Positions 1-64,000 of a DNA stretch of 64,000 bases are shown here, piece by piece (within the stretch, counting starts at the first letter, position 1; the number at the start of each line of letters is the position of its first letter). The position numbers and the translations under genes are program-made. Source of the DNA: an uncultured virus (IMG/VR IMGVR_UViG_3300014205_000210) (taxonomy: Duplodnaviria; Heunggongvirae; Uroviricota; Caudoviricetes); the IMG/VR virus record IMGVR_UViG_3300014205_000210, positions 1-64,000 of that record, one strand, 5' to 3'. A model generated the notes under the pieces. It searched no databases. It was not told where the DNA came from and saw nothing but the letters and a program-made list of their open reading frames with translations.

Positions 1-21
1 AGCAAAGATGTCAAATACTTT

Positions 22-210
22 TTAGTTTTTTTTGTCTTTTTCGGTAGTTTTAGACCACTCAAGAAGTGCAGCACATATCACATCACCACGTCGTATTTTT
101 CCACCAGGAACTATTTGTTTTTTATGTATAGCATTATTTATATCATACCATTCTTTTTTCGTACAATAAACATGAAGCGGATACGTCGATTTATAATCAC
201 TCATTTTCAT
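22..210 (-). CDS. small hypothetical protein, possibly ribbon-helix-helix DNA-binding
   Basis: 62 aa ORF; beta-strand (PLHVYC) followed by two helices (..GDVICAALLEW); fold call is weak. Confidence 0.4.
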   Translation of the reverse strand: MKMSDYKSTYPLHVYCTKKEWYDINNAIHKKQIVPGGKIRRGDVICAALLEWSKTTEKDKKN

Positions 211-235
211 TTAACCATTCCATAAATTTAATATA

Positions 236-403
236 CTATTGATTTTTGAGCTCTTTGACAATTTTTTTCCAGTCTGCTATTAGTAATTTTACATCGTCAA
301 CAGTGTAACAATTCTTTGGAAATATAACCTTCTCGGCTGCCTTGCATCTGCGCTTCCAGTATTCGGCATCATTGAGTAATTTATCCCCTCGTTTTTTGTT
401 CAT
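236..403 (-). CDS. small hypothetical phage protein
   Basis: Likely start MNKKRG at 403 (GGAGGG RBS; ATGA overlap with upstream stop); shares RRxxAAE..WxxIxKE pattern with 880..1119. Confidence 0.55.
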   Translation of the reverse strand: MNKKRGDKLLNDAEYWKRRCKAAEKVIFPKNCYTVDDVKLLIADWKKIVKELKNQ

Positions 404-675
404 TTTCCCTCCTCGATGCGGGTTATTGTGGCATGCAACCAACGAATCGTAATCATCATTTCTTTGAAAAGTCTTATCAACTCATCCCTCTCCCCTGTGA
501 CGCGGGCGAGGGTGGATTGCAGTTCACTTATCGGAACATATTCTATTTCATCACAATCTGAACCATAATTTGAAAGGTGATTGCATTTTCCGTCCCCGTA
601 ATAATTCACACATTCTTTTTTGCCTGTTTCTGAAAACTCACTCGACAAACAACACATATAAAGATGGCCCGTCAT
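400..675 (-). CDS. Cys-rich small hypothetical protein with C-terminal coiled coil
   Basis: 91 aa ORF with GGGAGGGA RBS. Confidence 0.55.
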   Translation of the reverse strand: MTGHLYMCCLSSEFSETGKKECVNYYGDGKCNHLSNYGSDCDEIEYVPISELQSTLARVTGERDELIRLFKEMMITIRWLHATITRIEEGK

Positions 676-678
676 GTC

Positions 679-744
679 TCATCCCTCCCTGCCGGTTGCG
701 GCGGTAATTTCGTCTATGGTCTGGCCCGGCGTATGCTTATTCAT
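679..744 (-). pseudogene. 21-aa remnant MNKHTPGQTIDEITAATGREG
   Basis: Hand translation; N- and C-terminal ends resemble the common phage KHTPGPW...AKATG small-protein family with the middle missing. Confidence 0.3.
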
Positions 745-883
745 GGGCGGCCTCCGATAGAATTGTTTCTTTTATGACTTTGACGCTATACGGATTTTCC
801 ATCTTCCGTAATGCCTCATGTCTATCTTCCGCCTCAACCTCAAATAACTGCTCAACTATTCTTTTTATCGTGTAGGTGTTCAT
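737..883 (-). CDS. small hypothetical protein (48 aa, MNTYTIKRIVEQLFEVEAEDRHEALRKM...)
   Basis: Hand translation; ATGA overlap with 880..1119 stop; fills the gap in the gene chain. Confidence 0.55.
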   Translation of the reverse strand: MNTYTIKRIVEQLFEVEAEDRHEALRKMENPYSVKVIKETILSEAAHE

Positions 884-1119
884 TCCCCTGCCTCCTTAAT
901 GATGGATTGCCACGCGCTCCAATCTATACACGCTCTACATTTGTGCAACAATTCCTCCGCCGCCACCCTGCGCCGATGCTCGAGGTCGTAGAGGCGCTTG
1001 TAATCGATGGCCTCGACGTATTCCTTGCACGCATCACATCCATTAACATAGTCAGCCATATTACAATCATCACCTTCGGCGAGATTATGGATGCATTTTA
1101 AATTGGGGTATTCAGTCAT
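880..1119 (-). CDS. Cys-rich small hypothetical protein
   Basis: 79 aa ORF, GGAG RBS, same strand as neighbours. Confidence 0.55.
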   Translation of the reverse strand: MTEYPNLKCIHNLAEGDDCNMADYVNGCDACKEYVEAIDYKRLYDLEHRRRVAAEELLHKCRACIDWSAWQSIIKEAGE

Positions 1120-1243
1120 GTTTTTTACACTCCGAACTTACAACTTTTCCATACGGTTTCCAGTAACCACACCTGCAAAACCAATACCTGAGATCTATAA
1201 TATTCATAACTAAGCAATATAAAGCAGAACGATTTTTACCCAT
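1112..1243 (-). CDS. small hypothetical protein (43 aa, CRC..C..H)
   Basis: Hand translation MGKNRSALYCLVMNIIDLRYWFCRCGYWKPYGKVVSSECKKHD; GGAGGGG RBS. Confidence 0.5.
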   Translation of the reverse strand: MGKNRSALYCLVMNIIDLRYWFCRCGYWKPYGKVVSSECKKHD

Positions 1244-1244
1244 A

Positions 1245-1589
1245 TCACCCCTCCTTGATCTTATTGAGGGCGGCGATATCATCTATCGTGTTTCCATCCG
1301 GGTCAATCCCAAGTTCCCGACATAATTTATACGATGCACCAGAACCGCAACCGAATAGTTCTTGAATCATCCAAGTATTGCGCGTGCGTTTATTCCACGC
1401 CTTACTCATTAAACGCCGCATATTAGATAATACAATTATACGCTCTGCCTTATACCGGTCGCGCTCGGCGGTGAATAGAATAATTTCAGCTATTAGGGAT
1501 TCCGCTTGTTCCCTATCGTGTTCATACCACCGAGTACAATGACAGGTAGATAATTCCTGGAGCCATTCAATTGGTGTTTTACTATCCAT
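1245..1589 (-). CDS. hypothetical phage protein
   Basis: 114 aa ORF with GGAGGAAGGGG RBS; C-terminal FGCGSGASYKLCRELGIDPD segment. Confidence 0.6.
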   Translation of the reverse strand: MDSKTPIEWLQELSTCHCTRWYEHDREQAESLIAEIILFTAERDRYKAERIIVLSNMRRLMSKAWNKRTRNTWMIQELFGCGSGASYKLCRELGIDPDGNTIDDIAALNKIKEG

Positions 1590-1600
1590 CCCCTTCCTCC

Positions 1601-1786
1601 TTACGCCCGTGGGCGGGTGTTAATCTTTTTATCTATCAAGTAATTTTTATAATGCCAGTCTACATCAGCACGTTCGGAAATCGATAAATCTCCATACGGT
1701 TTCCCGCCGTGTCTGCTATACCATATTTCAAAATCAGTCCTTTCGTCATAATTGTAATCATAATCTTCGTATGTTCCTTCCCCCAT
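1601..1786 (-). CDS. small hypothetical protein
   Basis: 61 aa ORF, GGGGAG RBS. Confidence 0.5.
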   Translation of the reverse strand: MGEGTYEDYDYNYDERTDFEIWYSRHGGKPYGDLSISERADVDWHYKNYLIDKKINTRPRA

Positions 1787-1790
1787 ATCG

Positions 1791-2045
1791 CTACTCCCCC
1801 TTCCCCTCGGGCGGGGCGGGTAACAATGTTTTTATTTTTGAAATTAGCATATTATAGTCTATCTCTATAATGTGCCCCGAAAAACCCTGCCCCTCTTTGG
1901 TGTAATTATTTGCGTCAATAAAATTGATCAATTCCTCCCGCACGTCACGCCAGCCGGGGGCGGGGATGTTTCCAACCCGATCAACACAACATTTTTTAAC
2001 AGTACAGCAGTCTACTTTTGTTTTATCGTAATACTTACACTTCAT
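1791..2045 (-). CDS. small hypothetical protein with DUF551-like boundary motifs
   Basis: GWRDVREEL and LPAPPE resemble the ends of DUF551 (W+SVxERLP...PLPEPP). Confidence 0.45.
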   Translation of the reverse strand: MKCKYYDKTKVDCCTVKKCCVDRVGNIPAPGWRDVREELINFIDANNYTKEGQGFSGHIIEIDYNMLISKIKTLLPAPPEGKGE

Positions 2046-2248
2046 ATAATCCCTGCCTTTGTTCCCTTACTTATAACATCAAGTGCTTTTTCCATTAAAT
2101 CGTCTTCTACAAAAAATATATCAACACCATTCCCAACAGCATCATGAGCGATATTATGTATAAGTTGACCCAATCTTAAATCAGGGTTTGTTTTCCAAAC
2201 AGCCCTTAACTTATTTATAATTTTATCTATTCTTTTTGGGTCTCTCAT
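2042..2248 (-). CDS. conserved small phage protein (MRDPKRID...WxxxPDLRLGQL; YihD/DUF1040-like)
   Basis: Recognisable MRDxxRI and PDLRLGQL motifs; AAGGAG RBS. Confidence 0.7.
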   Translation of the reverse strand: MRDPKRIDKIINKLRAVWKTNPDLRLGQLIHNIAHDAVGNGVDIFFVEDDLMEKALDVISKGTKAGII

Positions 2249-2274
2249 AAAGGTCTCCTTATAAATAACAAATT

Positions 2275-2508
2275 TTATATTGAATTTTTTAAATCTTCTA
2301 AAGAACCAAAAGCATCAACTTCATTGAATTCTCCATGGCAAGTAGCATAATGTTTTCTAGTTGCTCCAAATCTATTCTCAAAATTTGCTTTACTATTACT
2401 AGGGTTCGCCTTAACATTATCAACATAACATCTTGATAACACTGAAGCTGAATGCACTTTATTATTTTTTAAATAATAAATTACTTGCCCTAAATTAAAT
2501 TTAAACAT
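2275..2508 (-). CDS. small hypothetical protein (SH3-like MFKFNLGQVIY start)
   Basis: AAGGAG RBS before ATG at 2508. Confidence 0.6.
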   Translation of the reverse strand: MFKFNLGQVIYYLKNNKVHSASVLSRCYVDNVKANPSNSKANFENRFGATRKHYATCHGEFNEVDAFGSLEDLKNSI

Positions 2509-2531
2509 AGGGTTCTCCTTTGAAATTTTTA

Positions 2532-3191
2532 CTATAAAATAAAGTCCATCCACCAATTACCATCAATAGCTTTATTTAAACCATACCAATTTGTATTGTC
2601 AATTCGCCCTTGAAGAAATTCATGCCAATGACCAAATATCCATAAGTCAGGTTTTAATTTTTCTAATACTATATCAAGTACTTTTCTTGTTGGGTCTGCA
2701 ACCATGTCAGTAAATGAGTATTTAGGTACTTCAAACACTGAAGGGCATGTATGACTTATAATTATATCAACCTTATTTTGTGATAATACAAAGTCAAGGT
2801 CTTTTTGATCTAAAATTTCTTGAGGGAAATAATCATACCCAAAAGTTCTATATCGTTTATCAATTGAATCAGCTCCTCCAAGAAACATCACTCGCTTACC
2901 ATTTAATTCAATGATAGACCCTATTGGGCAATAGAATACATTGCTCTCTACTTCAACTGGGTGCTTACTATGTCGACCTACAATAGACTCATACATATTC
3001 CAGTCTTCATGATTGCCAGGTATTAAATACACTTTGCTATTACCAGGTTTTATTAAACCTTTAGCTTGCTTACCTACCCAAAAATAACCATTATCACCAC
3101 ATTGGAAAACAATATCAGGTTGCTTTACTTCAATCAAAGTATTGAAAGCATTAAAATTACTATGTATATCACCAACAGCAAGAATTTTCAT
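2532..3191 (-). CDS. calcineurin-like metallophosphoesterase
   Basis: GDIH, CGD, GNHE, SHT, FGHWH motifs. Confidence 0.9.
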   Translation of the reverse strand: MKILAVGDIHSNFNAFNTLIEVKQPDIVFQCGDNGYFWVGKQAKGLIKPGNSKVYLIPGNHEDWNMYESIVGRHSKHPVEVESNVFYCPIGSIIELNGKRVMFLGGADSIDKRYRTFGYDYFPQEILDQKDLDFVLSQNKVDIIISHTCPSVFEVPKYSFTDMVADPTRKVLDIVLEKLKPDLWIFGHWHEFLQGRIDNTNWYGLNKAIDGNWWMDFIL

Positions 3192-3217
3192 TTTTAAAAA
3201 CTATTCTCCTTTAATAT

Positions 3218-3227
3218 ATAATACAAC
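3218..3227 (-). promoter_or_regulatory. class I promoter-like motif (GTTGTATTAT)
   Basis: Variant of recurrent TTTGTATWMW just upstream of AAAGGAG RBS of 2532..3191. Confidence 0.5.
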
Positions 3228-3237
3228 TTTAAAATTA

Positions 3238-3267
3238 AAAAATAACCTTAATTTTATGGATTAAGGT
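3238..3267 (-). terminator. probable intrinsic terminator
   Basis: ACCTTAAT/ATTAAGGT stem (3245-3252, 3260-3267) followed by a T-rich tract on the minus strand. Confidence 0.5.
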
Positions 3268-3331
3268 CAATAGAGGTTGTAATGAAAAAATACTTGTAAA
3301 TTAAGCGGAGGCCCATTTTTCCATTTAACAA

Positions 3332-3340
3332 TTATTAGTA
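3332..3340 (-). promoter_or_regulatory. class II (late-like) promoter motif TACTAATAA
   Basis: Same motif as upstream of virion genes; here intergenic. Confidence 0.45.
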
Positions 3341-3422
3341 TAAATAGTTCTATTAAGTTAACAATTTTGCAAAAAATACTTATTATATAAATTTTTATAT
3401 AAATAATTTTATATAAATATTT

Positions 3423-3686
3423 TTACTTATCCATTTCAATAACAGAAGCTTTAAGAGTTTCTCCAAAGAATATTCGGTCAAATTCAGCTTGAGGTACTTC
3501 AAATTCCATAATTTTAATAAATTCAAATGTACCTTTTAGTTCTAATTCTTTAATTTGGCCTAATTCCTGTCGTAGATAAGTCGGGTTAATTTCATTTGTA
3601 TATTCATCTACTGCAACTAGCAGTTCAGGAGCATATTCACCTTCATATTGTTCTTTTCTTTGGCCAAAAATTGTTATTATTTTCAT
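3423..3686 (-). CDS. hypothetical phage protein
   Basis: Likely start MKIITIFGQRKE at 3686 (GGAGG RBS). Confidence 0.65.
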   Translation of the reverse strand: MKIITIFGQRKEQYEGEYAPELLVAVDEYTNEINPTYLRQELGQIKELELKGTFEFIKIMEFEVPQAEFDRIFFGETLKASVIEMDK

Positions 3687-3943
3687 ATAACCTCCAAGAT
3701 AACTTTTGTGCCTTTCGGCAAGATTCGTACTATGAACGCAGTGCTTCCAGACCAACAGCTTTTTCTTGTAAGATTTGATAAATCTATAATACACAATTTA
3801 TTAGAATGAGGCGATCTCATCACAATTGAACCATTATATTGTTCAACTTTATGGTCAATAATAACACCAATTTCACCATAGTCCATTTTATTCATCGGTT
3901 TTATAACATCAATACTTTTTTCTTCTACTGTTGCCTTTATCAT
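3683..3943 (-). CDS. hypothetical protein
   Basis: 86 aa ORF, AAGGAG RBS. Confidence 0.6.
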   Translation of the reverse strand: MIKATVEEKSIDVIKPMNKMDYGEIGVIIDHKVEQYNGSIVMRSPHSNKLCIIDLSNLTRKSCWSGSTAFIVRILPKGTKVILEVI

Positions 3944-3955
3944 AAGGGTTTCTCC

Positions 3956-4237
3956 TTAGTTAATCAAATCTACAAGACGAGTAAAATGGCATTCTACTTC
4001 TGATAATCCACAAGCATGACCATCTTGCCAAGCTATATCAAAACACAGTTCAGCTTTAGGGTTTAATTCAACTTCGAATTCTTTAAAAAGAGCATACTTA
4101 AAGTCTACTCTTTCAATTTTTTGTATTTGCCGTGCATGATTTCTCAAAGCTTCAAGAAATTCTTCTTTTGTTTCAAAGTCTCTATTATCTGGAGGAATTA
4201 AATTTCTTACTTGATCTTCAAATTTTTCATAAATCAT
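3956..4237 (-). CDS. hypothetical phage protein (AWxDGHAxG motif)
   Basis: 93 aa ORF, AAAGGAG RBS. Confidence 0.65.
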   Translation of the reverse strand: MIYEKFEDQVRNLIPPDNRDFETKEEFLEALRNHARQIQKIERVDFKYALFKEFEVELNPKAELCFDIAWQDGHACGLSEVECHFTRLVDLIN

Positions 4238-4296
4238 TTTGGGTCTCCTTTACTATTTAATAGTCATAATGTATTATATTACTATCAAAAAGTACA

Positions 4297-4328
4297 CCAC
4301 TTTTTTCTATATTTTAAGAAAAAAGTGG
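4297..4328. terminator. 12-bp hairpin, probable terminator
   Basis: CCACTTTTTTCT (4297-4308) / AGAAAAAAGTGG (4317-4328) perfect inverted repeat in intergenic space. Confidence 0.55.
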
Positions 4329-4356
4329 CATTTATATAAGAAGGATTTTGATAATT

Positions 4357-4536
4357 TTAAAGAACTACAACATCTTCAGATTGCATAAAAACTTCAGTAA
4401 TATTAGGCAATTGAACAAATTCTATAGAATTTATTACCTCTGAAAAATTAAGTGCTACTATAAATAAATCTTTACAGCGATTACCTTCTTCTGTAATTAT
4501 CTCATACCCAACTCGAAACAACTTTTTCTTTTCCAT
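4357..4536 (-). CDS. small hypothetical protein (59 aa, MEKKKLFRVGYE...)
   Basis: Hand translation; GGGGTG RBS. Confidence 0.5.
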   Translation of the reverse strand: MEKKKLFRVGYEIITEEGNRCKDLFIVALNFSEVINSIEFVQLPNITEVFMQSEDVVVL

Positions 4537-4568
4537 TTCTACACCCCATTAAATTTTTATAATTTTAC

Positions 4569-5141
4569 TTACCAGCTAAGATGTGCTTTTACTTCATAAG
4601 GGCCTGTATATAAACTATCATTTTTATCTATAACTCCTAATGTAATGGTCCAATACTTTGTTAGACACAAAAATTCAAGAATAGGCAAATGATCAATTAC
4701 TACATAAACCTCTTTTTCATTTTCGCCATATCCTAATGTCATATACTTCGGGTCTGTGTAAGAAATATCATGGCATGTATATAACTCACCATTAGGATCT
4801 TCAATTACTATTGATTCATAGTCTAAAGCAAGAGCTTCATTTGCTGTTAACCTAAAAATAACTGGCTGAAATAACAAACAAAACTTGCTAACTGGATCTG
4901 TAATAATCTGAAATCCTTTACTAGTAGATATCTCAACTTTTTCTATAATTGGAGCTACTTTCTCTCGTGGTATAATTGGAACAATAGGGTCTGGTTTACA
5001 ATTACCACAATTTTGACTCATAGACCATGCTACTAACCAATCAGACATTTGCGCTTCTGTGTCAGTTACACCATCAATTCCATCACAAGCAATAAAACTA
5101 AGAGACATTACCATAACCAATTGACTCAATAATTTTTTCAT
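4569..5141 (-). CDS. predicted lipoprotein
   Basis: MKK + hydrophobic stretch + SFIA-C lipobox-like Cys19. Confidence 0.7.
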   Translation of the reverse strand: MKKLLSQLVMVMSLSFIACDGIDGVTDTEAQMSDWLVAWSMSQNCGNCKPDPIVPIIPREKVAPIIEKVEISTSKGFQIITDPVSKFCLLFQPVIFRLTANEALALDYESIVIEDPNGELYTCHDISYTDPKYMTLGYGENEKEVYVVIDHLPILEFLCLTKYWTITLGVIDKNDSLYTGPYEVKAHLSW

Positions 5142-5158
5142 TATCTTAAAACTCCTTA

Positions 5159-5596
5159 TTAAAATTTATAACCAAAAATAAAACTGCCGCCATTTATATT
5201 AAAACTTTTTTCATAAATAGCATGAGAATACATCCAACTAAAGCCAAATGTAAATGAAGGCGTAATTTCTCGCATATATCCTACTCCTACACCTGGCAAA
5301 AGAACAATATGCTTATATGTATTTGAATAAGCCATAAACATAAGAGGCTGTATAAAAAACATATTCTTTTTTTCTTTAGAAAACTTTACCTCGCATTTTT
5401 CTGCTATTGACTTTTTAATAGTTTTCTGTTTCTGCTGTATTTTACTTGGTTTTATTACAGGCTTTTGAATAGGTTTAACAGTTTCAACTTCTGTTTTGGC
5501 CCAGCTTTGACATTTCCAAGTTTCAGTAGTTTGGGTATATCCACTACTAATTATAGTAAATATGCATATACACATGATAATAAAAGCTTTTTTCAT
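5159..5596 (-). CDS. secreted/outer-membrane beta-strand protein
   Basis: Signal peptide, Lys/Pro-rich linker, about four amphipathic beta-strands ending GYKF. Confidence 0.6.
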   Translation of the reverse strand: MKKAFIIMCICIFTIISSGYTQTTETWKCQSWAKTEVETVKPIQKPVIKPSKIQQKQKTIKKSIAEKCEVKFSKEKKNMFFIQPLMFMAYSNTYKHIVLLPGVGVGYMREITPSFTFGFSWMYSHAIYEKSFNINGGSFIFGYKF

Positions 5597-5610
5597 TTTC
5601 TCTAAACTCC

Positions 5611-6084
5611 TTAATTAAGTATAAGCTCAATTGTATTTTTAAATACCCTCACTAATTGTTCAGATATATTAAATCTAGTTGTATTTATTTCAAGACTTTT
5701 ATAGATATTACCATCATTATGTCGTTTTGAAGCACAATACCAATCAATCACCATTTCAAGCAAATCAATTAATGTCATATCATTAATACCGTTTTTAAAA
5801 TGCTCAGGATGATGTCTGTTATTAGCATAATGATGATCAAGCGCTATTTTTAATTGGTCTAAAGTCTTTTTGTATTCTTCTGAACCATATGTTGTTTGTG
5901 CTAATCGAGGGGTTAACTCTGAAAATAACCCAAATTCGGGAACTTCTAATTTTGATTGATCATGAGAATCTGCGCGTTGTTTAATAACTTCAGCAAAATT
6001 ATATAATAAATCTTTAACTAATATTTTATGCTCTGTAGTACTATTAACACATTCTAAGTCTTCTTTCGTCTCAATTTTAAACAT
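5611..6084 (-). CDS. HD-like phosphohydrolase (DUF5662-type)
   Basis: H..HDQSK..HHYANNRHHPEH..EMVIDW motifs. Confidence 0.75.
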   Translation of the reverse strand: MFKIETKEDLECVNSTTEHKILVKDLLYNFAEVIKQRADSHDQSKLEVPEFGLFSELTPRLAQTTYGSEEYKKTLDQLKIALDHHYANNRHHPEHFKNGINDMTLIDLLEMVIDWYCASKRHNDGNIYKSLEINTTRFNISEQLVRVFKNTIELILN

Positions 6085-7264
6085 TTAATTTTTTGACCTC
6101 TTTAATATAATTCCATTCTACCATTATTTGATATACAGTTCTCATATCTTTCTTATCAAACCATTGAGATAATTGTCTCATAATAAATCCTTTATCTCCA
6201 TTAGTATTTATTATTTTAACACAATCTTCTACTTTATTTTTAAATATAATTTTATCGATGCCAAGAATAACATCTTTTTTAATACGTTCCCAAGACTTAT
6301 CAATTTGAAGTTGAGAATATTCTTCTTTTAATAGTTCAACTACATGATTAAAAAATTCTTCAGATTTTATATTATCGCCATTGTAGTCTTCTACAGCATT
6401 TAATGTAGTATTAATAATAGAATAATGGGGAATTGAATCATTTACCCAATGAATTGCTTCAATGTCTTCACTTTTACATTTGAATTGTATATAATCATTA
6501 TCTTCTGTTTTTACATATAATACAAATCCTTCAGACCCGGTTATTGAACCATCTTCATTTTTAATATTATTATTTTTATTATCTTGTCTTAGTTGATCAT
6601 AAAATTTAGTTATGTCTTCAGTAGTATCTAATTGTTGTAGACAAGGTAAAGAAATATCTATACCAAAAAATCCTGGCATCATTACTTTATGATTTTGCTG
6701 TTTAATTCCAAATAAAAGTTTAGCATCTAAAGAAGTATTATATTTTATAAGTAAGGGATTTCGAGTACCATACATTTCAAATGATAGTGAGTATTCTCCA
6801 CTTAAAACTACTTCAGGTTTTTTTAATTCAGAGTACATTTTAAGAACATCATTCCACATTTCTAGAAAATTACCAAATTTATTCTCTTTAAGAACTGGGG
6901 TTAAACGAGTCTTAAAAGTAATATATCGTTTACCCTCAATGTCTGAGTATGAAAAACATAAAATGTTAGTTCCATCTAATTTAGAATAAACATATACGCG
7001 TTTAAATTTAGGCCAATGATAATTTCTATCTCCAATATCTGTAGTAGAAAACGGATAGTGTAATTTAGGAGTGCAATAAATAATTTGAGACTCGACATCC
7101 TTTTCATTAACTTTATAGATAATTAAAGACCCATATCTGTAATCAGATCGTCTACAAAGATAGCCTTCTATAGTATTATTAATATTAAAAGGGTCTTTTT
7201 CAATAAAAGAATTTAGTTCATTTTCTTTTACATCTAAAAGTTTAGCTGCATCTTCTATATTCAT
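6077..7264 (-). CDS. ATP-dependent RNA ligase (Rnl1-like)
   Basis: Motif I SKLDGT, III SFEMYG, IV EGFVL, V FKCK; directly downstream of Pnkp; start placed at ATG 7264 after GAGGAG (track start 7279). Confidence 0.8.
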   Translation of the reverse strand: MNIEDAAKLLDVKENELNSFIEKDPFNINNTIEGYLCRRSDYRYGSLIIYKVNEKDVESQIIYCTPKLHYPFSTTDIGDRNYHWPKFKRVYVYSKLDGTNILCFSYSDIEGKRYITFKTRLTPVLKENKFGNFLEMWNDVLKMYSELKKPEVVLSGEYSLSFEMYGTRNPLLIKYNTSLDAKLLFGIKQQNHKVMMPGFFGIDISLPCLQQLDTTEDITKFYDQLRQDNKNNNIKNEDGSITGSEGFVLYVKTEDNDYIQFKCKSEDIEAIHWVNDSIPHYSIINTTLNAVEDYNGDNIKSEEFFNHVVELLKEEYSQLQIDKSWERIKKDVILGIDKIIFKNKVEDCVKIINTNGDKGFIMRQLSQWFDKKDMRTVYQIMVEWNYIKEVKKLNV

Positions 7265-7275
7265 GTAGTTTCTCC

Positions 7276-8187
7276 TCAAAAATCGTGGCCAGCACAGTCA
7301 AGACAAGTAATACCAAGCTCATTTCGTACCATATCAATGACCTGACGGCGATCATCGATCCAGTATAAACAATTGTATTTATTTTTAATATGTAAATTAA
7401 ATAATTCTTTTTTAACAATAGAGTCCTTTCTACGATCTCCAGTTTTTCTCATATAAACAAAATCATATCCTATATCATTTTTTTGTAACCATTTTTCAGT
7501 ATCTTCCATACAACAATCATCTCTTCCAGAGAATATAATAACATGAAATAGATGTGGTTTATAGTAACCTTTTTTAATTAAGTGTAGTAAATCTGCTATA
7601 GGTTGATTTATTTTATCTTCAATAACTTTACCAAAGTCATAAGGGCTTCTATTACCTCTTATTGCTAAAGTCCCGTCGATATCCACTATTACACAGTCAC
7701 AAAGAGAATCATTATATTCTATTTTAATATCTCTCTCATGTCGCTCAATCATATCATTAAGTTCTTTAGAATATTTCTTCCAAGTATTTTTAAGAACTTC
7801 TGCCCCTATTACAAAATCGCGTTTACTATCTCGTTCAATAGCTTCTTCAAGAGTAATAGGGAACTCTTTTACTTCAAATATTGGAATTTCCAAACCATTT
7901 AATTCACAAAATTTAATAATAAGATTTCTGTCAGTATTATAATTATCTTTATTAAGATTCATTTTATCTATGATAAGATTATACCTTCTACAAAGAATGT
8001 CTTCAATAGCCTTGTTTTCTATATCAGTAACTAATCTCTCATTATCTTTATTAAATTTATATGAGCTAAGCATATGACGTAAATCATCGCGGCACACTCG
8101 TTTGTAATTTTGATTTTCTTTAATAAATTGTTTAGCCCAAGTTGATTTTCCTGAGGCTTGAATCCCGCGAAGAAACAGAATTTTCAT
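7276..8187 (-). CDS. pseT: polynucleotide 5'-kinase/3'-phosphatase
   Basis: N-terminal GIQASGKST and RDDLR kinase; C-terminal HAD DIDGT, SGR, K, DDR as in T4 Pnkp. Confidence 0.92.
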   Translation of the reverse strand: MKILFLRGIQASGKSTWAKQFIKENQNYKRVCRDDLRHMLSSYKFNKDNERLVTDIENKAIEDILCRRYNLIIDKMNLNKDNYNTDRNLIIKFCELNGLEIPIFEVKEFPITLEEAIERDSKRDFVIGAEVLKNTWKKYSKELNDMIERHERDIKIEYNDSLCDCVIVDIDGTLAIRGNRSPYDFGKVIEDKINQPIADLLHLIKKGYYKPHLFHVIIFSGRDDCCMEDTEKWLQKNDIGYDFVYMRKTGDRRKDSIVKKELFNLHIKNKYNCLYWIDDRRQVIDMVRNELGITCLDCAGHDF

Positions 8188-8409
8188 TTATTTTATTCCT
8201 TTTATATTTGATACTGGCACATCTAAAAATGGCTCAAAACCTTTTTCATTTATTTGAGCAAAAAGAAATTGTCCGTCTATTTTTTCACCATTAAGTTTTT
8301 TCATTGTATTTGGAACATAATAGTTAATTAAATATTGAGCCATTTCAGTTTCAACATAGCAATATTTAAAAAATAATTTAGTAATTATATGCTTTATAAG
8401 TTTTTTCAT
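8188..8409 (-). CDS. small hypothetical protein
   Basis: 73 aa ORF abutting neighbours. Confidence 0.5.
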   Translation of the reverse strand: MKKLIKHIITKLFFKYCYVETEMAQYLINYYVPNTMKKLNGEKIDGQFLFAQINEKGFEPFLDVPVSNIKGIK

Positions 8410-8588
8410 TTCTTTTTACACACAACATTAACAATTAAACCTTGTATTGCTGCACTTTTAATAATTTCATAGTCCATATTAGCTTTTTCACATTTTACTT
8501 TAGCAGAAATAATTTCATCATTTGATATTCCTGTAAAATTATTGCACCCAACGCATAAAAAACAAATAAGTAAAACAAATTTTTTCAT
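8406..8588 (-). CDS. small predicted lipoprotein
   Basis: MKKFVLLICFLCVG-C lipobox; AAGGAG RBS before ATG at 8588. Confidence 0.65.
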   Translation of the reverse strand: MKKFVLLICFLCVGCNNFTGISNDEIISAKVKCEKANMDYEIIKSAAIQGLIVNVVCKKK

Positions 8589-8605
8589 AAAAATTCTCCT
8601 TATAA

Positions 8606-8875
8606 TTAATATTTCGGTTTCCATTCTGGTAATCGAACTTTATCAGAAAGATATCCGACAATATACCAGTTTTTACCATTATTAAATTCGGCCATAAGAA
8701 CAATTTCATCTGAATGTTCAACAACATTTTCAGTAATTGAGTATCGAAAAAAATTCTCTTGCTCTGAATAATGTTTTACAAAATTAATATTTAATAAGCT
8801 TTTAATATCAAAATAGTCTACAGTTAAAGCATTTCTTCTGTCAGTAAAAGCAGAAACATACTGTTTTATAAACAT
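8606..8875 (-). CDS. hypothetical phage protein
   Basis: 89 aa ORF, AAGGAG RBS. Confidence 0.6.
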   Translation of the reverse strand: MFIKQYVSAFTDRRNALTVDYFDIKSLLNINFVKHYSEQENFFRYSITENVVEHSDEIVLMAEFNNGKNWYIVGYLSDKVRLPEWKPKY

Positions 8876-8889
8876 TAATTTCTCCTTAA

Positions 8890-9381
8890 TTAAACAAAAA
8901 TAGTTGCTATTAAAAAAGTTATTACTATTGTATAAGCAAATAATATAAGCCCGATCTTTTTATTATTATCAGCCATCATTATTGCTCCCATAATAGTATT
9001 ACCAAATATAGCTAACACTGAGGAAAAAGTGCTATTAATAAAAATAAAAAGAAAAGATAAAAAATATAAAATAATACTTACTTTATATTTTTTAAAATCA
9101 GACTCAAAAAACTTTTTATATTTTATTATTTTAGACTCAAAATAACGATCATAAATATATTCAAAGTATGTTCCATAGTATCTGTAAATTTTACCATAGT
9201 ACTTATAATTAAATACTTTACATATAAACCCAATAAATCCACTTATTTGTAAAGTCCTAAAATCTGATTTCTTTGAGAAAAATATTTTAATTGGAAATAC
9301 TCCTAAAAAATGCCTTTCTCTAACTTTAAATTGAGTGAGTAAATATTTCCAGTCTATTAACATTTTTTGAACCCAATTCAT
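8890..9381 (-). CDS. membrane protein (about three C-terminal hydrophobic segments)
   Basis: Hydrophobic helices; AAAGGAG RBS; class I motif upstream. Confidence 0.6.
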   Translation of the reverse strand: MNWVQKMLIDWKYLLTQFKVRERHFLGVFPIKIFFSKKSDFRTLQISGFIGFICKVFNYKYYGKIYRYYGTYFEYIYDRYFESKIIKYKKFFESDFKKYKVSIILYFLSFLFIFINSTFSSVLAIFGNTIMGAIMMADNNKKIGLILFAYTIVITFLIATIFV

Positions 9382-9410
9382 TGTAACTCTCCTTTATAAT
9401 ATATAAAAGA

Positions 9411-9420
9411 ATAATACAAA
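9411..9420 (-). promoter_or_regulatory. class I promoter-like motif TTTGTATTAT
   Basis: Intergenic, about 30 nt upstream of ATG 9381. Confidence 0.6.
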
Positions 9421-9458
9421 ACCAATAAGAAATTATAACAAAAAAAAATGATTAATTT

Positions 9459-9815
9459 TTATAAAGTTGCTAATTTAGCATCCCGCTTTATTTTCTCCTT
9501 AGCTTGCTCTTTTGCTATTTTTTCAGCATGCTCTTTATATACTGAGTCATAAATTACTAATTCTTGGCATTTCTTTATATAATTTATGTTATCAATCATT
9601 GAAATTTTTGATATATCAGCCCAGTCTAACTTATAATTTTTACAATATTGTCGTTTTGCTTTCCTATTAAAAAGATTAGAAGCTTCTTGTATTCGATCAA
9701 AATAGGTGGGTTTTTTAAATATCGCCTCTTCTTTAGTTGAAGCTTTAGTTGAAACTTTTACAATCTTAGTAATTTGACCAATTTGTTCCTGCATTTGAGA
9801 CTCCTTAAAAATCAT
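9459..9815 (-). CDS. hypothetical basic protein
   Basis: 118 aa ORF. Confidence 0.55.
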   Translation of the reverse strand: MIFKESQMQEQIGQITKIVKVSTKASTKEEAIFKKPTYFDRIQEASNLFNRKAKRQYCKNYKLDWADISKISMIDNINYIKKCQELVIYDSVYKEHAEKIAKEQAKEKIKRDAKLATL

Positions 9816-10039
9816 TTTTTAGGAAATATAATCCATTTTTTAAGCAAAGTATCTTTATTAATTTCTATTTCTCTAGAAATTTTATCACCACCGCGGATTC
9901 CAGCACTTTGAGACAAAATAACTTTGTCATTTTTAAATCCTTTTACTTTCCAAGTAGCAAAGGTTTTTCTACTTGCCTTAACTGTTTGGCCTATTTCAAG
10001 GTCTTGGTCAGATTCTAATAATGATTTATATTTTTTCAT
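9812..10039 (-). CDS. small SH3-like protein, candidate internal head protein
   Basis: N-terminus MKKYKSLLE; LEIGQTVK beta-barrel pattern; in late-motif operon. Confidence 0.5.
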   Translation of the reverse strand: MKKYKSLLESDQDLEIGQTVKASRKTFATWKVKGFKNDKVILSQSAGIRGGDKISREIEINKDTLLKKWIIFPKK

Positions 10040-10041
10040 TT

Positions 10042-10905
10042 TTATGACCCAGTTATAAAACTTACTGTATAATTTGAAGCCATAGATATATTATCTACTG
10101 AAAGTATAGTAGATGAAATTGTTAATACATAATTTGTTAGAGCAGCCAACGGGGCTGAAGGAGTTATCGTTACTATTTTATTAGTTGTATCCCATGCAAA
10201 TGTTAATGTAATAGACGGAGACATAGTAATATATGAAGAAGTGTTTGCTGTATTCATTTCAGCAGCAAAAGTAATTACTAAAGGAGCATTTATAGAAACT
10301 CCTGTAGCTCCAGTAGCGGGCACAGTTGTAGAAACTGTAGTAATACCTAACGTTGAAATATAATTATCTACATGAGTTTGTATTTCAGTTTCTAATTTAC
10401 CTCTAAAGAACGTTAACATATATGTTTTCTTTACAAGTTCTTTATTCCACAATGTACCCACAAGTTTTGGGGCAGTAAGTATAAGTGGAATTTTTCTTCC
10501 AGTATGGTCTTTAACAACATCCACTATAATATCATTTTGATCAAAATCTCTTGCAGTAGTAGAAGTAGTTCCACCAAAAGGTACTATCATTTTTATTGGC
10601 ATTAGCTCAGTTAACGACATTGCTCCTACTGAATTTTCGCCAGAGCCATCAACCATTTGAAATAATTCAACTTCATTAAATGGGTATTGAATATAAACAT
10701 TATCAACTACTTCACTGCTATAAGTATTAGTTTTATCTCCCAACAAATCTCCTTGAAGATCTGCATTATAATCTGTATTAGTTGCTATAATTCGTAGAAT
10801 TTGAGTTTTTGTTCCGATAAAATTTAACTTAACATCATTAAGTTTTCGTAATATTGGAGCTAGCCCAGCTCCTATTTTATCATATACTGATTGTTTATAT
10901 GCCAT
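10042..10905 (-). CDS. virion protein with C-terminal bacterial Ig-like (Big_5-type) domain
   Basis: VSTTVPATGATGVSINAPLVITF...TITPSAPLAALTNYVLTI pattern. Confidence 0.7.
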   Translation of the reverse strand: MAYKQSVYDKIGAGLAPILRKLNDVKLNFIGTKTQILRIIATNTDYNADLQGDLLGDKTNTYSSEVVDNVYIQYPFNEVELFQMVDGSGENSVGAMSLTELMPIKMIVPFGGTTSTTARDFDQNDIIVDVVKDHTGRKIPLILTAPKLVGTLWNKELVKKTYMLTFFRGKLETEIQTHVDNYISTLGITTVSTTVPATGATGVSINAPLVITFAAEMNTANTSSYITMSPSITLTFAWDTTNKIVTITPSAPLAALTNYVLTISSTILSVDNISMASNYTVSFITGS

Positions 10906-10923
10906 TCTTTTTATAGCCTCTTA

Positions 10924-12000
10924 TTAACTTCCAGTTGTAAAAGTAAAATCATAATCATCAATCATCGAAATAAGATTAGAACTTTGCACATTTCCAGAAA
11001 CTGTAACAGTATATAATGAACCCGAAAGTAAATTAGTTGTAGGAGTTAATGTAACACTAGTGCTATCAGTATTCCAAAGAAAATCTAAAGAAATAAAAGG
11101 GTTTATATATACTTCGCTCTCAACACTGTCTTCATTCATTGTAGTATTAAAATTTATTGTAAGAGACCCACTAATTGAATTTGCTAATGACCCAGACAAT
11201 GGATTTGTTGAAACAACTTCAGGAGAGTCTGGCATTATATTTGCTCCAGTTATTCTATCTCCTGGTGCAGAGTCTTCACCATTATATTGTTCATACAACC
11301 CAATAAACATATCTATATTATCAACAGGATGAAGTCCGTCAGTTTCTAATATAATATCATTAAAAAAGACAGTTGTATCATGCTGAAGGTCCTGGATTCT
11401 ACCAGTCAATAACTGCTGAGCAAACTCCCAAGCATACTGCCCTTTAGCTACTCCACTATCAAGATTTATTATTGCTGGAAAAGTAGTAGCAACTCCATTA
11501 AGTATAATAGGAACATTAATAAGAGTCTTTTTAGAACTCATATCAACAAGAATAGAAATAGCTCGAAAGTAGTCAAATCCCCCGGAGAAAAATGAAATCA
11601 TCGGCAAAACTAATTTCATTGGCCTTACTGAAATTTTACAATTAAAAGTTTCACTAGTATATAATAAAGAGTCCGCAAAATAATTGTAAGTTTCAGGTCT
11701 TAAATTATCATCATCATAATTAAATGCAGTAAACGGAAATTCTGCCCCACTAATTTGAAAAATTCTTGATGCATCTTGTAGTGCTCGTTCACGGATATCA
11801 GTGAGAATAAATCTATTTTTTCCAGATAATTGAGCTTCTTCAACTGATTTTTCTATAGGGTCAGTTTTTGTTGAAGTATACTCATAAGTAAGTTTGTCTT
11901 CATATAAAAGTTGATAATAAAAATAACGAATACTTTCCATCAAAGCAATTATAACAGGCGGATAGTTAGCATCAGTAGTTGAAAACCAAGGAGTTGCCAT
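10924..12000 (-). CDS. virion protein (neck/tail-completion-like) with C-terminal Ig-like (Big_5-type) domain
   Basis: PEVVSTNP..LTINFNTTMNEDSV..LTPTTNL..YTVTV..YDFTFTT pattern; N-domain role inferred. Confidence 0.7.
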   Translation of the reverse strand: MATPWFSTTDANYPPVIIALMESIRYFYYQLLYEDKLTYEYTSTKTDPIEKSVEEAQLSGKNRFILTDIRERALQDASRIFQISGAEFPFTAFNYDDDNLRPETYNYFADSLLYTSETFNCKISVRPMKLVLPMISFFSGGFDYFRAISILVDMSSKKTLINVPIILNGVATTFPAIINLDSGVAKGQYAWEFAQQLLTGRIQDLQHDTTVFFNDIILETDGLHPVDNIDMFIGLYEQYNGEDSAPGDRITGANIMPDSPEVVSTNPLSGSLANSISGSLTINFNTTMNEDSVESEVYINPFISLDFLWNTDSTSVTLTPTTNLLSGSLYTVTVSGNVQSSNLISMIDDYDFTFTTGS

Positions 12001-12158
12001 TATTTAGACCCGATATTCACAACTTTAATGTCATTATCATCTTTATTAAGAGTCTCTTCAGGTATAGGAGCTTGCCATTTTTTCAATGGTAGCTCAGGAT
12101 GAGAGCCTAGATCTGAGCTAATTGTTATTTCTTTTATAATTGGTTTATATCGTTTCAT
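12000..12158 (-). CDS. 52-aa protein MKRYKPIIKEITISSDLG..., candidate internal head protein
   Basis: Hand translation; TAATG overlap with 10924..12000; late motif ends 5 nt upstream of the ATG. Confidence 0.6.
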   Translation of the reverse strand: MKRYKPIIKEITISSDLGSHPELPLKKWQAPIPEETLNKDDNDIKVVNIGSK

Positions 12159-12163
12159 AATAT

Positions 12164-12173
12164 TTATTAGTAA
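12164..12173 (-). promoter_or_regulatory. class II (late-like) promoter motif TTACTAATAA
   Basis: Heads the operon with the Ig-domain virion genes. Confidence 0.65.
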
Positions 12174-12174
12174 C

Positions 12175-13554
12175 TTATTCTTTAATAACTACTTTTGGTC
12201 TGATTCTAAATGTGTTAACGTCAAAAATAAATGGAATACGAAAAAGAGGTCCATTATTGTTTTTAATAGCCCCTAAAAATACAATATCCTCTTCTAATTC
12301 CCATTCATCATTTCTATCTGGAAAATATTTTCGCTTAAAATATAAAGGCCTAAACACAGACAAAACTAATCGGCAACGAGATCTCCATCCACCACCACCC
12401 ATAATATCTTCATCTACATATACATGATGGTCTATTTCTTCAGGAGTTTTAAATTTTAGCCCATTTCTTGTACGATTTTCATTAGCTTGTACAACTAATA
12501 ACGTATGAACTCCATGTCTTTCAGTTATTCTATGAAATTCATCCGCCCCTTTTTCAACCCCATCACCATAATTACCTGAAAGTTCTTTTACCATACTAGC
12601 CAAGTCTATTATTACTAGACAGTATTCATCATCTTTAAATACTCCATTTTGCCTGAAAAGGTTTTTAGATTGCATTATAAGATAATCAACATCATTTAAT
12701 GATAAAGAAGACTCTTTTATATGAATATAATTTTTTATTTGAGAAAATTGAGATAATGATCGTTCTATTCTCGCATTAAAACGAACATCTCTATTAGCCC
12801 CATATAATTCTGAGAACGGCTCTCCGAGTCTCATAGCCATTGCTCTGTCCATTTCTGAGTCAATTGCATTTTCAGTTCCTATTTTAATAACAGGAACTCC
12901 TTTTGAAATAAGTTCCAATTGAATATTTTGAGCCATAGCAGATTTTCCTACTCCGCTAGGGCCAAATAATAAAGTCATTTCATTAGGTTCTGCACACCTA
13001 ATTGCTCGATCTTTTATAATCTTATACCCTAAACTTCTTTCTCGAAGTCCTTCATTGCGCTTTTGTAATGTAATTGTGTATTGATCTACTAAATCTTTAG
13101 CAGTTAATAATCGTTTTTCACTATGAAGTTGAGAAATATTTTCTTTAATTGAGTCTGCTAATCGAAGTAATTTATCAGAATCTAATCCTTGCCCCCGTTG
13201 AACTTCAGTAAGAACTTCTTCAATTATTTCAAGATTAAGTCTATTTTTAACATAATTTTCTTTAATACATTGTACAACAAAATCTATATTTTCAAAATCA
13301 GTATATTCAGTTTGTAATTTTAAAAGATGATCTTTAGTAATTTTATCTGATTTTTGCTTAGTATAATGAAAAAGTTCATCAATAGTAAATTGAAGATTTG
13401 CTTTTGTTATTTCTGTAATAGCTTCACAAATTATTCTAACTTCATCATTTAATATAAGAGACAAATCTAATTGATAAGCCTCTTCTGGTTTTTGCATAAG
13501 ATAAGCAGCAAACTTTTCCTCATTATGAAGATTAGATGAAAGAATACTTGACAA
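12175..13554 (-). CDS. dnaB: replicative SF4 DNA helicase
   Basis: Walker A GPSGVGKS, TEN, Walker B IID, VQAN, IKNNNG; DnaB-like size and N-domain. Confidence 0.85.
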   Translation of the reverse strand: MSSILSSNLHNEEKFAAYLMQKPEEAYQLDLSLILNDEVRIICEAITEITKANLQFTIDELFHYTKQKSDKITKDHLLKLQTEYTDFENIDFVVQCIKENYVKNRLNLEIIEEVLTEVQRGQGLDSDKLLRLADSIKENISQLHSEKRLLTAKDLVDQYTITLQKRNEGLRERSLGYKIIKDRAIRCAEPNEMTLLFGPSGVGKSAMAQNIQLELISKGVPVIKIGTENAIDSEMDRAMAMRLGEPFSELYGANRDVRFNARIERSLSQFSQIKNYIHIKESSLSLNDVDYLIMQSKNLFRQNGVFKDDEYCLVIIDLASMVKELSGNYGDGVEKGADEFHRITERHGVHTLLVVQANENRTRNGLKFKTPEEIDHHVYVDEDIMGGGGWRSRCRLVLSVFRPLYFKRKYFPDRNDEWELEEDIVFLGAIKNNNGPLFRIPFIFDVNTFRIRPKVVIKE

Positions 13555-13563
13555 TAATTTCTC

Positions 13564-13734
13564 CTATATATCTGAACGAAACTGCTTAAACTTTTTGCGA
13601 ATTAAAATTAAAAAAGCTTTTAAAATTTCTTCATCTTTAAGTTCTTTTAGAGGTAAATAAGTAGTGCCTAAAATGAATTCATAAATCTCTAAAGCTTTCT
13701 TTTCTGCAAGAGATAATTCTTTATATTTAGGCAT
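13564..13734 (-). CDS. small hypothetical protein (56 aa, MPKYKELSLAEKK...)
   Basis: Hand translation; GAGG RBS. Confidence 0.5.
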   Translation of the reverse strand: MPKYKELSLAEKKALEIYEFILGTTYLPLKELKDEEILKAFLILIRKKFKQFRSDI

Positions 13735-13744
13735 AATTTCCTCA

Positions 13745-14686
13745 TTAAAGTCTTCTTGGTCGTTTTTGTATAAAAAATGTTTGTCTATTTATTTTATTAG
13801 TCATGTCTGACTCAAGAGGTAATTCAAGAGATTCAAAATATATTTTTAAAAGTTTTACATTACGTTTGCAATCAATTATATATTGCCGTAATTCTATATC
13901 TAGTATAACAAAATCAACTAAAGTAAAATTTTTCCGAACATCATTTTCAGCTTCTTGTAACTTTAATTTCCATTGTCGAGGAACTATACAGCACTCTTTC
14001 CACAAATTAAAATACAAATCATCAACAGACTCAAATTGATTTACAATTTGAAGTAATATTTCTGTAGGAATATAAGGAACTGCATTAGTTATATTATCGC
14101 TTTTATCTCCATGAATAGCTTTATATAATTGTATTGCTTTTCCTTTACTTGGGTCAAAACCAAATTTTTTATTAAAAGAAGTTATTGTATAAATCTCATT
14201 ATAATTATACCAATCTACGTCTTCAGTTATATTCCTGGCCCAGTCAAGATCATTTGAAATTAATAAAGCTTTATTATTTTCATCTATTTGTAATTGTTTA
14301 ATTAAGGGGTCAGTTAAATCATCAGCTTCTAATGAGGGTACTTTAATAACATGAAATTTATTTGAATAACTTTTTAAAATTTCAACAAAAATAGCAAGAG
14401 CTTCATAAATGCCTTTTGGTACTGATTTTTTTAATCGAGTACTTTTATACTCAGAGTCTATAAGTTTTCTAATGTGAAGAACAGTTTCTGGATTATCAAA
14501 AAGCAAATATATATCTGAAGAATTATAAGCAAATTTCTTTTGTAAATTTCTCAACATTTTTAAAGTGTGGTCTATAGCGCAAGAAGCTAATTTAGTTTCA
14601 TCAGTAGTAATGCAATCTTTTATAGAAACTACAAATGATCTCCACCAAAGATTTGTTGCATCAATTATAATATGCTGATACTTCAA
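13745..14686 (-). CDS. 5'-3' exonuclease / flap endonuclease (T4 RNase H/PolI N-domain-like)
   Basis: IDATN, LFD, EYKSTR, EADD, SNDLDW, GDKSDNI; start likely TTG 14686 after AAGGA (track start lies inside the promoter motif at 14705-14714). Confidence 0.9.
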   Translation of the reverse strand: MKYQHIIIDATNLWWRSFVVSIKDCITTDETKLASCAIDHTLKMLRNLQKKFAYNSSDIYLLFDNPETVLHIRKLIDSEYKSTRLKKSVPKGIYEALAIFVEILKSYSNKFHVIKVPSLEADDLTDPLIKQLQIDENNKALLISNDLDWARNITEDVDWYNYNEIYTITSFNKKFGFDPSKGKAIQLYKAIHGDKSDNITNAVPYIPTEILLQIVNQFESVDDLYFNLWKECCIVPRQWKLKLQEAENDVRKNFTLVDFVILDIELRQYIIDCKRNVKLLKIYFESLELPLESDMTNKINRQTFFIQKRPRRL

Positions 14687-14734
14687 GTTATATTCCTTTA
14701 AGTATATATACAAAAAATTTAAAAATTATAAAAT

Positions 14735-15175
14735 TTATTGTTCTGAATCAGAAAGCTCTGCATCACTAAATTTTTCTAAAAGCTTAGCAACTCTTCTGGC
14801 AATTTTAATATCTTCAACGTTTAAATTATCACCAACATTGCCAAGTCTTCCTGCATCTGCCTCTTTTTCAATTTGATAAAAATCTTTTATAGAAGTAATA
14901 AGGCCTAAAATAAATTCATTATCAGACTTACTAAGTACACCCAATAAATGAGTTAAAGAAACTAAGTCAATATCTTCATTTGGGTCTGTTAGCTTAGTGA
15001 GAATTTTTGCTGTTACTACACTTTTAAGTTTATTTTCAGCTGTAGCTTTTGCAACTTGAGCATCAACAAAAGCAATAAGATTTAAACTACGAATACTTTT
15101 AATTTGAGTTCGATCAAGCTCTGCTTGAGAAGGTATTTCAATTTCTTTAATAATGTTTTCTACATCAGTTCCCAT
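14735..15175 (-). CDS. hypothetical helical protein
   Basis: 146 aa ORF. Confidence 0.6.
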   Translation of the reverse strand: MGTDVENIIKEIEIPSQAELDRTQIKSIRSLNLIAFVDAQVAKATAENKLKSVVTAKILTKLTDPNEDIDLVSLTHLLGVLSKSDNEFILGLITSIKDFYQIEKEADAGRLGNVGDNLNVEDIKIARRVAKLLEKFSDAELSDSEQ

Positions 15176-15178
15176 ACT

Positions 15179-15637
15179 TTATAACCTATTAATTACATTT
15201 TTTATATCATATAACTTTGAATTCATTAAAATATCCATAAATTCAGGAGTAGTTTCATCAACAATCTTTTTAATTTTTTTACCTAAAGAAATTGAATTAA
15301 ACTTTTCTTCATCAGAATTTTCTAATTTTAAATAGTCTTTAATTGTAGGCCAATCCCATTTTTGAACTTCTCGAAGGTAAAAACAAGCAGTTAAAATTTT
15401 TAAATCTTTGTATTGTTCTTTTGTAGGTATTCTTATTTCAGCGCCATCATAATATGAAATAAGTTTACTTAAAGACTCCGAGTCAAGCAGTTTTGCTAAA
15501 ATAAATAAATCATTATCTTGAGCCTCTAAAGTATACATAAATAAAGATAAAGCATTAAATGCTTTTTCAGTATTATACTCAGAAGACTCAAAATATTCTT
15601 TTAGAGATTGCTCTAATATTTTATTAAAAGGTTGCAT
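15179..15637 (-). CDS. Mor-like putative transcription regulator
   Basis: KLISYYDGAEIRIPT resembles the Mor-family FGG..IYIP signature. Confidence 0.45.
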   Translation of the reverse strand: MQPFNKILEQSLKEYFESSEYNTEKAFNALSLFMYTLEAQDNDLFILAKLLDSESLSKLISYYDGAEIRIPTKEQYKDLKILTACFYLREVQKWDWPTIKDYLKLENSDEEKFNSISLGKKIKKIVDETTPEFMDILMNSKLYDIKNVINRL

Positions 15638-15641
15638 AAGA

Positions 15642-15675
15642 CTCTCCCTATAATAATTAGTACTTTTAGGGAGAG
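15642..15675 (-). promoter_or_regulatory. RBS-sequestering hairpin with late-like motif TACTAATTA in the loop
   Basis: CTCTCCCTA (15642-15650) / TAGGGAGAG (15667-15675) 9-bp perfect stem; the arm nearest the ATG at 15637 reads AGGGAGAG on the minus strand. Confidence 0.65.
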
Positions 15676-15702
15676 CCTTAAGCTTAAATTAAGTGAATAC
15701 TA

Positions 15703-15900
15703 CTAACGGTAAGTCCCTTCACTATACATATTTAGACCCTGCTCTTCCAGAAAAAACATTACTTGACGTACCGGAAGGCCATAACGCTCAGAAATAAGAC
15801 GAGCATTACAAGTAGGTTTTCGGGTTTTATTTCCAAAATAAGAGGAAAGAACCCACGACTGTTGTTTTTTGTTGAGAGTAACTTGTGTTGGTTTAGCCAT
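15703..15900 (-). CDS. small HTH-like DNA-binding protein
   Basis: NARLISERYGLPVRQVMFFLEEQG helix-turn-helix pattern; AAGGAG RBS. Confidence 0.55.
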   Translation of the reverse strand: MAKPTQVTLNKKQQSWVLSSYFGNKTRKPTCNARLISERYGLPVRQVMFFLEEQGLNMYSEGTYR

Positions 15901-15918
15901 TGTGAAACTCCTTAAATT

Positions 15919-16749
15919 TTATTTGTTTGCTTCTTGCAAATTTAGTAATTCTAATCGAACGGCTTCTAATGTTTTTAAAAACCATTGTTTTCGTTTTCTA
16001 CCATAAGTACTATATTGAGCTATTTTCCCGTTTTTCTTACGTTCTTCTTGAAATAATTTATCTGCAAACTTTTCCCCTAATCGCAAGTTTAAATCAAAAG
16101 CTAAAAGTCGTACTAGGTCATCCCCCTTTGTTGGGCAGTAAGCTGAAATTTTAAAAATAAATTGAGTAACATGATTTAACAAATAAAGCCTATTTTCATA
16201 GTCATCAATTTGGTCATAACTATTTTGAGATTGCTTGTCTTCATGATAAGAATTTCCATCACTATGCTCATCATCAAATTCCCAATTTAACGAAATATCT
16301 TCTTGAAGTCTTTCTTGTTTATTAAAAATTACCTGTTTTATTTTAGAAACTAAATATCCACCAAATGAAGCATACATTCTAAAATCATTTCCATCAGTAT
16401 ACACATTTGGAGTAAAATATTTATAATACTCCTCAATCACAAAAGAAGCTGCATTTTCTGCAAAATAATTAATATCCTCTTCACAAGTTATATATGAAGA
16501 ATAATATTTTTTAATTAAACTTTTAGCATAAATTATGAGGTATTTAGCTAATTCATTCAAATATTTAATATTTTTACCACTATCAAAATAACTATCTTGC
16601 ATAATCATTAAAGTTCGTTCGATTTTTGGTATATTAGAATATGAAATTCCACATTTTGGGCATACCATTTTTGTTTTTAACCAAGACATTTTTTCTTTTT
16701 CAGTTATATAAAATTTATGAGAACAAAAATTGCACGTAGATAATCGCAT
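15919..16749 (-). CDS. putative phage sigma factor with N-terminal Zn ribbon
   Basis: CNFC..CPKCG; region-2-like YAKSLIKKY..EDI..SFGGYL..IK; ISL before acidic linker. Confidence 0.5.
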   Translation of the reverse strand: MRLSTCNFCSHKFYITEKEKMSWLKTKMVCPKCGISYSNIPKIERTLMIMQDSYFDSGKNIKYLNELAKYLIIYAKSLIKKYYSSYITCEEDINYFAENAASFVIEEYYKYFTPNVYTDGNDFRMYASFGGYLVSKIKQVIFNKQERLQEDISLNWEFDDEHSDGNSYHEDKQSQNSYDQIDDYENRLYLLNHVTQFIFKISAYCPTKGDDLVRLLAFDLNLRLGEKFADKLFQEERKKNGKIAQYSTYGRKRKQWFLKTLEAVRLELLNLQEANK

Positions 16750-16756
16750 AAATTAG

Positions 16757-19700
16757 TTATACCTTTTCTATATATTTTTTAAGTTCATCATTACGAGCTT
16801 GAATAGAGGCTAATTCTATTTTCCATTCATTTGGATGGTTTTTCCAATAAGCCCATGATTTTCCAAACCCCCATATTTCTCCTAATTTAGTATCTACAGT
16901 TAACTGAACTTTATTTTCTCCTTTATTTTTATAATATGGATAAGACATCCATCTTTCTGAAATTTCTATTGCCTCTTCAATTTCAGGTATATAGAATTCA
17001 CTAACTATTGAATCATGTACATTATTAAGTATACGAGACTTCATATTTTTTTTCTTAAATTCTTTTCTAATATTCCCCATTGCTAAAATTGTAGTTTGCC
17101 CAGAAGTTCCCTGAATCGGAGCATTTATACTTGCATTAACTTGGTTACTTAAAATAGATTTCATTTCACCAAGATATTTTTTCATGAACATATTACCAAA
17201 ATGTTCTTCTAACGTTTTACAAGTTCTATAAGTGAGTCTTGGAAGGCGTCGTTTTCTACCATACATTGTAGTCACATAGCCATGAGTTCCACAAAACTTT
17301 TTGTATTCATCCATATATTGTTTATATTCTGGGTAAGCATCATAAAAAGCTTCTAATAATTGCTCAGCTACTTTTGAATCTATTTTTAATTGTTGGCCTA
17401 ATCCGAAGCCAGTACTTCCATAAAAAGCAGAAAAATTAACTGTTTTTATTTCACCCCTAAAAGATTCAAGAAGTTTTTCTTCTTGGCCTTCAATTTTTGT
17501 TTTATTATATAATCCTTCATAGGTTAAATCGCAGTCATCAAAAAAAGTATAAAGATCAAATTTATCACCATAATGTTCATATAATTTTCTTTCACTCACA
17601 AAACGAGAACTCATCCAAGTAGCTATAGTAAATCTGTCTAGAACTTCTGCTACTTTGGCCCCAGTATAACAATGCATATCTTTATCATTAAGAATTAAAT
17701 CTTCAAGGGGGCCTTTTCCAGAAATTTGAGATCCAATTCTAATTTCCATAGCTTGATAATCTTGCTCAACTAATACAAAACCTTCAGATGGAAGAAAGAT
17801 TTTTCTAAAACTAGGAGTTTTTGGCATATTTTGAAAATTAACCGTAGCATTTAACCCACCACCACCAGACATTCTACCAGTTTTTGTTCCGTATAATTTA
17901 TACCCACCATAAAGACGCCCTTTATAAATAGAGGCTACAAATCCTTTTTTACTAATCTTTATTGCTTCATCTTCGATTTCATCAGCATCTTCAATATTTA
18001 GAAATTCAGGAGTTTCTTCATCTTCTTTTTCACTAGTACTATTATTTAACTTTATACCAAATTGAGAAAGTTCTTTTGTAAGATGATTATACACGATAAT
18101 TTTCTTAGCAAAATCAAGCCCAAAATCAGCATAACAATTCATTGCTTCTTTATTAACTTGAAAGGTTCCAGCTTTTGTTTTAAATTTTTGTTTTTCAGAT
18201 TCAGGTAACTTCCTAAATTTAGAAAGGTCATTTAAAAAGTTAGCAACTACTTCACCTAATTGCAAATTACTTTTTAAATTAAATTCTTTATTTGCTAAGG
18301 TATAAATTTCACTTTTAAGGCCTAAAGCTTGAATTTTTAATGACTCTGCATATTCATCTAATTCTTTTTTGTCAATTTGAGTTCCAGTCATTTCAATATC
18401 AGTAATCATTTCAACTGCAGGCATCATTCGTTGGTAAAAATCTTCTTTTACACAAGAATCTTCTAAATCTAATCTTCTCAAAAAATATGTATATAATTGA
18501 TACGTTATTATAGCATCATAACAAGCATATTTAACTAAAATATCTGTAGGCATTTGAGAAAAATCAGCGACTTTATGCTCTTTTAATTTATAGTCTTTAA
18601 CCCATTGTTTTTGCTCAGCTTCATACCCACCTTCAGTTGTATAAATCCAAGCCAAAGCTTTTAAACTATTTGGACTATTTTCATTTAAAACATGAGCTGC
18701 TAACATTGTATCAAAAGTACATTTGGCTTCACTAATTCCTTTTGCTCTAAGAAATTTTAAGTCAAATTGTGCATTTTGATAAATCCAAGTAATTGCTATA
18801 TTTGAGAAAAAAGAATTTAAAAGTGCTTTATCAATTTTATCAAAAGGCAAAAAATATCCAGTTATACCATCATAAGATAAAGAAATATTATGCAAAGTAT
18901 CTTCAAAATAATTAAATCCACTTGTTTCAGTGTCAATAGCAATTGCAGTAATAGATTTATTATTTATAAGCTCTTGTATAAATTTATTTGGGTCATCAAT
19001 ATAGGTAAATTTTAATTCTTGTTTTCTAATTGGTCTTTCATTTGTAGCTTTTATTGCTCTTATAAGCTGGTCTTTGGACCATTTCCATTCGTAATTATCA
19101 AATCCCTGAGTTTTATAAAGAGGGGCAATCGGAAATACTTTACAATTAAATTCTTTTGAATATAACCAGGAGTCATCAATCATCCAATCTTTTAAAGGAT
19201 TGTTTTCGCCAAGTTCAGATTTATTAATAGGAACAAAAAAATGCCCACCAACATTTTTTTGTTTAATAGCTTCAACAATTTTAAACATTGTATTTTCAGT
19301 AATAGAATATATTGCTCTACCAGTAGTAACAATAATTTTTGGAGCAATAATATCTATAATTTCTTTTACATTTTGTTTTTTACAAGAGACATAAGCCCCA
19401 GCAGCCTCATTAATTTTATAATCTTCACTTGCACAACCAACAGCATGAATAACACCATAAGTAAGTTTATGAACTCGAAATAAATTATCACAGTATTTAT
19501 AAAAAGGCTTTGTCTTTAAATCCTTTTCTGGATGTTCTAAAAGAAGTAAAACATCAATTTTAGTTTTAGAGCAATAATTATAAATTTCTTCTGTTCCAAT
19601 TAGTAACTTAACTAAATTAGCTTTTGAATTAAAAACTCTTAATTCACGAGCTCGACGCAAAGTATCTTGGCAGGCTTTCGCTCCTAAAGGGCACCAACAT

Positions 19701-19879
19701 AGCCCTTCTACATAATTTTCATGGGGTTGTTTTTTTGACTTTAATGGAGCTGGAAGTTTTTGTTGGTTGAAATTTAAAGGTTGAGAAAGTTGAGAAAGTT
19801 CTTGTACAGAACTTTTTTTAATTTTTAAAGAAGATTTTTTTACTTCTTCAGGTTTTTTTTGCTGAAATAATTGGGTCAT
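16757..19879 (-). CDS. polA: family A DNA polymerase with N-terminal UDG-like domain and 3'-5' exonuclease
   Basis: Exo DTETSG, NAQFD, YACYD; TGRMS; motif A DYQAMEIR, B RGEIKTVNFSAFYG, C VHDS. Confidence 0.93.
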   Translation of the reverse strand: MTQLFQQKKPEEVKKSSLKIKKSSVQELSQLSQPLNFNQQKLPAPLKSKKQPHENYVEGLCWCPLGAKACQDTLRRARELRVFNSKANLVKLLIGTEEIYNYCSKTKIDVLLLLEHPEKDLKTKPFYKYCDNLFRVHKLTYGVIHAVGCASEDYKINEAAGAYVSCKKQNVKEIIDIIAPKIIVTTGRAIYSITENTMFKIVEAIKQKNVGGHFFVPINKSELGENNPLKDWMIDDSWLYSKEFNCKVFPIAPLYKTQGFDNYEWKWSKDQLIRAIKATNERPIRKQELKFTYIDDPNKFIQELINNKSITAIAIDTETSGFNYFEDTLHNISLSYDGITGYFLPFDKIDKALLNSFFSNIAITWIYQNAQFDLKFLRAKGISEAKCTFDTMLAAHVLNENSPNSLKALAWIYTTEGGYEAEQKQWVKDYKLKEHKVADFSQMPTDILVKYACYDAIITYQLYTYFLRRLDLEDSCVKEDFYQRMMPAVEMITDIEMTGTQIDKKELDEYAESLKIQALGLKSEIYTLANKEFNLKSNLQLGEVVANFLNDLSKFRKLPESEKQKFKTKAGTFQVNKEAMNCYADFGLDFAKKIIVYNHLTKELSQFGIKLNNSTSEKEDEETPEFLNIEDADEIEDEAIKISKKGFVASIYKGRLYGGYKLYGTKTGRMSGGGGLNATVNFQNMPKTPSFRKIFLPSEGFVLVEQDYQAMEIRIGSQISGKGPLEDLILNDKDMHCYTGAKVAEVLDRFTIATWMSSRFVSERKLYEHYGDKFDLYTFFDDCDLTYEGLYNKTKIEGQEEKLLESFRGEIKTVNFSAFYGSTGFGLGQQLKIDSKVAEQLLEAFYDAYPEYKQYMDEYKKFCGTHGYVTTMYGRKRRLPRLTYRTCKTLEEHFGNMFMKKYLGEMKSILSNQVNASINAPIQGTSGQTTILAMGNIRKEFKKKNMKSRILNNVHDSIVSEFYIPEIEEAIEISERWMSYPYYKNKGENKVQLTVDTKLGEIWGFGKSWAYWKNHPNEWKIELASIQARNDELKKYIEKV

Positions 19880-19881
19880 AA

Positions 19882-20109
19882 TTATTCTATAATTAAATCA
19901 CCTTTTTTCAATTCAAGAGGAGTAAAATCACCTTTTAAAGCATTTGCAGTTTGAAAACTAAAAATAGTATCTTTTTCATGAAGCTTAATATTATTACCAG
20001 AGGTTAAAACAATATTATATAAATTACCCCAAAGATCCTTACCAATATTCTCAATTTTTAAAATTCTTGAGCATTTAAACTTAGTAGATTTTTCGGTAAA
20101 CATTGACAT
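19882..20109 (-). CDS. small protein with weak Hint/intein-like beta pattern
   Basis: LYNIVLTSGNNIKL..ELKKGDLI; AAGGA RBS and class I motif upstream. Confidence 0.5.
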   Translation of the reverse strand: MSMFTEKSTKFKCSRILKIENIGKDLWGNLYNIVLTSGNNIKLHEKDTIFSFQTANALKGDFTPLELKKGDLIIE

Positions 20110-20128
20110 AAGTTTTCCTTATAAATTA

Positions 20129-20138
20129 ATAATACAAA
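20129..20138 (-). promoter_or_regulatory. class I promoter-like motif TTTGTATTAT (polymerase operon)
   Basis: Intergenic, 20 nt upstream of ATG 20109. Confidence 0.6.
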
Positions 20139-20159
20139 ACTAAGAGAATTTATAAACAA

Positions 20160-20663
20160 TTATAAATTTTCAAAAACAGAATAATCTTCAACTACTAATT
20201 TACGAATTTTAACATCACATTCTTTAGCAAAAGTTAAACTTTCGGGGTCTGTTTTATCATAATCATATAAATAAACAATTTCCTTTATTCCGCTAATAAT
20301 CATTAATTTTAAACAATCTTGGCATGGAGATAAAGTTTGGTATACAATTGCTCCATCTAATGAAATACCCTCTTTAGAAGCTCCTCCGAGCAGAGATTGC
20401 TCACTATGAATTTCATATTTTAATGAAAAATTATGGTGGGCTTCTCTCCATTCCTCATGAGTAGCAAAATGGTCTGGGCAAAGAAGTATATTATCATCGC
20501 AGTTAATGAATCCGGGAGGTGTCCCATTAATTCCTGTATATAAAATATGACCCTTTTTAACAGCAACTGCTGCTACTTTAAAGCTCCTACAATGAGACTG
20601 TTTAGAAGCCAAAACAGCTATTTTCATAAACATTAAATCATACTGTTGTTTTTTTGTTTTCAT
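20160..20663 (-). CDS. dCMP deaminase
   Basis: SHC..KV, GINGTPPG, HSE, SPCQDC zinc-deaminase motifs; start likely MKTKK at 20663 (GGAG RBS). Confidence 0.92.
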   Translation of the reverse strand: MKTKKQQYDLMFMKIAVLASKQSHCRSFKVAAVAVKKGHILYTGINGTPPGFINCDDNILLCPDHFATHEEWREAHHNFSLKYEIHSEQSLLGGASKEGISLDGAIVYQTLSPCQDCLKLMIISGIKEIVYLYDYDKTDPESLTFAKECDVKIRKLVVEDYSVFENL

Positions 20664-21360
20664 ACCACTCCACCATATTATGTAATAGTTGAAAATGTTT
20701 TTCATAAATGTGAGCTGTATTAGCTATATAAATTAAAGAGTCTGGTTTTAAATTTGGGTAATATTTTACTAATTCACAAAAAAGTTTATTATATACATGG
20801 CAGTGCCAAAATAAGTCTGAAAAAAAGCCGTATATAAGATCCATAGATCTTTGATTAACAATATAAATTAGCTTATCATCTCGTATAAAATGACTTGTAG
20901 CAAAAGTACACATAAATTCCTGCATTCCATCTCTACAATAATCGTACTGCATCGAAGGTCTATTATAAATCATACAAGATCGACGTGACTCTTTATTTCG
21001 TTTTAATTCTTCTAAAGCATTAGAAAATTGATAATAATTCTCCTTTGAAAAAATACACCATCCATAATTCGAATTTATATTTCCATGTTTATCAGCAATC
21101 TTTTTCCATAGGCCAGCTATATTCCCAATAATGTCTACACTTAATGATTGAGATTCATACCACTTTATTTCTTCTTCACAATATTTAATTGGAGTTTTTC
21201 TAACTCCAAAATCAAGAATGGGTTGTGTAGGGTCTAGTTCAATTTTAAAACCTAAAATTTCAACAGTTTTGCTTCCACTTTTATCAATAACAAAGTCTTC
21301 AGCAAGAAGTTTATTATTTAAGGCTTTAAATATTGGATATAATCTGTTTTCATTTGTCAT
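20638..21360 (-). CDS. dCMP hydroxymethylase (T4 gp42-like, thymidylate synthase fold)
   Basis: Colinear with T4 gp42 as recalled: DFVIDKSG.KTVEI, EIKWY, INSNYGW, SRR..MIYNRPSMQYDY..DGM.EFMCT, RSMD..YGFFSD, HIYEKHF; Asp at the dCMP-specificity position; start likely 21360. Confidence 0.9.
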   Translation of the reverse strand: MTNENRLYPIFKALNNKLLAEDFVIDKSGSKTVEILGFKIELDPTQPILDFGVRKTPIKYCEEEIKWYESQSLSVDIIGNIAGLWKKIADKHGNINSNYGWCIFSKENYYQFSNALEELKRNKESRRSCMIYNRPSMQYDYCRDGMQEFMCTFATSHFIRDDKLIYIVNQRSMDLIYGFFSDLFWHCHVYNKLFCELVKYYPNLKPDSLIYIANTAHIYEKHFQLLHNMVEWYENKKTTV

Positions 21361-22552
21361 ATGAAAATAGCCCTTTAATGTCTTTAATAACATTATCAGA
21401 AATTGATTCAAATGAACTTTCTTTTTTCACAAATTTTTTCATTTTAATACTTGAATCACTCATATTATCTAAGGCCAAATTTAATTTTTCACATATACTT
21501 TCTGGGGCTATAGGAATATCACAATAATATTCATATTTTGATCCACCCCTTTTTGCATATTCAAAAACTTTTGGCATTATAATAGTATTTTCACAATAAA
21601 TAGATTCAAGATTTGCACACCCACCATATCTCTCTATATTATATAAATGAACACTAACCTCAGCTTTCCATAGCAATTCAAAATATTCTTGCCTATTTAA
21701 TGGGTGGTCTTTATAAATTAAAACATTTTTTACATTTTCTTTTAACCATTCAGAAGAATATTTTCCAGATGGGTTTGTAAATATAACTTGAAAATCATTT
21801 CGCTTTTCTGCTAAAAGATTTATTGCTTGTATAAACTCTTCGTGATGAGTATAATTTATTCCTGATAATCTATTTAAGAATAAAATCGTTGGTTTATCAA
21901 ATTTCTCATCAGTTTTATATTTATCAGCTTCTTTAGTAGAAAAACCAAAATCCCATATGGTAGATTTATTTTTTATAGCACTAGTATATTTACCATTAAA
22001 TTTCTTTCTTGCATTTTGAATAAAAGCTTTTTTTGTAGATTTACAAGTAAAAACAGCTAAATCACTGCATTCAAATCCATCGAACTGACGCCAATCATAA
22101 GAAATATTTTTGTCTATTTTTTCTTCCCCTATTTCAGGGGCATCTAGCCAATAGCAACAGGAAATTAATTTTGTTTCTTTGCTCTTATACCATAAATAAG
22201 TTTTAATATTTCTTGAAAGTTCTGTTATATTATTCCAAACTACATCAATTTTTGGTAATGGCTTAAACATTGAGTCAAAATCACCAATATTAAAATGTTG
22301 GCGATTGAAAAAAGCATCCACAATAAAATTATAAGGTACCCAATGAATTCGTTCATTAGAGTCTAAAAGTTCATCATAAGATTTTATATCAGCAAAATCG
22401 TTTAATGGGGCAATTAATATATAAAAATGCCAATCAGTTTTTTCAAGAAGCTCTCTTAAAATTCCGCCCATCATATTAATATTACTATCAGAAGAAATCC
22501 ATTTTCCTTCATTATTATAAATTGACTGCTGCAAAATATATAATATATTCAT
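21350..22552 (-). CDS. GT-B fold glycosyltransferase, probable DNA/nucleotide-modifying
   Basis: 400 aa; MNILYI N-terminal strand, PTILFLNR, RQEYFELL..AEVSV..ERYGG.ANLESI GT-B C-domain signature; overlaps the hydroxymethylase start. Confidence 0.8.
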   Translation of the reverse strand: MNILYILQQSIYNNEGKWISSDSNINMMGGILRELLEKTDWHFYILIAPLNDFADIKSYDELLDSNERIHWVPYNFIVDAFFNRQHFNIGDFDSMFKPLPKIDVVWNNITELSRNIKTYLWYKSKETKLISCCYWLDAPEIGEEKIDKNISYDWRQFDGFECSDLAVFTCKSTKKAFIQNARKKFNGKYTSAIKNKSTIWDFGFSTKEADKYKTDEKFDKPTILFLNRLSGINYTHHEEFIQAINLLAEKRNDFQVIFTNPSGKYSSEWLKENVKNVLIYKDHPLNRQEYFELLWKAEVSVHLYNIERYGGCANLESIYCENTIIMPKVFEYAKRGGSKYEYYCDIPIAPESICEKLNLALDNMSDSSIKMKKFVKKESSFESISDNVIKDIKGLFSYDK

Positions 22553-23049
22553 TAAATAAACTCCAAAATAGTTGTAATTTGATTCTCTAAATTTTCATCT
22601 GTAGTATCTAAAAATAAAACTGGGTTTACTGACTCTTTAAAAAATTTTTGGTAAGCTTTTTGTACATTTTTAATATCTTTTTTTTGTAAATATTCATCAA
22701 TATAATTTTTATATTCAGTTTTATAGCAATAAATATAATGTAAATTTACTTCTCTAAATTTTTTATCTTGCATAAAAATAAAATCTAAGTCAGTAATTCT
22801 TCCAAGTCCTTGAGAATAAGCAAACTCACAGCAGTCTCCGCGATCTCGTATAACAGAATACCTTGTTTGCTTCAAGAAATTAAAAAAGAAAGAAGATTCA
22901 TAATGTAAGGCTTCATAATAATCTCTATTAAAATTGTGCTCCATAGGGTTTTTGAAATATGGTATTTCTAACCGTTGACTAAGTTCAGTTGCTATTGTAG
23001 TTTTTCCACTCTTATCTACTCCGCCAAATACTATGGTAATTTGTCTCAT
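22552..23049 (-). CDS. thymidylate-kinase-like nucleotide kinase
   Basis: GGVDKSGKTT P-loop, IRDR motif, LDTT. Confidence 0.8.
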   Translation of the reverse strand: MRQITIVFGGVDKSGKTTIATELSQRLEIPYFKNPMEHNFNRDYYEALHYESSFFFNFLKQTRYSVIRDRGDCCEFAYSQGLGRITDLDFIFMQDKKFREVNLHYIYCYKTEYKNYIDEYLQKKDIKNVQKAYQKFFKESVNPVLFLDTTDENLENQITTILEFI

Positions 23050-23606
23050 TTTATAGCTTCTCGCAATTTTTTGGCTTGTTCATTATAGGCATCAACTCCA
23101 ACATTATATGAGAAAGCTGCTGGGTGATAAAAAGTTTTGTACGGAATTTTTATATCACTACTTTTTATGAAAGCATTTGCTTCAGCCCCAAAACTTAATA
23201 TAACTTTAGGCTTTATTATATCTAATTGAATATTTAGAAAATTTCTGCAATTTATAATTTCTTCTTTATTTAATTTTGAATTACTAGGTGAAGAGCATTT
23301 ACAAATATTAACAAAAAACATCCTATTCATTATAAAGTCTTTTCCAAAAATATTTTCAACATATTTTCCTACATTACAAATTAACCAATTCTTTTTATAT
23401 GTTTCTAAAAATTCTTGACTTTGAACTTCAGTATATGAATGTTCTAAGCCAGGATTTCTCATTAGCATAAAAATATCAAGTTTTTCTGGATCTCCATAGT
23501 AAATATGTGGGTATGGAATTGGAGTAACTTCCCTTAATCTAGTACATACATTGCAATTTAATATAGCCTTTTCGAGTCTTTGTAATTGTAATAATTTTGA
23601 AGACAT
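23046..23606 (-). CDS. uracil-DNA glycosylase superfamily protein (family 4-like, Fe-S), divergent motif A
   Basis: CNVC, NICKC, EIINC, IKPKVILSFG, YHPA; motif A reads MRNPG instead of GE[A/G]PG. Confidence 0.8.
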   Translation of the reverse strand: MSSKLLQLQRLEKAILNCNVCTRLREVTPIPYPHIYYGDPEKLDIFMLMRNPGLEHSYTEVQSQEFLETYKKNWLICNVGKYVENIFGKDFIMNRMFFVNICKCSSPSNSKLNKEEIINCRNFLNIQLDIIKPKVILSFGAEANAFIKSSDIKIPYKTFYHPAAFSYNVGVDAYNEQAKKLREAIK

Positions 23607-24634
23607 TATACTTTTCCCAGTTTAATCATCTCTCTAACCCAAGGAATTACTTCATCACGCAATATATTTTCTAAAAGTGTTTTAGACTCAAAGTTTAATA
23701 TTTCTTTAGCTTTAATAGTGTCAGGAATTCTACACTGTACATCATACTTAAAAGGCTTGTCTGAAATATAAGAAAATTCCTTTTCAGGCTGAATTAAATT
23801 CCAAATTATTTTGGCTAATTCTAGTACAGTAAGCCCTCTATTAGTACTTAAATTAAAATCCTCGTTCAAAGCTTTTTCAGAAAAAATCGCTTTTTCTATT
23901 CCATCAGCAAGATCATTAGCTGGAGTATAGTATCGTATTTGATTTCCATCACCTAAAATCCTAAGCGGGTTTTGCCCCTTAATTATTTTTTGAATAAAAT
24001 CAACTACTACATGGCTCATTGCTAATTCTATAGTGCCACTCATTACTTTCTCATCTACTTTGGCTTTTTGTTCTCCCAAACCCACAGCATTAAAGGGGCG
24101 TATAATAGTGTAAGGCAAACCATATTGCTCATAATACCCTTGACAAAAATACTCAACAGATAATTTTTGAAACCCATATGTAGAAAGAGGAGGAGAAATT
24201 TTTCTTTCATCTCCTTCTTTTGAAGGAAATTTAGTGGCAGATTCATAAACCATGCTAGAAGATATTGCTAGTATTTTTTTTAAGAAGCCTTTTTTATAAG
24301 CATAAATTGCTGTTTTAAAAAAAGTAGAACAAATTTCTTCATTTTCTGAAATTAAGTCTCCAGCTAACTTATGAAAAAAACTTATACCACCGATCAAAGC
24401 GGCTCCATTAACCATAATTTCAGGCTTATAAAACCATACAAGAAATTTCATAAGAAATTTATTTTTAGCATCCATATAAAAATGATGATAATTTTTATGG
24501 GTATGATAACTTTTTTTTATTTTCCCATATTTCCAATTATTATCAATTCCAATTACTATATGGCCTTTATCAAGGAGATTTTGAATAGCATATCCAGCAA
24601 TAAAACCTTTATCACCTGTCCAAAATATTCTCAT
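23606..24634 (-). CDS. NAD-dependent nucleotide-sugar epimerase/dehydratase/decarboxylase (extended SDR)
   Basis: TGDKGFIAG, ISSSMVY, YGFQK (YxxxK), RPFN, GDGNQIR. Confidence 0.9.
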   Translation of the reverse strand: MRIFWTGDKGFIAGYAIQNLLDKGHIVIGIDNNWKYGKIKKSYHTHKNYHHFYMDAKNKFLMKFLVWFYKPEIMVNGAALIGGISFFHKLAGDLISENEEICSTFFKTAIYAYKKGFLKKILAISSSMVYESATKFPSKEGDERKISPPLSTYGFQKLSVEYFCQGYYEQYGLPYTIIRPFNAVGLGEQKAKVDEKVMSGTIELAMSHVVVDFIQKIIKGQNPLRILGDGNQIRYYTPANDLADGIEKAIFSEKALNEDFNLSTNRGLTVLELAKIIWNLIQPEKEFSYISDKPFKYDVQCRIPDTIKAKEILNFESKTLLENILRDEVIPWVREMIKLGKV

Positions 24635-24641
24635 AATACCT

Positions 24642-25877
24642 CTAAAAATAATTTAAAAGTTTTTTATTAAGTATTCCCCAACCATCAATTACTATTTTAT
24701 TTTTTAATATAGATAAATCAATGGTATAATATGATTTATGATTTATTGCAATAATAAGTATATCACTATTTTTAATAACTTCTTGTAGTTCTTTATTATA
24801 AAATTTATAATTATTATAAAAATCATCTACAGGGCCATGAGGCAAATTCGGCTCATTAATATATATTTCATTTGGAATATATCGATTTATATACCTTATT
24901 AATTTTGGGGTTAAATTATCTCGAGTATCATCAGTATCAGCCTTAAAAGTATACCCAAGAATTCCAATATTTTTATTTTTAATTTTATCTTTAAGAAGGT
25001 CAACATAAAATTTTGGCCCAAATTCATTAACTTTATAAGAACTCATTAGTAAATCTGATTGTGAAAAATTTTCATTTATCATCCCCCAATCTTTTACCAA
25101 ACAAGTTCCCTTGCTAAATCCAGGTTTTAATAGTCCTTTATTTCGTGGATAATCTTTATTCATTATTTTTAATAATGTATATATATCAACTCCAAAAGAA
25201 TCTGCAATATAAGAAAAATAATTTGGAATTGACATATTTATATATCTAAAAATATTTGTAAATAATTTAGCTAATTCAGCTTCTTCAGGAGTACATTGGA
25301 TAATGTCAACTCCAAAAACTGAAAATATATTTTTTGCTCGTAAATACGAAGCCTCATCATAGGTTCCAATAATTTGAGGAAGTGTACTTAATTCTTCATA
25401 AGCCTTTCCTTCAGCTAATCGTTCAGGGCACATAGCCAAATAAAAATCTTTTCCACAAACCATTTTTGTTTTATTTTCAATATACTCTTTAATAAATTTT
25501 GTGGTGTTAGGAGCTACTGTAGATCTAAGAACTATGAGAATATCTTTTAATATGGCTTTCTGAACTAAATTATCAATCACTCCTTTTACTTGAGATAAAT
25601 CAGTCTCAATATGCTGCATTAATGGGGTTCCAACAGTAATAATAAAAGCCTTACTTTCTGGATACCATAAAAGAAGAGAAGCATCTAATATTTGTATTTT
25701 TGACTTTTCAAGAAGTTTATCATACCCGGGTTCTAAAAAAGGCATTTTTTTATTATTAACAGAATTAATTAGGTCTCTATTTAAATCAATAGCCTCAACC
25801 GCTAAACCTTTTTCTTCTAATGATAAAGCTAAAGGAAGGCCCACTCTACCACATCCAATAATAGTTACATCAAACAT
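24642..25877 (-). CDS. UDP-N-acetylhexosamine-type nucleotide-sugar 6-dehydrogenase (WecC/WbpA-like)
   Basis: IGCGRVGLP, VGTP, RSTV, CPERLAEG, KLFTNIFR, GTCLVKD, GYTFKADTDDTR. Confidence 0.9.
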   Translation of the reverse strand: MFDVTIIGCGRVGLPLALSLEEKGLAVEAIDLNRDLINSVNNKKMPFLEPGYDKLLEKSKIQILDASLLLWYPESKAFIITVGTPLMQHIETDLSQVKGVIDNLVQKAILKDILIVLRSTVAPNTTKFIKEYIENKTKMVCGKDFYLAMCPERLAEGKAYEELSTLPQIIGTYDEASYLRAKNIFSVFGVDIIQCTPEEAELAKLFTNIFRYINMSIPNYFSYIADSFGVDIYTLLKIMNKDYPRNKGLLKPGFSKGTCLVKDWGMINENFSQSDLLMSSYKVNEFGPKFYVDLLKDKIKNKNIGILGYTFKADTDDTRDNLTPKLIRYINRYIPNEIYINEPNLPHGPVDDFYNNYKFYNKELQEVIKNSDILIIAINHKSYYTIDLSILKNKIVIDGWGILNKKLLNYF

Positions 25878-25885
25878 AATCTCTC

Positions 25886-26401
25886 CTATTTATTATCAGT
25901 AGACCCAAATCCGCCATCTTTTCGTTCTGAATTTTTATGAAGTTCTAAAATTTGAGTATACTCAACTTCTTCAGGTATAGCATATGAGACTGGAATTAAA
26001 ATTGCTTGAATAATTTTTTCATTTTCTTCAAGAGCAACATTTGTATTCCCAGTGTTTACAATAGAAATATGAATTTGCCCAGAATAATCTTCATCGATAA
26101 TTTCTGCAAGTCTATCAAGCCCTTTTTTAGTTGCAATTCCAGATTTATTATGCACAGCTAACATATATCCAGGGCTAAATTTTATATGAATTCCTGAAGG
26201 AATTAAAATTCGCTGCTGAGGTTGTAATGAAATATACTTATATTCATTTTTATTATCAACAATAAAATTATGTCCTGAGTTTTTTTCTGCTAATTGTTTT
26301 ACAAACTCTTCAGAAAACTCAGGAATATAAAAATCTATTCCAGCAGACCTTGATGTTCCTCTTGATGGAGATTTAACTTTTAGGGTTTTAGCAAACTTCA
26401 T
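25886..26401 (-). CDS. dut: trimeric dUTPase
   Basis: SAGIDF, KSG, IDEDYSG, IIQ, RKDGGFGST. Confidence 0.92.
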   Translation of the reverse strand: MKFAKTLKVKSPSRGTSRSAGIDFYIPEFSEEFVKQLAEKNSGHNFIVDNKNEYKYISLQPQQRILIPSGIHIKFSPGYMLAVHNKSGIATKKGLDRLAEIIDEDYSGQIHISIVNTGNTNVALEENEKIIQAILIPVSYAIPEEVEYTQILELHKNSERKDGGFGSTDNK

Positions 26402-26643
26402 TATTGCTTATCCTTTTGCTCAGAATTACCTTTAAAAAGTATACCAAATACCCACGTCAAACAAACTGATTGCCACCAACTAAGATTTGACGCTAAAGTT
26501 CCATTTTTTACTAATTCTGGAAAAGCTGCAGGTATAGCAACTGGCCAAATAAAATAAAGAATACTTCCACTAATAAGAGCAATCAAGCCCACTCCGCCAA
26601 ATATAAGTACTGCTGCCCCGATTACTTTTGTAAATTTTTCCAT
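26401..26643 (-). CDS. small membrane protein
   Basis: Two hydrophobic segments, ..LSWWQSV..GILFK; class I motif at 26674-26683 upstream. Confidence 0.65.
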   Translation of the reverse strand: MEKFTKVIGAAVLIFGGVGLIALISGSILYFIWPVAIPAAFPELVKNGTLASNLSWWQSVCLTWVFGILFKGNSEQKDKQ

Positions 26644-26712
26644 TTTCTTTTTTCCTTGTGTTTAATTATATAATATATACAAAAATGTCTATTAACTTAA
26701 CCATAAAAAATT

Positions 26713-28641
26713 TTAACATTTAACTTCAGGATAACGTTTTCTTTCAGTATATTCCTTTCTCCGTTCTTCAGACCACGAGCTTACTGGAACTAAAAAGCCA
26801 ACAATTCTGGTATATTTTTCTATTATTTTTTTACCACAAATAATACAATGCTTTGTATTATCAATTGTTAAATGGCCATCTTCACATTTTTGAAAAAAGT
26901 AATTTATAGCAAAATACTGAACACCAGACTTAACTACATACTTAATAATTTTTTTCATTAACGCAGTAGTAGGAATTTTTTCACCAAGATTTACATGCAT
27001 AATAGTACCACCCGAAAAATACTTTTCAAAGGTAGCCTGCAATTCTATGCGATTAATAATATCTGTGTCACAAGTCAATGGAATAAACTGATTTCCATAA
27101 AGCTCAAAAGTATCTTGCTTATACAGTATAGAGTCAACTTTGGCTAATTTTCCAGCAGTCTGCTCAGCAGGAATTTGTTCTATATTACAACGATAGCCAT
27201 AGGTTTTAATTTTTTCTTCAGAAATACTTTGCAAAAAAGTTAATATGTCTATTGCAAATTGTTTTCCTCCATTTTCATCTGAAGCCATATCATAACCCAT
27301 AAAATATACAGCTTCATACAGCCCAGTAATACCTAATGTAGAATACTGATTTTCAAGTTTCATAAAACCATAAGTATATAAAGGCATTTGATCTTGAGTA
27401 ATTTTATCTTGTATTAGTTGACGACGGCAATGATTTATTCTATAAGCATCTCTTGCATGCTCATTAAGTAGTATAAAAAATTTGTCTTTGTCTTTTTTAG
27501 CTAATAAGCCAATTCTCGCGAGGTTTACTGTAGTTACTCCAAAAGATCCAACTTTTATTGAACTGCCACCAATAAGATTAAAATTTTCTTCTTTTGTAGC
27601 TTTAATAATATCTTCCACATTCGATAATAATCTGCAACATGAGCTTAATGCAGTTAAATTCTCTGCGCTAAAAATATTAAGATGACCAAAATCTAAATTT
27701 ATTTTACTTATAAAATCTAAAAAGTCAATATCTTCAATGTTTCCTTCACTATCTTTTTTAAATTGAGCCGTCAATACAGGAAAAGTAAAAATACTTTCTT
27801 TATTAAACTCATTAAAAAACTCAAGAAACTTCTTTTGAATAACCATTGCAAAGTCAGCATCTATGCATTCACCGTTAATTATATAAGTTTTGCATAACTC
27901 CTTTAAAAATATAGAGTCAAAAATAGTGATATTTGTAAATGGGCTCTGAACATCTCGGATCGGCTGATTAATTGTATAAATAAATTTTTGAAATTCTTGT
28001 CGTAAAAATTTGTCAAATTGTTTTGGAGCATCTTTATATACTGATAAATGATAATTTTTATCATTTAGATCTTTTTTAAGAAGAGCACTATAAATAACTA
28101 AAACATTCGGTATTGCAGTAGCCCCCATCATTTGACGCGAAGCAAACATAACCAATTGTTCTACATGTCGTAAAAAAGTATCAGCGTGTTTAGCTGGAGA
28201 TGAGGGTTTATTTGTTATAAATGGAAGACCTTGAGTTACTAAATCTATAGTGTCAAAAGCAAAGCAGTAACTCAAAAAGAAATTTGAAAAATCTTGAACA
28301 TTTAAATCTTTATTTAGTTCTTTTTCACAAAGTTTATTTGCTTCAGAAGTTCCCCACATTTTCTTTGCAGTTTTCCAAAGTAAATATAAAGAATTTAATT
28401 TGTCTAACCCTTTATGAACTTCTGTTTTAAAAGTTGCAATATTTTTTATTTGAACATTAGCATTTGCATCAACAGATACATCAGCTACATTCTTCTTTAA
28501 AAAGTACCTTTTAGCAAAATTTGTTACATCAAAAGAGTCATCACTTATTCCCTCAAGTTCAAAAACTACTCGAGGGTATTTATCCTTCATGTCAAGCATA
28601 AAATGTTCAAACTGATCATCGTACGACTGCTTAATCCACAT
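26713..28641 (-). CDS. nrdD: anaerobic (class III) ribonucleoside-triphosphate reductase
   Basis: YC, TFPV, SCCRL, EQIPAE, SGG, CEDGH..CIICG, glycyl-radical loop TRIVGFL. Confidence 0.95.
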   Translation of the reverse strand: MWIKQSYDDQFEHFMLDMKDKYPRVVFELEGISDDSFDVTNFAKRYFLKKNVADVSVDANANVQIKNIATFKTEVHKGLDKLNSLYLLWKTAKKMWGTSEANKLCEKELNKDLNVQDFSNFFLSYCFAFDTIDLVTQGLPFITNKPSSPAKHADTFLRHVEQLVMFASRQMMGATAIPNVLVIYSALLKKDLNDKNYHLSVYKDAPKQFDKFLRQEFQKFIYTINQPIRDVQSPFTNITIFDSIFLKELCKTYIINGECIDADFAMVIQKKFLEFFNEFNKESIFTFPVLTAQFKKDSEGNIEDIDFLDFISKINLDFGHLNIFSAENLTALSSCCRLLSNVEDIIKATKEENFNLIGGSSIKVGSFGVTTVNLARIGLLAKKDKDKFFILLNEHARDAYRINHCRRQLIQDKITQDQMPLYTYGFMKLENQYSTLGITGLYEAVYFMGYDMASDENGGKQFAIDILTFLQSISEEKIKTYGYRCNIEQIPAEQTAGKLAKVDSILYKQDTFELYGNQFIPLTCDTDIINRIELQATFEKYFSGGTIMHVNLGEKIPTTALMKKIIKYVVKSGVQYFAINYFFQKCEDGHLTIDNTKHCIICGKKIIEKYTRIVGFLVPVSSWSEERRKEYTERKRYPEVKC

Positions 28642-28663
28642 CTAAAATTTTACCTCTTTAAAT

Positions 28664-28888
28664 TTATATTTCTAATTCTTTCTCACTTTTTGTAAATTTA
28701 TATTCTAATTCTAATTCTTTATCATCTTTCAATTCTTCAATAACCGTTAAAAGAAGCTTAATATTTGGTTGTATAATTTCACTAAATTCATCCACCCCTA
28801 AATGTTGAAAATTATCATGATATTGCTTTGTTAACTCTATTAATATTTCTTTTAATGTAGTGTGATTTTCATGATGATAAAACTTCAT
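28664..28888 (-). CDS. small hypothetical protein
   Basis: 74 aa ORF, AAGGAG RBS. Confidence 0.5.
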   Translation of the reverse strand: MKFYHHENHTTLKEILIELTKQYHDNFQHLGVDEFSEIIQPNIKLLLTVIEELKDDKELELEYKFTKSEKELEI

Positions 28889-28900
28889 TTAAAATCTCCT

Positions 28901-29419
28901 TTAATTTTTAAAATAATATATCCCATTGCTACTTAATTTTCTATAATTATAATCATATAACTCTTGATTGCTACTTGCAAATTGTATATATCCATCATTT
29001 TTTATAGAGTGTTGTTGTAAACTCTTTTCAAACTTTCCACATTTTATAAATTGAAAACCTATAATTTTATTTTCTTTAACATACTCAATTTTATACCCAG
29101 TATAAATACAAATATCAAAAGAGTTTCCAAATTGTTTAAGAAAGCTTTTTGTAAACTCTAAATTTCTAGGAGCTAAACTATCACCACCAGAAAATACTAC
29201 AGCTTTCGTATCATATTCTTGAGTTTTAATAATAAGAATATTATACAAAGTTTGTCCATCCATATAGGGGTTTTTTTCATATTCTTGAAGAGTAGAATTT
29301 TGGCACTCTACGCAATTATGCTCACAACCTTTAAAATTAACAAGAATTGCAATACTTGACGGATCTGGATAGTCAATTAAAGTAAAAATTATTGGATAGT
29401 GAATACTAACTTGGCTCAT
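28901..29419 (-). CDS. nrdG: class III RNR activase (radical SAM)
   Basis: GCEHNCVECQN, FSGGD, YTGY; near nrdD. Confidence 0.9.
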   Translation of the reverse strand: MSQVSIHYPIIFTLIDYPDPSSIAILVNFKGCEHNCVECQNSTLQEYEKNPYMDGQTLYNILIIKTQEYDTKAVVFSGGDSLAPRNLEFTKSFLKQFGNSFDICIYTGYKIEYVKENKIIGFQFIKCGKFEKSLQQHSIKNDGYIQFASSNQELYDYNYRKLSSNGIYYFKN

Positions 29420-30000
29420 TGAAGGTAGGCATACAAAGCATCAAATTGGTTTTTAAGGTCTTGTATTGAGCCACTGTTATTAATAACAAAGTCAAAATAT
29501 GAATCTGAAACTAAGTCAAGATCAATTTCAGAAATATCAGAATCTACTTCTTTCGAGTCTCTAACTATTCGTATAGTATAAACGTCTCTATCAGAAAATC
29601 GCTTTATTAATTCTGATAGTTCATATAAAAAACGACAATCAGTAACTACTATATTTGAATTAGAAAGACAAGAATTTTCTTTTATTTCATTCTCTAAAAG
29701 ATTTACCCAGTAATATTGCCCCATAAGTATTTTTATACTTTGACCGAACCATTGCATCAACGATCGTATAGTAATTGGTTGGTGAGTAGTAGTATTAATT
29801 CCAAGTTCTCTAGACTTATTTGAATAAAAATCTTCTATAGAAATTTCAAAACTAGCAATGTTCTTAGAAAATATATATAATTGTTCTTTTAAAGAATCAG
29901 CCAACGCCATTTTATAAAAATTTTTTTCTTTAAAAAACTCAGCAAAAGTGTCTTTACCTGAATATTTTTTACCAGAAATAAGTACTAATTTTTTTCTCAT
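29416..30000 (-). CDS. deoxynucleoside monophosphate kinase (T4 gp1-like)
   Basis: SGKKYSGKDT, LADSLK, RSLMQWFG, TDCRF..E. Confidence 0.88.
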   Translation of the reverse strand: MRKKLVLISGKKYSGKDTFAEFFKEKNFYKMALADSLKEQLYIFSKNIASFEISIEDFYSNKSRELGINTTTHQPITIRSLMQWFGQSIKILMGQYYWVNLLENEIKENSCLSNSNIVVTDCRFLYELSELIKRFSDRDVYTIRIVRDSKEVDSDISEIDLDLVSDSYFDFVINNSGSIQDLKNQFDALYAYLQ

Positions 30001-30145
30001 TTTATTTTTTTACCGTATAAAAAACACATGCTTTATAAGGAGTACCATTAATACATAAAATTTCAATATTAGGATGCTTGCCTAACCAAGTTTTAATTTT
30101 TTCATTTACAGAATTATTTGAATAAAATATTTTAGATTTCATCAT

Positions 30146-30853
30146 TTACTCCACAAATAGATCATCAGAAAGTCTTTTACGTCTTTCAGTTTTTATATCA
30201 TCATAAAAAAATAATTGAAGAAAATCTCTTGCTATAAGTTGGTATAAACTTTCGCCAAACTTTTCTTTTATAGCCTCTACAGTAAAATTTGAGGTTACTA
30301 TTATTCGGCGGTCTTCATGAATAAAGTTTCTAAGAAATGTATCCCAAGCTCCTATTATTAAATCAGGAGAATTTTTCCAATAAATACTTTTTGCTGAGTC
30401 AAATATATCATCTATAATTAATAAATCTACACTACTTATTTTTTTCAAATCATCAATTAAATCTTGCTTATAATCAAAGCCTGTTGTTTTTAATAGTAAG
30501 TCAATAAGATATCCAGCATAAACAAATTTTACTCGAAGCCCCTGTCTTAAAAATTCTTTACCAATAGCACAAGCAATCATAGACTTTTGAGTCGAATTTC
30601 CACCAGTTAAAAATAAGTTTACAGAATGAAATTTTTCTTCCTTACATTTATGAGCATAAATTTCTGCTTTTTGTTTTGAATCAAGACTTTTTACTCCTTT
30701 ATAATTAGTAAAATCAATATCCCAATAATTTTTTGGAATACTCGACTTTTTTAATAAAAGGGCATATTTTTGCTGCTCTAGTTGTTTCCAATATTTTTCG
30801 TTTGGAATAGCAACTTCTTCACCATCTATTACTTTAAAAGTGTAAGGTTGCAA
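30146..30853 (-). CDS. DnaC/IstB-like AAA+ ATPase (helicase loader-like)
   Basis: IPKNY..DF, degenerate Walker A GGNSTQKS, AIG, DLLIIDDI, IVTSN. Confidence 0.75.
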   Translation of the reverse strand: MQPYTFKVIDGEEVAIPNEKYWKQLEQQKYALLLKKSSIPKNYWDIDFTNYKGVKSLDSKQKAEIYAHKCKEEKFHSVNLFLTGGNSTQKSMIACAIGKEFLRQGLRVKFVYAGYLIDLLLKTTGFDYKQDLIDDLKKISSVDLLIIDDIFDSAKSIYWKNSPDLIIGAWDTFLRNFIHEDRRIIVTSNFTVEAIKEKFGESLYQLIARDFLQLFFYDDIKTERRKRLSDDLFVE

Positions 30854-31007
30854 TTATAATATTCCCTTTTTAACTAAATACCAAATCACTGAAGTAAAAG
30901 GCTTACGATAAGTTATTATATTTGAACTCTGAAGTAAAGACTCTATTTCATTATAAATTCTAAAAGTTTTATCTACTACATCTTCTTTAATTTTAGGGAA
31001 TTGTTCT

Positions 31008-32084
31008 TTACCCATAATATTCATTTTCCAATAAATATTTATTATTTATACATTTAAAAGAAATAATTTGCCCATTAATTAACTTGGTTGATTTAAAAAC
31101 TATCCCTTCGCGCTCTACCCCAAAAGCCCCTTTGCCTTCTACATATTTAAGAAATTCATCTATAGTTTTCATTTCTTGAAATGGATATGATACTCTAATA
31201 TAGGGAACATGTAATATATTATATTGTTCAAGCCAAATATGAAAAATAAAATTTCTATTATCTCTTGTATAATAATGCTGAGTATCAATATTATAAACAT
31301 CAAATAAATAAAACTCTATTTTAGAAAGTTTTAAAGGATTACCTTGTATTCCTGGACCTACTAATTCTCCTTGAAGAGCAATATTTTCTCCAAACTCTCT
31401 TAAACATTTTTCTATGCATAAGTCATTACCAATTTTTACATAAAGATTTTCATCATTGCCTTGAAGTTTATATTCCATGTTTCTACTACAAACTCCATAT
31501 TCTCCATCTTTAAGATAAAAACTTACAGAGCTACCATCAATTTTTTCTGTTTCTTCAAATTCAACATTTCTATATCCAAAAAATTCTGGAAGATTTTGTA
31601 AACGCTCTTGGTCCGTCTTTTTAAGAAAAGAAGGCATGAATCCTTTTACTAAACCTTGAAGTTGAACTGGAATAGGGGCTTCATATTTTTTGATTCCGAG
31701 GTTATTTGTTAAATCTGTGTTAATGAAAAAATCTTTATGTTCTTCAATTACCTTAAGATCTATTTCAGGTAAAGCATTAATAAATTCATGAAGAGGTAAT
31801 AATAGCCCCTGACTTAAAACGCCGCGTAACTTCATTGTACGAAGTCTATATCCTATACTACCATCAGCAGAAGTTTTTCTACCACGAGACTCTAAAAATA
31901 AAAATGGCTCATGACAAGGAAGCAAAGAGTCAACTTCAAAATAAACAGCTAACTCACCTACTTTAAAATCACCTTTTTGTACAACACATTGCCATCCAGG
32001 TATTTTGCATAATTCAATTTTGTCTGCTTTTTCAATTGGAAGAATCTCTTGTACTTGTCGAATAGTAGCTAATTTTCGTTCCAT
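31008..32084 (-). CDS. RNA ligase, DRB0094/Rnl5-type with N-terminal OB domain
   Basis: RKLATI..ADKIE..GWQCVV, LRGVLSQG, KTDQERLQN, EKIDGSS, QGELVG, EGIVFK, FKCINN. Confidence 0.9.
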   Translation of the reverse strand: MERKLATIRQVQEILPIEKADKIELCKIPGWQCVVQKGDFKVGELAVYFEVDSLLPCHEPFLFLESRGRKTSADGSIGYRLRTMKLRGVLSQGLLLPLHEFINALPEIDLKVIEEHKDFFINTDLTNNLGIKKYEAPIPVQLQGLVKGFMPSFLKKTDQERLQNLPEFFGYRNVEFEETEKIDGSSVSFYLKDGEYGVCSRNMEYKLQGNDENLYVKIGNDLCIEKCLREFGENIALQGELVGPGIQGNPLKLSKIEFYLFDVYNIDTQHYYTRDNRNFIFHIWLEQYNILHVPYIRVSYPFQEMKTIDEFLKYVEGKGAFGVEREGIVFKSTKLINGQIISFKCINNKYLLENEYYG

Positions 32085-32086
32085 TT

Positions 32087-32554
32087 TTATTTCTCCTTAA
32101 GATCAGTAAAGTCTATTGGTTGATTATTAATAGTCAAATAAGAATACCTATCTTGTAAAACTTCTATACATTTTTGTCGTTGTTCATCAGAAAGTTCATG
32201 TAGTCTAGCAACTCTTGGAATTTCAGAACCACTAATATTATCAATAATTACGGGTAAAATAGAAGTTCGTAAGTGATCATCCAAAGAGGTCATATTATCT
32301 GCAAAAGGGGCAAGTTGGTATTGATCTGACTTAGCAATTTTAGATAAAATACCATACCAAACTTTGTAGTGTTTAATAAGAGCTGTTTGACGAAATTTTA
32401 ATTTAAAATGTAATTTTGTAAGTTTTTCTTCAATAACAGCAAGCTCTATAGCTTTTTGCATTTCAGGTTCTAAAAACTCTAACCGTATTGAAAGCATTTG
32501 AGTGTCTATATCAAAATTAAAAAATCTAGCTAAACAAGAAATATTCACTAACAT
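32087..32554 (-). CDS. hypothetical protein
   Basis: 155 aa ORF, AAGGAG, class I motif at 32571-32580. Confidence 0.6.
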   Translation of the reverse strand: MLVNISCLARFFNFDIDTQMLSIRLEFLEPEMQKAIELAVIEEKLTKLHFKLKFRQTALIKHYKVWYGILSKIAKSDQYQLAPFADNMTSLDDHLRTSILPVIIDNISGSEIPRVARLHELSDEQRQKCIEVLQDRYSYLTINNQPIDFTDLKEK

Positions 32555-32607
32555 CTCCTTATATAACTAAATAATACAAAACTACTTATATAAAATAACT
32601 AAAATAC

Positions 32608-33579
32608 TTATGCTAAATGGATTTTCCCTTGACGTAGTTGAGCCAACATAAGAGGCTTTAACTCTACAGCTGAAGCGTTTTTATGACCTCCACCTCCATG
32701 AATTTGAGCTATTTTTGATACATCAAACTCTCCTCGACTACGAAGGCTTACTTTACTATTTGTTCTATCCCAAGTAGAATATCCAATTAAATATTTTACA
32801 GAATCTCCAAGATGATCTAATAGCCGTGACATTACAATACTTATCTTTGACCCAATTTCAACAAAAGCATATGAAGTTTCACAATTATCTATACGAAGAG
32901 ATAAATTATCTTTTGCTTTTTTATAGGAGGCCTCTTCTTTTATTCGAGCACTTTCAGCTGCTTTTCTTTCAAGAGCTGTAAAAAAGAATTGGCAATTTCT
33001 CATTATCTTTGTAAATTGAGCATTTACAAATTTTTGGTGTTTTTCAGTATCAGATTGAGTTTTACATATATTCCAATTAATATATAATGAGCTAAATAAT
33101 ACATAATGCAAACTTTTTGCTTCTTCCCAAAAAGGAGAAGTTAATTGCCAGGTATCATATGTATTTGCTAGATTAACTAATCCAGCTAAAGTGCGATTTG
33201 GTCGAATACCCTCTGATAGCTCTTCAAAAAGAATTTTTGCCCCACAACGAGTATCATCATAATAATAATTTTCTCTTTCTCCTAAAAGTTCTCGAGAAGT
33301 AGCATGATGGTCAAATATATAAACAATTTTTTGTAATTCAATAGTAAGTTTTTCATATAATTCAAGGGTCGGAGCAATATCAACAAATATTACTATCTCA
33401 GCAGCTTCAGCATCTTTCATAGTAAATTCAGACATTTCTCTATCTGCAGTATTAAGAAGAACAAAGGTTTTTGCTAAAGGAATTAAATAATATTCAGCTA
33501 CTATTCTAGAGGTTACACCATCTAGATCTGAATCAACTACACAATAAATCTTTTTATCTTTAAAAATAGAAATATCCAT
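32608..33579 (-). CDS. DHH/DHHA1 phosphoesterase (oligoribonuclease/RecJ-like)
   Basis: DSDLDG, VD, FDHH, CGA, SLRS, GGGGHKNAS. Confidence 0.9.
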   Translation of the reverse strand: MDISIFKDKKIYCVVDSDLDGVTSRIVAEYYLIPLAKTFVLLNTADREMSEFTMKDAEAAEIVIFVDIAPTLELYEKLTIELQKIVYIFDHHATSRELLGERENYYYDDTRCGAKILFEELSEGIRPNRTLAGLVNLANTYDTWQLTSPFWEEAKSLHYVLFSSLYINWNICKTQSDTEKHQKFVNAQFTKIMRNCQFFFTALERKAAESARIKEEASYKKAKDNLSLRIDNCETSYAFVEIGSKISIVMSRLLDHLGDSVKYLIGYSTWDRTNSKVSLRSRGEFDVSKIAQIHGGGGHKNASAVELKPLMLAQLRQGKIHLA

Positions 33580-33604
33580 TCAAATCTCCTTTAAAGATAT
33601 AATA

Positions 33605-33646
33605 CAAACTGGCCTCAAAAAGAATAATTTTTCTGAAGCCAATTTG
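33605..33646 (-). terminator. hairpin (terminator-like) overlapping class I promoter motif 33599-33608
   Basis: Minus strand CAAATTGGCTTCA...TGAGGCCAGTTTG pairs with G-U wobbles. Confidence 0.5.
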
Positions 33647-33668
33647 AAATTAAATTAAATGCTTGTAA

Positions 33669-33944
33669 TTACTCGAATACTCCACGTATTACAAGTAAAT
33701 CACCAGATGTTACATAACTAGTCGAGTTATCAATAATAGTAAGAAGCCCACCCGATCTAGCATAAGTGTATTTACATCCAGTCTTTTGAATACCAGTGCG
33801 GTCTCTGTGGTCAGCCATAAAAATAAAATCAGAAGTATAAGCAGCTCCAGACTTTATGTCAATTATGACCTTATTAGCAGTATCTTGAGCAGCAGAAACT
33901 GTGTGATAAATAGTAAGAGATTTTTTGTAACTTTTTTTAGACAT
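33669..33944 (-). CDS. small beta-rich late protein, probable virion component
   Basis: Thr/Ser/Gly-rich; TTACTAATAA at 34006-34015 upstream. Confidence 0.55.
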   Translation of the reverse strand: MSKKSYKKSLTIYHTVSAAQDTANKVIIDIKSGAAYTSDFIFMADHRDRTGIQKTGCKYTYARSGGLLTIIDNSTSYVTSGDLLVIRGVFE

Positions 33945-34005
33945 TTCTAATACCTTTTAGATAAAGTTTTTAGACTTAAGGCTATTTCTAACCAAATCTA
34001 ATTTA

Positions 34006-34015
34006 TTATTAGTAA
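34006..34015 (-). promoter_or_regulatory. class II (late-like) promoter motif TTACTAATAA
   Basis: Exact copy of the motif upstream of tail genes. Confidence 0.6.
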
Positions 34016-34028
34016 TATCTAGAGGAAA

Positions 34029-35234
34029 TTATCTTACATATTCGTTCCACTGGCTTTGTAGTCGTTTCATTAAAATCTCATCATATAATTCTTTAGGACA
34101 AAATCCTTCTTTATCTTCAAAAATATGCTCAAAACATTGTATAATTTTTTGTACACTAAATCGCTCTAAAATTATATCTCTATTTCCCTGAGCTTTAATA
34201 TAATAGGCTTCTTTGTCTTCTTTCCATAATTTATATAATGAAGCTAATCCTACAATAGAATCTCTGATTAGAGGTACTCCATAATATGAACCGTATTCAT
34301 AATTATGATGATACATACTATGAGCTTCATCTAATACGTATTTAACAGAATAATTTACAGGAGACTTAGCAACTTCAGCAGATGAAGACCAGTTTGTATA
34401 AACTACTGGAATTCCACATAGCATTGATTCTACAGCAGGTAAACCAAAACCTTCACCACGACTTAAAAATAGTAATACTGAAACTGATTTATATAAAGTC
34501 ACCATTTCTTCAGAAGTTAATTCTTTATTTATAGTGTATATTGAAGTATTTTTACATTCCATATTAGTTTGAGCACAGCATTTTATTAAGTCTTCTACAG
34601 AAAATTCTATATCTGAAAGTAAGTGGTATTTCATTACTAAACGAGAGTCTTTTGTAACCCCTAAAGCTCGTGAATAAGCTATGATTGAGTCCTCTACTCC
34701 TTTACGTTTCGTATTTTGCCCTACAAAAAGCACAGTAAATTTCTCTTCTTGTTTCTTAATTTCTAAATCAGTAAGAGTATATTTAGAAAAATCAACATAA
34801 ATTGGAAAATAATAAACTTTCTTTTTTGTTAAATTTAAAAGTTGATTTCCAATAAAATATGAAGAGGCTACAAACCCATCAAAAAAAGTAGAGTCATCAA
34901 ATAAGAAAGACCAAGCTCTTGGAAGTGGTAAAGTTTCCCATAATATATTTAAAAATTTTCTTTTACAATTTCTCATTAAATGATATAATAATTCTTTATC
35001 AATAGGGTTTAACAATGAGAATGGATTAACAACTAAAAACCCGATATCAAATTCATCAGCATTATCTAGATTTTCTTTAGAAATTTGTTCTAAAGTATTT
35101 ACTATTGTTAATTTAGAAATTGTCTTTTGAGACATCATCATTGAAAATATTGTAACAAAACTTGCTGAGGCATTTCCATACCCAGCATCTTTTGATGAAA
35201 ATCCTTGAGTAGGTGCAATTAATAAAACCCGCAT
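34029..35234 (-). CDS. GT4-family glycosyltransferase
   Basis: GYG, WET, FVGQNTKRKG, SRGEGFGLPAVESMLCGIPVV. Confidence 0.9.
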   Translation of the reverse strand: MRVLLIAPTQGFSSKDAGYGNASASFVTIFSMMMSQKTISKLTIVNTLEQISKENLDNADEFDIGFLVVNPFSLLNPIDKELLYHLMRNCKRKFLNILWETLPLPRAWSFLFDDSTFFDGFVASSYFIGNQLLNLTKKKVYYFPIYVDFSKYTLTDLEIKKQEEKFTVLFVGQNTKRKGVEDSIIAYSRALGVTKDSRLVMKYHLLSDIEFSVEDLIKCCAQTNMECKNTSIYTINKELTSEEMVTLYKSVSVLLFLSRGEGFGLPAVESMLCGIPVVYTNWSSSAEVAKSPVNYSVKYVLDEAHSMYHHNYEYGSYYGVPLIRDSIVGLASLYKLWKEDKEAYYIKAQGNRDIILERFSVQKIIQCFEHIFEDKEGFCPKELYDEILMKRLQSQWNEYVR

Positions 35235-35265
35235 TATTTATCTCCAAATTTTTTAAATTCTATTA

Positions 35266-36561
35266 TCACATAATTCTCTTTAATTTAAGTTTTAACAAAG
35301 GGTCAGAGCTTCCACCATCATAATTTTTTTCAATAAGATCGATAAACTGTTTTCCAACTATATCCCACGAAAATCGTTGAATATATTGATATCCTAACAA
35401 TCCAAGCCTTTCTGCTAAACCTTTATTTGAAATTATTTTAGCCATCTGCTTTGCACAATCTTCAGTATCTGCAATTGCAAATTTTATTGCTGCATTAATT
35501 GCATACGTAAAGTCATTCACTTTAACTGGAAGGCCTATGCCTCTACAGTATTCCACATGCCCGCCATAATCTATATAAATCACTGGTTTTTTATGAAGCA
35601 TAGCTTCTACATACCCATAACCAAAACCTTCACCACCAGAAAGCCCAACAAAACAATCACTTACTTGAATACGTCTATATAATTCTTTTTTAGACATCCC
35701 AAAATTTGTTTGATACCCCATAGGAAAAAAGACACTTTGATTAAGACCGTAAAGAGTGACTACATCTAAAAGGTCTGTACCACCATCTTGACTCGCAACC
35801 CCAGTATGAATATATAATTTATATTTATTTTTAGAGTCAGAAACTTTTTGTTTAAATTTAGCAAAAGCTTCTATTATTTTACCAAGCATTTTTCTTTCAC
35901 CATTTGTTGCTACAGTAAAAAACACAAAGTCATCATTCGAAAATCCATTTCCAAAAACTTCTTGTTTAGTAAGTTTGTCAGTAATTTCATTCTTAAAATC
36001 GTAGTCTACATCAATACCAAGGCTTATTGGAATTGTAGGAGTTAACCCTAAATTTTCTAAACAAGACTTGCCCATAGATGTACAAGGGACTAACAAATCT
36101 GAAGTATTTAAAATGTCTTTAATTGATTTTCTTGGGGCTGGAGCAATTGGAGTTGGAAATAAACAGTGCTCTGGATATTGAGGAGTCTCAATAGTTACAT
36201 AGTCAACCCAATAAAAAGACTCTCTAAAAAGACAATATGCTAAAGAATCTTGTAACCAAGGATCTATCATTGAAATAACAAGATCTGGATTATAAGTCTC
36301 AATTGCATTGTTAAATAATTGAGAAGTTTTTGAATCTAGTATCTGGGAATTAGTAATAAACATGGTGTTAGCTAATTCTCTAAAGTCTTCCCCATGAATA
36401 AGCATCCCTTCTCTAGTAGTGTCCATTCCCGATAATGTAGCATACCCTATTTCATAGTTTCCTGTTTTATAAAATTGCTTAATAAGAGAAACGTTTACAT
36501 AAGCAAGACCAGATATATAGTTAAGACTTTCTCCACAAAATAAAACTTTTAATTTAGCCAA
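35266..36561 (-). CDS. GT4-family glycosyltransferase
   Basis: SGLAYV, VATNGERK, LYIHT, SGGEGFGYGYVEAMLHKKPVI; TACTAATAA at 36587-36595 upstream. Confidence 0.9.
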   Translation of the reverse strand: MAKLKVLFCGESLNYISGLAYVNVSLIKQFYKTGNYEIGYATLSGMDTTREGMLIHGEDFRELANTMFITNSQILDSKTSQLFNNAIETYNPDLVISMIDPWLQDSLAYCLFRESFYWVDYVTIETPQYPEHCLFPTPIAPAPRKSIKDILNTSDLLVPCTSMGKSCLENLGLTPTIPISLGIDVDYDFKNEITDKLTKQEVFGNGFSNDDFVFFTVATNGERKMLGKIIEAFAKFKQKVSDSKNKYKLYIHTGVASQDGGTDLLDVVTLYGLNQSVFFPMGYQTNFGMSKKELYRRIQVSDCFVGLSGGEGFGYGYVEAMLHKKPVIYIDYGGHVEYCRGIGLPVKVNDFTYAINAAIKFAIADTEDCAKQMAKIISNKGLAERLGLLGYQYIQRFSWDIVGKQFIDLIEKNYDGGSSDPLLKLKLKRIM

Positions 36562-36582
36562 AGTACAACTCCTAATTTTTCC

Positions 36583-37284
36583 TTAATTATTAGTATTTGG
36601 AACAGCTTCCTCTATTTGTAATCCTGTATTAAAATCTTTTTCCGATTTACCAGTTCCCTTATTAAATCTGTAATGTTTAGAATTGACATAACCATCTCTC
36701 TCTAATGTTTTCCATTTTAAACAAGGGCCACAATAACCACAATTATCTTCATCACCTTCACAAAAAGTTATTTCACTTATAATATCAAAAGGTAATTCTG
36801 CTAATTCTTCAGATTTTTTAGTCTTTAATAAAGGAAAAGTTAATTTTGGATAATTATGCATAAAAGGAATATAAGCATCATATAAATTATAAATATCATT
36901 TACATAAGAAACAGCATCATCGTTCATTACATAACAAATAGCAATTTTTGTAGCAGTAGAGTAATTAAATATAATTCCAGTTAACCAAACTAATATTTGG
37001 CATAAATAAAGCCCATTTCGTGTGCTTTTAATATCTACAGAAATTCCTTTCCCTAAATACTCAAAGTTTGGAAATATTTGAAATAAAGGCAATATTCTTT
37101 CTATAGCTTTTAATTCTCTTTTAGTTTTTGTATAATTATTCATTATTTCAAAATAACTAGCTTTTATTATAAAACCTGCATTTAAAGCTTTCCAAATAAA
37201 ATAAGTTGAGTCTAATCCACCTGACCAAGCTACAAAAATAATATCATCTTTTGAATAAATTTCAGAAAAGTTTAAAATACTCAT
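36583..37284 (-). CDS. QueC-like PP-loop ATPase
   Basis: AWSGGLDST PP-loop, FPL..K, C-x6-CGYCGPC zinc site. Confidence 0.8.
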   Translation of the reverse strand: MSILNFSEIYSKDDIIFVAWSGGLDSTYFIWKALNAGFIIKASYFEIMNNYTKTKRELKAIERILPLFQIFPNFEYLGKGISVDIKSTRNGLYLCQILVWLTGIIFNYSTATKIAICYVMNDDAVSYVNDIYNLYDAYIPFMHNYPKLTFPLLKTKKSEELAELPFDIISEITFCEGDEDNCGYCGPCLKWKTLERDGYVNSKHYRFNKGTGKSEKDFNTGLQIEEAVPNTNN

Positions 37285-39119
37285 ATAATTCCTCGAAGTA
37301 ACTTTTGCAATTCGTCATTAGAAATTTCTTTATTTAATTTATCATTTAATTCAGCTCTATTCATAGCTCTATTAACTCGAATGTTATCAATAGTATCTGG
37401 GTAAGTAGGTACTTCAATAATAGTATCTTTTTCTGAAACAATACGATGAGTTCTATCTTGCAATTGTCTAAAATGAGTAGCATCTAATGGGCATTCGTAT
37501 ACACAAATAGCCCTACCACCTTTTTGTAAATTTAACCCTGCTGAACTTGTTAAAGCAGAAAGAAAAGCTATTTTTCTAGAAGAGTCTTCATTAAATAATC
37601 TCTCAACTTCATATCGTTCTGCTTCAGTAACATTAACACTACCATGTATTATAAGAGGATTATATGATTTAAACTTAGAAAATAAAATATTAAGTGTTTC
37701 AGGATGAATGCCATATACTATAAGTTTTTCATCCATGTTATCAATGTATTTTTCGACCAAAAATTTAAGAACAATAAATTTAGGGTCTTCTTCTATTGAA
37801 TATTTAGAAATTAAAGTATTAAGATATCCTTCTGCATATTCACGCTTTTTTAGTAATAAAGGGTTGTCGATGGCGGCTAAAATTATTGGAAGTTTATTTA
37901 AGATAAGTTTCCACGTTATTTTTTTATATTCTTCTTCTAGAAAATATACTTCTTGTTTGCATACGAATTGATAAATTTCTTTTTGTATTTGAGTCATCTC
38001 TAAATTTATTATTTTTGGTGGAAACTTCTTAGCTTTCATTTCAGGTACATCTTCTTTAAGTCGTTTAATTAAATATGGTTGTAACCACTGATATAATTTC
38101 TGTACTTTTTGAGTATCATAAGAATTAATATGATAGCGATCTCGAAAATTCCCTATAGAGCTTGAAATCCACAACTTAAAAGCATTTTCAGACATTGGTA
38201 TAATTGAATTATCAAGAAATTTTGTTTGATTATAAAAATCTTCAATTCTATTAATAGCTGGAGTAGCTGTTACACAAGCCCTGAATTTTGAAAATTTCTT
38301 TAATGCCATAACAGCTTTTGACCTAATAGCTTTACTATGTTTAATTAAATGAGATTCATCTATCAAGCAAAAAATTGATTCTTTTTTCCAAACTTCATTA
38401 ACATTAACACAAGAAGACCATCGAACTCGTTTAGCAGATTTTAAAGTTTTAAAATCTTTTCTATATGATAAAAGGCAATCAGCTACTAAATGAATAGGAA
38501 TTATTAAAACTTTTTTATTAATTGCGTGGTCAAAAATTTTAATTTTATTTTGATTAGTTACAAGCAAAATATCATCTTCAACAAACAATGTTGAAAATTT
38601 TAATAATTCATATTTCCAATGATATGATAATCCATTAGGTACAACTATGATAATTCCATCAACTTCTTTATACTTATACAAATTAGAGAATACAATAGTA
38701 TTTTGTATCGTCTTACCCAGCCCCGCATCGTCGGCATCCAAATAAGCAGATCGCTGGGTTCGAAGTAAAATTCCGTCTTTTTGAAAATTAAATAATACTG
38801 TAGATGAAGTTAATATAGAAAAATCTATATCTTTATTTCTAACAAAATTAGTTTCTTTTATAAAAGAAGCTTCTACTTTTTTAATAGCTTCAATAGCTTC
38901 ATCAGTTACAGAATATTCAAATCCATATTTTTGAAACCATAATAATATTTCATCAACCCTATTTACAGGCACAAGATAGCCTTTAATAAAATCTTTATAA
39001 GATAAATATAAAGATTTTAAAAAAGTAGTTAGTTCATCAAATTCATCTACAGCTTCTCGTGGAAGTAAAATGCTGACAACAAATGAATTTAACGAAGGAG
39101 CATAATCAACTGTTAACAT
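37281..39119 (-). CDS. SNF2-family helicase
   Basis: DDAGLGKT, DESH, TATP, RLKEDV, SAGLNLQ, QLQDRTHRI. Confidence 0.92.
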   Translation of the reverse strand: MLTVDYAPSLNSFVVSILLPREAVDEFDELTTFLKSLYLSYKDFIKGYLVPVNRVDEILLWFQKYGFEYSVTDEAIEAIKKVEASFIKETNFVRNKDIDFSILTSSTVLFNFQKDGILLRTQRSAYLDADDAGLGKTIQNTIVFSNLYKYKEVDGIIIVVPNGLSYHWKYELLKFSTLFVEDDILLVTNQNKIKIFDHAINKKVLIIPIHLVADCLLSYRKDFKTLKSAKRVRWSSCVNVNEVWKKESIFCLIDESHLIKHSKAIRSKAVMALKKFSKFRACVTATPAINRIEDFYNQTKFLDNSIIPMSENAFKLWISSSIGNFRDRYHINSYDTQKVQKLYQWLQPYLIKRLKEDVPEMKAKKFPPKIINLEMTQIQKEIYQFVCKQEVYFLEEEYKKITWKLILNKLPIILAAIDNPLLLKKREYAEGYLNTLISKYSIEEDPKFIVLKFLVEKYIDNMDEKLIVYGIHPETLNILFSKFKSYNPLIIHGSVNVTEAERYEVERLFNEDSSRKIAFLSALTSSAGLNLQKGGRAICVYECPLDATHFRQLQDRTHRIVSEKDTIIEVPTYPDTIDNIRVNRAMNRAELNDKLNKEISNDELQKLLRGII

Positions 39120-39936
39120 TTTGGTTTAATTTCTCAACCCGTTCTTTATAAATACGAAGGCATTCTTTTTGTACTTGAAGTGAATTAAAATGGATAGTAT
39201 AATGACCCCAAGTATAAGTATCTCCATCCCCAACTAAAGGAAAGTCTTTAAGAAGATGAAAGTTAATATCAAAAAAATTCATCATCATCACATCTTCATA
39301 GTCAATAACTTGAGGCCGTTTAGTTAAAACTCGTTGTTCTACACTGTTATCAAAAATAAAATCTTTAATCTGCTCTCCACTACCTTCATTAAAAATAATA
39401 AGTTTAAGCTTTGCTAAAAATTCAGATATCGACATAGGATTTTGGGCAGGAATACCTGACATTCTCATTGTACTTATGTCATCTACAGTAAGAATAAACC
39501 GATCTTCCTTTTTAAAAATACGATCAATAACTCCATATTCTTTTCGTAAAATAGTTTTTTTACGAGTAAAAGCTTCTTCTAAAGATATATTCTCATCTTT
39601 CATAACCTGAACTACTTCAGAAGGGCTTAATAAAACTCTATCTTCAACTTCAATTAAATAATGAGGATAACATCTTTTAAGATACTTTTCAACTTTCGTA
39701 ATAGAATCTTTATATGATACATTAACATCAACAGGTAAATAAAATTTAATATGTTGTCCTAACATAAAGTAAATTCGTTTTTCTTCTGCAATCCAATAAG
39801 TAGCTAAAGGCACAGGAGCATTTTTAAGATAGCCAGAAATCTCTTTAGCTAAAATTTGAAAATAAACTTTGTCTTCAAAATCTATTTTACTTAAAAAGGT
39901 TTGATCTTCTAACCATCTATTTACATTTGCACTCAT
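39106..39936 (-). CDS. hypothetical protein
   Basis: 276 aa ORF overlapping neighbours. Confidence 0.65.
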   Translation of the reverse strand: MSANVNRWLEDQTFLSKIDFEDKVYFQILAKEISGYLKNAPVPLATYWIAEEKRIYFMLGQHIKFYLPVDVNVSYKDSITKVEKYLKRCYPHYLIEVEDRVLLSPSEVVQVMKDENISLEEAFTRKKTILRKEYGVIDRIFKKEDRFILTVDDISTMRMSGIPAQNPMSISEFLAKLKLIIFNEGSGEQIKDFIFDNSVEQRVLTKRPQVIDYEDVMMMNFFDINFHLLKDFPLVGDGDTYTWGHYTIHFNSLQVQKECLRIYKERVEKLNQNVNS

Positions 39937-41054
39937 TCTTTTGTACCTGATCCAATATATAAAGGTATAATAAAAAAAGTAGACTCATCTTTATTTGTCA
40001 CTGTAAGTGTATTCATAGCATTTGCATTAATAGGAACTTTTAAATAAATTTCTTCATCTTGTATTGCTAATACCATAGAAAGCATTTGAGTAACAGAAAC
40101 AATTATTTGTAACGAAAGTAATTCATTAATATCAAAACTGTACTCAATCGTCTCTCTGCAAATACTTGTAGTTCTACTTTCTAAAATAAATTTATCTTTT
40201 TCAAATAATAGGTATATTCTACTTTCAGCTTTTTGGCTGGAAGCACCAGTTAATTTCTTTAAAGCTTTTAATAAAAGTTCCTTTTTAAAAATAAGAGTAG
40301 TTTCATGATTATACATTGCTCTAATATCTGAAGAAAAAATATCTGGTAAAAGTACTTTAGTTAAATCTGGAGCCTCAATAAAAATTAAAGTCTCTCCGCA
40401 ATATACTAAGTATTTATTAAATTCTCGAATTAAAATTAAGGTAGTAGAGTTATCTTTAAAAAGATAAGATAAATTTAAAAGTTCTTTAGGAAAATATAAA
40501 GCTTTAGTAAAATCATTTTTAGTGATAATAGCAATTGTACCATCTTCTCTATTACTCGTCACAAAATAATTATTAAAAAGGCCGATAACATGAAGGCCTA
40601 ATCGTTCCTCCCCAATATAAGATTTAACTTTAGAAAGTTTGTCTAAGCTGTTCAACTCAATAGTTTTATATTTGGACACATTAGCTAAAATTGAAAAAAT
40701 ATTTTTAATATTAGTTGCTTCATCAAGATCATATTTTTCAAATTGATAATTAGAATTTTTTCCAAACAAAATATTTTCAGATGTAATAATAATCTCATCA
40801 TCAGTATTACAATGTTTTAAAATATCAAAAAACTTCTTCACTTCATAAGTAACAATGAACTCAGAGTTATCTAAATTTTTATCTTTTAAAATAGTAAAAA
40901 GCTGTATATTTAAACTATTCTGAAGACAAATAATATTAGTAGAGTCTTTAATAGAAATAAATTGAAATTTATCTGCTATAGAAGTTTTCGAATTAGAACA
41001 ATTAGAATATAATTGCAAAAAACTTAATTCAGTAACACTAAACTTAAGATCCAT
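39933..41054 (-). CDS. probable DNA sliding clamp (beta-clamp-like)
   Basis: 373 aa with three-domain beta-clamp-like pattern (KKFFDILK, KELLLKALKKL, C-terminal FFIIP); DnaX-like loader present in window. Confidence 0.6.
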   Translation of the reverse strand: MDLKFSVTELSFLQLYSNCSNSKTSIADKFQFISIKDSTNIICLQNSLNIQLFTILKDKNLDNSEFIVTYEVKKFFDILKHCNTDDEIIITSENILFGKNSNYQFEKYDLDEATNIKNIFSILANVSKYKTIELNSLDKLSKVKSYIGEERLGLHVIGLFNNYFVTSNREDGTIAIITKNDFTKALYFPKELLNLSYLFKDNSTTLILIREFNKYLVYCGETLIFIEAPDLTKVLLPDIFSSDIRAMYNHETTLIFKKELLLKALKKLTGASSQKAESRIYLLFEKDKFILESRTTSICRETIEYSFDINELLSLQIIVSVTQMLSMVLAIQDEEIYLKVPINANAMNTLTVTNKDESTFFIIPLYIGSGTKE

Positions 41055-41067
41055 TTTTTCTCCTTAG

Positions 41068-43257
41068 CTATTTTAGCTCTCCGTTTTCTATTTCAAATAC
41101 TTTTACTTCTGGTAAAGTATTAAAAAAGTCCTTTGTATCTTCGCAATGAGAAATCACAAATATTTGTTCAAAGTTTTCATTTAATACTGCTTTATATAAT
41201 TTTAAAGATGCTGTTGTAGAAGCATCTGAGTCTATTTCATCAAGCACTAAAAAGTTCAAATTTTGTAAATGAGTTAAAGCAATTCGAAAAGAAGTAGCAA
41301 AAATTTGTTTTTCAAAGCCACTTAACATCGATACTGGGTGCCAATCGTTAGAATTTTCAGAATAAAAGAATTCTATTCCACGATCGACTTGACGAAAATC
41401 AATTAAGTATTCTCCATAAGCTTTTTGAAAAAAATCATTCATTTTTTGCTTTATATAAGTGCTTGCTAAATCAACAAGATGAGCACTAAAATCTTTATCA
41501 AGTAGTATATGAGTCTCTTTAATAACAGCAGCGTCTTCTCTATATTTAAAAATTTGCTTTTCTAATATAGAAACTTTTTTAACTATATCTTTCTTTTGCT
41601 TATCAATTTTATCATTAAACTCTTCTGCTTTATTTTTATCATTTAGTCTTAGTTCATAGTCTGAAAGCAATTGTTTTATTTGCAAATAAAGTTTTTCATC
41701 ATATTGCGATAAGAAAATAAAGTCATTTGGCTTTTGAATTTTTAAATATTCTTCAATCTTAGATTCAATGCTTATTTTAATTTTTTCCAGTTCAATAACT
41801 TTCTTTTCTTTCTCTTTATTTTTAATAAGAATCTCATTGTATTTTTGTTTTGTTTGTGTTAACTCAACTTTTTTTATAGTAAGTTCATTTTGTTGTTTTT
41901 GCAATAAGCTTAATTTAGCTTTATCAGGTTCAATAATATTTGAATAACTTTCTAATTTTGTTGTAAATTCAGTAATATCTTTATTCCATATATCTAACCT
42001 AGATTGAATAATTTTATTATCTCGTTGTATATTTTCATAGTCTTTAAAAGAAGTTTCCGCTTCTTTAATAGCAATATCTATTCTATTAAAGTCTTCAGAG
42101 AGCAAACTAATTTGACTTTTTAAATCATCTATAAAATTAGTTATATACTTAGCTCCGCAAGTAGGACACTCGCCATTTTGTATTGCTTTTAATTTATCCT
42201 TTGATTTAATTAATAAATCTCGAATTTCAATACGTTGCTTTTTATCTCCATCAATTGACTCTTGAGAAATAGTAAGACGAGGAAGCCGTTTAATTTGATT
42301 TTCAGAAATAAGTTTATTTCGTTCTTCTAATTTAGTGGTTATATCAATCTTTTCATTTTGAATTTTATTATAAGATTCAATATCTTTTCTTAAAGACATC
42401 ATTTCTAAACTAAAATTATGAAGAGTCTTTTCACATTCAACTAAAATAGTGTCATCAAATTCAACAATTTCTTCAAATCCAATATTTTCTAATACCTGAA
42501 GAATTTCTTTAAGTTTAGTTTCTTGAGTTAATAATTCTTTCTGAGTTGAATTATATTGAAATAGTTGTTCTTTGTATACTTCATGATTTTTAAGTTCTTC
42601 ATCATAGATCTTCTTCTCAGTCTCTTGAAATAATAATTTGTTGTTAGTGTCATCTAAATTTATTTCTAATAACTCGGGAACTGGTAGATAGTCAAAAGAA
42701 ATTCCATTAAGTGTTTTTATTTCAGTTTCACAAGTCTCTATCTGCTTACCAATCTCTTTTACATCTTCCTTCATTTTGTCAACTATTTCATTGATCTTTT
42801 GTATTTTAGAAATAATTTTTATTTTTTGAAGTCGAGGAGTTGGTTTTTCAAATAATAACTCAGTACTCTTATGTTGCATCGCTATATTTGAATAAAGAGT
42901 TATTTCTGGATCTATAAATGTAACCAGTTCTTTAACAGCATCTGATTTATAAAAAGCTGAGTCATCATTAAAGTCAATAACTAATTTCCTATCAGTACCT
43001 TTACCTGCTTTAATAGTGTATTCAAAATCTTTTCCTACATGATGAAACTTTGTAAAAATTTTAAATTCTTTTTGAAACCACCGAACGTACTCTTCAATTT
43101 TTTCATCAAGAGTATTTGTCATTAAAAAAGTAAGAGCTTCAAAAATAGCAGATTTTCCTTGCCCAGTTTCACCAATAATTAAATTTATTTTACCAAACTG
43201 TAAAGTAGCTTCTCTAATATTTTTAAAGTCTTTAAGATATAAATCATTTATAAACAT
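41068..43257 (-). CDS. sbcC: SbcC/Rad50-like SMC ATPase
   Basis: GETGQGKS, coiled coils, zinc hook CPTCG, LSGFE, LDEID, ISH. Confidence 0.92.
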   Translation of the reverse strand: MFINDLYLKDFKNIREATLQFGKINLIIGETGQGKSAIFEALTFLMTNTLDEKIEEYVRWFQKEFKIFTKFHHVGKDFEYTIKAGKGTDRKLVIDFNDDSAFYKSDAVKELVTFIDPEITLYSNIAMQHKSTELLFEKPTPRLQKIKIISKIQKINEIVDKMKEDVKEIGKQIETCETEIKTLNGISFDYLPVPELLEINLDDTNNKLLFQETEKKIYDEELKNHEVYKEQLFQYNSTQKELLTQETKLKEILQVLENIGFEEIVEFDDTILVECEKTLHNFSLEMMSLRKDIESYNKIQNEKIDITTKLEERNKLISENQIKRLPRLTISQESIDGDKKQRIEIRDLLIKSKDKLKAIQNGECPTCGAKYITNFIDDLKSQISLLSEDFNRIDIAIKEAETSFKDYENIQRDNKIIQSRLDIWNKDITEFTTKLESYSNIIEPDKAKLSLLQKQQNELTIKKVELTQTKQKYNEILIKNKEKEKKVIELEKIKISIESKIEEYLKIQKPNDFIFLSQYDEKLYLQIKQLLSDYELRLNDKNKAEEFNDKIDKQKKDIVKKVSILEKQIFKYREDAAVIKETHILLDKDFSAHLVDLASTYIKQKMNDFFQKAYGEYLIDFRQVDRGIEFFYSENSNDWHPVSMLSGFEKQIFATSFRIALTHLQNLNFLVLDEIDSDASTTASLKLYKAVLNENFEQIFVISHCEDTKDFFNTLPEVKVFEIENGELK

Positions 43258-43260
43258 TAC

Positions 43261-43572
43261 TTATTCAATTCCTTTATAATAGTAACACTTTTGATTTTTT
43301 TCAACAATAATTCCTTCTTTAACAATTAAGTTATTTCTAATATATGGATCTTCAGATTTAACATTTACATTTGGTTTTGCATATAAATTTACTAAACCGT
43401 AACTTGACTTAGAAATTCCGCTTTTAATTATTTCAGAAGGTAAATCTTGAGATAATAAGACACTATAATAATCTATTTTGTATTTTATTGCGGTAAATAA
43501 AAGGCATCCTACATAGTCTTTTATTTTAGCTTTCCTACTATGAACACAAGATAAACAATTTTTAATTACCAT
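43261..43572 (-). CDS. small Cys-containing hypothetical protein
   Basis: CLSCVH..C...C pattern. Confidence 0.55.
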   Translation of the reverse strand: MVIKNCLSCVHSRKAKIKDYVGCLLFTAIKYKIDYYSVLLSQDLPSEIIKSGISKSSYGLVNLYAKPNVNVKSEDPYIRNNLIVKEGIIVEKNQKCYYYKGIE

Positions 43573-43733
43573 AACATTAAAGTCTTATAAATATAGAATA
43601 CAAAAAGGCTAAGAAATAAAAATCCAAAAATTTCTGGAATTAAATCTTCTTTCGAAAATTTAGATAATTTCAATACACGAAGAATTATACCAAGCACTAG
43701 AAAAATAAGAAGAAAAATTCCTAAATAATACAT
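43566..43733 (-). CDS. small two-helix membrane protein (55 aa)
   Basis: Hand translation MYYLGIFLLIFLVLGIILRV...; TAATG overlap with upstream stop. Confidence 0.45.
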   Translation of the reverse strand: MYYLGIFLLIFLVLGIILRVLKLSKFSKEDLIPEIFGFLFLSLFVFYIYKTLMLW

Positions 43734-43969
43734 TAGTTATTTTCCTCTAGTTCTTCAAGACCTGCAGTACTTTCATAAAATTCAATGATATCTTTCATAC
43801 CAAGCAGAATAATATCAAGATTAAAACCAGACCCTAACATTGCTCTTACAAAAGTATGTACAAATTCAGTAGAAGATGATACTGAGGTTTTATCAGCTTC
43901 ACACACTTCGCAAAAATCTATTTGATTTCCAATAAGTGGATTAGTGGATTCAATTCTAATCTTCAACAT
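43733..43969 (-). CDS. small hypothetical protein
   Basis: 78 aa ORF. Confidence 0.55.
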   Translation of the reverse strand: MLKIRIESTNPLIGNQIDFCEVCEADKTSVSSSTEFVHTFVRAMLGSGFNLDIILLGMKDIIEFYESTAGLEELEENN

Positions 43970-45137
43970 TATCTTTTTCCTTTCTTGACTTTCGTTGTTT
44001 TTTCTCTTCAGCTTCTACAACTGCAGCAAAAGACTCTGGCTCGGGTTTTACACGTTTATTCATAAAAGCAGTTATGGTTGGTTTTAGTTCTTGTAGTACC
44101 TGAGCATTCTCTTCAATATAAGTTTGAAACTTAGGCCACCCATAGAATTTCTGATTATTTATTTCATAATAAGTACCATCTAGATCTTCAATAAAAGAAG
44201 TCTTATCAGGAGTTTTAGAGTAACGTTTTATTAGCCCAATACTTAAAGCTATATCAAGAAGCTCTTCATCTTTGTCTACACCAATTTTTGTAGGATGATT
44301 AACATATACTGAAGTTTCAATAATTCGTTTTGGAGGCCCGACCTTGTTTTTTTCTACTCGAATTTTTGTCCGAAACCCATGTGGATTATCTTTAGGGCCA
44401 AGAATCCCGTCTTCACCACCTATTCTTCTAATATTAAGTCTAACAGAAGAATAGAAAGCAAGAGCAGATCCACCAGTTGCTATTTCGGGGTTATATTTTG
44501 ACATTCCAGACCTAATTTGATTAATAAAAATTATGGTCGTTTTTGGATGTTGCATCATAATTGAATTAAATTTTTTAAGCCCATTACTCATCAAACGGGC
44601 CAAAACCGCCATGTGAGAATCTGAATAAGACCCCTCATTCTCTTCATCAGTAGTCATAGTAGACACAGAGTCTACACCAATTATATCTACTAAATTAGAT
44701 GTAACCATGTCTTCAAGCATTTGATATGCATCAGCTCCTGATTTTGGTTTTAATAAAATAAATTTTTCTGGAGAACAATCTCCACCAAGTCTAATAAACC
44801 AATTTTTATCAAATGAATTTTCTAAATCAAGAAAGGCCGCCACTCCACCACTTTTCTGACACTCAATTATAGTAAGTAAAGTAAACAAAGTTTTGCCGCC
44901 GCTTGGTGGGCCATAATATTCAAGAATTCTTCCTCTAGGAATTCCTTGTATGCCAATTGCAGCATCAACTGCATAAGATCCTGATGAACATAATACAGGG
45001 ACTTCTTCTATATCATCTCCTAAAATAACAGCTTTTTTACCAAAACTTTTAGTAAGACTTTTTTGTAAATCAGCTAATGTTTTAGGTTTTTTATTTTTTT
45101 TCTCTTCAGTTTGTTCTACTTGTTCTTCTGTACTCAT
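43956..45137 (-). CDS. recA: RecA recombinase
   Basis: GIPRGRILEYYGPPSGGKT, VDSVS, ARLMS, IFINQIR, GGSALAFYSSVRL, KNKVGPP. Confidence 0.96.
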   Translation of the reverse strand: MSTEEQVEQTEEKKNKKPKTLADLQKSLTKSFGKKAVILGDDIEEVPVLCSSGSYAVDAAIGIQGIPRGRILEYYGPPSGGKTLFTLLTIIECQKSGGVAAFLDLENSFDKNWFIRLGGDCSPEKFILLKPKSGADAYQMLEDMVTSNLVDIIGVDSVSTMTTDEENEGSYSDSHMAVLARLMSNGLKKFNSIMMQHPKTTIIFINQIRSGMSKYNPEIATGGSALAFYSSVRLNIRRIGGEDGILGPKDNPHGFRTKIRVEKNKVGPPKRIIETSVYVNHPTKIGVDKDEELLDIALSIGLIKRYSKTPDKTSFIEDLDGTYYEINNQKFYGWPKFQTYIEENAQVLQELKPTITAFMNKRVKPEPESFAAVVEAEEKKQRKSRKEKDNVED

Positions 45138-45138
45138 T

Positions 45139-45660
45139 TTAATTCTCCTTTGCTTTTTGTAACCAAGTCAGTCTTTCTTCTTTTGTAATTTTTTCATTTG
45201 TAACTGGATGTTTAAAACTGTCCAATCTTTGATGAAATAATCTTCCTAAAATTACCCCATTTGAAGGATTATATTTTAAATCTATATCGGTGTCTTTTGG
45301 AAGTATATGAGCAACATCTAAATTTTCATTTAGCCATAAGTCTTCATTAAAATTGTCTTCTATATATTTTTTTTCATCATCAGTTAATATATTCCAAATT
45401 CTGCAATACTTCTGCCAATTTTTCTTTTTTGAAAACCCATCAAAACTTCCAAAAGTCTGCTTCCAGACTTCTGTTACAAAAGAAGCATATTCATAATTTA
45501 AAGCAACTATTCTTTTAGCTTTTTTAAGTTTTACTTTATTCCATTTAGTAAAACATCGAAGTTGTTTTTCTTCTTGTAAACATCGTTCAGAATAAGTTGA
45601 ATGCCGATAACAAAAACGCTTTGTACAAAAGTCAGAAAATTCTTTAAAGTCCAAAATCAT
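45139..45660 (-). CDS. HNH-like (beta-beta-alpha-Me) nuclease
   Basis: LDVAHILPK..YNPSNGVILGRLFHQRLD. Confidence 0.65.
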   Translation of the reverse strand: MILDFKEFSDFCTKRFCYRHSTYSERCLQEEKQLRCFTKWNKVKLKKAKRIVALNYEYASFVTEVWKQTFGSFDGFSKKKNWQKYCRIWNILTDDEKKYIEDNFNEDLWLNENLDVAHILPKDTDIDLKYNPSNGVILGRLFHQRLDSFKHPVTNEKITKEERLTWLQKAKEN

Positions 45661-45925
45661 GTTTCCTTTTCAAAAAATATTTCAAAACTTTATCTTTACC
45701 ATTAAGTATTTTTTCTTTACATATTAACCACAACATTATAATTAAAATTGATATAACTATAATAGGAGACAAAGGACTAAAACAACCATAAAATATAGTT
45801 TTATTAAACCATTTGCTCTTATTTTCATAGAAAAAATATAAGTATAATTCATGAGCTATTGGAATAAAACAAAGCCACATAATAACATAAGATATGATGG
45901 GAATAATTAACCACAATAATGACAT
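45644..45925 (-). CDS. membrane protein
   Basis: Two hydrophobic segments; GAGGAG RBS before ATG 45925. Confidence 0.6.
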   Translation of the reverse strand: MSLLWLIIPIISYVIMWLCFIPIAHELYLYFFYENKSKWFNKTIFYGCFSPLSPIIVISILIIMLWLICKEKILNGKDKVLKYFLKRKHDFGL

Positions 45926-45950
45926 AAAAAAAATTCTCCTCAAAAATTAT

Positions 45951-46051
45951 ATAAAATTATAGTAGGAAACGTTTGGTTTCTTTACTAGCTATAATACAAA
46001 TAACGTTCAAACAAGACCCATTAACTTGGTTATATCCTACTATAATTTTAT
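45951..46051. repeat. perfect 17-bp inverted repeat enclosing a class I promoter motif
   Basis: ATAAAATTATAGTAGGA (45951-45967) / TCCTACTATAATTTTAT (46035-46051); TTTGTATTAT on the minus strand at 45991-46000. Confidence 0.85.
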
Positions 46052-46057
46052 TAGAAA

Positions 46058-47425
46058 TTATTTTGCATTAAAATCAGTACCACATTCAGGGCAAATATAC
46101 ACGGTGTTTGGCAAGAAAGTTCTCTCTGTAGTTCCTGCATATACACAAGTTGCTGTATCACAAGGCAATAGATTAGTTCCAGCTTTCCAAATAGGTACAT
46201 TACCTTTAACTTCTTGAAGAGCTTTCTTAATATCTGCCTGGTCATCTGTCGAAAGTTTAGCCCAATAAGGAAATACCTTAGTATAATCAATCTCTGAAGA
46301 CTCTTTTTTAACTTCCCTTTGAGGTCTTTCTGCTACAGGAGCTTCTTTACTTTCTTTATTAGCAGATTCAGGAATTTCTTGATGCTCAGTTTCATCTTGA
46401 GTAGTTTCAGTTTCTTGATTAGCAGCTTTTTCACTCTTCTCTTTGTCTACTAACTCACCAAGTTCTTTAGAAAAAGATTCACCAAGTTCAGCATCAGTCA
46501 TTTTGAATAAGCCAACAATGTTTCTATATAACTTATCATAACTTGCATGAGGAGTTAGTTTATCAACATCATAGCGTTCATATGCTTCTTCTTCTGCAGT
46601 AATAGGGTCTACTTTAGCAAGTTGTAAAGAAAGAGCTTCAAGCTTTTTCTCAGTAGCATCTTTTACTATAACAGGATTTTGCCCATCTCCAGTAGTACGG
46701 GCAATAACATCAATATCCCAATGATGATGATATTTAATAACGTTTTCCCAGATGCAATCATATGCTGTTTTGCTAATACCCACATTATTAACAAACTCAA
46801 CTACTTCTTCTTTACCATCAGCATTAACACGAGTAAAAGGATTTATAGCATCATAAAGAAGTTTAGTATGCTTGTTTTGTACACACCAATCGTCCATACG
46901 ATCTATAACATTCATCAATACTCGTTTAATAGGATAAAACTTTGGAGGATATTTAGCTCCTTCTTTTGTATTAGCTTGGACACGAGCAAAACATTTTGTA
47001 CCAGAATGGAGAGGAATATACTTCCCATTTTTACCATCACCAAGAGCAGCTTTTTCAGCATCAGAATAATTATACCATTTAGCTTCAGTGATTTTTTTGT
47101 AAAGACGGTAAAGAATCCAGCTTTCATCTAACTCAGGAATACCATCCTCATTTAGAATAGTTTTCCAAATAATATGAGTATACCCTGCTTGCCCATCCTT
47201 TATAATCCTGCTAAAAAATACTAATTTTGAATCAAAAGCATTTTTACGATTTTCAAAAGGCAAGCCAACAATTCGAAAAACCTTTTCAGTACGTGGTTCA
47301 TCACCTACGCGAAGACCAAGTTTTTCTGTTTTAACAAATTCAAAAGTCCCTGTGTTTGTTTTTTTACGAGCTTCTCTAGCTTTTTGCGATTCCCTTTTTT
47401 GTACGGCATCATCAAATACTGTCAT
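46058..47425 (-). CDS. probable single-stranded DNA-binding protein (gp32-like) with acidic linker and C-terminal Zn ribbon
   Basis: KVFRIVGLP, RVLMNVIDR, TKLL; acidic tail; CDTATC..CPECG; position next to recA; start MTVFDD at 47425 (AGAGG RBS). Confidence 0.55.
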   Translation of the reverse strand: MTVFDDAVQKRESQKAREARKKTNTGTFEFVKTEKLGLRVGDEPRTEKVFRIVGLPFENRKNAFDSKLVFFSRIIKDGQAGYTHIIWKTILNEDGIPELDESWILYRLYKKITEAKWYNYSDAEKAALGDGKNGKYIPLHSGTKCFARVQANTKEGAKYPPKFYPIKRVLMNVIDRMDDWCVQNKHTKLLYDAINPFTRVNADGKEEVVEFVNNVGISKTAYDCIWENVIKYHHHWDIDVIARTTGDGQNPVIVKDATEKKLEALSLQLAKVDPITAEEEAYERYDVDKLTPHASYDKLYRNIVGLFKMTDAELGESFSKELGELVDKEKSEKAANQETETTQDETEHQEIPESANKESKEAPVAERPQREVKKESSEIDYTKVFPYWAKLSTDDQADIKKALQEVKGNVPIWKAGTNLLPCDTATCVYAGTTERTFLPNTVYICPECGTDFNAK

Positions 47426-47505
47426 AAATTTTACCTCTTTTTTAGATGCTAAAAGCATCAGTGTTTTATATATACAAACTCATTTGAGTTTATAAAATTT
47501 AATTA

Positions 47506-47850
47506 TTAGTGCTTCTGAGCAGAAAAACTTTCCTGAAGTTCTTTATATAGAACAGGTTGAGCTAAGTCATCAAGTCCAACTTTAGTTAAACAAGTAATAG
47601 CTTCTTTAACTTCAGTATATCGTATAAAGATATCATAGAAAAACAATAATAACGTACGTAGGTTTGCAAGATCTACTTCTTTTCCTTTATCAAAAATAAA
47701 TAGCTCAAGGGCTTCAAGTTCTTTTGAAAGACAGTCTTTTTCTTCATCTTCAAGTACATTTTTACTTAAATATTCAATAAAGGTACCCATATCAGTTGTA
47801 TTGATACCTAAGCTTTTAAAAATATCATCTTCATTATGATTTACTTTCAT
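47506..47850 (-). CDS. hypothetical acidic protein
   Basis: 114 aa ORF, GGAG RBS, first gene of the leftward arm. Confidence 0.6.
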   Translation of the reverse strand: MKVNHNEDDIFKSLGINTTDMGTFIEYLSKNVLEDEEKDCLSKELEALELFIFDKGKEVDLANLRTLLLFFYDIFIRYTEVKEAITCLTKVGLDDLAQPVLYKELQESFSAQKH

Positions 47851-47876
47851 ATACTAATTTCTCCGTGGTTTATTAT

Positions 47877-47955
47877 ATAATACAAATCAACGCAAATTGT
47901 AGAAATTTTTTTATGCGAAATAAAAATTTCTAGTTTTCTCACACTTTTGTATTCT
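47877..47955. promoter_or_regulatory. divergent promoter pair around an 11-bp dyad
   Basis: TTTCTA-17nt-TATTAT (minus) and TTTCTA-17nt-TATTCT (plus); TAGAAATTTTT 47900-47910 / AAAAATTTCTA 47922-47932. Confidence 0.7.
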
Positions 47956-48005
47956 AATAATATCTGCCATTATACTAATAACAATAATAACCTTGAGAGG
48001 GTAGT

Positions 48006-49832
48006 TTGATATCTGAAATAGAGCAATTAAAATTTAACATTTATAATGATAATTTTTTTGAACCAGAAACTTATAAGTTAATTAAACCTCGTTTACTAGA
48101 CTTTTTATATACACTAGGATTTAATTTAACAGGTACTAGAAGACAAGCACATAAAGCAATATTTGTAGGGTCAGAAAGTGAAAATCCACTTCATCTTACA
48201 GGTATAAGTTGGTGGTCAGACCATAAAGAAGATATTAATAATGGAAAGGTTTATATTGCAAATAAAAATAACCTTGATGTTATGATACCATTATCCTTAA
48301 AAAATGCTGACACAATACAAAAGCATTATGAAACTCAATTTAGTAACCGAGTATATAATAAAGTAAAAAATGATATTATTGATGAAGAAACTAAGCAATT
48401 AGCAATTACCTGCAGAAAAATTTCAAAAGTATACGGACTTTCAAAGCATCCTAAGAGCAATATTGCTTGTTTTGATATTGATGCTCATCCTACAAGTATA
48501 GAAAATACAGAATTTTTTAAACAACAAGCCTTATCGACCCTACATATTTTATTAGATGAGTTAAATTACAAAGAGCCACTATATATAGAAATTTCTAAAA
48601 ATGGTGGATTTCATGTTTATTATGAATTTGATAAACCAGTAAAACCTGAAATATTAAAAAAGTTCGTTGATTATATAAAAGATAAGTATAATTCAGAAAC
48701 GTTTACAATTAATATTGATTTAAATTGGACAAATAAAATTCTTCAATTACCCATGAGCGTGTATTATCGGCCTATTAAACTATTAAATGCAGACACAAAA
48801 GATATTTCAAAAGTCAAATTTGAGTTTATAAGTACTCCTTTAGAAGCAATTAACCTCGTTAAAACTAACTTAAATAAGAACATTGTGTCTTATGATTCCA
48901 TAAAAATTAAATTTGAAGATATAGAAGAAGAGTATTCAGGGTCTATTTTCAAAAATACATATGAGACTCCAGTCAAATTTAGTACTAAAAAAGATCTTTT
49001 TTATGGGGCTGGAACCCGACATGAGACATGGTTCACAAAAGGAGCAGTATTCTTTTATTATAAAAAGTCAAATGGTACTCTTGAATCTTTTACTGAAATT
49101 GTATTAAGCTATGACAAAGGCAGTAATGATATTAAAAATGATCAAGCTAAAACTATTTTGAATGCTTTCAAATGGGTTCAAGAGCATTTTGATATGTCAA
49201 AACTAAAAACTCAAGTTGCTCAAGCATCTTCTGACTTTGTTTCAAATCAGCCTTATATAGAAAAATATGGTTATCAAAATCTTATCTCAGCTATATCTAA
49301 AGTAGCACTTCAAAAACATTTTTCATCATATTCTATTGCTTGGCAGGTTAAAGCACTCCCACTTATTAAAGATTATTACACAGAAGTCATTGGTAGAATG
49401 TTATTTGAACATGACACTAATTACACTATTAGCATCCACAAAAAAGTTAGGCTAACAGCTAAATTTAAAAAAGAATTAGAAAAATGTTATTTCTTCTCAT
49501 TCGATCTTCTCGCTAAACATCTTTCACCAAAATATAAAAATATTAATATTTTAAAAGTACTTCGGGTACTCAATTCAGACAACATGGTTATTTCTCAAGC
49601 ACATGGTCATCTTAATCTCCCTACTATTAAAATAAAAAAATCTTATAAAATTAATAAAAATATAAGTATAGATACCCTATACCAAGACTTAACTTTAAAA
49701 TTGAAAAAAACATTAGAGCAATCAAAAAATATATTATTATACGTTAAACAAGCAAATGATACAAAAAATGAAAAATGTAAACTTTTATTAGATTTTTCAG
49801 ATATTGACCTGAATTTAATAAATTTTTGGTAA
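48006..49832 (+). CDS. archaeo-eukaryotic primase (AEP)/primase-polymerase or replication initiator
   Basis: CFDIDAH (DxD), ISKNGGFHVY (sxGxH), LQLPM, GAGTRHE PriCT-like segment. Confidence 0.75.
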   Translation: MISEIEQLKFNIYNDNFFEPETYKLIKPRLLDFLYTLGFNLTGTRRQAHKAIFVGSESENPLHLTGISWWSDHKEDINNGKVYIANKNNLDVMIPLSLKNADTIQKHYETQFSNRVYNKVKNDIIDEETKQLAITCRKISKVYGLSKHPKSNIACFDIDAHPTSIENTEFFKQQALSTLHILLDELNYKEPLYIEISKNGGFHVYYEFDKPVKPEILKKFVDYIKDKYNSETFTINIDLNWTNKILQLPMSVYYRPIKLLNADTKDISKVKFEFISTPLEAINLVKTNLNKNIVSYDSIKIKFEDIEEEYSGSIFKNTYETPVKFSTKKDLFYGAGTRHETWFTKGAVFFYYKKSNGTLESFTEIVLSYDKGSNDIKNDQAKTILNAFKWVQEHFDMSKLKTQVAQASSDFVSNQPYIEKYGYQNLISAISKVALQKHFSSYSIAWQVKALPLIKDYYTEVIGRMLFEHDTNYTISIHKKVRLTAKFKKELEKCYFFSFDLLAKHLSPKYKNINILKVLRVLNSDNMVISQAHGHLNLPTIKIKKSYKINKNISIDTLYQDLTLKLKKTLEQSKNILLYVKQANDTKNEKCKLLLDFSDIDLNLINFW

Positions 49833-49890
49833 TTTTTTATAATTAGTTTTGTATTCTTTAACTAATAATCATAGACAATTGGAGAAATTT

Positions 49891-50124
49891 ATGGGTTGGA
49901 ATTACAAAGAAGCTAATAATTTACGTGTTGGTGATAAACTACTTCAAAAAAGAACAAAAGAAGTTTGTGAAATAAAAAGCATTCTTGTAGATGACACTAC
50001 ATTTAAAACATCTCGTGTTGATGACACTTTTATGTTTTATGGTTTTAATGTAAAACGAAAAGCTTTGTCTCGACTTTTTGAAGTTAACACTACTGGGGAA
50101 TTAAAAGTAATAATTGAGGGGTAG
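49891..50124 (+). CDS. small SH3-like hypothetical protein
   Basis: Start likely ATG 49891 after GGAG; track start TTG lies in promoter motif 49848-49857. Confidence 0.55.
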   Translation: MGWNYKEANNLRVGDKLLQKRTKEVCEIKSILVDDTTFKTSRVDDTFMFYGFNVKRKALSRLFEVNTTGELKVIIEG

Positions 50125-50129
50125 CTCTT

Positions 50130-50582
50130 ATGGAACTATCAGGTAAAGAAACTCGAATACGAGAGTCTTTGAAGTCTATAACTTTAGTATTTAATAATTT
50201 GAATATACTTCAACAAGGAGCTAAAGGTGATGAAAAGTTAGTCTTGATTGAATTGTATTCTAAAGCTAATGCAATTAGATTAGCATTGATTCAATTGAAT
50301 ACTGATAAAGAAAAATTTATACAGTCTCATTTGGCTCCTAAAAAAGAAGCTATAACTTCTTCTAAAGAAGTTAGAAAAACAATGAGTCCTATTGATTTTG
50401 AGGTGGCTGAAAAATTACCAAAAATTATAATTAAGCCCAATAAGGAGCTTATTAAAAATTCAAAAACTAGCATGAGAATAGACGAAAAAACAGTAAATGA
50501 TGAAGTAAGTAAAAAATTACTAGATATTGGTAAAAATTTAGAAGACACAGAAGACATAAATCCAGGCGAATTAGGAGAGTAA
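50130..50582 (+). CDS. hypothetical protein
   Basis: 150 aa ORF, GAGGGG RBS. Confidence 0.6.
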   Translation: MELSGKETRIRESLKSITLVFNNLNILQQGAKGDEKLVLIELYSKANAIRLALIQLNTDKEKFIQSHLAPKKEAITSSKEVRKTMSPIDFEVAEKLPKIIIKPNKELIKNSKTSMRIDEKTVNDEVSKKLLDIGKNLEDTEDINPGELGE

Positions 50583-50585
50583 ATA

Positions 50586-50846
50586 ATGCAATTTGCAGAC
50601 TTCGTTTGCAGAGATTGTGGTTATAAGTTTGATGTTTGTAAAATGAGAGTTTTAGATAATTTTTCTGACATGAAAGAATTATGTCCACAATGTAAGAGTA
50701 AGAACACCGGGCCTCAATTAAAAGTAGCTATGCATGATGTTGCCGCTGGGAAATGTGGAAATAGCGAAACTGGGTATTCAACAGGAGTAACTTATCATCC
50801 AAGTACAGTAGGCAAAGTCAAAGGAACTAAAATTAAGAAGAGGTAA
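50586..50846 (+). CDS. FmdB-like zinc-ribbon protein
   Basis: DFVCRDCGYKFD..CPQCKS. Confidence 0.75.
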   Translation: MQFADFVCRDCGYKFDVCKMRVLDNFSDMKELCPQCKSKNTGPQLKVAMHDVAAGKCGNSETGYSTGVTYHPSTVGKVKGTKIKKR

Positions 50847-50850
50847 AAGC

Positions 50851-52140
50851 ATGAGTCGACGTAAAAAACGCAGAAGACAACTCACATTAAATGAAGAAAG
50901 TTTAGATCCAAATAGTTTTAATATTCAAGTTGAAGAAACTGAAGAAACTGAAGAAACTAAATTAAACATTTTAAAGGAGTTCAGCATAAAATTAAGAATT
51001 AAATTAAACATATTTAAAATAAAAGTATATAATTATTTTAATAGACGATTTGCTCGTTTTGTTATAAAACATAAAGTTAGTATAATTGTATACTGTATTA
51101 CTTTAGCTATATTTACTACATTATACTGCGATTATACTAAGCATTTAGGAATTTTCTTTCAAAAAGAAAGTGTAATGCTTGAAAAAAGCAGAAAAGACTA
51201 TGAAGCTTTTAGAAAAATTAAACCACAAAACCTTCATTTAAGATGGCTATTAACATTAGCTGACTTTAAAAAAGAAAGTGGGCCTGATTTAAAATTAGGA
51301 GCAATTGAAAAGGTTGTAAATTCTCTTGGTGCAAATGTTACTGCGAAAGATAGTAACATTTTAGCTAAAAAGATAGACGCATATATGGAAGTAGGGCTTA
51401 CCTATGCAATTAGTATTTCTCAAGTAAAGCCAGGAGACTTTATTATTTTTAAGCCTAAGTGGGTTAATGGAAAACAGATTCACGATAGAGTTGGTCTTGT
51501 AGAAGAAGTAACTTCAAATGGATATGTAAAATATGTAGATTGGAATGAGGGTATAGGTACTCTTTTTCAAACTGTTAGAAGTACAGACCCTTCAATTGAA
51601 AAATTTGTAGAGTTTTCATGGCCAATTTGGACTGGAACATTACTTCATAATGGGATACGTGTTACCCGAGGATTTAGCGAAGTTAAACATTATGGCATAG
51701 ATTTTCGTATGTCTAATAGCGAGCGGGCTGTGTATTCATTTACTGATGGAGTTGTTGTAAAAGCCTATAATAAATATGACTCAAAGTTTCGGTGGACTCA
51801 AGAGAACTCAGGAGGAAACTATTGTATTGTACGTTCAAAATATCATGGCCAAATAGTTTATTTAGAGTACTTTCATTTGGAAAATTTATCTGTAAAACTT
51901 GGAGACACTATTGCAAAAAATACTAAACTAGGAAACTACGCTGATATAGGGTATAGTTTTGGGCGACATTGTCATTTATCAGTATTTTATAAATTTGCTA
52001 ATGAGTCTCCTTCAGAACCAATGGACCCAATGCCTTTACTAGCAGAAAATACTTCATTTATTTTATTTAATGAATATTTAGACATTGATGACCCAAACTT
52101 TGTTGCTTCAAATCAATTTATGGATCATCCAATATTATAA
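50851..52140 (+). CDS. membrane-anchored M23 peptidase (peptidoglycan endopeptidase)
   Basis: N-terminal TM helix; HYGID (HxxxD), GGNY, YFHL, HCH. Confidence 0.85.
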   Translation: MSRRKKRRRQLTLNEESLDPNSFNIQVEETEETEETKLNILKEFSIKLRIKLNIFKIKVYNYFNRRFARFVIKHKVSIIVYCITLAIFTTLYCDYTKHLGIFFQKESVMLEKSRKDYEAFRKIKPQNLHLRWLLTLADFKKESGPDLKLGAIEKVVNSLGANVTAKDSNILAKKIDAYMEVGLTYAISISQVKPGDFIIFKPKWVNGKQIHDRVGLVEEVTSNGYVKYVDWNEGIGTLFQTVRSTDPSIEKFVEFSWPIWTGTLLHNGIRVTRGFSEVKHYGIDFRMSNSERAVYSFTDGVVVKAYNKYDSKFRWTQENSGGNYCIVRSKYHGQIVYLEYFHLENLSVKLGDTIAKNTKLGNYADIGYSFGRHCHLSVFYKFANESPSEPMDPMPLLAENTSFILFNEYLDIDDPNFVASNQFMDHPIL

Positions 52141-52156
52141 GACTTAAGGAGAAATT

Positions 52157-52741
52157 ATGATTAATCTTGCTGATGTACCAGAGTACTTTGAAAAATATAA
52201 AAAGACATTTTTTGAAGTAACTGAATTTTGCGAAGGCCTTAAAGTTACTTATACTAAAAATAAAAAAGGTGCAATAGTATTCACTATTGTTAATTTAAAA
52301 GAAGCTACCACCGAAAATATTACTATTTGTTCGTCTTTAATAGAAAAATGTGACATGGAAAAGGCTTTTCAAAACTATCCAAAAAATATGATAATAGAGG
52401 GCCTTATAATTGGCAAAGGAATAAAAGGTAATTGTTATAATAAACCTACTTTTAGATTTTTAATGCATGATGTTACAACTGCAAAAACTAAAAAGCATTT
52501 AACAACTGAACATCGTGTTGATATATTTAATGATTTTCTCTTAAATGAAGGCAAACTTTGCCATGTGCCTCTTATCTGTGATGAAATTCAACTTTTTTCT
52601 GAATTTACTCCTAAGACTTTATTAGATTTTGTAAAAGAGAATTCTCTACTAAATAAAAATATACAACAAAAAGGGATAGCATGTAAATCATTGAAAAAAA
52701 TTAGTGGTAAAGTGCTTGAGTTTAAAGTACTAAACGCTTAG
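52157..52741 (+). CDS. inactive paralog of the RNA ligase nucleotidyltransferase domain
   Basis: Aligns by eye with C-domain of 31008..32084, but motif I EKIDG reads EFCEG. Confidence 0.75.
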   Translation: MINLADVPEYFEKYKKTFFEVTEFCEGLKVTYTKNKKGAIVFTIVNLKEATTENITICSSLIEKCDMEKAFQNYPKNMIIEGLIIGKGIKGNCYNKPTFRFLMHDVTTAKTKKHLTTEHRVDIFNDFLLNEGKLCHVPLICDEIQLFSEFTPKTLLDFVKENSLLNKNIQQKGIACKSLKKISGKVLEFKVLNA

Positions 52742-52750
52742 GAGTATATA

Positions 52751-53167
52751 ATGGCTGCAATTTATTATTTTGACTTAGCCCAGGTTCGTAAAGAAGTTAA
52801 TAATTCTGTAACATATACTAACTTTGTTATAAGAAATGGAGTTTGTAGTTCCACTGGGGTTATTTTAACTGAAAGTAAAAAATACTATTTACCAACAGAT
52901 TTAAAATTTTCTCAAATTCCTTCAGATAAAGTGCGATGTAAAATTTATGCAATTGCTTTTATTGACCCTTTTCTTGAATTTCCTACAATAGAATTAGCAA
53001 ATGTGAATATAGAAATAAAAACATATTTGACTAAATATGTATTATGTATAAAAGATAAAAAAGAAAATATGTATAAACGCCTTATTGAAATCGATCAAAA
53101 GTGTTTACTGCCATTTTTAGTATCTTCTAATGGAGTACTTCCAGAAGTAAAATATGATTTGGCTTAA
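52751..53167 (+). CDS. hypothetical protein
   Basis: 138 aa ORF, AGGAG RBS. Confidence 0.6.
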   Translation: MAAIYYFDLAQVRKEVNNSVTYTNFVIRNGVCSSTGVILTESKKYYLPTDLKFSQIPSDKVRCKIYAIAFIDPFLEFPTIELANVNIEIKTYLTKYVLCIKDKKENMYKRLIEIDQKCLLPFLVSSNGVLPEVKYDLA

Positions 53168-53236
53168 GATTATTGCTACTATAGTTTTATTATACCTTTA
53201 TTTTATAAAAATCCCTAAATTTGGAGCTAAGTCTAA

Positions 53237-53776
53237 GTGAATTCTAAAGGAGTAGGTAATTCTTACGAGCGTGAGTTTTCAAAAAAATTATCTTTGTGGG
53301 TTAGTAATAATACAAACGATGATCTGTTCTGGCGCGATTTATCCTCAGGTGCTCGCTTTACCTCACGTAAAAAACAAGGTAAAGATACTTGTGTAAAAGG
53401 AGATATTGTAGCTGTTGATTTAATTTATAAAGAATTTACTGATTTATTTTTTATTGACACAAAGTCATATTCTTCTATAAATCTATTATTTACTAATTTT
53501 TCAAATTTAGTTTCTAATGGCATTTTTCAACAATGGTTGAAAGTAAATAATGATTGCCCGTCTTCTATGATTCCTTTTATGCCTGTTAAAATACGCGATC
53601 GTAAAACTCCCGAATTTATTATATTCCCAATTACTACTAAGTTCCATTCTTCTGGGGCCATGTTATACGACTTAATTTTTAAATCAAAAAGATACTCTTT
53701 GTGGTTAATACTTCAAGATGATTTTTTTGTTTCTAATGATTGGCGTACATTTATGATGGAAAATAAAAAGATTTAA
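53237..53776 (+). CDS. Holliday junction resolvase-like PD-(D/E)XK nuclease
   Basis: KGVGNSYERE..LSLW, FWR..SSG, GDI, IDTK. Confidence 0.8.
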   Translation: MNSKGVGNSYEREFSKKLSLWVSNNTNDDLFWRDLSSGARFTSRKKQGKDTCVKGDIVAVDLIYKEFTDLFFIDTKSYSSINLLFTNFSNLVSNGIFQQWLKVNNDCPSSMIPFMPVKIRDRKTPEFIIFPITTKFHSSGAMLYDLIFKSKRYSLWLILQDDFFVSNDWRTFMMENKKI

Positions 53777-53805
53777 TTTTTTATTTTGATTTGTATAATT
53801 ATTAT

Positions 53806-53979
53806 ATGAAAGAATTAAACTACTCTGCAATTGTGAATTCAGTATGCAAACAATATGCATCACAATTTGATGATTGGGAAAGTGATTTCATGGAAGCGAT
53901 GTTATATAAAGAAAGTTTTTCTGAGAATATGAAAATAAAAATTTTAGAAATAAATAGAAAATATAGATGCAAGAGATAA
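53806..53979 (+). CDS. small hypothetical protein
   Basis: Likely start ATG 53806; TTTGTATAAT motif at 53790-53799. Confidence 0.5.
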   Translation: MKELNYSAIVNSVCKQYASQFDDWESDFMEAMLYKESFSENMKIKILEINRKYRCKR

Positions 53980-54275
53980 ATGATACTTTTATAGAAGCTC
54001 AAGTTAATAGACTGTATTATAATGCTTATACTCAAGTCATTGGTTTAATAGCTTTATATGGGCAAGTTAAAAAAATCCATCCTCATATTTTAAAAAAGAA
54101 TGGAAAGCGTAAAATATGGTCTGATAATTCTAAAGAAGAATTTTCTTATAGTGATGAACTAATTTGTACTATTACAAAAAAAGTAGATTTGAAAGATTTA
54201 GAAATTATTTTGGAAGTAGTATCAGGAGAATGGCACGATGAATTTAGCCCAAAAACTAATCCCACCAACTCTTAA
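53967..54275 (+). CDS. hypothetical protein
   Basis: 102 aa ORF overlapping neighbours. Confidence 0.5.
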   Translation: MQEINDTFIEAQVNRLYYNAYTQVIGLIALYGQVKKIHPHILKKNGKRKIWSDNSKEEFSYSDELICTITKKVDLKDLEIILEVVSGEWHDEFSPKTNPTNS

Positions 54276-55338
54276 TGAAGTTATAGGCCATGAAAAAACT
54301 ATTAAAGAATGGAAGCAGCGATCGAAAGAAAAAAACTTTCCACAAGTATCTTTATTCATAGGGCCTACTGGTGTTGGGAAAACAACTCTTCAACGAATTG
54401 TAGCAAAAAATATCTTATGCGAGCATACTGATAATAATGGTAATGCTTGTAATAATTGCTCTATTTGTAATGCTATTAATTTAGAAAGACCTGCTATAAA
54501 CTATTATGAATATGATGGTTATGATCTTAATATAGAAAAAGCTCGTGATATAGAAGAGATAGCTTCTCGTAAAATTTCTTTTGAGACTAGTAATAAAAAA
54601 GTATTTGTACTTGATGAACTTCAAGCGCTTTCTAAAAATCCTCAAGCCCTAAAAAAATTATTAAAGTTTCTTGAACGCCAATATAAAGAAGTATATTTTC
54701 TTCTTGGCTCTATGGAAACTTTAAAATTACCTCCTGCTATTCTTGGGAGAACTATAAAATATAATTTAAAACCTTTAACTTCAAAACAAATTGGTGAATA
54801 CTTATATAAGTATTGTGAATCCATAAATATTAAAATTGACACTGAAGAAAAAGCAAGTATACTTTTGACAATAAGTGAAGCGGCTCGTGGTTCAATGAGA
54901 GATGCCCTAGCATATTTAGAAAGAGTTATTTATGGAAATATTTGGAATGAAAAAGATCTTCTTTCTGAACTTGATTTAGTTACTGAAAAAACCTTAAGCA
55001 AAATTATCAATGGTTTACTTTCTGGAAATATAAATGTTTTAACTGAAGTTGAATTGACAGACGAGACTATTGAACAGCTTCGTAAAAAATTAAATTTTTT
55101 ATATAAGCAAGCAGCAGGTCTACAATTACCTTTTTATATTAAAGGAGAATTAGACAAGATTGATACTTCTGTTCATATTTCTATTATAGAAATGTGTATT
55201 GACCGGTTAAACTCATTATTAAAATTCACCTATTTAACGCCCACGTTAATAGAATTCACTCTAATAGGTATTATCACCCAGGCTAAACAAATGCAACCGG
55301 GTCAATCTGGAGCATCCCAGCGACCTTCTAGAATATAG
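54238..55338 (+). CDS. dnaX: clamp-loader ATPase (DNA pol III gamma/tau-like)
   Basis: P.TLNEVIGH, GPTGVGKTT, C..CNNCSIC zinc site, KVFVLDE, LLKFLE, GSMRDAL. Confidence 0.88.
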   Translation: MNLAQKLIPPTLNEVIGHEKTIKEWKQRSKEKNFPQVSLFIGPTGVGKTTLQRIVAKNILCEHTDNNGNACNNCSICNAINLERPAINYYEYDGYDLNIEKARDIEEIASRKISFETSNKKVFVLDELQALSKNPQALKKLLKFLERQYKEVYFLLGSMETLKLPPAILGRTIKYNLKPLTSKQIGEYLYKYCESINIKIDTEEKASILLTISEAARGSMRDALAYLERVIYGNIWNEKDLLSELDLVTEKTLSKIINGLLSGNINVLTEVELTDETIEQLRKKLNFLYKQAAGLQLPFYIKGELDKIDTSVHISIIEMCIDRLNSLLKFTYLTPTLIEFTLIGIITQAKQMQPGQSGASQRPSRI

Positions 55339-55340
55339 TT

Positions 55341-55595
55341 ATGATAACACCAAAAGAAAAATATTATGAATTGATTAAAAATAGCAATATATCTAACATT
55401 TTAGATGAATTAGAAGTATCTTATACTACAAAAGCTCGAATTATTACAGATCTTCTAAAAACGTATACTTCTGAACAAATAAATTTTGCTTTAGACATTT
55501 ATCAAAATAGGTATATTGCAATAAAACGATATACTCTTAGTCATATAGACAGGACGTTAATTTCAATAATTAAACGATATGATGCTCAAAAATAA
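55341..55595 (+). CDS. small hypothetical protein
   Basis: 84 aa ORF. Confidence 0.5.
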   Translation: MITPKEKYYELIKNSNISNILDELEVSYTTKARIITDLLKTYTSEQINFALDIYQNRYIAIKRYTLSHIDRTLISIIKRYDAQK

Positions 55596-55612
55596 TTTAA
55601 GGAGATTTATGT

Positions 55613-55780
55613 ATGAAAATATATTGCAAAAAATGTAAAACTATTACCCGCCATAAGTCAGCTCCTCGAGGAGTTGTATGCAAGAAATGTAGTGAATTTA
55701 ACGTAGACTATTATAAGGAGTTACAAATAAAAGATGAACAAAGTATTGGTCATTGGAGATTTGCACTTAAAGCATACTAG
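55613..55780 (+). CDS. small zinc-ribbon protein (CKKC..H..CKKC)
   Basis: Hand translation MKIYCKKCKTITRHKSAPRGVVCKKCSEF...; AAGGAG RBS. Confidence 0.5.
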   Translation: MKIYCKKCKTITRHKSAPRGVVCKKCSEFNVDYYKELQIKDEQSIGHWRFALKAY

Positions 55781-56639
55781 CCCTTATTTTGAAGCACAAC
55801 AACAGTTTTTAAATTGGCTAGATGAAAATTATAGAGGAAATACTTTTATCTTTGTTGGTGATGAGCTTGACAGTTCAGCTCCAGATTGGGAAGTTTTCTC
55901 TATGTTCGCTAATTTTTTAGAAAAACAAACTCAAGTATACTTGCTTGGCGGAAACCATACACATTCACGTAGAAAAGGAAGTGTGCTTGAAGGAATTAAT
56001 CATCTTCCTAATGTTAAAGTGATTTTAGAAAAAGAAGAAATTACTATTAACAATTATAAGTGTTTGTTTTTGCCTTTTAAATACTCATTAAGTATGAAAG
56101 AAGAATATGAGAGTCTTAAAGGGTCTTATGACTTTATTTTTACTCATATAACCCCGCCTGAATCTGCTTTTGGAAATGAAGGAATTAATCTTAGCGTGCA
56201 AGGAACTACTATCCATGGGCATATTCATTTAGCTAAAAACTTTATTCATAATGAAAATCAACATTACATAATTGGGGTTCCTATTGCTACTCGTCATGGA
56301 GAAATTGATAATCCAATATTTGAAATTGTTGAAGGTAAAATTGTTGAAATAACCCACCCAAGTTATTTTGAATATGAAACAGTAGAGTTTGGCCAACTAC
56401 CAAAAAATAAAAATAATGTTTTGAATATTATTAATGCCCCAGATTCAAATTCAGTAAATGACTTTTATAAAGATTATTTTGTACGAGATATTGAATTAAA
56501 ACGTACTGAAAATGCTTTGCAAGAAAATATTACTTTTAATGCTGCAACAATAAAAATTAAGTTTTATACGTTCTGCCTTGAAAATGGAGTGTCAAAAGAA
56601 ATACTTGATTGTGGACTTCGTTATTTAGGAGAATCTTAA
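55734..56639 (+). CDS. sbcD: SbcD/Mre11-like nuclease
   Basis: GDLH, GD, GNH, TH, GHIH; SbcC partner in window. Confidence 0.82.
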   Translation: MNKVLVIGDLHLKHTSPYFEAQQQFLNWLDENYRGNTFIFVGDELDSSAPDWEVFSMFANFLEKQTQVYLLGGNHTHSRRKGSVLEGINHLPNVKVILEKEEITINNYKCLFLPFKYSLSMKEEYESLKGSYDFIFTHITPPESAFGNEGINLSVQGTTIHGHIHLAKNFIHNENQHYIIGVPIATRHGEIDNPIFEIVEGKIVEITHPSYFEYETVEFGQLPKNKNNVLNIINAPDSNSVNDFYKDYFVRDIELKRTENALQENITFNAATIKIKFYTFCLENGVSKEILDCGLRYLGES

Positions 56640-57746
56640 TTGGAATATACTCGCTCAGATATTTATAATACTCTTGATGCGTTAAATATTCATTATGTTC
56701 AAGATTCTGGAGAATGGGTAAAACTTCAATGTGTAAATACTGCTCATGAAGACAGTACTCCTTCAGCTGGTATTAATGTTGAAACTGGGGTTTATAATTG
56801 TTTAGGGTGTAGACTAAAAACTAATATTGTAAAGATAGTTCAAAACATTTATAATTGTACTTATAAAGAAGCAGAGAATTTTGTTAAAACTCAATCTTTT
56901 GATTATATACCACAAAATGTTATTTTTCAACCAAAGCAATCTACTGAAATAAAGAAGCCAAAAGAAAAAAAATTAACTGTTAAAACTTCTTTAGAAACTT
57001 TTCCTTTACAATCAGAAAAATATAATTACACTTCTCAAAGAGGGTTTACAAAAGATTTTTGTGAAGAATTTAATATTACTCATTGTATTAGTAATTTTTA
57101 TACTGACTATTTTATTGTACCAATTATAGACTCAAAGAAAAAAATAAATTTGTTTGAAGCTCGAAAATTAATGCAGTATGAGAAACTTCAAGAGTATTAT
57201 AAAAGCTCGGATTCATTTAAAAATCTCTCTAAACAATTTAAGCGAGAATGCAAACGAAGAAAACTTAAACTTGAAAATCAAAAATTATTTGAAAACAATA
57301 AAGAAATCTTTTCTATTGAATTAACATACTTACTTCAGAAAAAAGTTTTATACCCTAAAGGAGTAAGTATAAATACTACTATTTTTAATATTGATAATTT
57401 AGATAGGAAAAAACCCTTATATGTAGTTGAGGGATTTGGAAGTGTACCAAAAATTTATTTGAATATTTCTAAAAATGTAACCTGCACTTTTGGAGCTGTA
57501 ATTACTGAAGACCAAATGGATTATTTAAAAGAGTTTAAAGAAATACTTTTATTAAATGACAATGATTTTGCTGGTTATAAAATGGCGGAACAACTTGGAA
57601 AAGAACATTTAAATGCTTATACAATTCCTATTATTTCAGAAGACACCGATGACTCTTATGTAAAAGATATTCTTTCTACTCCTCAGTTTTTGTGTAATAT
57701 ATATGCAAATAGAAAACTTTTATTAGGAAATTATAAAAAGTTTTAG
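56640..57746 (+). CDS. dnaG: DnaG-type primase
   Basis: CHC2 zinc finger C..HED.TPS..CLGC; TOPRIM VVEG, FG, DNDFAG. Confidence 0.88.
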   Translation: MEYTRSDIYNTLDALNIHYVQDSGEWVKLQCVNTAHEDSTPSAGINVETGVYNCLGCRLKTNIVKIVQNIYNCTYKEAENFVKTQSFDYIPQNVIFQPKQSTEIKKPKEKKLTVKTSLETFPLQSEKYNYTSQRGFTKDFCEEFNITHCISNFYTDYFIVPIIDSKKKINLFEARKLMQYEKLQEYYKSSDSFKNLSKQFKRECKRRKLKLENQKLFENNKEIFSIELTYLLQKKVLYPKGVSINTTIFNIDNLDRKKPLYVVEGFGSVPKIYLNISKNVTCTFGAVITEDQMDYLKEFKEILLLNDNDFAGYKMAEQLGKEHLNAYTIPIISEDTDDSYVKDILSTPQFLCNIYANRKLLLGNYKKF

Positions 57747-58057
57747 TCAATTTCAATTTCAAAAAACTTTAAAATTCCATACAATTCTAGTGCTCGTAAA
57801 AGCTCTTTTGATGAATGTACTAAAATGAGTTTTTTGTGTTGTATTTGAAGAGTATTAAAAATATTTATAAGGAGAGCTATAAAAGTTGAGTCAAACTCTT
57901 TTAGTTGTCTTAAGTCTAAGGTAAATTTTTCGTAAGAGTTTAAATATGGTCTTATTTCTTCAAAAGCAATATGCGAAGCAAAAAGAGTGATTGATGGTTT
58001 GCAAATAGTAATAAATAAACAATTATTTTTAATATCTACTTCAAAATTAATTTTCAC
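57743..58057 (-). CDS. STAS-domain anti-sigma factor antagonist
   Basis: LDLRQLKEFDSTFIALLI..LILV..ELLRALELYGILKFFEI; conserved DS phospho-acceptor Ser. Confidence 0.85.
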   Translation of the reverse strand: MKINFEVDIKNNCLFITICKPSITLFASHIAFEEIRPYLNSYEKFTLDLRQLKEFDSTFIALLINIFNTLQIQHKKLILVHSSKELLRALELYGILKFFEIEID

Positions 58058-58211
58058 ATAAACCTAGCAAGCTTCGTAGTTTGGTATAGGGAAAAGTTTT
58101 TGAAGATGCTTTTTAATTTTTTTAATGTTGTTTGTTATTGTTTCCATTTATTTAATTTTTAAATTAATTTAGTGTTTTATATTTATATTGTTAGAGAGCT
58201 TTTATATTTCA

Positions 58212-59186
58212 TTAGTCGATGTATCTTATAGTTATAAAACCACGATTGTAAGATGTTGAATTAAAAAGTGTAGAATCGAATGACGCAGTATCTGCCATAC
58301 TAAAACTTGCTATTCTGTACAATGAAATACCTGTTGCAGTAATCCTAATCTCACCAGCTCCACTATTTACTAAATCATATAAATAAAGGCCAGCATCATC
58401 TCGTATAAAGCATGATGCGGAACGTATTTTTGAAAATGTTAATCCATGGCTTTTCCAAAGGCTGCCTGATGAAGCCATATCCCAATCATCAATATTGATG
58501 ATTTTCTCACGAATTATTCCTGCTCCAGTTCCGGTTTCAGCAATTGCATGAGCATGCCCTGTGATGTCCCCAATTAAACTTCCTGATAATGTTCCAACAA
58601 TATTAGATGAAAATGTTTTAGTGCCCGCTATTGTTTGGTTGCCTGTAAGTGCAACATTATTACTTGCATTCCCAGTGACATTTCCAACTAAACTTCCAGA
58701 TATTGTACCATTAACTCGTACATTTCCAGGTAAATAAGTTGTATTTGCTGAATCAAGTGAAGTTGAAGTTTTATAAGCAGGCCATGTATAATTAAATCCA
58801 GTTAATACACTTCCAGAATATGTAGCTTTGCCAATAGTAACTTCATTTGTAGCTTTTACTCCATTATCAGCACGAATAGCAAAGTCAATATAATTTTCAA
58901 TAACATCAGCCCACGTATAAGTCATATATACAACAGGACTTCCAGCAGACACATTAATAGTTACTGCTGTGGTTGTAGTAGCTCTAACCATTTTGTCAGT
59001 ACCAACATTAAGGTAAGCAACAAATGGGCTTATAGTTACAGTAGCATTATCAACTTTAGTAAGAGTAGCTCCAGAAAAAATACCAGGTTTAATTGCTCCT
59101 CTCAACAAAGTATTAAAACTTGCTGAAGTAGTTGGATTTTTATAATCGAAAGTTAGTGTTTGATTACCAGAATTTGTCGTACTCAT
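58212..59186 (-). CDS. tail fibre / baseplate-attached fibre protein
   Basis: Gly/Thr/Ser-rich; GSLVGNVTGNA and GNQTIAGTKTFSS fibre repeats; downstream of baseplate genes. Confidence 0.75.
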   Translation of the reverse strand: MSTTNSGNQTLTFDYKNPTTSASFNTLLRGAIKPGIFSGATLTKVDNATVTISPFVAYLNVGTDKMVRATTTTAVTINVSAGSPVVYMTYTWADVIENYIDFAIRADNGVKATNEVTIGKATYSGSVLTGFNYTWPAYKTSTSLDSANTTYLPGNVRVNGTISGSLVGNVTGNASNNVALTGNQTIAGTKTFSSNIVGTLSGSLIGDITGHAHAIAETGTGAGIIREKIINIDDWDMASSGSLWKSHGLTFSKIRSASCFIRDDAGLYLYDLVNSGAGEIRITATGISLYRIASFSMADTASFDSTLFNSTSYNRGFITIRYID

Positions 59187-59205
59187 TAAATCGAATCCTC
59201 ATTAA

Positions 59206-59215
59206 TTATTAGTAA
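59206..59215 (-). promoter_or_regulatory. class II (late-like) promoter motif TTACTAATAA
   Basis: Upstream of fibre gene RBS GAGGA. Confidence 0.65.
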
Positions 59216-59219
59216 TGAA

Positions 59220-60359
59220 CTAAACTAAGTTAAATGTAAATGCAATATTGCTATAGAAAGACCCACTATTTAAAATAACTTTTGGAAAAGTTGAATACAT
59301 AAAACACTGGCCACTTGAAGTAAAACAAGCCATTTCTGTAAAATCTGGTACCATAGCTTTTTCATATAGTTTTCTTCTATATAAAAATGGAGCCTCTGTA
59401 ATAGAAGTAAGTGTATCAAAAGCAGAAATTGTACAAACTAATCCTTGTACAGAACTAATAGAAGAATTTATAGTAGTTAATGCCCCACTCCCTAGTTGGA
59501 CTGAACCAGAATTTATCATAGAAGAAAAACTAGTAGGAGAACCGAAAAACATAGTTTTTTGACTACCAGAAAGAAGTCTTTCATAGTCTACATAATTTGT
59601 AGTTATAAGTTGACCAGAAGTACCATAGTTAATATGTAAATTTGGTTCATAATACATTTGTTCTGTTTTACGTTTAATCTGCTTACAATCATTATCAATT
59701 GCTTTTAAAGAGTTTAAGCTCATAAATTCAGTAGCATTTTCTATAAAATTAAATTTATAAGAAAACATAATGCTTCGTAATATTGAATCTACATATGAAG
59801 CTTGGTCAAGCATTGTAATAGTACTAGTAGTATCTAAATAAGCTGGAGCAAAACCTGACTCTTTTGGATCTTCATAGACAGGAATTCCTAATGTATAATA
59901 TAATAATTTATCATCCCCAGAATCGAGAATATTTATAACACTACTTAATTCAGTCGAAGTCCAGTAATCTATAAAAGGGCTAATACTATTGTCTTCTACA
60001 ATTTTTACTAATGGGTATACATCAGCATATAAATTAAAAATATACCCTTCAGCTATATATGCTTTTCTTCCATTTTTATAAAGAATGCGTTTTATAATAG
60101 TTTCAACTTCACGCTTAAGATACTCTTTAGTTATAGCCCACCCTTCATAATAAGATAAGTTCCAACCAAAACGAATTAATAAATTTTTAAGATCTGTCTC
60201 AGTAGCTTTATCTATTATCCATTGGTCATGAATAGTAGTAATTTTTTCATCTTTTAAGCTTGCAATAGTAGACTGATACGCTTGTATAAATTCTTTCCAT
60301 TTCGTTACACTCTTTAAATTAGAGGGTAGTAATTTTGTCCAGTCTTTTGTAATTGGCAT
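59220..60359 (-). CDS. baseplate wedge subunit (gp7/P2 I-like position)
   Basis: LLPSNL N-terminus, follows the baseplate J/gp6-like gene. Confidence 0.6.
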   Translation of the reverse strand: MPITKDWTKLLPSNLKSVTKWKEFIQAYQSTIASLKDEKITTIHDQWIIDKATETDLKNLLIRFGWNLSYYEGWAITKEYLKREVETIIKRILYKNGRKAYIAEGYIFNLYADVYPLVKIVEDNSISPFIDYWTSTELSSVINILDSGDDKLLYYTLGIPVYEDPKESGFAPAYLDTTSTITMLDQASYVDSILRSIMFSYKFNFIENATEFMSLNSLKAIDNDCKQIKRKTEQMYYEPNLHINYGTSGQLITTNYVDYERLLSGSQKTMFFGSPTSFSSMINSGSVQLGSGALTTINSSISSVQGLVCTISAFDTLTSITEAPFLYRRKLYEKAMVPDFTEMACFTSSGQCFMYSTFPKVILNSGSFYSNIAFTFNLV

Positions 60360-60360
60360 G

Positions 60361-62253
60361 TTATGAATAGCTTAATGTTTTAAATATATAGTCAGTGTCA
60401 ATGTCTGTAATACATCGAGACTCAGGTAATCTAACATCTTCTAAATGAGCAGGAGTTCCAGCACCATCTTGAGTTTTATATGCTATTGATATAATATATC
60501 CAGTTAAATCAGCAGCTTGAGGATTTTGAACTCCGTATGTACTAAGATTATTATAGATTGTGTCTATATAATACCCAATTTTATTTGTTGTATATGATAT
60601 ATAAGATGATGTTATTGTATAAATATTTGGAGCTGTTAAATCCCCTTGCTTACCAACTATAGTACCACTAACATCTTTTCCTATAAGATAAGGAATATCA
60701 TCCCAAACTCCAGCCCGTTTTCGATGAATCCAGATTTCTAAAGTGTCTTGTTGTAAATAAATCTGATCTGCTGCTATCGAGGTTTCTGAAGATGGATAAC
60801 TAACAGCAATTTCATACACTACTAATGTAGCAGCTTTATTTTTTTCCATTTGTAAAACTTCAGTTTCATGATGGTCAATATATAATACAGAGTCAATAAT
60901 TTTTGTATAATTTGACCAATAAACATTTTTTTGAAAATCTACATTTAGAATCCCATAATTAGTTGTTAATGCTGTATCAATTAAGCTATCAACAGTAGTA
61001 TAAGCTTGAGAAGTTATAGTAGCTTCTATTTTAAACATAAGAAAAATAATAGCTGGGTCAAACCATGAAACAATTTCAGTCACTCCCTTTTTATTTTTAT
61101 CTTTAAGATAAAGTACAACAGCATCTTTCTGAGCGCTTGTTAATGTCGACCCATCAGTAGAAATAGCTGTAACATATACTTTGTTAACAGTATCAGTAGA
61201 AGTATATCCAAGTTCTTCTCCATTAGCTACATTTGCTCGATAAATATATCCAGAAGCTTCTAAGACAGTTTTCCAATCAGTATCTCCTCCACATCGGTAT
61301 CCAGCAGCAAATAATTGAGGGCCATAGTTTCGTATGTGCTCAATATCTTCTATATCAGTTCCATTACTTATTTCATCATCATTAGTAACATATAAAGTAA
61401 CTACATCCCCATTTGCATCAACTAAGTCTTCTGCAAATTGAGTAATAATATCTGCTTGTGTAATATTACCAGCAGCTCCATTTGTTTCAGCATACGTAAT
61501 TTTAACTAATTGCCCCGTAGCTAATTGACGCCCGTAAACATTATCACCAAATTTAATAAGTACTTGTTCAAAAGTAGAAGCGTTAACTACTTCACAATAG
61601 TAATTTGTGGTGTCTGTTAAAAAATATAATTTTTCTGGATTTGTTATAGTAGCATCAGTTAAATTATCTTCACCACAAATGTTAACTGCATTAAGAACAG
61701 TTCCATTTGAGTCTACAATATCAACTTGAATATAATCATTTTCTACTGTATTAGAAACTAAAGGGATTATTTCATTTGCTGTTCCAGCAGCTTCATATGT
61801 ATAAGTTTTAACAGTACCTTCTTTTACAGCAATAGATAATGACCCAGAAGTACCATTTCCATAAATTTCAGTTTCAGTGGTATAAGCAAATACTGTTTTA
61901 TTTGTATTTTGTAATTGAGTCCATTTAGGTATAGTTACACTTACTCCAGTATATGCTGACCCGCTAAATGTAGAGCTTGCATTAACACTAACTTCTCCAG
62001 AGGCTCCTACTGTTCTATAAGGAATGTAACCAATATATGGTGATTGATTTACTAATGACTCTTTTATTTCTGCAGTTTCCCAAGTGCTTTCACGATAGTA
62101 AACTTCAACTAAATATGCTAATTTTTCAATGCCATAAGCTACTACATCGATTAGTCTTTCATATACCCCATAAAAAAGTATTTTGGACCAACTTGATAAT
62201 AAGGATAGCTTATTTTTTAAGTCTGTTTTTATTGAATCAAAATCAAAGGTCAT
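60361..62253 (-). CDS. baseplate wedge protein (T4 gp6 / baseplate J-like)
   Basis: FDFDSIK.DL, LIDVVAY, ETAE..S, IGYIP, IKFGDNVYG, GTDIEDIEHIR, NKVYV. Confidence 0.88.
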   Translation of the reverse strand: MTFDFDSIKTDLKNKLSLLSSWSKILFYGVYERLIDVVAYGIEKLAYLVEVYYRESTWETAEIKESLVNQSPYIGYIPYRTVGASGEVSVNASSTFSGSAYTGVSVTIPKWTQLQNTNKTVFAYTTETEIYGNGTSGSLSIAVKEGTVKTYTYEAAGTANEIIPLVSNTVENDYIQVDIVDSNGTVLNAVNICGEDNLTDATITNPEKLYFLTDTTNYYCEVVNASTFEQVLIKFGDNVYGRQLATGQLVKITYAETNGAAGNITQADIITQFAEDLVDANGDVVTLYVTNDDEISNGTDIEDIEHIRNYGPQLFAAGYRCGGDTDWKTVLEASGYIYRANVANGEELGYTSTDTVNKVYVTAISTDGSTLTSAQKDAVVLYLKDKNKKGVTEIVSWFDPAIIFLMFKIEATITSQAYTTVDSLIDTALTTNYGILNVDFQKNVYWSNYTKIIDSVLYIDHHETEVLQMEKNKAATLVVYEIAVSYPSSETSIAADQIYLQQDTLEIWIHRKRAGVWDDIPYLIGKDVSGTIVGKQGDLTAPNIYTITSSYISYTTNKIGYYIDTIYNNLSTYGVQNPQAADLTGYIISIAYKTQDGAGTPAHLEDVRLPESRCITDIDTDYIFKTLSYS

Positions 62254-62264
62254 AAATTATTACC

Positions 62265-62852
62265 TTAGCTTAAGTTTATGAGTGCAAGTATTTCTTCGAA
62301 ATAGCTGTCAGAAGCTTCAAGATTTATTAAAAGATATTTACCCCATTGCCAATGCAATTTTTCTGAATTAAATTTTAGTAATTTGCTTTTCATTTCAGGT
62401 TTTTTAATTAATACCCAGTTCCGTAAATTAAGTTCAGAAAATTCTATTTCTTCAAAAGTAAAAGACTGTTTTGCTGTTAAATCTTTTGTATAAATTTTTA
62501 AAGATTGGGTTCGACCTGTAATTGGCTCAGAGTATTCCAGATTTATAATTAATATTTTACGTACATAGTCTCTTTCTATATATAGTTTTTTTAGTTCAAT
62601 ACTAGGAGAAAAATTATTCATAATACCAGTTCTAATTAAAAATACTAACTGATCAACTTTTGCATCAGTCATATTTTTAAAAATGGCTCTGTCTAATACA
62701 CCAGCTTCATTTGGTTTTTTAAGGATATCCCCTAATTTAGAAGTTATCCACGTAGTTAAAGCAGAATCTACTGCTTCGTTATCAAAATGAACAATAGCTT
62801 CACCTGAAGAAGTATCATTGCCAAATAAGTCAAGATCGTGGTATATTTCCAT
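62265..62852 (-). CDS. baseplate gp25/W-like protein with C-terminal extension
   Basis: DLDL..DNEAV..L..T..GD..P..G pattern; position before gp6-like gene. Confidence 0.65.
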   Translation of the reverse strand: MEIYHDLDLFGNDTSSGEAIVHFDNEAVDSALTTWITSKLGDILKKPNEAGVLDRAIFKNMTDAKVDQLVFLIRTGIMNNFSPSIELKKLYIERDYVRKILIINLEYSEPITGRTQSLKIYTKDLTAKQSFTFEEIEFSELNLRNWVLIKKPEMKSKLLKFNSEKLHWQWGKYLLINLEASDSYFEEILALINLS

Positions 62853-62867
62853 AATAATTTTTCTTAA

Positions 62868-62877
62868 TTATTAGTAA
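62868..62877 (-). promoter_or_regulatory. class II (late-like) promoter motif TTACTAATAA
   Basis: Upstream of baseplate operon. Confidence 0.65.
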
Positions 62878-62890
62878 TAACAATGAAGTA

Positions 62891-63577
62891 TTAACTAGTT
62901 ACAAGTTTTTGAGTTTTAGCAGAAGTTATATTTAAAGTTGTATTTCCCGTAGCTGTGCCACCTGCTCCATTTGCTTTTACAATATCAGCATTGAGTAAAG
63001 TCAGCATAGTTTGTAGGGCTGTATTTAATTCTGTCCATGTAACTAATTCTTTTGTATTTCCGTTTATTTCAATTTTATTAGCAGTTGTTGTTTTTATAGT
63101 ATTGCTATAATTATCAGAATACTCAAGAAGGCCCTGAGTGTTTATATGAACCCATGCTTTTGGGTGATATATTGTAACCTCAGGTTTTGAATCAGAAGAA
63201 GATACTGCGAGGCAAATTCCGTTTTTAAAGTATAAAAATTTCACATCAGGGTATGAAGCTGACCCACCAACTGTACTTTTAATATCGTCTTCATACAGTT
63301 CATGAGGATGTAAACTTTCTAAATTTAAGTCAAATAAATAAAAAGCATTTCTAAAATTTATTTCATCTTCAAAATAAATCCAAACCTTAGAATTGGTTTC
63401 TGGTATACAAGAAATTCCATAAGAGTTTGACCCACCAGAAAAGCTTTTAGCTTGACGTGCCCAAGGATAATCATCTTGCCCAAAGTCTTTCATTTCAGGA
63501 AGAATTTTTATTTGAACTTTTCCTTCTTTATCTGTGTCATTGTTGTCAACTATTTCTGCAACATAAAACTTAGGCAT
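62891..63577 (-). CDS. baseplate central spike (gp5/gpV OB-fold)
   Basis: AEIVDNND.DKEGKVQIKI..PWA..IPETNSKVWIYFE. Confidence 0.85.
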   Translation of the reverse strand: MPKFYVAEIVDNNDTDKEGKVQIKILPEMKDFGQDDYPWARQAKSFSGGSNSYGISCIPETNSKVWIYFEDEINFRNAFYLFDLNLESLHPHELYEDDIKSTVGGSASYPDVKFLYFKNGICLAVSSSDSKPEVTIYHPKAWVHINTQGLLEYSDNYSNTIKTTTANKIEINGNTKELVTWTELNTALQTMLTLLNADIVKANGAGGTATGNTTLNITSAKTQKLVTS

Positions 63578-63587
63578 CGAGTCTCTC

Positions 63588-63899
63588 CTATTTTTTATTA
63601 GCTAAAAGAAAATCCTTAAGATCTTGTAATTTTGGTATATTTATTATTGTTCCTACTGGTACATCTTCTATATCAGCAATATTATTTAAAAGTAAAAGTA
63701 CATATTCCCATGATACATCACCATAATAAGCCCAACTTATAAGATAAGGTTTAATAAGTTCCACAGAAGTTATTGCATGTTTATAAAATCCATTAGCCCA
63801 AGGAAAAGTACTCCACTTAATTGTGGTTGAATCATACACTGTAATATTATGAATATTACTACTACCTTCTTCTAAAGTGTCCATGAATAAATGATGCAT
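63588..63899 (-). CDS. baseplate wedge gp53/LysM-like (tail X-like) protein
   Basis: KPYLISWAYYGD..W.VLL.LNNI.D...VGTIINIP. Confidence 0.8.
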   Translation of the reverse strand: MHHLFMDTLEEGSSNIHNITVYDSTTIKWSTFPWANGFYKHAITSVELIKPYLISWAYYGDVSWEYVLLLLNNIADIEDVPVGTIINIPKLQDLKDFLLANKK

Positions 63900-64000
63900 A
63901 TTACTTTACCCGCCAGAAGCTGATTTACCAGCAGTTCCTGCACTTTTTTCTCCACCAAGGCCGCCTTTTGCTCCCTTTGGGTTTTCAACTGCATCAAATA

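Follow-up and report, generated by a model that had tools for sequence, protein, structure and literature searches.

A phage gene cassette that probably produces hydroxymethylcytosine bearing a phage-made sugar

The window, a stretch of 64,000 nucleotides from the 76-kb, approximately 46% complete record of an uncultured, AT-rich, contractile-tailed and PolA-encoding phage, contains an operon that is probably the nucleotide-and-sugar half of a T4-style system of cytosine replacement, the base being hydroxymethylcytosine (hmC) that bears a sugar made by the phage itself. T4, in which sugar-bearing hmC replaces cytosine, is one precedent. The chemical steps are all deduced from comparisons of sequence or structure. 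According to this scheme, dCMP would be hydroxymethylated, phosphorylated to hm-dCTP and incorporated by the phage polymerase; following replication, a GT4-like enzyme would place the sugar on the hydroxymethyl group. As enzymes of the GT4 family are retaining, an alpha linkage would result. To generate the donor, a dehydrogenase would take a host UDP-hexose or UDP-HexNAc and oxidise it at C6 to a uronic acid, which an SDR would then remodel; C4 epimerisation is the likeliest reaction, oxidative decarboxylation a less likely one. A deaminase and a dUTPase-fold enzyme would provide dUMP for a thymidylate synthase of the host, or one encoded elsewhere, and a UDG-like Fe-S protein may clear the modified DNA of U or hmU. 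The purpose of such a base would be to protect the phage DNA against restriction enzymes and CRISPR nucleases.

All eight minus-strand ORFs listed in the initial annotation are present between 20160 and 26401, and their coordinates and family matches agree with the names given there. They were also correctly described as abutting or overlapping: neighbouring genes either overlap by 1-4 nt or are 7-8 nt apart. For the TS and deaminase ORFs, the listed TTG/ATG starts lie 62 and 68 nt into the preceding gene, distances that shrink if internal ATGs are used; in the case of the hydroxymethylase, an internal ATG near 21360 is the probable start. The cassette's neighbours are genes for replication and nucleotide metabolism rather than structural genes. 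A PolA gene does lie close to its end, although not directly after it as had been claimed: the polymerase follows nearly, not strictly, because a 75-aa ORF (19882-20109) sits between it and the deaminase gene. The head of the string is formed by an ORF encoding an 80-aa hydrophobic protein (26401..26643, minus strand), which has no match in Pfam or PHROG and is preceded by an AT-rich gap of 69 nt. The proposal that a motif at 26674-26683 acts as a single promoter for the string is not confirmed: a sigma-70 scan returned 81 sites where 85.4 are expected, and the 15-mer around the motif has 33 matches with three or fewer mismatches against 27 expected. The 10-mer core is mildly enriched (37 against 21, a level reached by one of 100 shuffles), with the majority of its matches inside genes.

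The TS-fold protein (20638-21411, minus strand; PF00303, 1.5e-17) is, judged by its sequence, a true T4 gp42-type dCMP hydroxymethylase. Using phmmer, it scores 182 bits against T4 gp42 (1b49; E 9e-53), compared with 34.8 bits against the best thymidylate synthase (E 9.7e-8), which bears out the original assignment to the gp42 type. Alignment likewise confirms the retention of gp42 residues, with the Cys of FMCT and the Asp of GFFSD corresponding to Cys148 and Asp179 of T4 gp42; the protein keeps the Cys, the Glu at Cys-3 and, in ThyA numbering, Asp at both 169 and 177. The available text of PMC13326640 names three positions as diagnostic of hydroxymethylases: 177 (Asp), 143 (acidic) and 169 (Asp, not Asn). 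At each of them the window protein is of the hydroxymethylase type. When nine cassette-linked TS homologues are aligned, Asp 177 and Asp 169 are found in every one, while position 143 is acidic in eight and Asn in the other. With this Cys, the two Asp and the acidic residue in common with hydroxymethylases, the window enzyme differs from both thymidylate synthases and RB69-type 5-hydroxy-dCMP synthases. A separate ThyA or ThyX is encoded by two of five relatives; therefore the cassette enzyme is not their dTMP synthase.

The gene order nevertheless recalls that of RB69, in which the gp45 kinase lies next to the TS homologue and the first transferase, just as the TMK-like kinase does in the window; DLP3 and RL38J1 have the same neighbourhood, going by how Table 1 of PMC13326640 numbers their loci. 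This triad, along with the homology of the kinases, would suit an RB69-type flavin-dependent 5-hydroxy-dCMP synthase, the sugar then being ether-linked straight to C5. Such an interpretation is extremely unlikely given that the published diagnostic D169N is missing, Asp occupying the position in the window protein and the linked homologues, and that the match to RB69 gp48, the 5-hydroxy-dCMP synthase, reaches only 39.7 bits against the 182 for T4 gp42. Furthermore, no arabinose-5-phosphate isomerase, HAD phosphatase or sugar nucleotidyltransferase was found among the window ORFs scanned.

The gene adjacent to the hydroxymethylase (21350-22552, minus strand) encodes a 400-aa protein with no sequence match in Pfam, PHROG, NCBIfam or the PDB, and of its 112 homologues six carry a precomputed PF00534 or PF13692 assignment. 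Its AF2 model (pLDDT 94.6) has GlgM, MshA, SPS, PglA and BshA as its best Foldseek matches (E ~1e-13), the best PDB folds being retaining enzymes of GT4, and a BFVD search matched phage glycosyltransferases. On the strength of this model it can be assigned with high confidence to a new sequence family of GT-B/GT4-like glycosyltransferases, in accordance with the earlier prediction of a GT-B transferase in the cassette. It would act on hmC in DNA. No match was found among 50,697 phage records, and no sequence relation links the family to the first transferase of RB69 or to the Colly enzyme (hhalign probabilities of 3.7%, 0.3% and 0.1%), so that its acceptor is assigned from synteny only.

This synteny was surveyed in 12 related viral contigs, considering genes within 10 kb of a transferase homologue. 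A TS homologue is nearby in ten, a kinase and an SDR in nine each, a deaminase in eight, and a dehydrogenase, a UDG-like gene and a dUTPase in seven each, with transferase identity across these loci ranging from 32 to 65%. It seems unlikely that, the base being hmC, the two donor enzymes and the GT4-like enzyme act on some other glycan, on virion proteins or the host envelope or capsule, being clustered only by co-regulation. Phage glycosyltransferases that glycosylate virions are known (PMC12619734, in the part available), the 400-aa protein has a predicted acceptor only, and in cells the relatives of the SDR are found in modules of envelope type, alongside methyltransferases, large unannotated proteins and a small GT2 polyprenyl-phosphate transferase. 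However, the phage pair has no GT2 or polyprenyl-type gene beside it, the string as a whole is embedded in the replication and nucleotide region, and the transferase adjoins or is within a few genes of the hydroxymethylase homologue in 10/12 loci, despite identities as low as 32%.

The dehydrogenase (24642-25877, minus strand) has all three UDPG_MGDP_dh Pfam domains and scores 267 bits against TIGR03026, above the cut-off. All equivalog cut-offs are far above its scores, the best being 178.8 bits for the archaeal UDP-ManNAc dehydrogenase against a cut-off of 750. In the PDB it comes closest to 4r16 and Cap5O, and in a tree it falls in a WecC-like clade that includes neither E. coli WecC itself nor a TviB-like enzyme. 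The CPER and KL..N..R motifs, on the basis of which it was first placed on the WecC side, are indeed common to the window protein and E. coli WecC and missing from E. coli Ugd, which has SPEFL and no Arg at the same motifs; the sequence comparison thus supports a closer affinity with WecC-type than Ugd-type enzymes. The extended SDR (23606-24634, minus strand; NAD-dependent epimerase/dehydratase family, PF01370, 4.1e-28) has as its two nearest solved relatives a UDP-hexose 4-epimerase (4zrm) and an oxidoreductase/decarboxylase (8vr2). In its SSSMVYE motif, Met takes the position of the UXS Glu, which weakens the case for a pentosamine; the model is mediocre (pLDDT 75, and below 50 in the loop around the catalytic Ser/Tyr). 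The SDR is most likely a 4-epimerase carrying out the second step of donor synthesis, and the donor sugar most likely an epimerised uronic acid, with a decarboxylated pentos(amin)e being possible.

That the two enzymes constitute a donor-making pair, as initially suggested, agrees with their synteny with the transferase in related phages and with the recurrence of the pairing in cellular contigs. In 64 of 80 metagenome loci with cellular SDR relatives (52-60% identical), a dehydrogenase lies just before the SDR, which implies that dehydrogenase and SDR form one donor-making module; where it is the dehydrogenase that has cellular relatives (39-50% identical), an extended SDR is next downstream in 17 of the 18 loci scanned for it. 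The partner dehydrogenases in the former group are 27-38% identical to that of the phage, and the partner SDRs in the latter only 22-27%, so by these identities the phage pair looks chimeric.

Alternatively, hmC could be glycosylated from a common host donor, such as UDP-glucose, leaving the dehydrogenase and SDR dispensable or engaged in adding a further sugar through other transferases. Two of the 12 loci, which are near-duplicates, have the transferase, TS homologue and UDG-like gene with neither dehydrogenase nor SDR in the available stretch, and two others have an SDR and no dehydrogenase there. The contig 91 glycosyltransferase of Pyle et al. made HexA-5hmC without its epimerase, according to the part of bioRxiv 10.1101/2023.12.21.572611 at hand, and the window itself contains two further GT4 glycosyltransferase genes (34029-35234 and 35266-36561, minus strand; PF00534, 7e-13 and 1e-11; phrog_2170). 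This alternative is nonetheless improbable, as the SDR is linked in 9/12 and the dehydrogenase in 7/12 loci, with hardly any exception immediately upstream of the kinase/transferase, and only one of five related records has a homologue of the first extra GT4 gene. The extra pair therefore lies outside the conserved cassette and is lineage-specific; a role in extending the sugar chain is possible.

The trimeric dUTPase-fold dNTP pyrophosphatase (25886-26401, minus strand; PF00692, 1.4e-16; phrog_135, 9.9e-29; TIGR00576, 92.8 bits) would supply dUMP and possibly dCMP, a dCTPase role being conjectural. No dCTPase of the MazG or dUTPase_2 type, which would account for the exclusion of dCTP, was detected in the record, or at the family cut-off in five relatives, one of them 100% complete; cytosine replacement could be partial. 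The dCMP deaminase (20160-20705, minus strand; PF00383, 5.4e-19; phrog_174, 9.3e-44) would provide dUMP for dTMP. The Family-4-like member of the uracil-DNA-glycosylase superfamily (23046-23606, minus strand; PF03167, 34.7 bits against a cut-off of 24.3; NF040953, 7.8e-13) matches PDB 4zbx over the central motif (1.3e-9) and has four conserved Cys and an NPG motif, with C18, C21, N51-P52-G53, K103-C104 and N119-C120 invariant in the family alignment.

The window encodes two dNMP kinases. A T4 gp1-like one (DNMK; 29416..30000, minus strand; PF21448, 1.5e-20, 74.2 bits where 27.1 is the cut-off), located outside the originally described span and 6 kb away from the TMK-like kinase, is by its sequence a candidate hm-dCMP kinase. 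The TMK-like dNMP kinase within the cassette (22552-23049, minus strand) has a P-loop GxDxxGKT and a DR motif together with sub-threshold dNK/TMK matches; G10, D12, K16 and D69-R70 are invariant in nine sequences, and profile comparison with RB69 gp45 (hhalign probability 95.1%, E 3.4e-8) indicates that it shares ancestry with the RB69 cluster's 'nucleotide kinase'. In T4 the sugar is added on DNA, and the published descriptions consulted of glycosylated pyrimidine systems have it added there too, making it very unlikely that the sugar is instead attached to hm-dCMP before replication, with the TMK-like kinase phosphorylating the bulky glycosyl-hm-dCMP for incorporation by the family-A polymerase. 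Such a route would account for a dedicated kinase kept beside the transferase and TS homologue in 9/12 loci, and for a homologous one at the same place in RB69, although a gp1-type dNMP kinase is present as well; in the available text of Lee et al. (PMC13326640) the gp1 homologue suffices for 5hodCMP and the TMK-like kinase is given no experimental role.

An hmC base bearing an acidic or pentosamine sugar was initially thought to be potentially new, which overstates its novelty: HexA- and HexNAc-modified 5hmC, as well as Kdo- and heptose-modified forms, have been produced from metagenomic phage clusters, according to the accessible part of bioRxiv 10.1101/2023.12.21.572611, and a phage UDP-glucose dehydrogenase is reported in the DNA-hypermodification cluster of SP-15 in the text available of PMC5977210. 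Maribacter phage Colly_1 has an analogous dehydrogenase-SDR-glycosyltransferase-TS string. The cassette would represent a new version of a known means by which phage DNA is hidden from bacterial nucleases.

The eight minus-strand ORFs assigned to the cassette by the initial annotation were all recovered by ORF calling at their proposed positions between 20160 and 26401, and searches of Pfam, PHROG and NCBIfam uphold the family to which each had been assigned. In order of transcription, these encode a dUTPase (25886-26401), a nucleotide-sugar dehydrogenase (24642-25877), an SDR (23606-24634), a UDG-like protein (23046-23606), a TMK-like kinase (22552-23049), a 400-aa transferase (21350-22552), a TS-fold protein (20638-21411) and a dCMP deaminase (20160-20705). 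Successive genes share 1-4 nt or leave a gap of 7-8 nt between them. From their listed starts the TS and deaminase ORFs overlap their neighbours more extensively, but less so if translation begins at internal ATG codons, and in related phages the TS homologue begins at the corresponding MTNE in the alignment. At the head of the string lies an 80-aa hydrophobic ORF (26401-26643), itself preceded by a 69-nt AT-rich gap. The single promoter motif proposed at 26674-26683 gained no usable support from a consensus scan and two motif searches. Sigma-70 sites are found at chance level (81 sites against 85.4 expected), the 15-mer around the claimed site is not enriched (33 against 27) and its 10-mer core is mildly enriched, but through matches that are mostly intragenic. 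The DNA polymerase gene does follow the cassette, although not directly as had been described, since a 75-aa ORF stands between it and the deaminase gene. This family-A enzyme (16757-19879, minus strand) has an N-terminal extension of approximately 290 residues ahead of its exonuclease domain, for which no Pfam match was found. The idea of a UDG-like domain within the N-terminus of the polymerase was dropped, BLASTP showing no similarity between the extension and the UDG-like protein of the cassette.

The source record, of 76,161 bp, is classed as linear by IMG/VR and estimated by CheckV to be approximately 46% complete; the window is its first 64 kb. PHROG and Pfam scans indicate a large contractile-tailed phage, with genes for a baseplate wedge, tail sheath and tail tube, and a T4-like replication and recombination set comprising a UvsX-like recombinase, SbcCD-like nuclease, clamp loader, primase, DnaB-like helicase, RNA ligase and polynucleotide kinase. 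An anaerobic ribonucleotide reductase, NrdD, and its activase are encoded alongside the family-A polymerase. The T4-like RNA repair set and a nearby DHH/DHHA1 phosphoesterase lie on the minus strand at 7276-8187, 31008-32084 and 32608-33579, with the polynucleotide kinase matching phrog_505 (1.2e-83) and the RNA ligase phrog_968 (6.7e-87). No tRNA genes were found, nor did any Rfam family reach its gathering score. The GC content of the window is approximately 28% throughout, but 41.7% over the first 2 kb; positions 1-2200, which carry a series of small minus-strand ORFs without family matches, may represent acquired DNA. No close sequenced phage was found, blastn of the 6.2-kb cassette region returning seven records with a coverage of at most 5% each.

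The prediction of the modified base starts from the TS-fold protein, which belongs to PF00303 (64.1 bits) and in phmmer comparisons matches T4 gp42 (1b49) at 182.4 bits (E 9e-53), against 34.8 bits for the best thymidylate synthase. Its FMCT, containing the catalytic Cys, aligns with the FMCT of gp42, and GFFSD aligns with GFRND; Glu is found three residues before the Cys, Asp at position 169 (RSMD) and Asp at position 177 (GFFSD). The similarity to RB69 gp48 is only 39.7 bits, and gp48 reads RSQN in place of RSMD. The TS homologues of phages RB69, DLP3 and RL38J1 have been shown to make 5-hydroxy-dCMP rather than 5-hydroxymethyl-dCMP, with Asn at the position of Asp169 in E. coli ThyA proposed as the diagnostic of such synthases (Lee et al., NAR 2026, PMC13326640). 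In the same scheme, Asp at the position of ThyA N177 signifies the use of dCMP, and an acidic residue at that of L143 a non-methyl product resulting from water access (PMC13326640). The assertion that the window protein retains the gp42 residues at the Cys and at the Asp of GFFSD is borne out, and its acidic position 143 and Asp169 are of the hydroxymethylase type as well. Related contigs hold nine TS homologues that are linked to this transferase family; all of them keep both Asp169 (RS.D) and Asp177, and the L143 position is Asp in eight of these and Asn in the other. An alternative role in dTMP synthesis is not supported by the wider gene content of related viruses: two of five related records encode a genuine thymidylate synthase besides the cassette protein, either ThyA (406 bits) or ThyX (148.9 bits), while one relative that is 100% complete has the cassette TS homologue only. 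It follows that these phages do not make their dTMP with the cassette enzyme, and that some of them must obtain it from the host. Approximately 6 kb upstream, at 29416-30000, there is also a T4 gp1-like dNMP kinase (74.2 bits against a Pfam cut-off of 27.1). The predicted base precursor is accordingly 5-hydroxymethyl-dCMP.

The 400-aa transferase has no sequence match in Pfam (E 0.01), PHROG, NCBIfam or the PDB, and none by tblastn among 50,697 phage records. Homologues are nevertheless numerous in a metagenome protein collection, in which at least 112 were found, six of the 112 with a precomputed PF00534 or PF13692 assignment. An AlphaFold2 model built from a 38-sequence alignment (pLDDT 94.6, pTM 0.93) consists of two Rossmann-like domains in a GT-B arrangement, and Foldseek matches it to GT4 enzymes: GlgM (6tvp, 1.9e-13), MshA (3c4q, 2.2e-13, TM 0.68), sucrose-phosphate synthase (6kih), PglA and BshA. 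In a viral structure library the model falls among annotated phage glycosyltransferases. A reading of this protein as an epimerase can be rejected, as a UDP-GlcNAc 2-epimerase first appears at rank 41 of the Foldseek matches. Judging by the model, it is GT4-like in fold, while not being a profile member of Glycos_transf_1 or Glyco_trans_1_4. The acidic donor-binding motif in the C-terminal domain of GT4 enzymes is E-x7-E; the 38 sequences show no variation at G311 and E316 and almost none at E307, and the two Glu residues stand eight apart rather than seven. Profile comparisons detected no sequence relationship to RB69 gp46, RB69 gp47 or the transferase of the Maribacter phage Colly_1, and at the level of sequence the protein represents a separate, new family.

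That the transferase and the sugar genes act together with the hydroxymethylase is argued chiefly from their linkage, which is conserved despite strong sequence divergence. Scanning IMG/VR with the transferase alignment identified 12 loci, at which the transferase is 32 to 65% identical, and the presence of other genes within 10 kb of it was assessed by tblastn with the window proteins. As the 12 include two pairs that look like near-duplicates and one locus cut at the transferase, about ten are independent. A TS homologue is found at 10 of the 12, the TMK-like kinase and the SDR at nine each, the deaminase at eight, and the dehydrogenase, UDG-like protein and dUTPase each at seven. The usual gene order is that of the window, namely dehydrogenase, SDR, the UDG-like gene where present, kinase, transferase, TS homologue and deaminase. 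This synteny with the hydroxymethylase, at 10 of 12 loci, makes hmC in DNA the probable acceptor of the transferase.

Few constraints on the identity of the sugar emerge from the dehydrogenase. All three of its domains (PF03721, PF00984 and PF03720) score above their cut-offs, as does the general NDP-sugar dehydrogenase model TIGR03026 (267.2 bits against 189.8), and its catalytic Cys (GTCLVKD) aligns with that of E. coli WecC and Ugd. It falls far below every equivalog cut-off, however, scoring 178.8 bits against 750 for the archaeal UDP-ManNAc dehydrogenase and 152.8 against 459 for WecC, with lower scores still for AglM (135.1), TuaD (115.9) and TviB (52.6). The nearest solved structures are the UDP-ManNAc dehydrogenases of P. 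horikoshii and S. aureus (146 and 136 bits), UDP-glucose dehydrogenases reaching at most 92 bits. In a maximum likelihood tree of 31 sequences, chosen by hand from the loci examined and with none dropped after building, the phage dehydrogenases form a clade (support 99/100) nested with one cellular group. Together with both cellular groups they constitute a larger clade (97/88) that excludes E. coli WecC and the TviB-like enzyme, and E. coli Ugd lies far from the phage proteins. Within the tree set, the CPER and KL..N..R motifs that had been taken as marks of enzymes oxidising UDP-HexNAc are indeed shared by the window enzyme and WecC, whereas Ugd has SPEFL and lacks the Arg. These comparisons place the dehydrogenase in the WecC-like half of the family, nearer WecC than Ugd, a placement that leaves the substrate unfixed. 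With NCBIfam, the PDB, the tree and the context of 80 cellular loci taken together, the contexts are mixed and do not allow the sugar to be named; a WecB 2-epimerase was found beside the cellular dehydrogenase in only one scanned locus.

The adjacent SDR (PF01370, 98.8 bits) conserves the Rossmann glycine motif TGDKGFIAG, an SSS motif and the YxxxK motif as YGFQK in its family alignment. Among solved structures it is closest to the Thermotoga UDP-hexose 4-epimerase 4zrm (90 bits), followed by 8vr2 (74.5 bits), which is an oxidoreductase/decarboxylase from Psychrobacter according to its title in the Foldseek table and carries TSE; a search of the open-access literature for 8VR2 returned nothing relevant. 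The Glu of the TSE motif is needed by decarboxylases of the UXS and ArnA type. In the alignment of SSSMVY of the phage SDR with STSEVY of human UXS1 this Glu is replaced by Met, which is invariant in 12 members of the SDR family. Lacking the TSE Glu, the protein does not conform to the UXS/ArnA-type UDP-glucuronate decarboxylases, and an epimerase is favoured, with other chemistry being possible. An AlphaFold2 model (pLDDT 75, with the active-site loop below 50) added nothing decisive. Across PDB matches, 80 metagenome loci, this model and Foldseek, the nearest relatives are an epimerase and a decarboxylase, from which the sugar cannot be named.

Cellular relatives of the two enzymes indicate that pairs of this kind are recurrent. 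Relatives of the dehydrogenase, 39-50% identical, were studied at 80 loci in species-representative genomes; in 17 of the 18 with a scanned downstream gene, the next gene encodes an extended SDR, and five of these loci have a second, Fcl-like SDR. The partnering SDRs are only 22-27% identical to that of the phage, members of whose family were not found at E 1e-20 in five genomes containing dehydrogenase relatives. The cellular family to which the phage SDR does belong is very large, its members being 52-60% identical to the phage protein. Of 80 metagenome loci with such a cellular SDR, 64 carry directly upstream of it a dehydrogenase 27-38% identical to the phage enzyme, and several of the other 16 have no upstream flank. 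Within two genes of the SDR, a GT2 of the polyprenyl-phosphate transferase type (ArnC/DPM1-like) is present at 11 of 12 annotated loci of this second type, often along with a methyltransferase and large unannotated proteins. An example of the common arrangement of a WecC-like dehydrogenase, SDR, small GT2 and often a methyltransferase can be seen at 4820-8392 of locus L097, one of the metagenome loci L097-L176. Cluster names for six of the cellular SDR relatives are generic only, and the libraries searched held no function for either dehydrogenase-SDR module; the common one looks like a lipid-carrier sugar pathway of the Arn/Rgt type. The frequency of both pairings (64/80 and 17/18) implies that the succession of a dehydrogenase and such an SDR recurs in cells as a two-step pathway of donor synthesis. 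By sequence affinity, the phage pair would combine the dehydrogenase of one cellular lineage with the SDR of another, and synteny argues that it is a dedicated donor module.

Two further cassette genes encode the TMK-like kinase and the UDG-like protein. Thymidylate kinases are marked by a GxDxxGKT P-loop and a DR motif. The 165-aa kinase has both, the P-loop with its Asp and the DR being invariant in nine sequences, while its profile scores are below cut-off (16.6 against 27 bits for Pfam TMK and 20.5 against 27 for dNK). It is homologous to the 'nucleotide kinase' gp45 of RB69 (hhalign probability 95.1%), whose neighbours at the RB69 locus (4048-6214 of L002) are the TS homologue and the first transferase. 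The nucleotide kinases of DLP3 and RL38J1 are likewise beside the first transferase and TS homologue (Table 1 of PMC13326640), and that paper gives this kinase no experimental role. The TMK-like kinase hence recurs in four phage groups and with two cytosine chemistries, 5-hydroxy and 5-hydroxymethyl. A pre-replicative route through a glycosylated nucleotide, in which the sugar is added before incorporation, is a minor alternative to the preferred transfer of sugar onto hmC in DNA.

The UDG-like protein exceeds the PF03167 cut-off (34.7 against 24.3 bits) and falls short of those for family-4 enzymes (TIGR00758, 42.9 against 125.3 bits; NF040953, 48.3 against 250). Its C18, C21, C104 and C120, which we take to be Fe-S cluster ligands, are invariant in seven sequences; the FxNIxKC block is conserved, as is an HP motif where the sequences reach. 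Motif A of family-4 UDG is GE(A/G)PG, but here it reads RNPG with an invariant Asn, which is the state found in MUG/TDG enzymes rather than in family 4. By these comparisons the protein is a member of the UDG superfamily outside curated family 4, and the Asn suggests an active glycosylase of altered specificity, directed for instance against U or hmU opposite G.

The means by which unmodified dCTP might be excluded is less apparent, as neither a MazG nor a dUTPase_2 match was found in the record, nor a MazG at cut-off in the five relatives. It may be that dCTP, too, is removed by the dUTPase-fold enzyme; otherwise the replacement of cytosine would be incomplete. Beyond the window, at 71425-71889 of the record (minus strand), a Nudix hydrolase gene (phrog_1185, 1.6e-31) among the tail genes could bear on nucleotide-pool control. 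A second group of minus-strand genes at 34029-39119 comprises two GT4 glycosyltransferases (34029-36561), a QueC-like PP-loop ATPase (36583-37284) and a SNF2 helicase. A homologue of the GT4 pair is present in only one of the five relatives, so these enzymes are not part of the core cassette; they may extend the sugar in this lineage. The QueC-like protein has an SGGxDS motif and a C-terminal CxxCxxC, with no homologue in the five relatives and only a PP-loop match in the PDB (E-value 0.32). Its membership of a 7-deazaguanine system was rejected, no TGT or DpdA being detected in three records, including that of the window. We speculate that it performs a second, lineage-specific modification step, such as amidation of a carboxylate.

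Taken as a whole, the system works like that of T4, with which it shares a gp42-type dCMP hydroxymethylase, a gp1-like dNMP kinase, a dCMP deaminase and a GT-B transferase beside the hydroxymethylase gene, and hence the same logic of pre-replicative hmC formation followed by sugar transfer. It differs in that the transferase is of another sequence family, with a GT4-like rather than a T4-type fold, and in that the donor would be made by the phage through the dehydrogenase and SDR, whereas T4 draws on host UDP-glucose. The TMK-like kinase and UDG-like protein are additional to the T4 set, no MazG-type dCTPase was found, and the polymerase belongs to family A rather than family B. In common with RB69, DLP3 and RL38J1, the cassette has an adjacent triad of homologous kinase, first GT-B transferase and TS homologue (PMC13326640); the first transferases of RB69 and DLP3 also match the same solved folds, 3c4q (MshA) and 6kih (sucrose-phosphate synthase), as that of the window (PMC13326640), and phage-encoded donor synthesis and further GT4 enzymes are likewise shared features. 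Unlike the RB69-type enzymes, however, the TS homologue here keeps Asp169 and lacks the defining D169N substitution, so that a hydroxymethylase rather than a hydroxylase is predicted. The order of transcription is TS-GT-kinase in RB69 and kinase-GT-TS here, with transferases unrelated in sequence. Donor synthesis is assigned here to the dehydrogenase and SDR, in place of an isomerase, kinase, phosphatase and uridylyltransferase, and no RB69-type genes for arabinose or another donor (isomerase, kinase-uridylyltransferase or phosphatase) were found among the scanned window ORFs. The triad is thus common to both systems, while the RB69-type donor genes are not.

Acidic and N-acetylated sugars on 5hmC are not in themselves without precedent. 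Metagenomic phage clusters of methyltransferase, TET (5mYOX) dioxygenase and glycosyltransferase place non-glucose sugars on 5hmC, among them HexNAc (460 amu) and hexuronic acid (433 amu) (Pyle et al., Cell Rep 2024; bioRxiv 10.1101/2023.12.21.572611). By its description there, the transferase depends on a neighbouring SDR-type epimerase for its donor, but there a methyltransferase and a dioxygenase, rather than a TS homologue, generate the 5hmC on DNA; the preprint passages searched report no sugar dehydrogenase, 'dehydrogenase' appearing solely in haloacid dehydrogenase (bioRxiv 10.1101/2023.12.21.572611). Bacillus phage SP-15 has a UDP-glucose dehydrogenase in its DHPU-glucuronolactone hypermodification cluster, and the uronic acid on its DNA was chemically shown (Kropinski et al. 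2018, PMC5977210). A phage UDP-sugar 6-dehydrogenase within a hypermodification cluster is therefore shared with the window, although the two enzymes are only 23.6% identical, a distant tblastn match, and SP-15 replaces thymine, starting from hmU, with a phosphodiester-linked uronate and an otherwise different gene content (PMC5977210). Both these elements are accordingly already in print: hexuronic acid and HexNAc on 5hmC in the former case, a phage UDP-glucose dehydrogenase in the latter. They were also all that the open-access literature yielded in a search for hmC systems that pair a TS homologue with a sugar dehydrogenase of their own.

An analogous string of genes occurs in cultured phages. 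The Maribacter phages Colly_1 and Molly (Molycolviridae) encode a contiguous dehydrogenase, SDR, annotated 'beta glucosyl transferase' and TS homologue as gp098-gp101, located at 69830-74589 of NC_062752.1 in the flavobacterial phage Colly_1. The dehydrogenase and SDR are 31% and 25.5% identical to those of the window, but the transferase is unrelated by profile comparison and the 359-aa TS homologue only 23% identical. The latter keeps the Cys, an Asp at Cys-3 and Asp169; position 177 is ambiguous, possibly being Asn, which would correspond to hydroxymethyl-dUMP and hence hmU. The main text of the paper describing these phages contains none of six modification-related terms and does not discuss this string of genes (PMC8776804).

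The finding of the cassette itself is real, and its hmC and transferase parts are well supported. A fuller, joint reading, which we put forward as an unlikely one, is that widespread uncultured large phages, represented by the 112 or more transferase homologues, carry a negatively charged uronic acid on hmC, of a type undescribed on DNA, such as an N-acetylhexosaminuronic acid or its C4 epimer. Its donor would come from a two-enzyme module merged from two cellular modules, one of them feeding polyprenyl-phosphate sugar transfer. In the present virus the sugar would be lengthened by two more GT4 enzymes and perhaps amidated by the QueC-like enzyme, while the UDG-like protein, with its Fe-S cluster and MUG-like Asn, would act as a glycosylase dedicated to policing the modified base.

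If the basic prediction of a phage-made sugar on hmC holds, it would add a pre-replicative route, through a TS homologue, to acidic or other non-glucose sugars on hmC, and would be the first hmC system we have found described with its own C6 dehydrogenase step. The analysis also yields a putative new GT-B family with DNA as its probable acceptor, and a TMK-like kinase common to this cassette and RB69-type clusters. The cellular dehydrogenase-SDR-GT2 module is very common, and the phage pair could help to identify its product. For the phages themselves, a charged sugar on every cytosine would alter the recognition of their DNA by restriction enzymes, type IV enzymes and CRISPR nucleases, and such sugars would also affect the sequencing of these phages.
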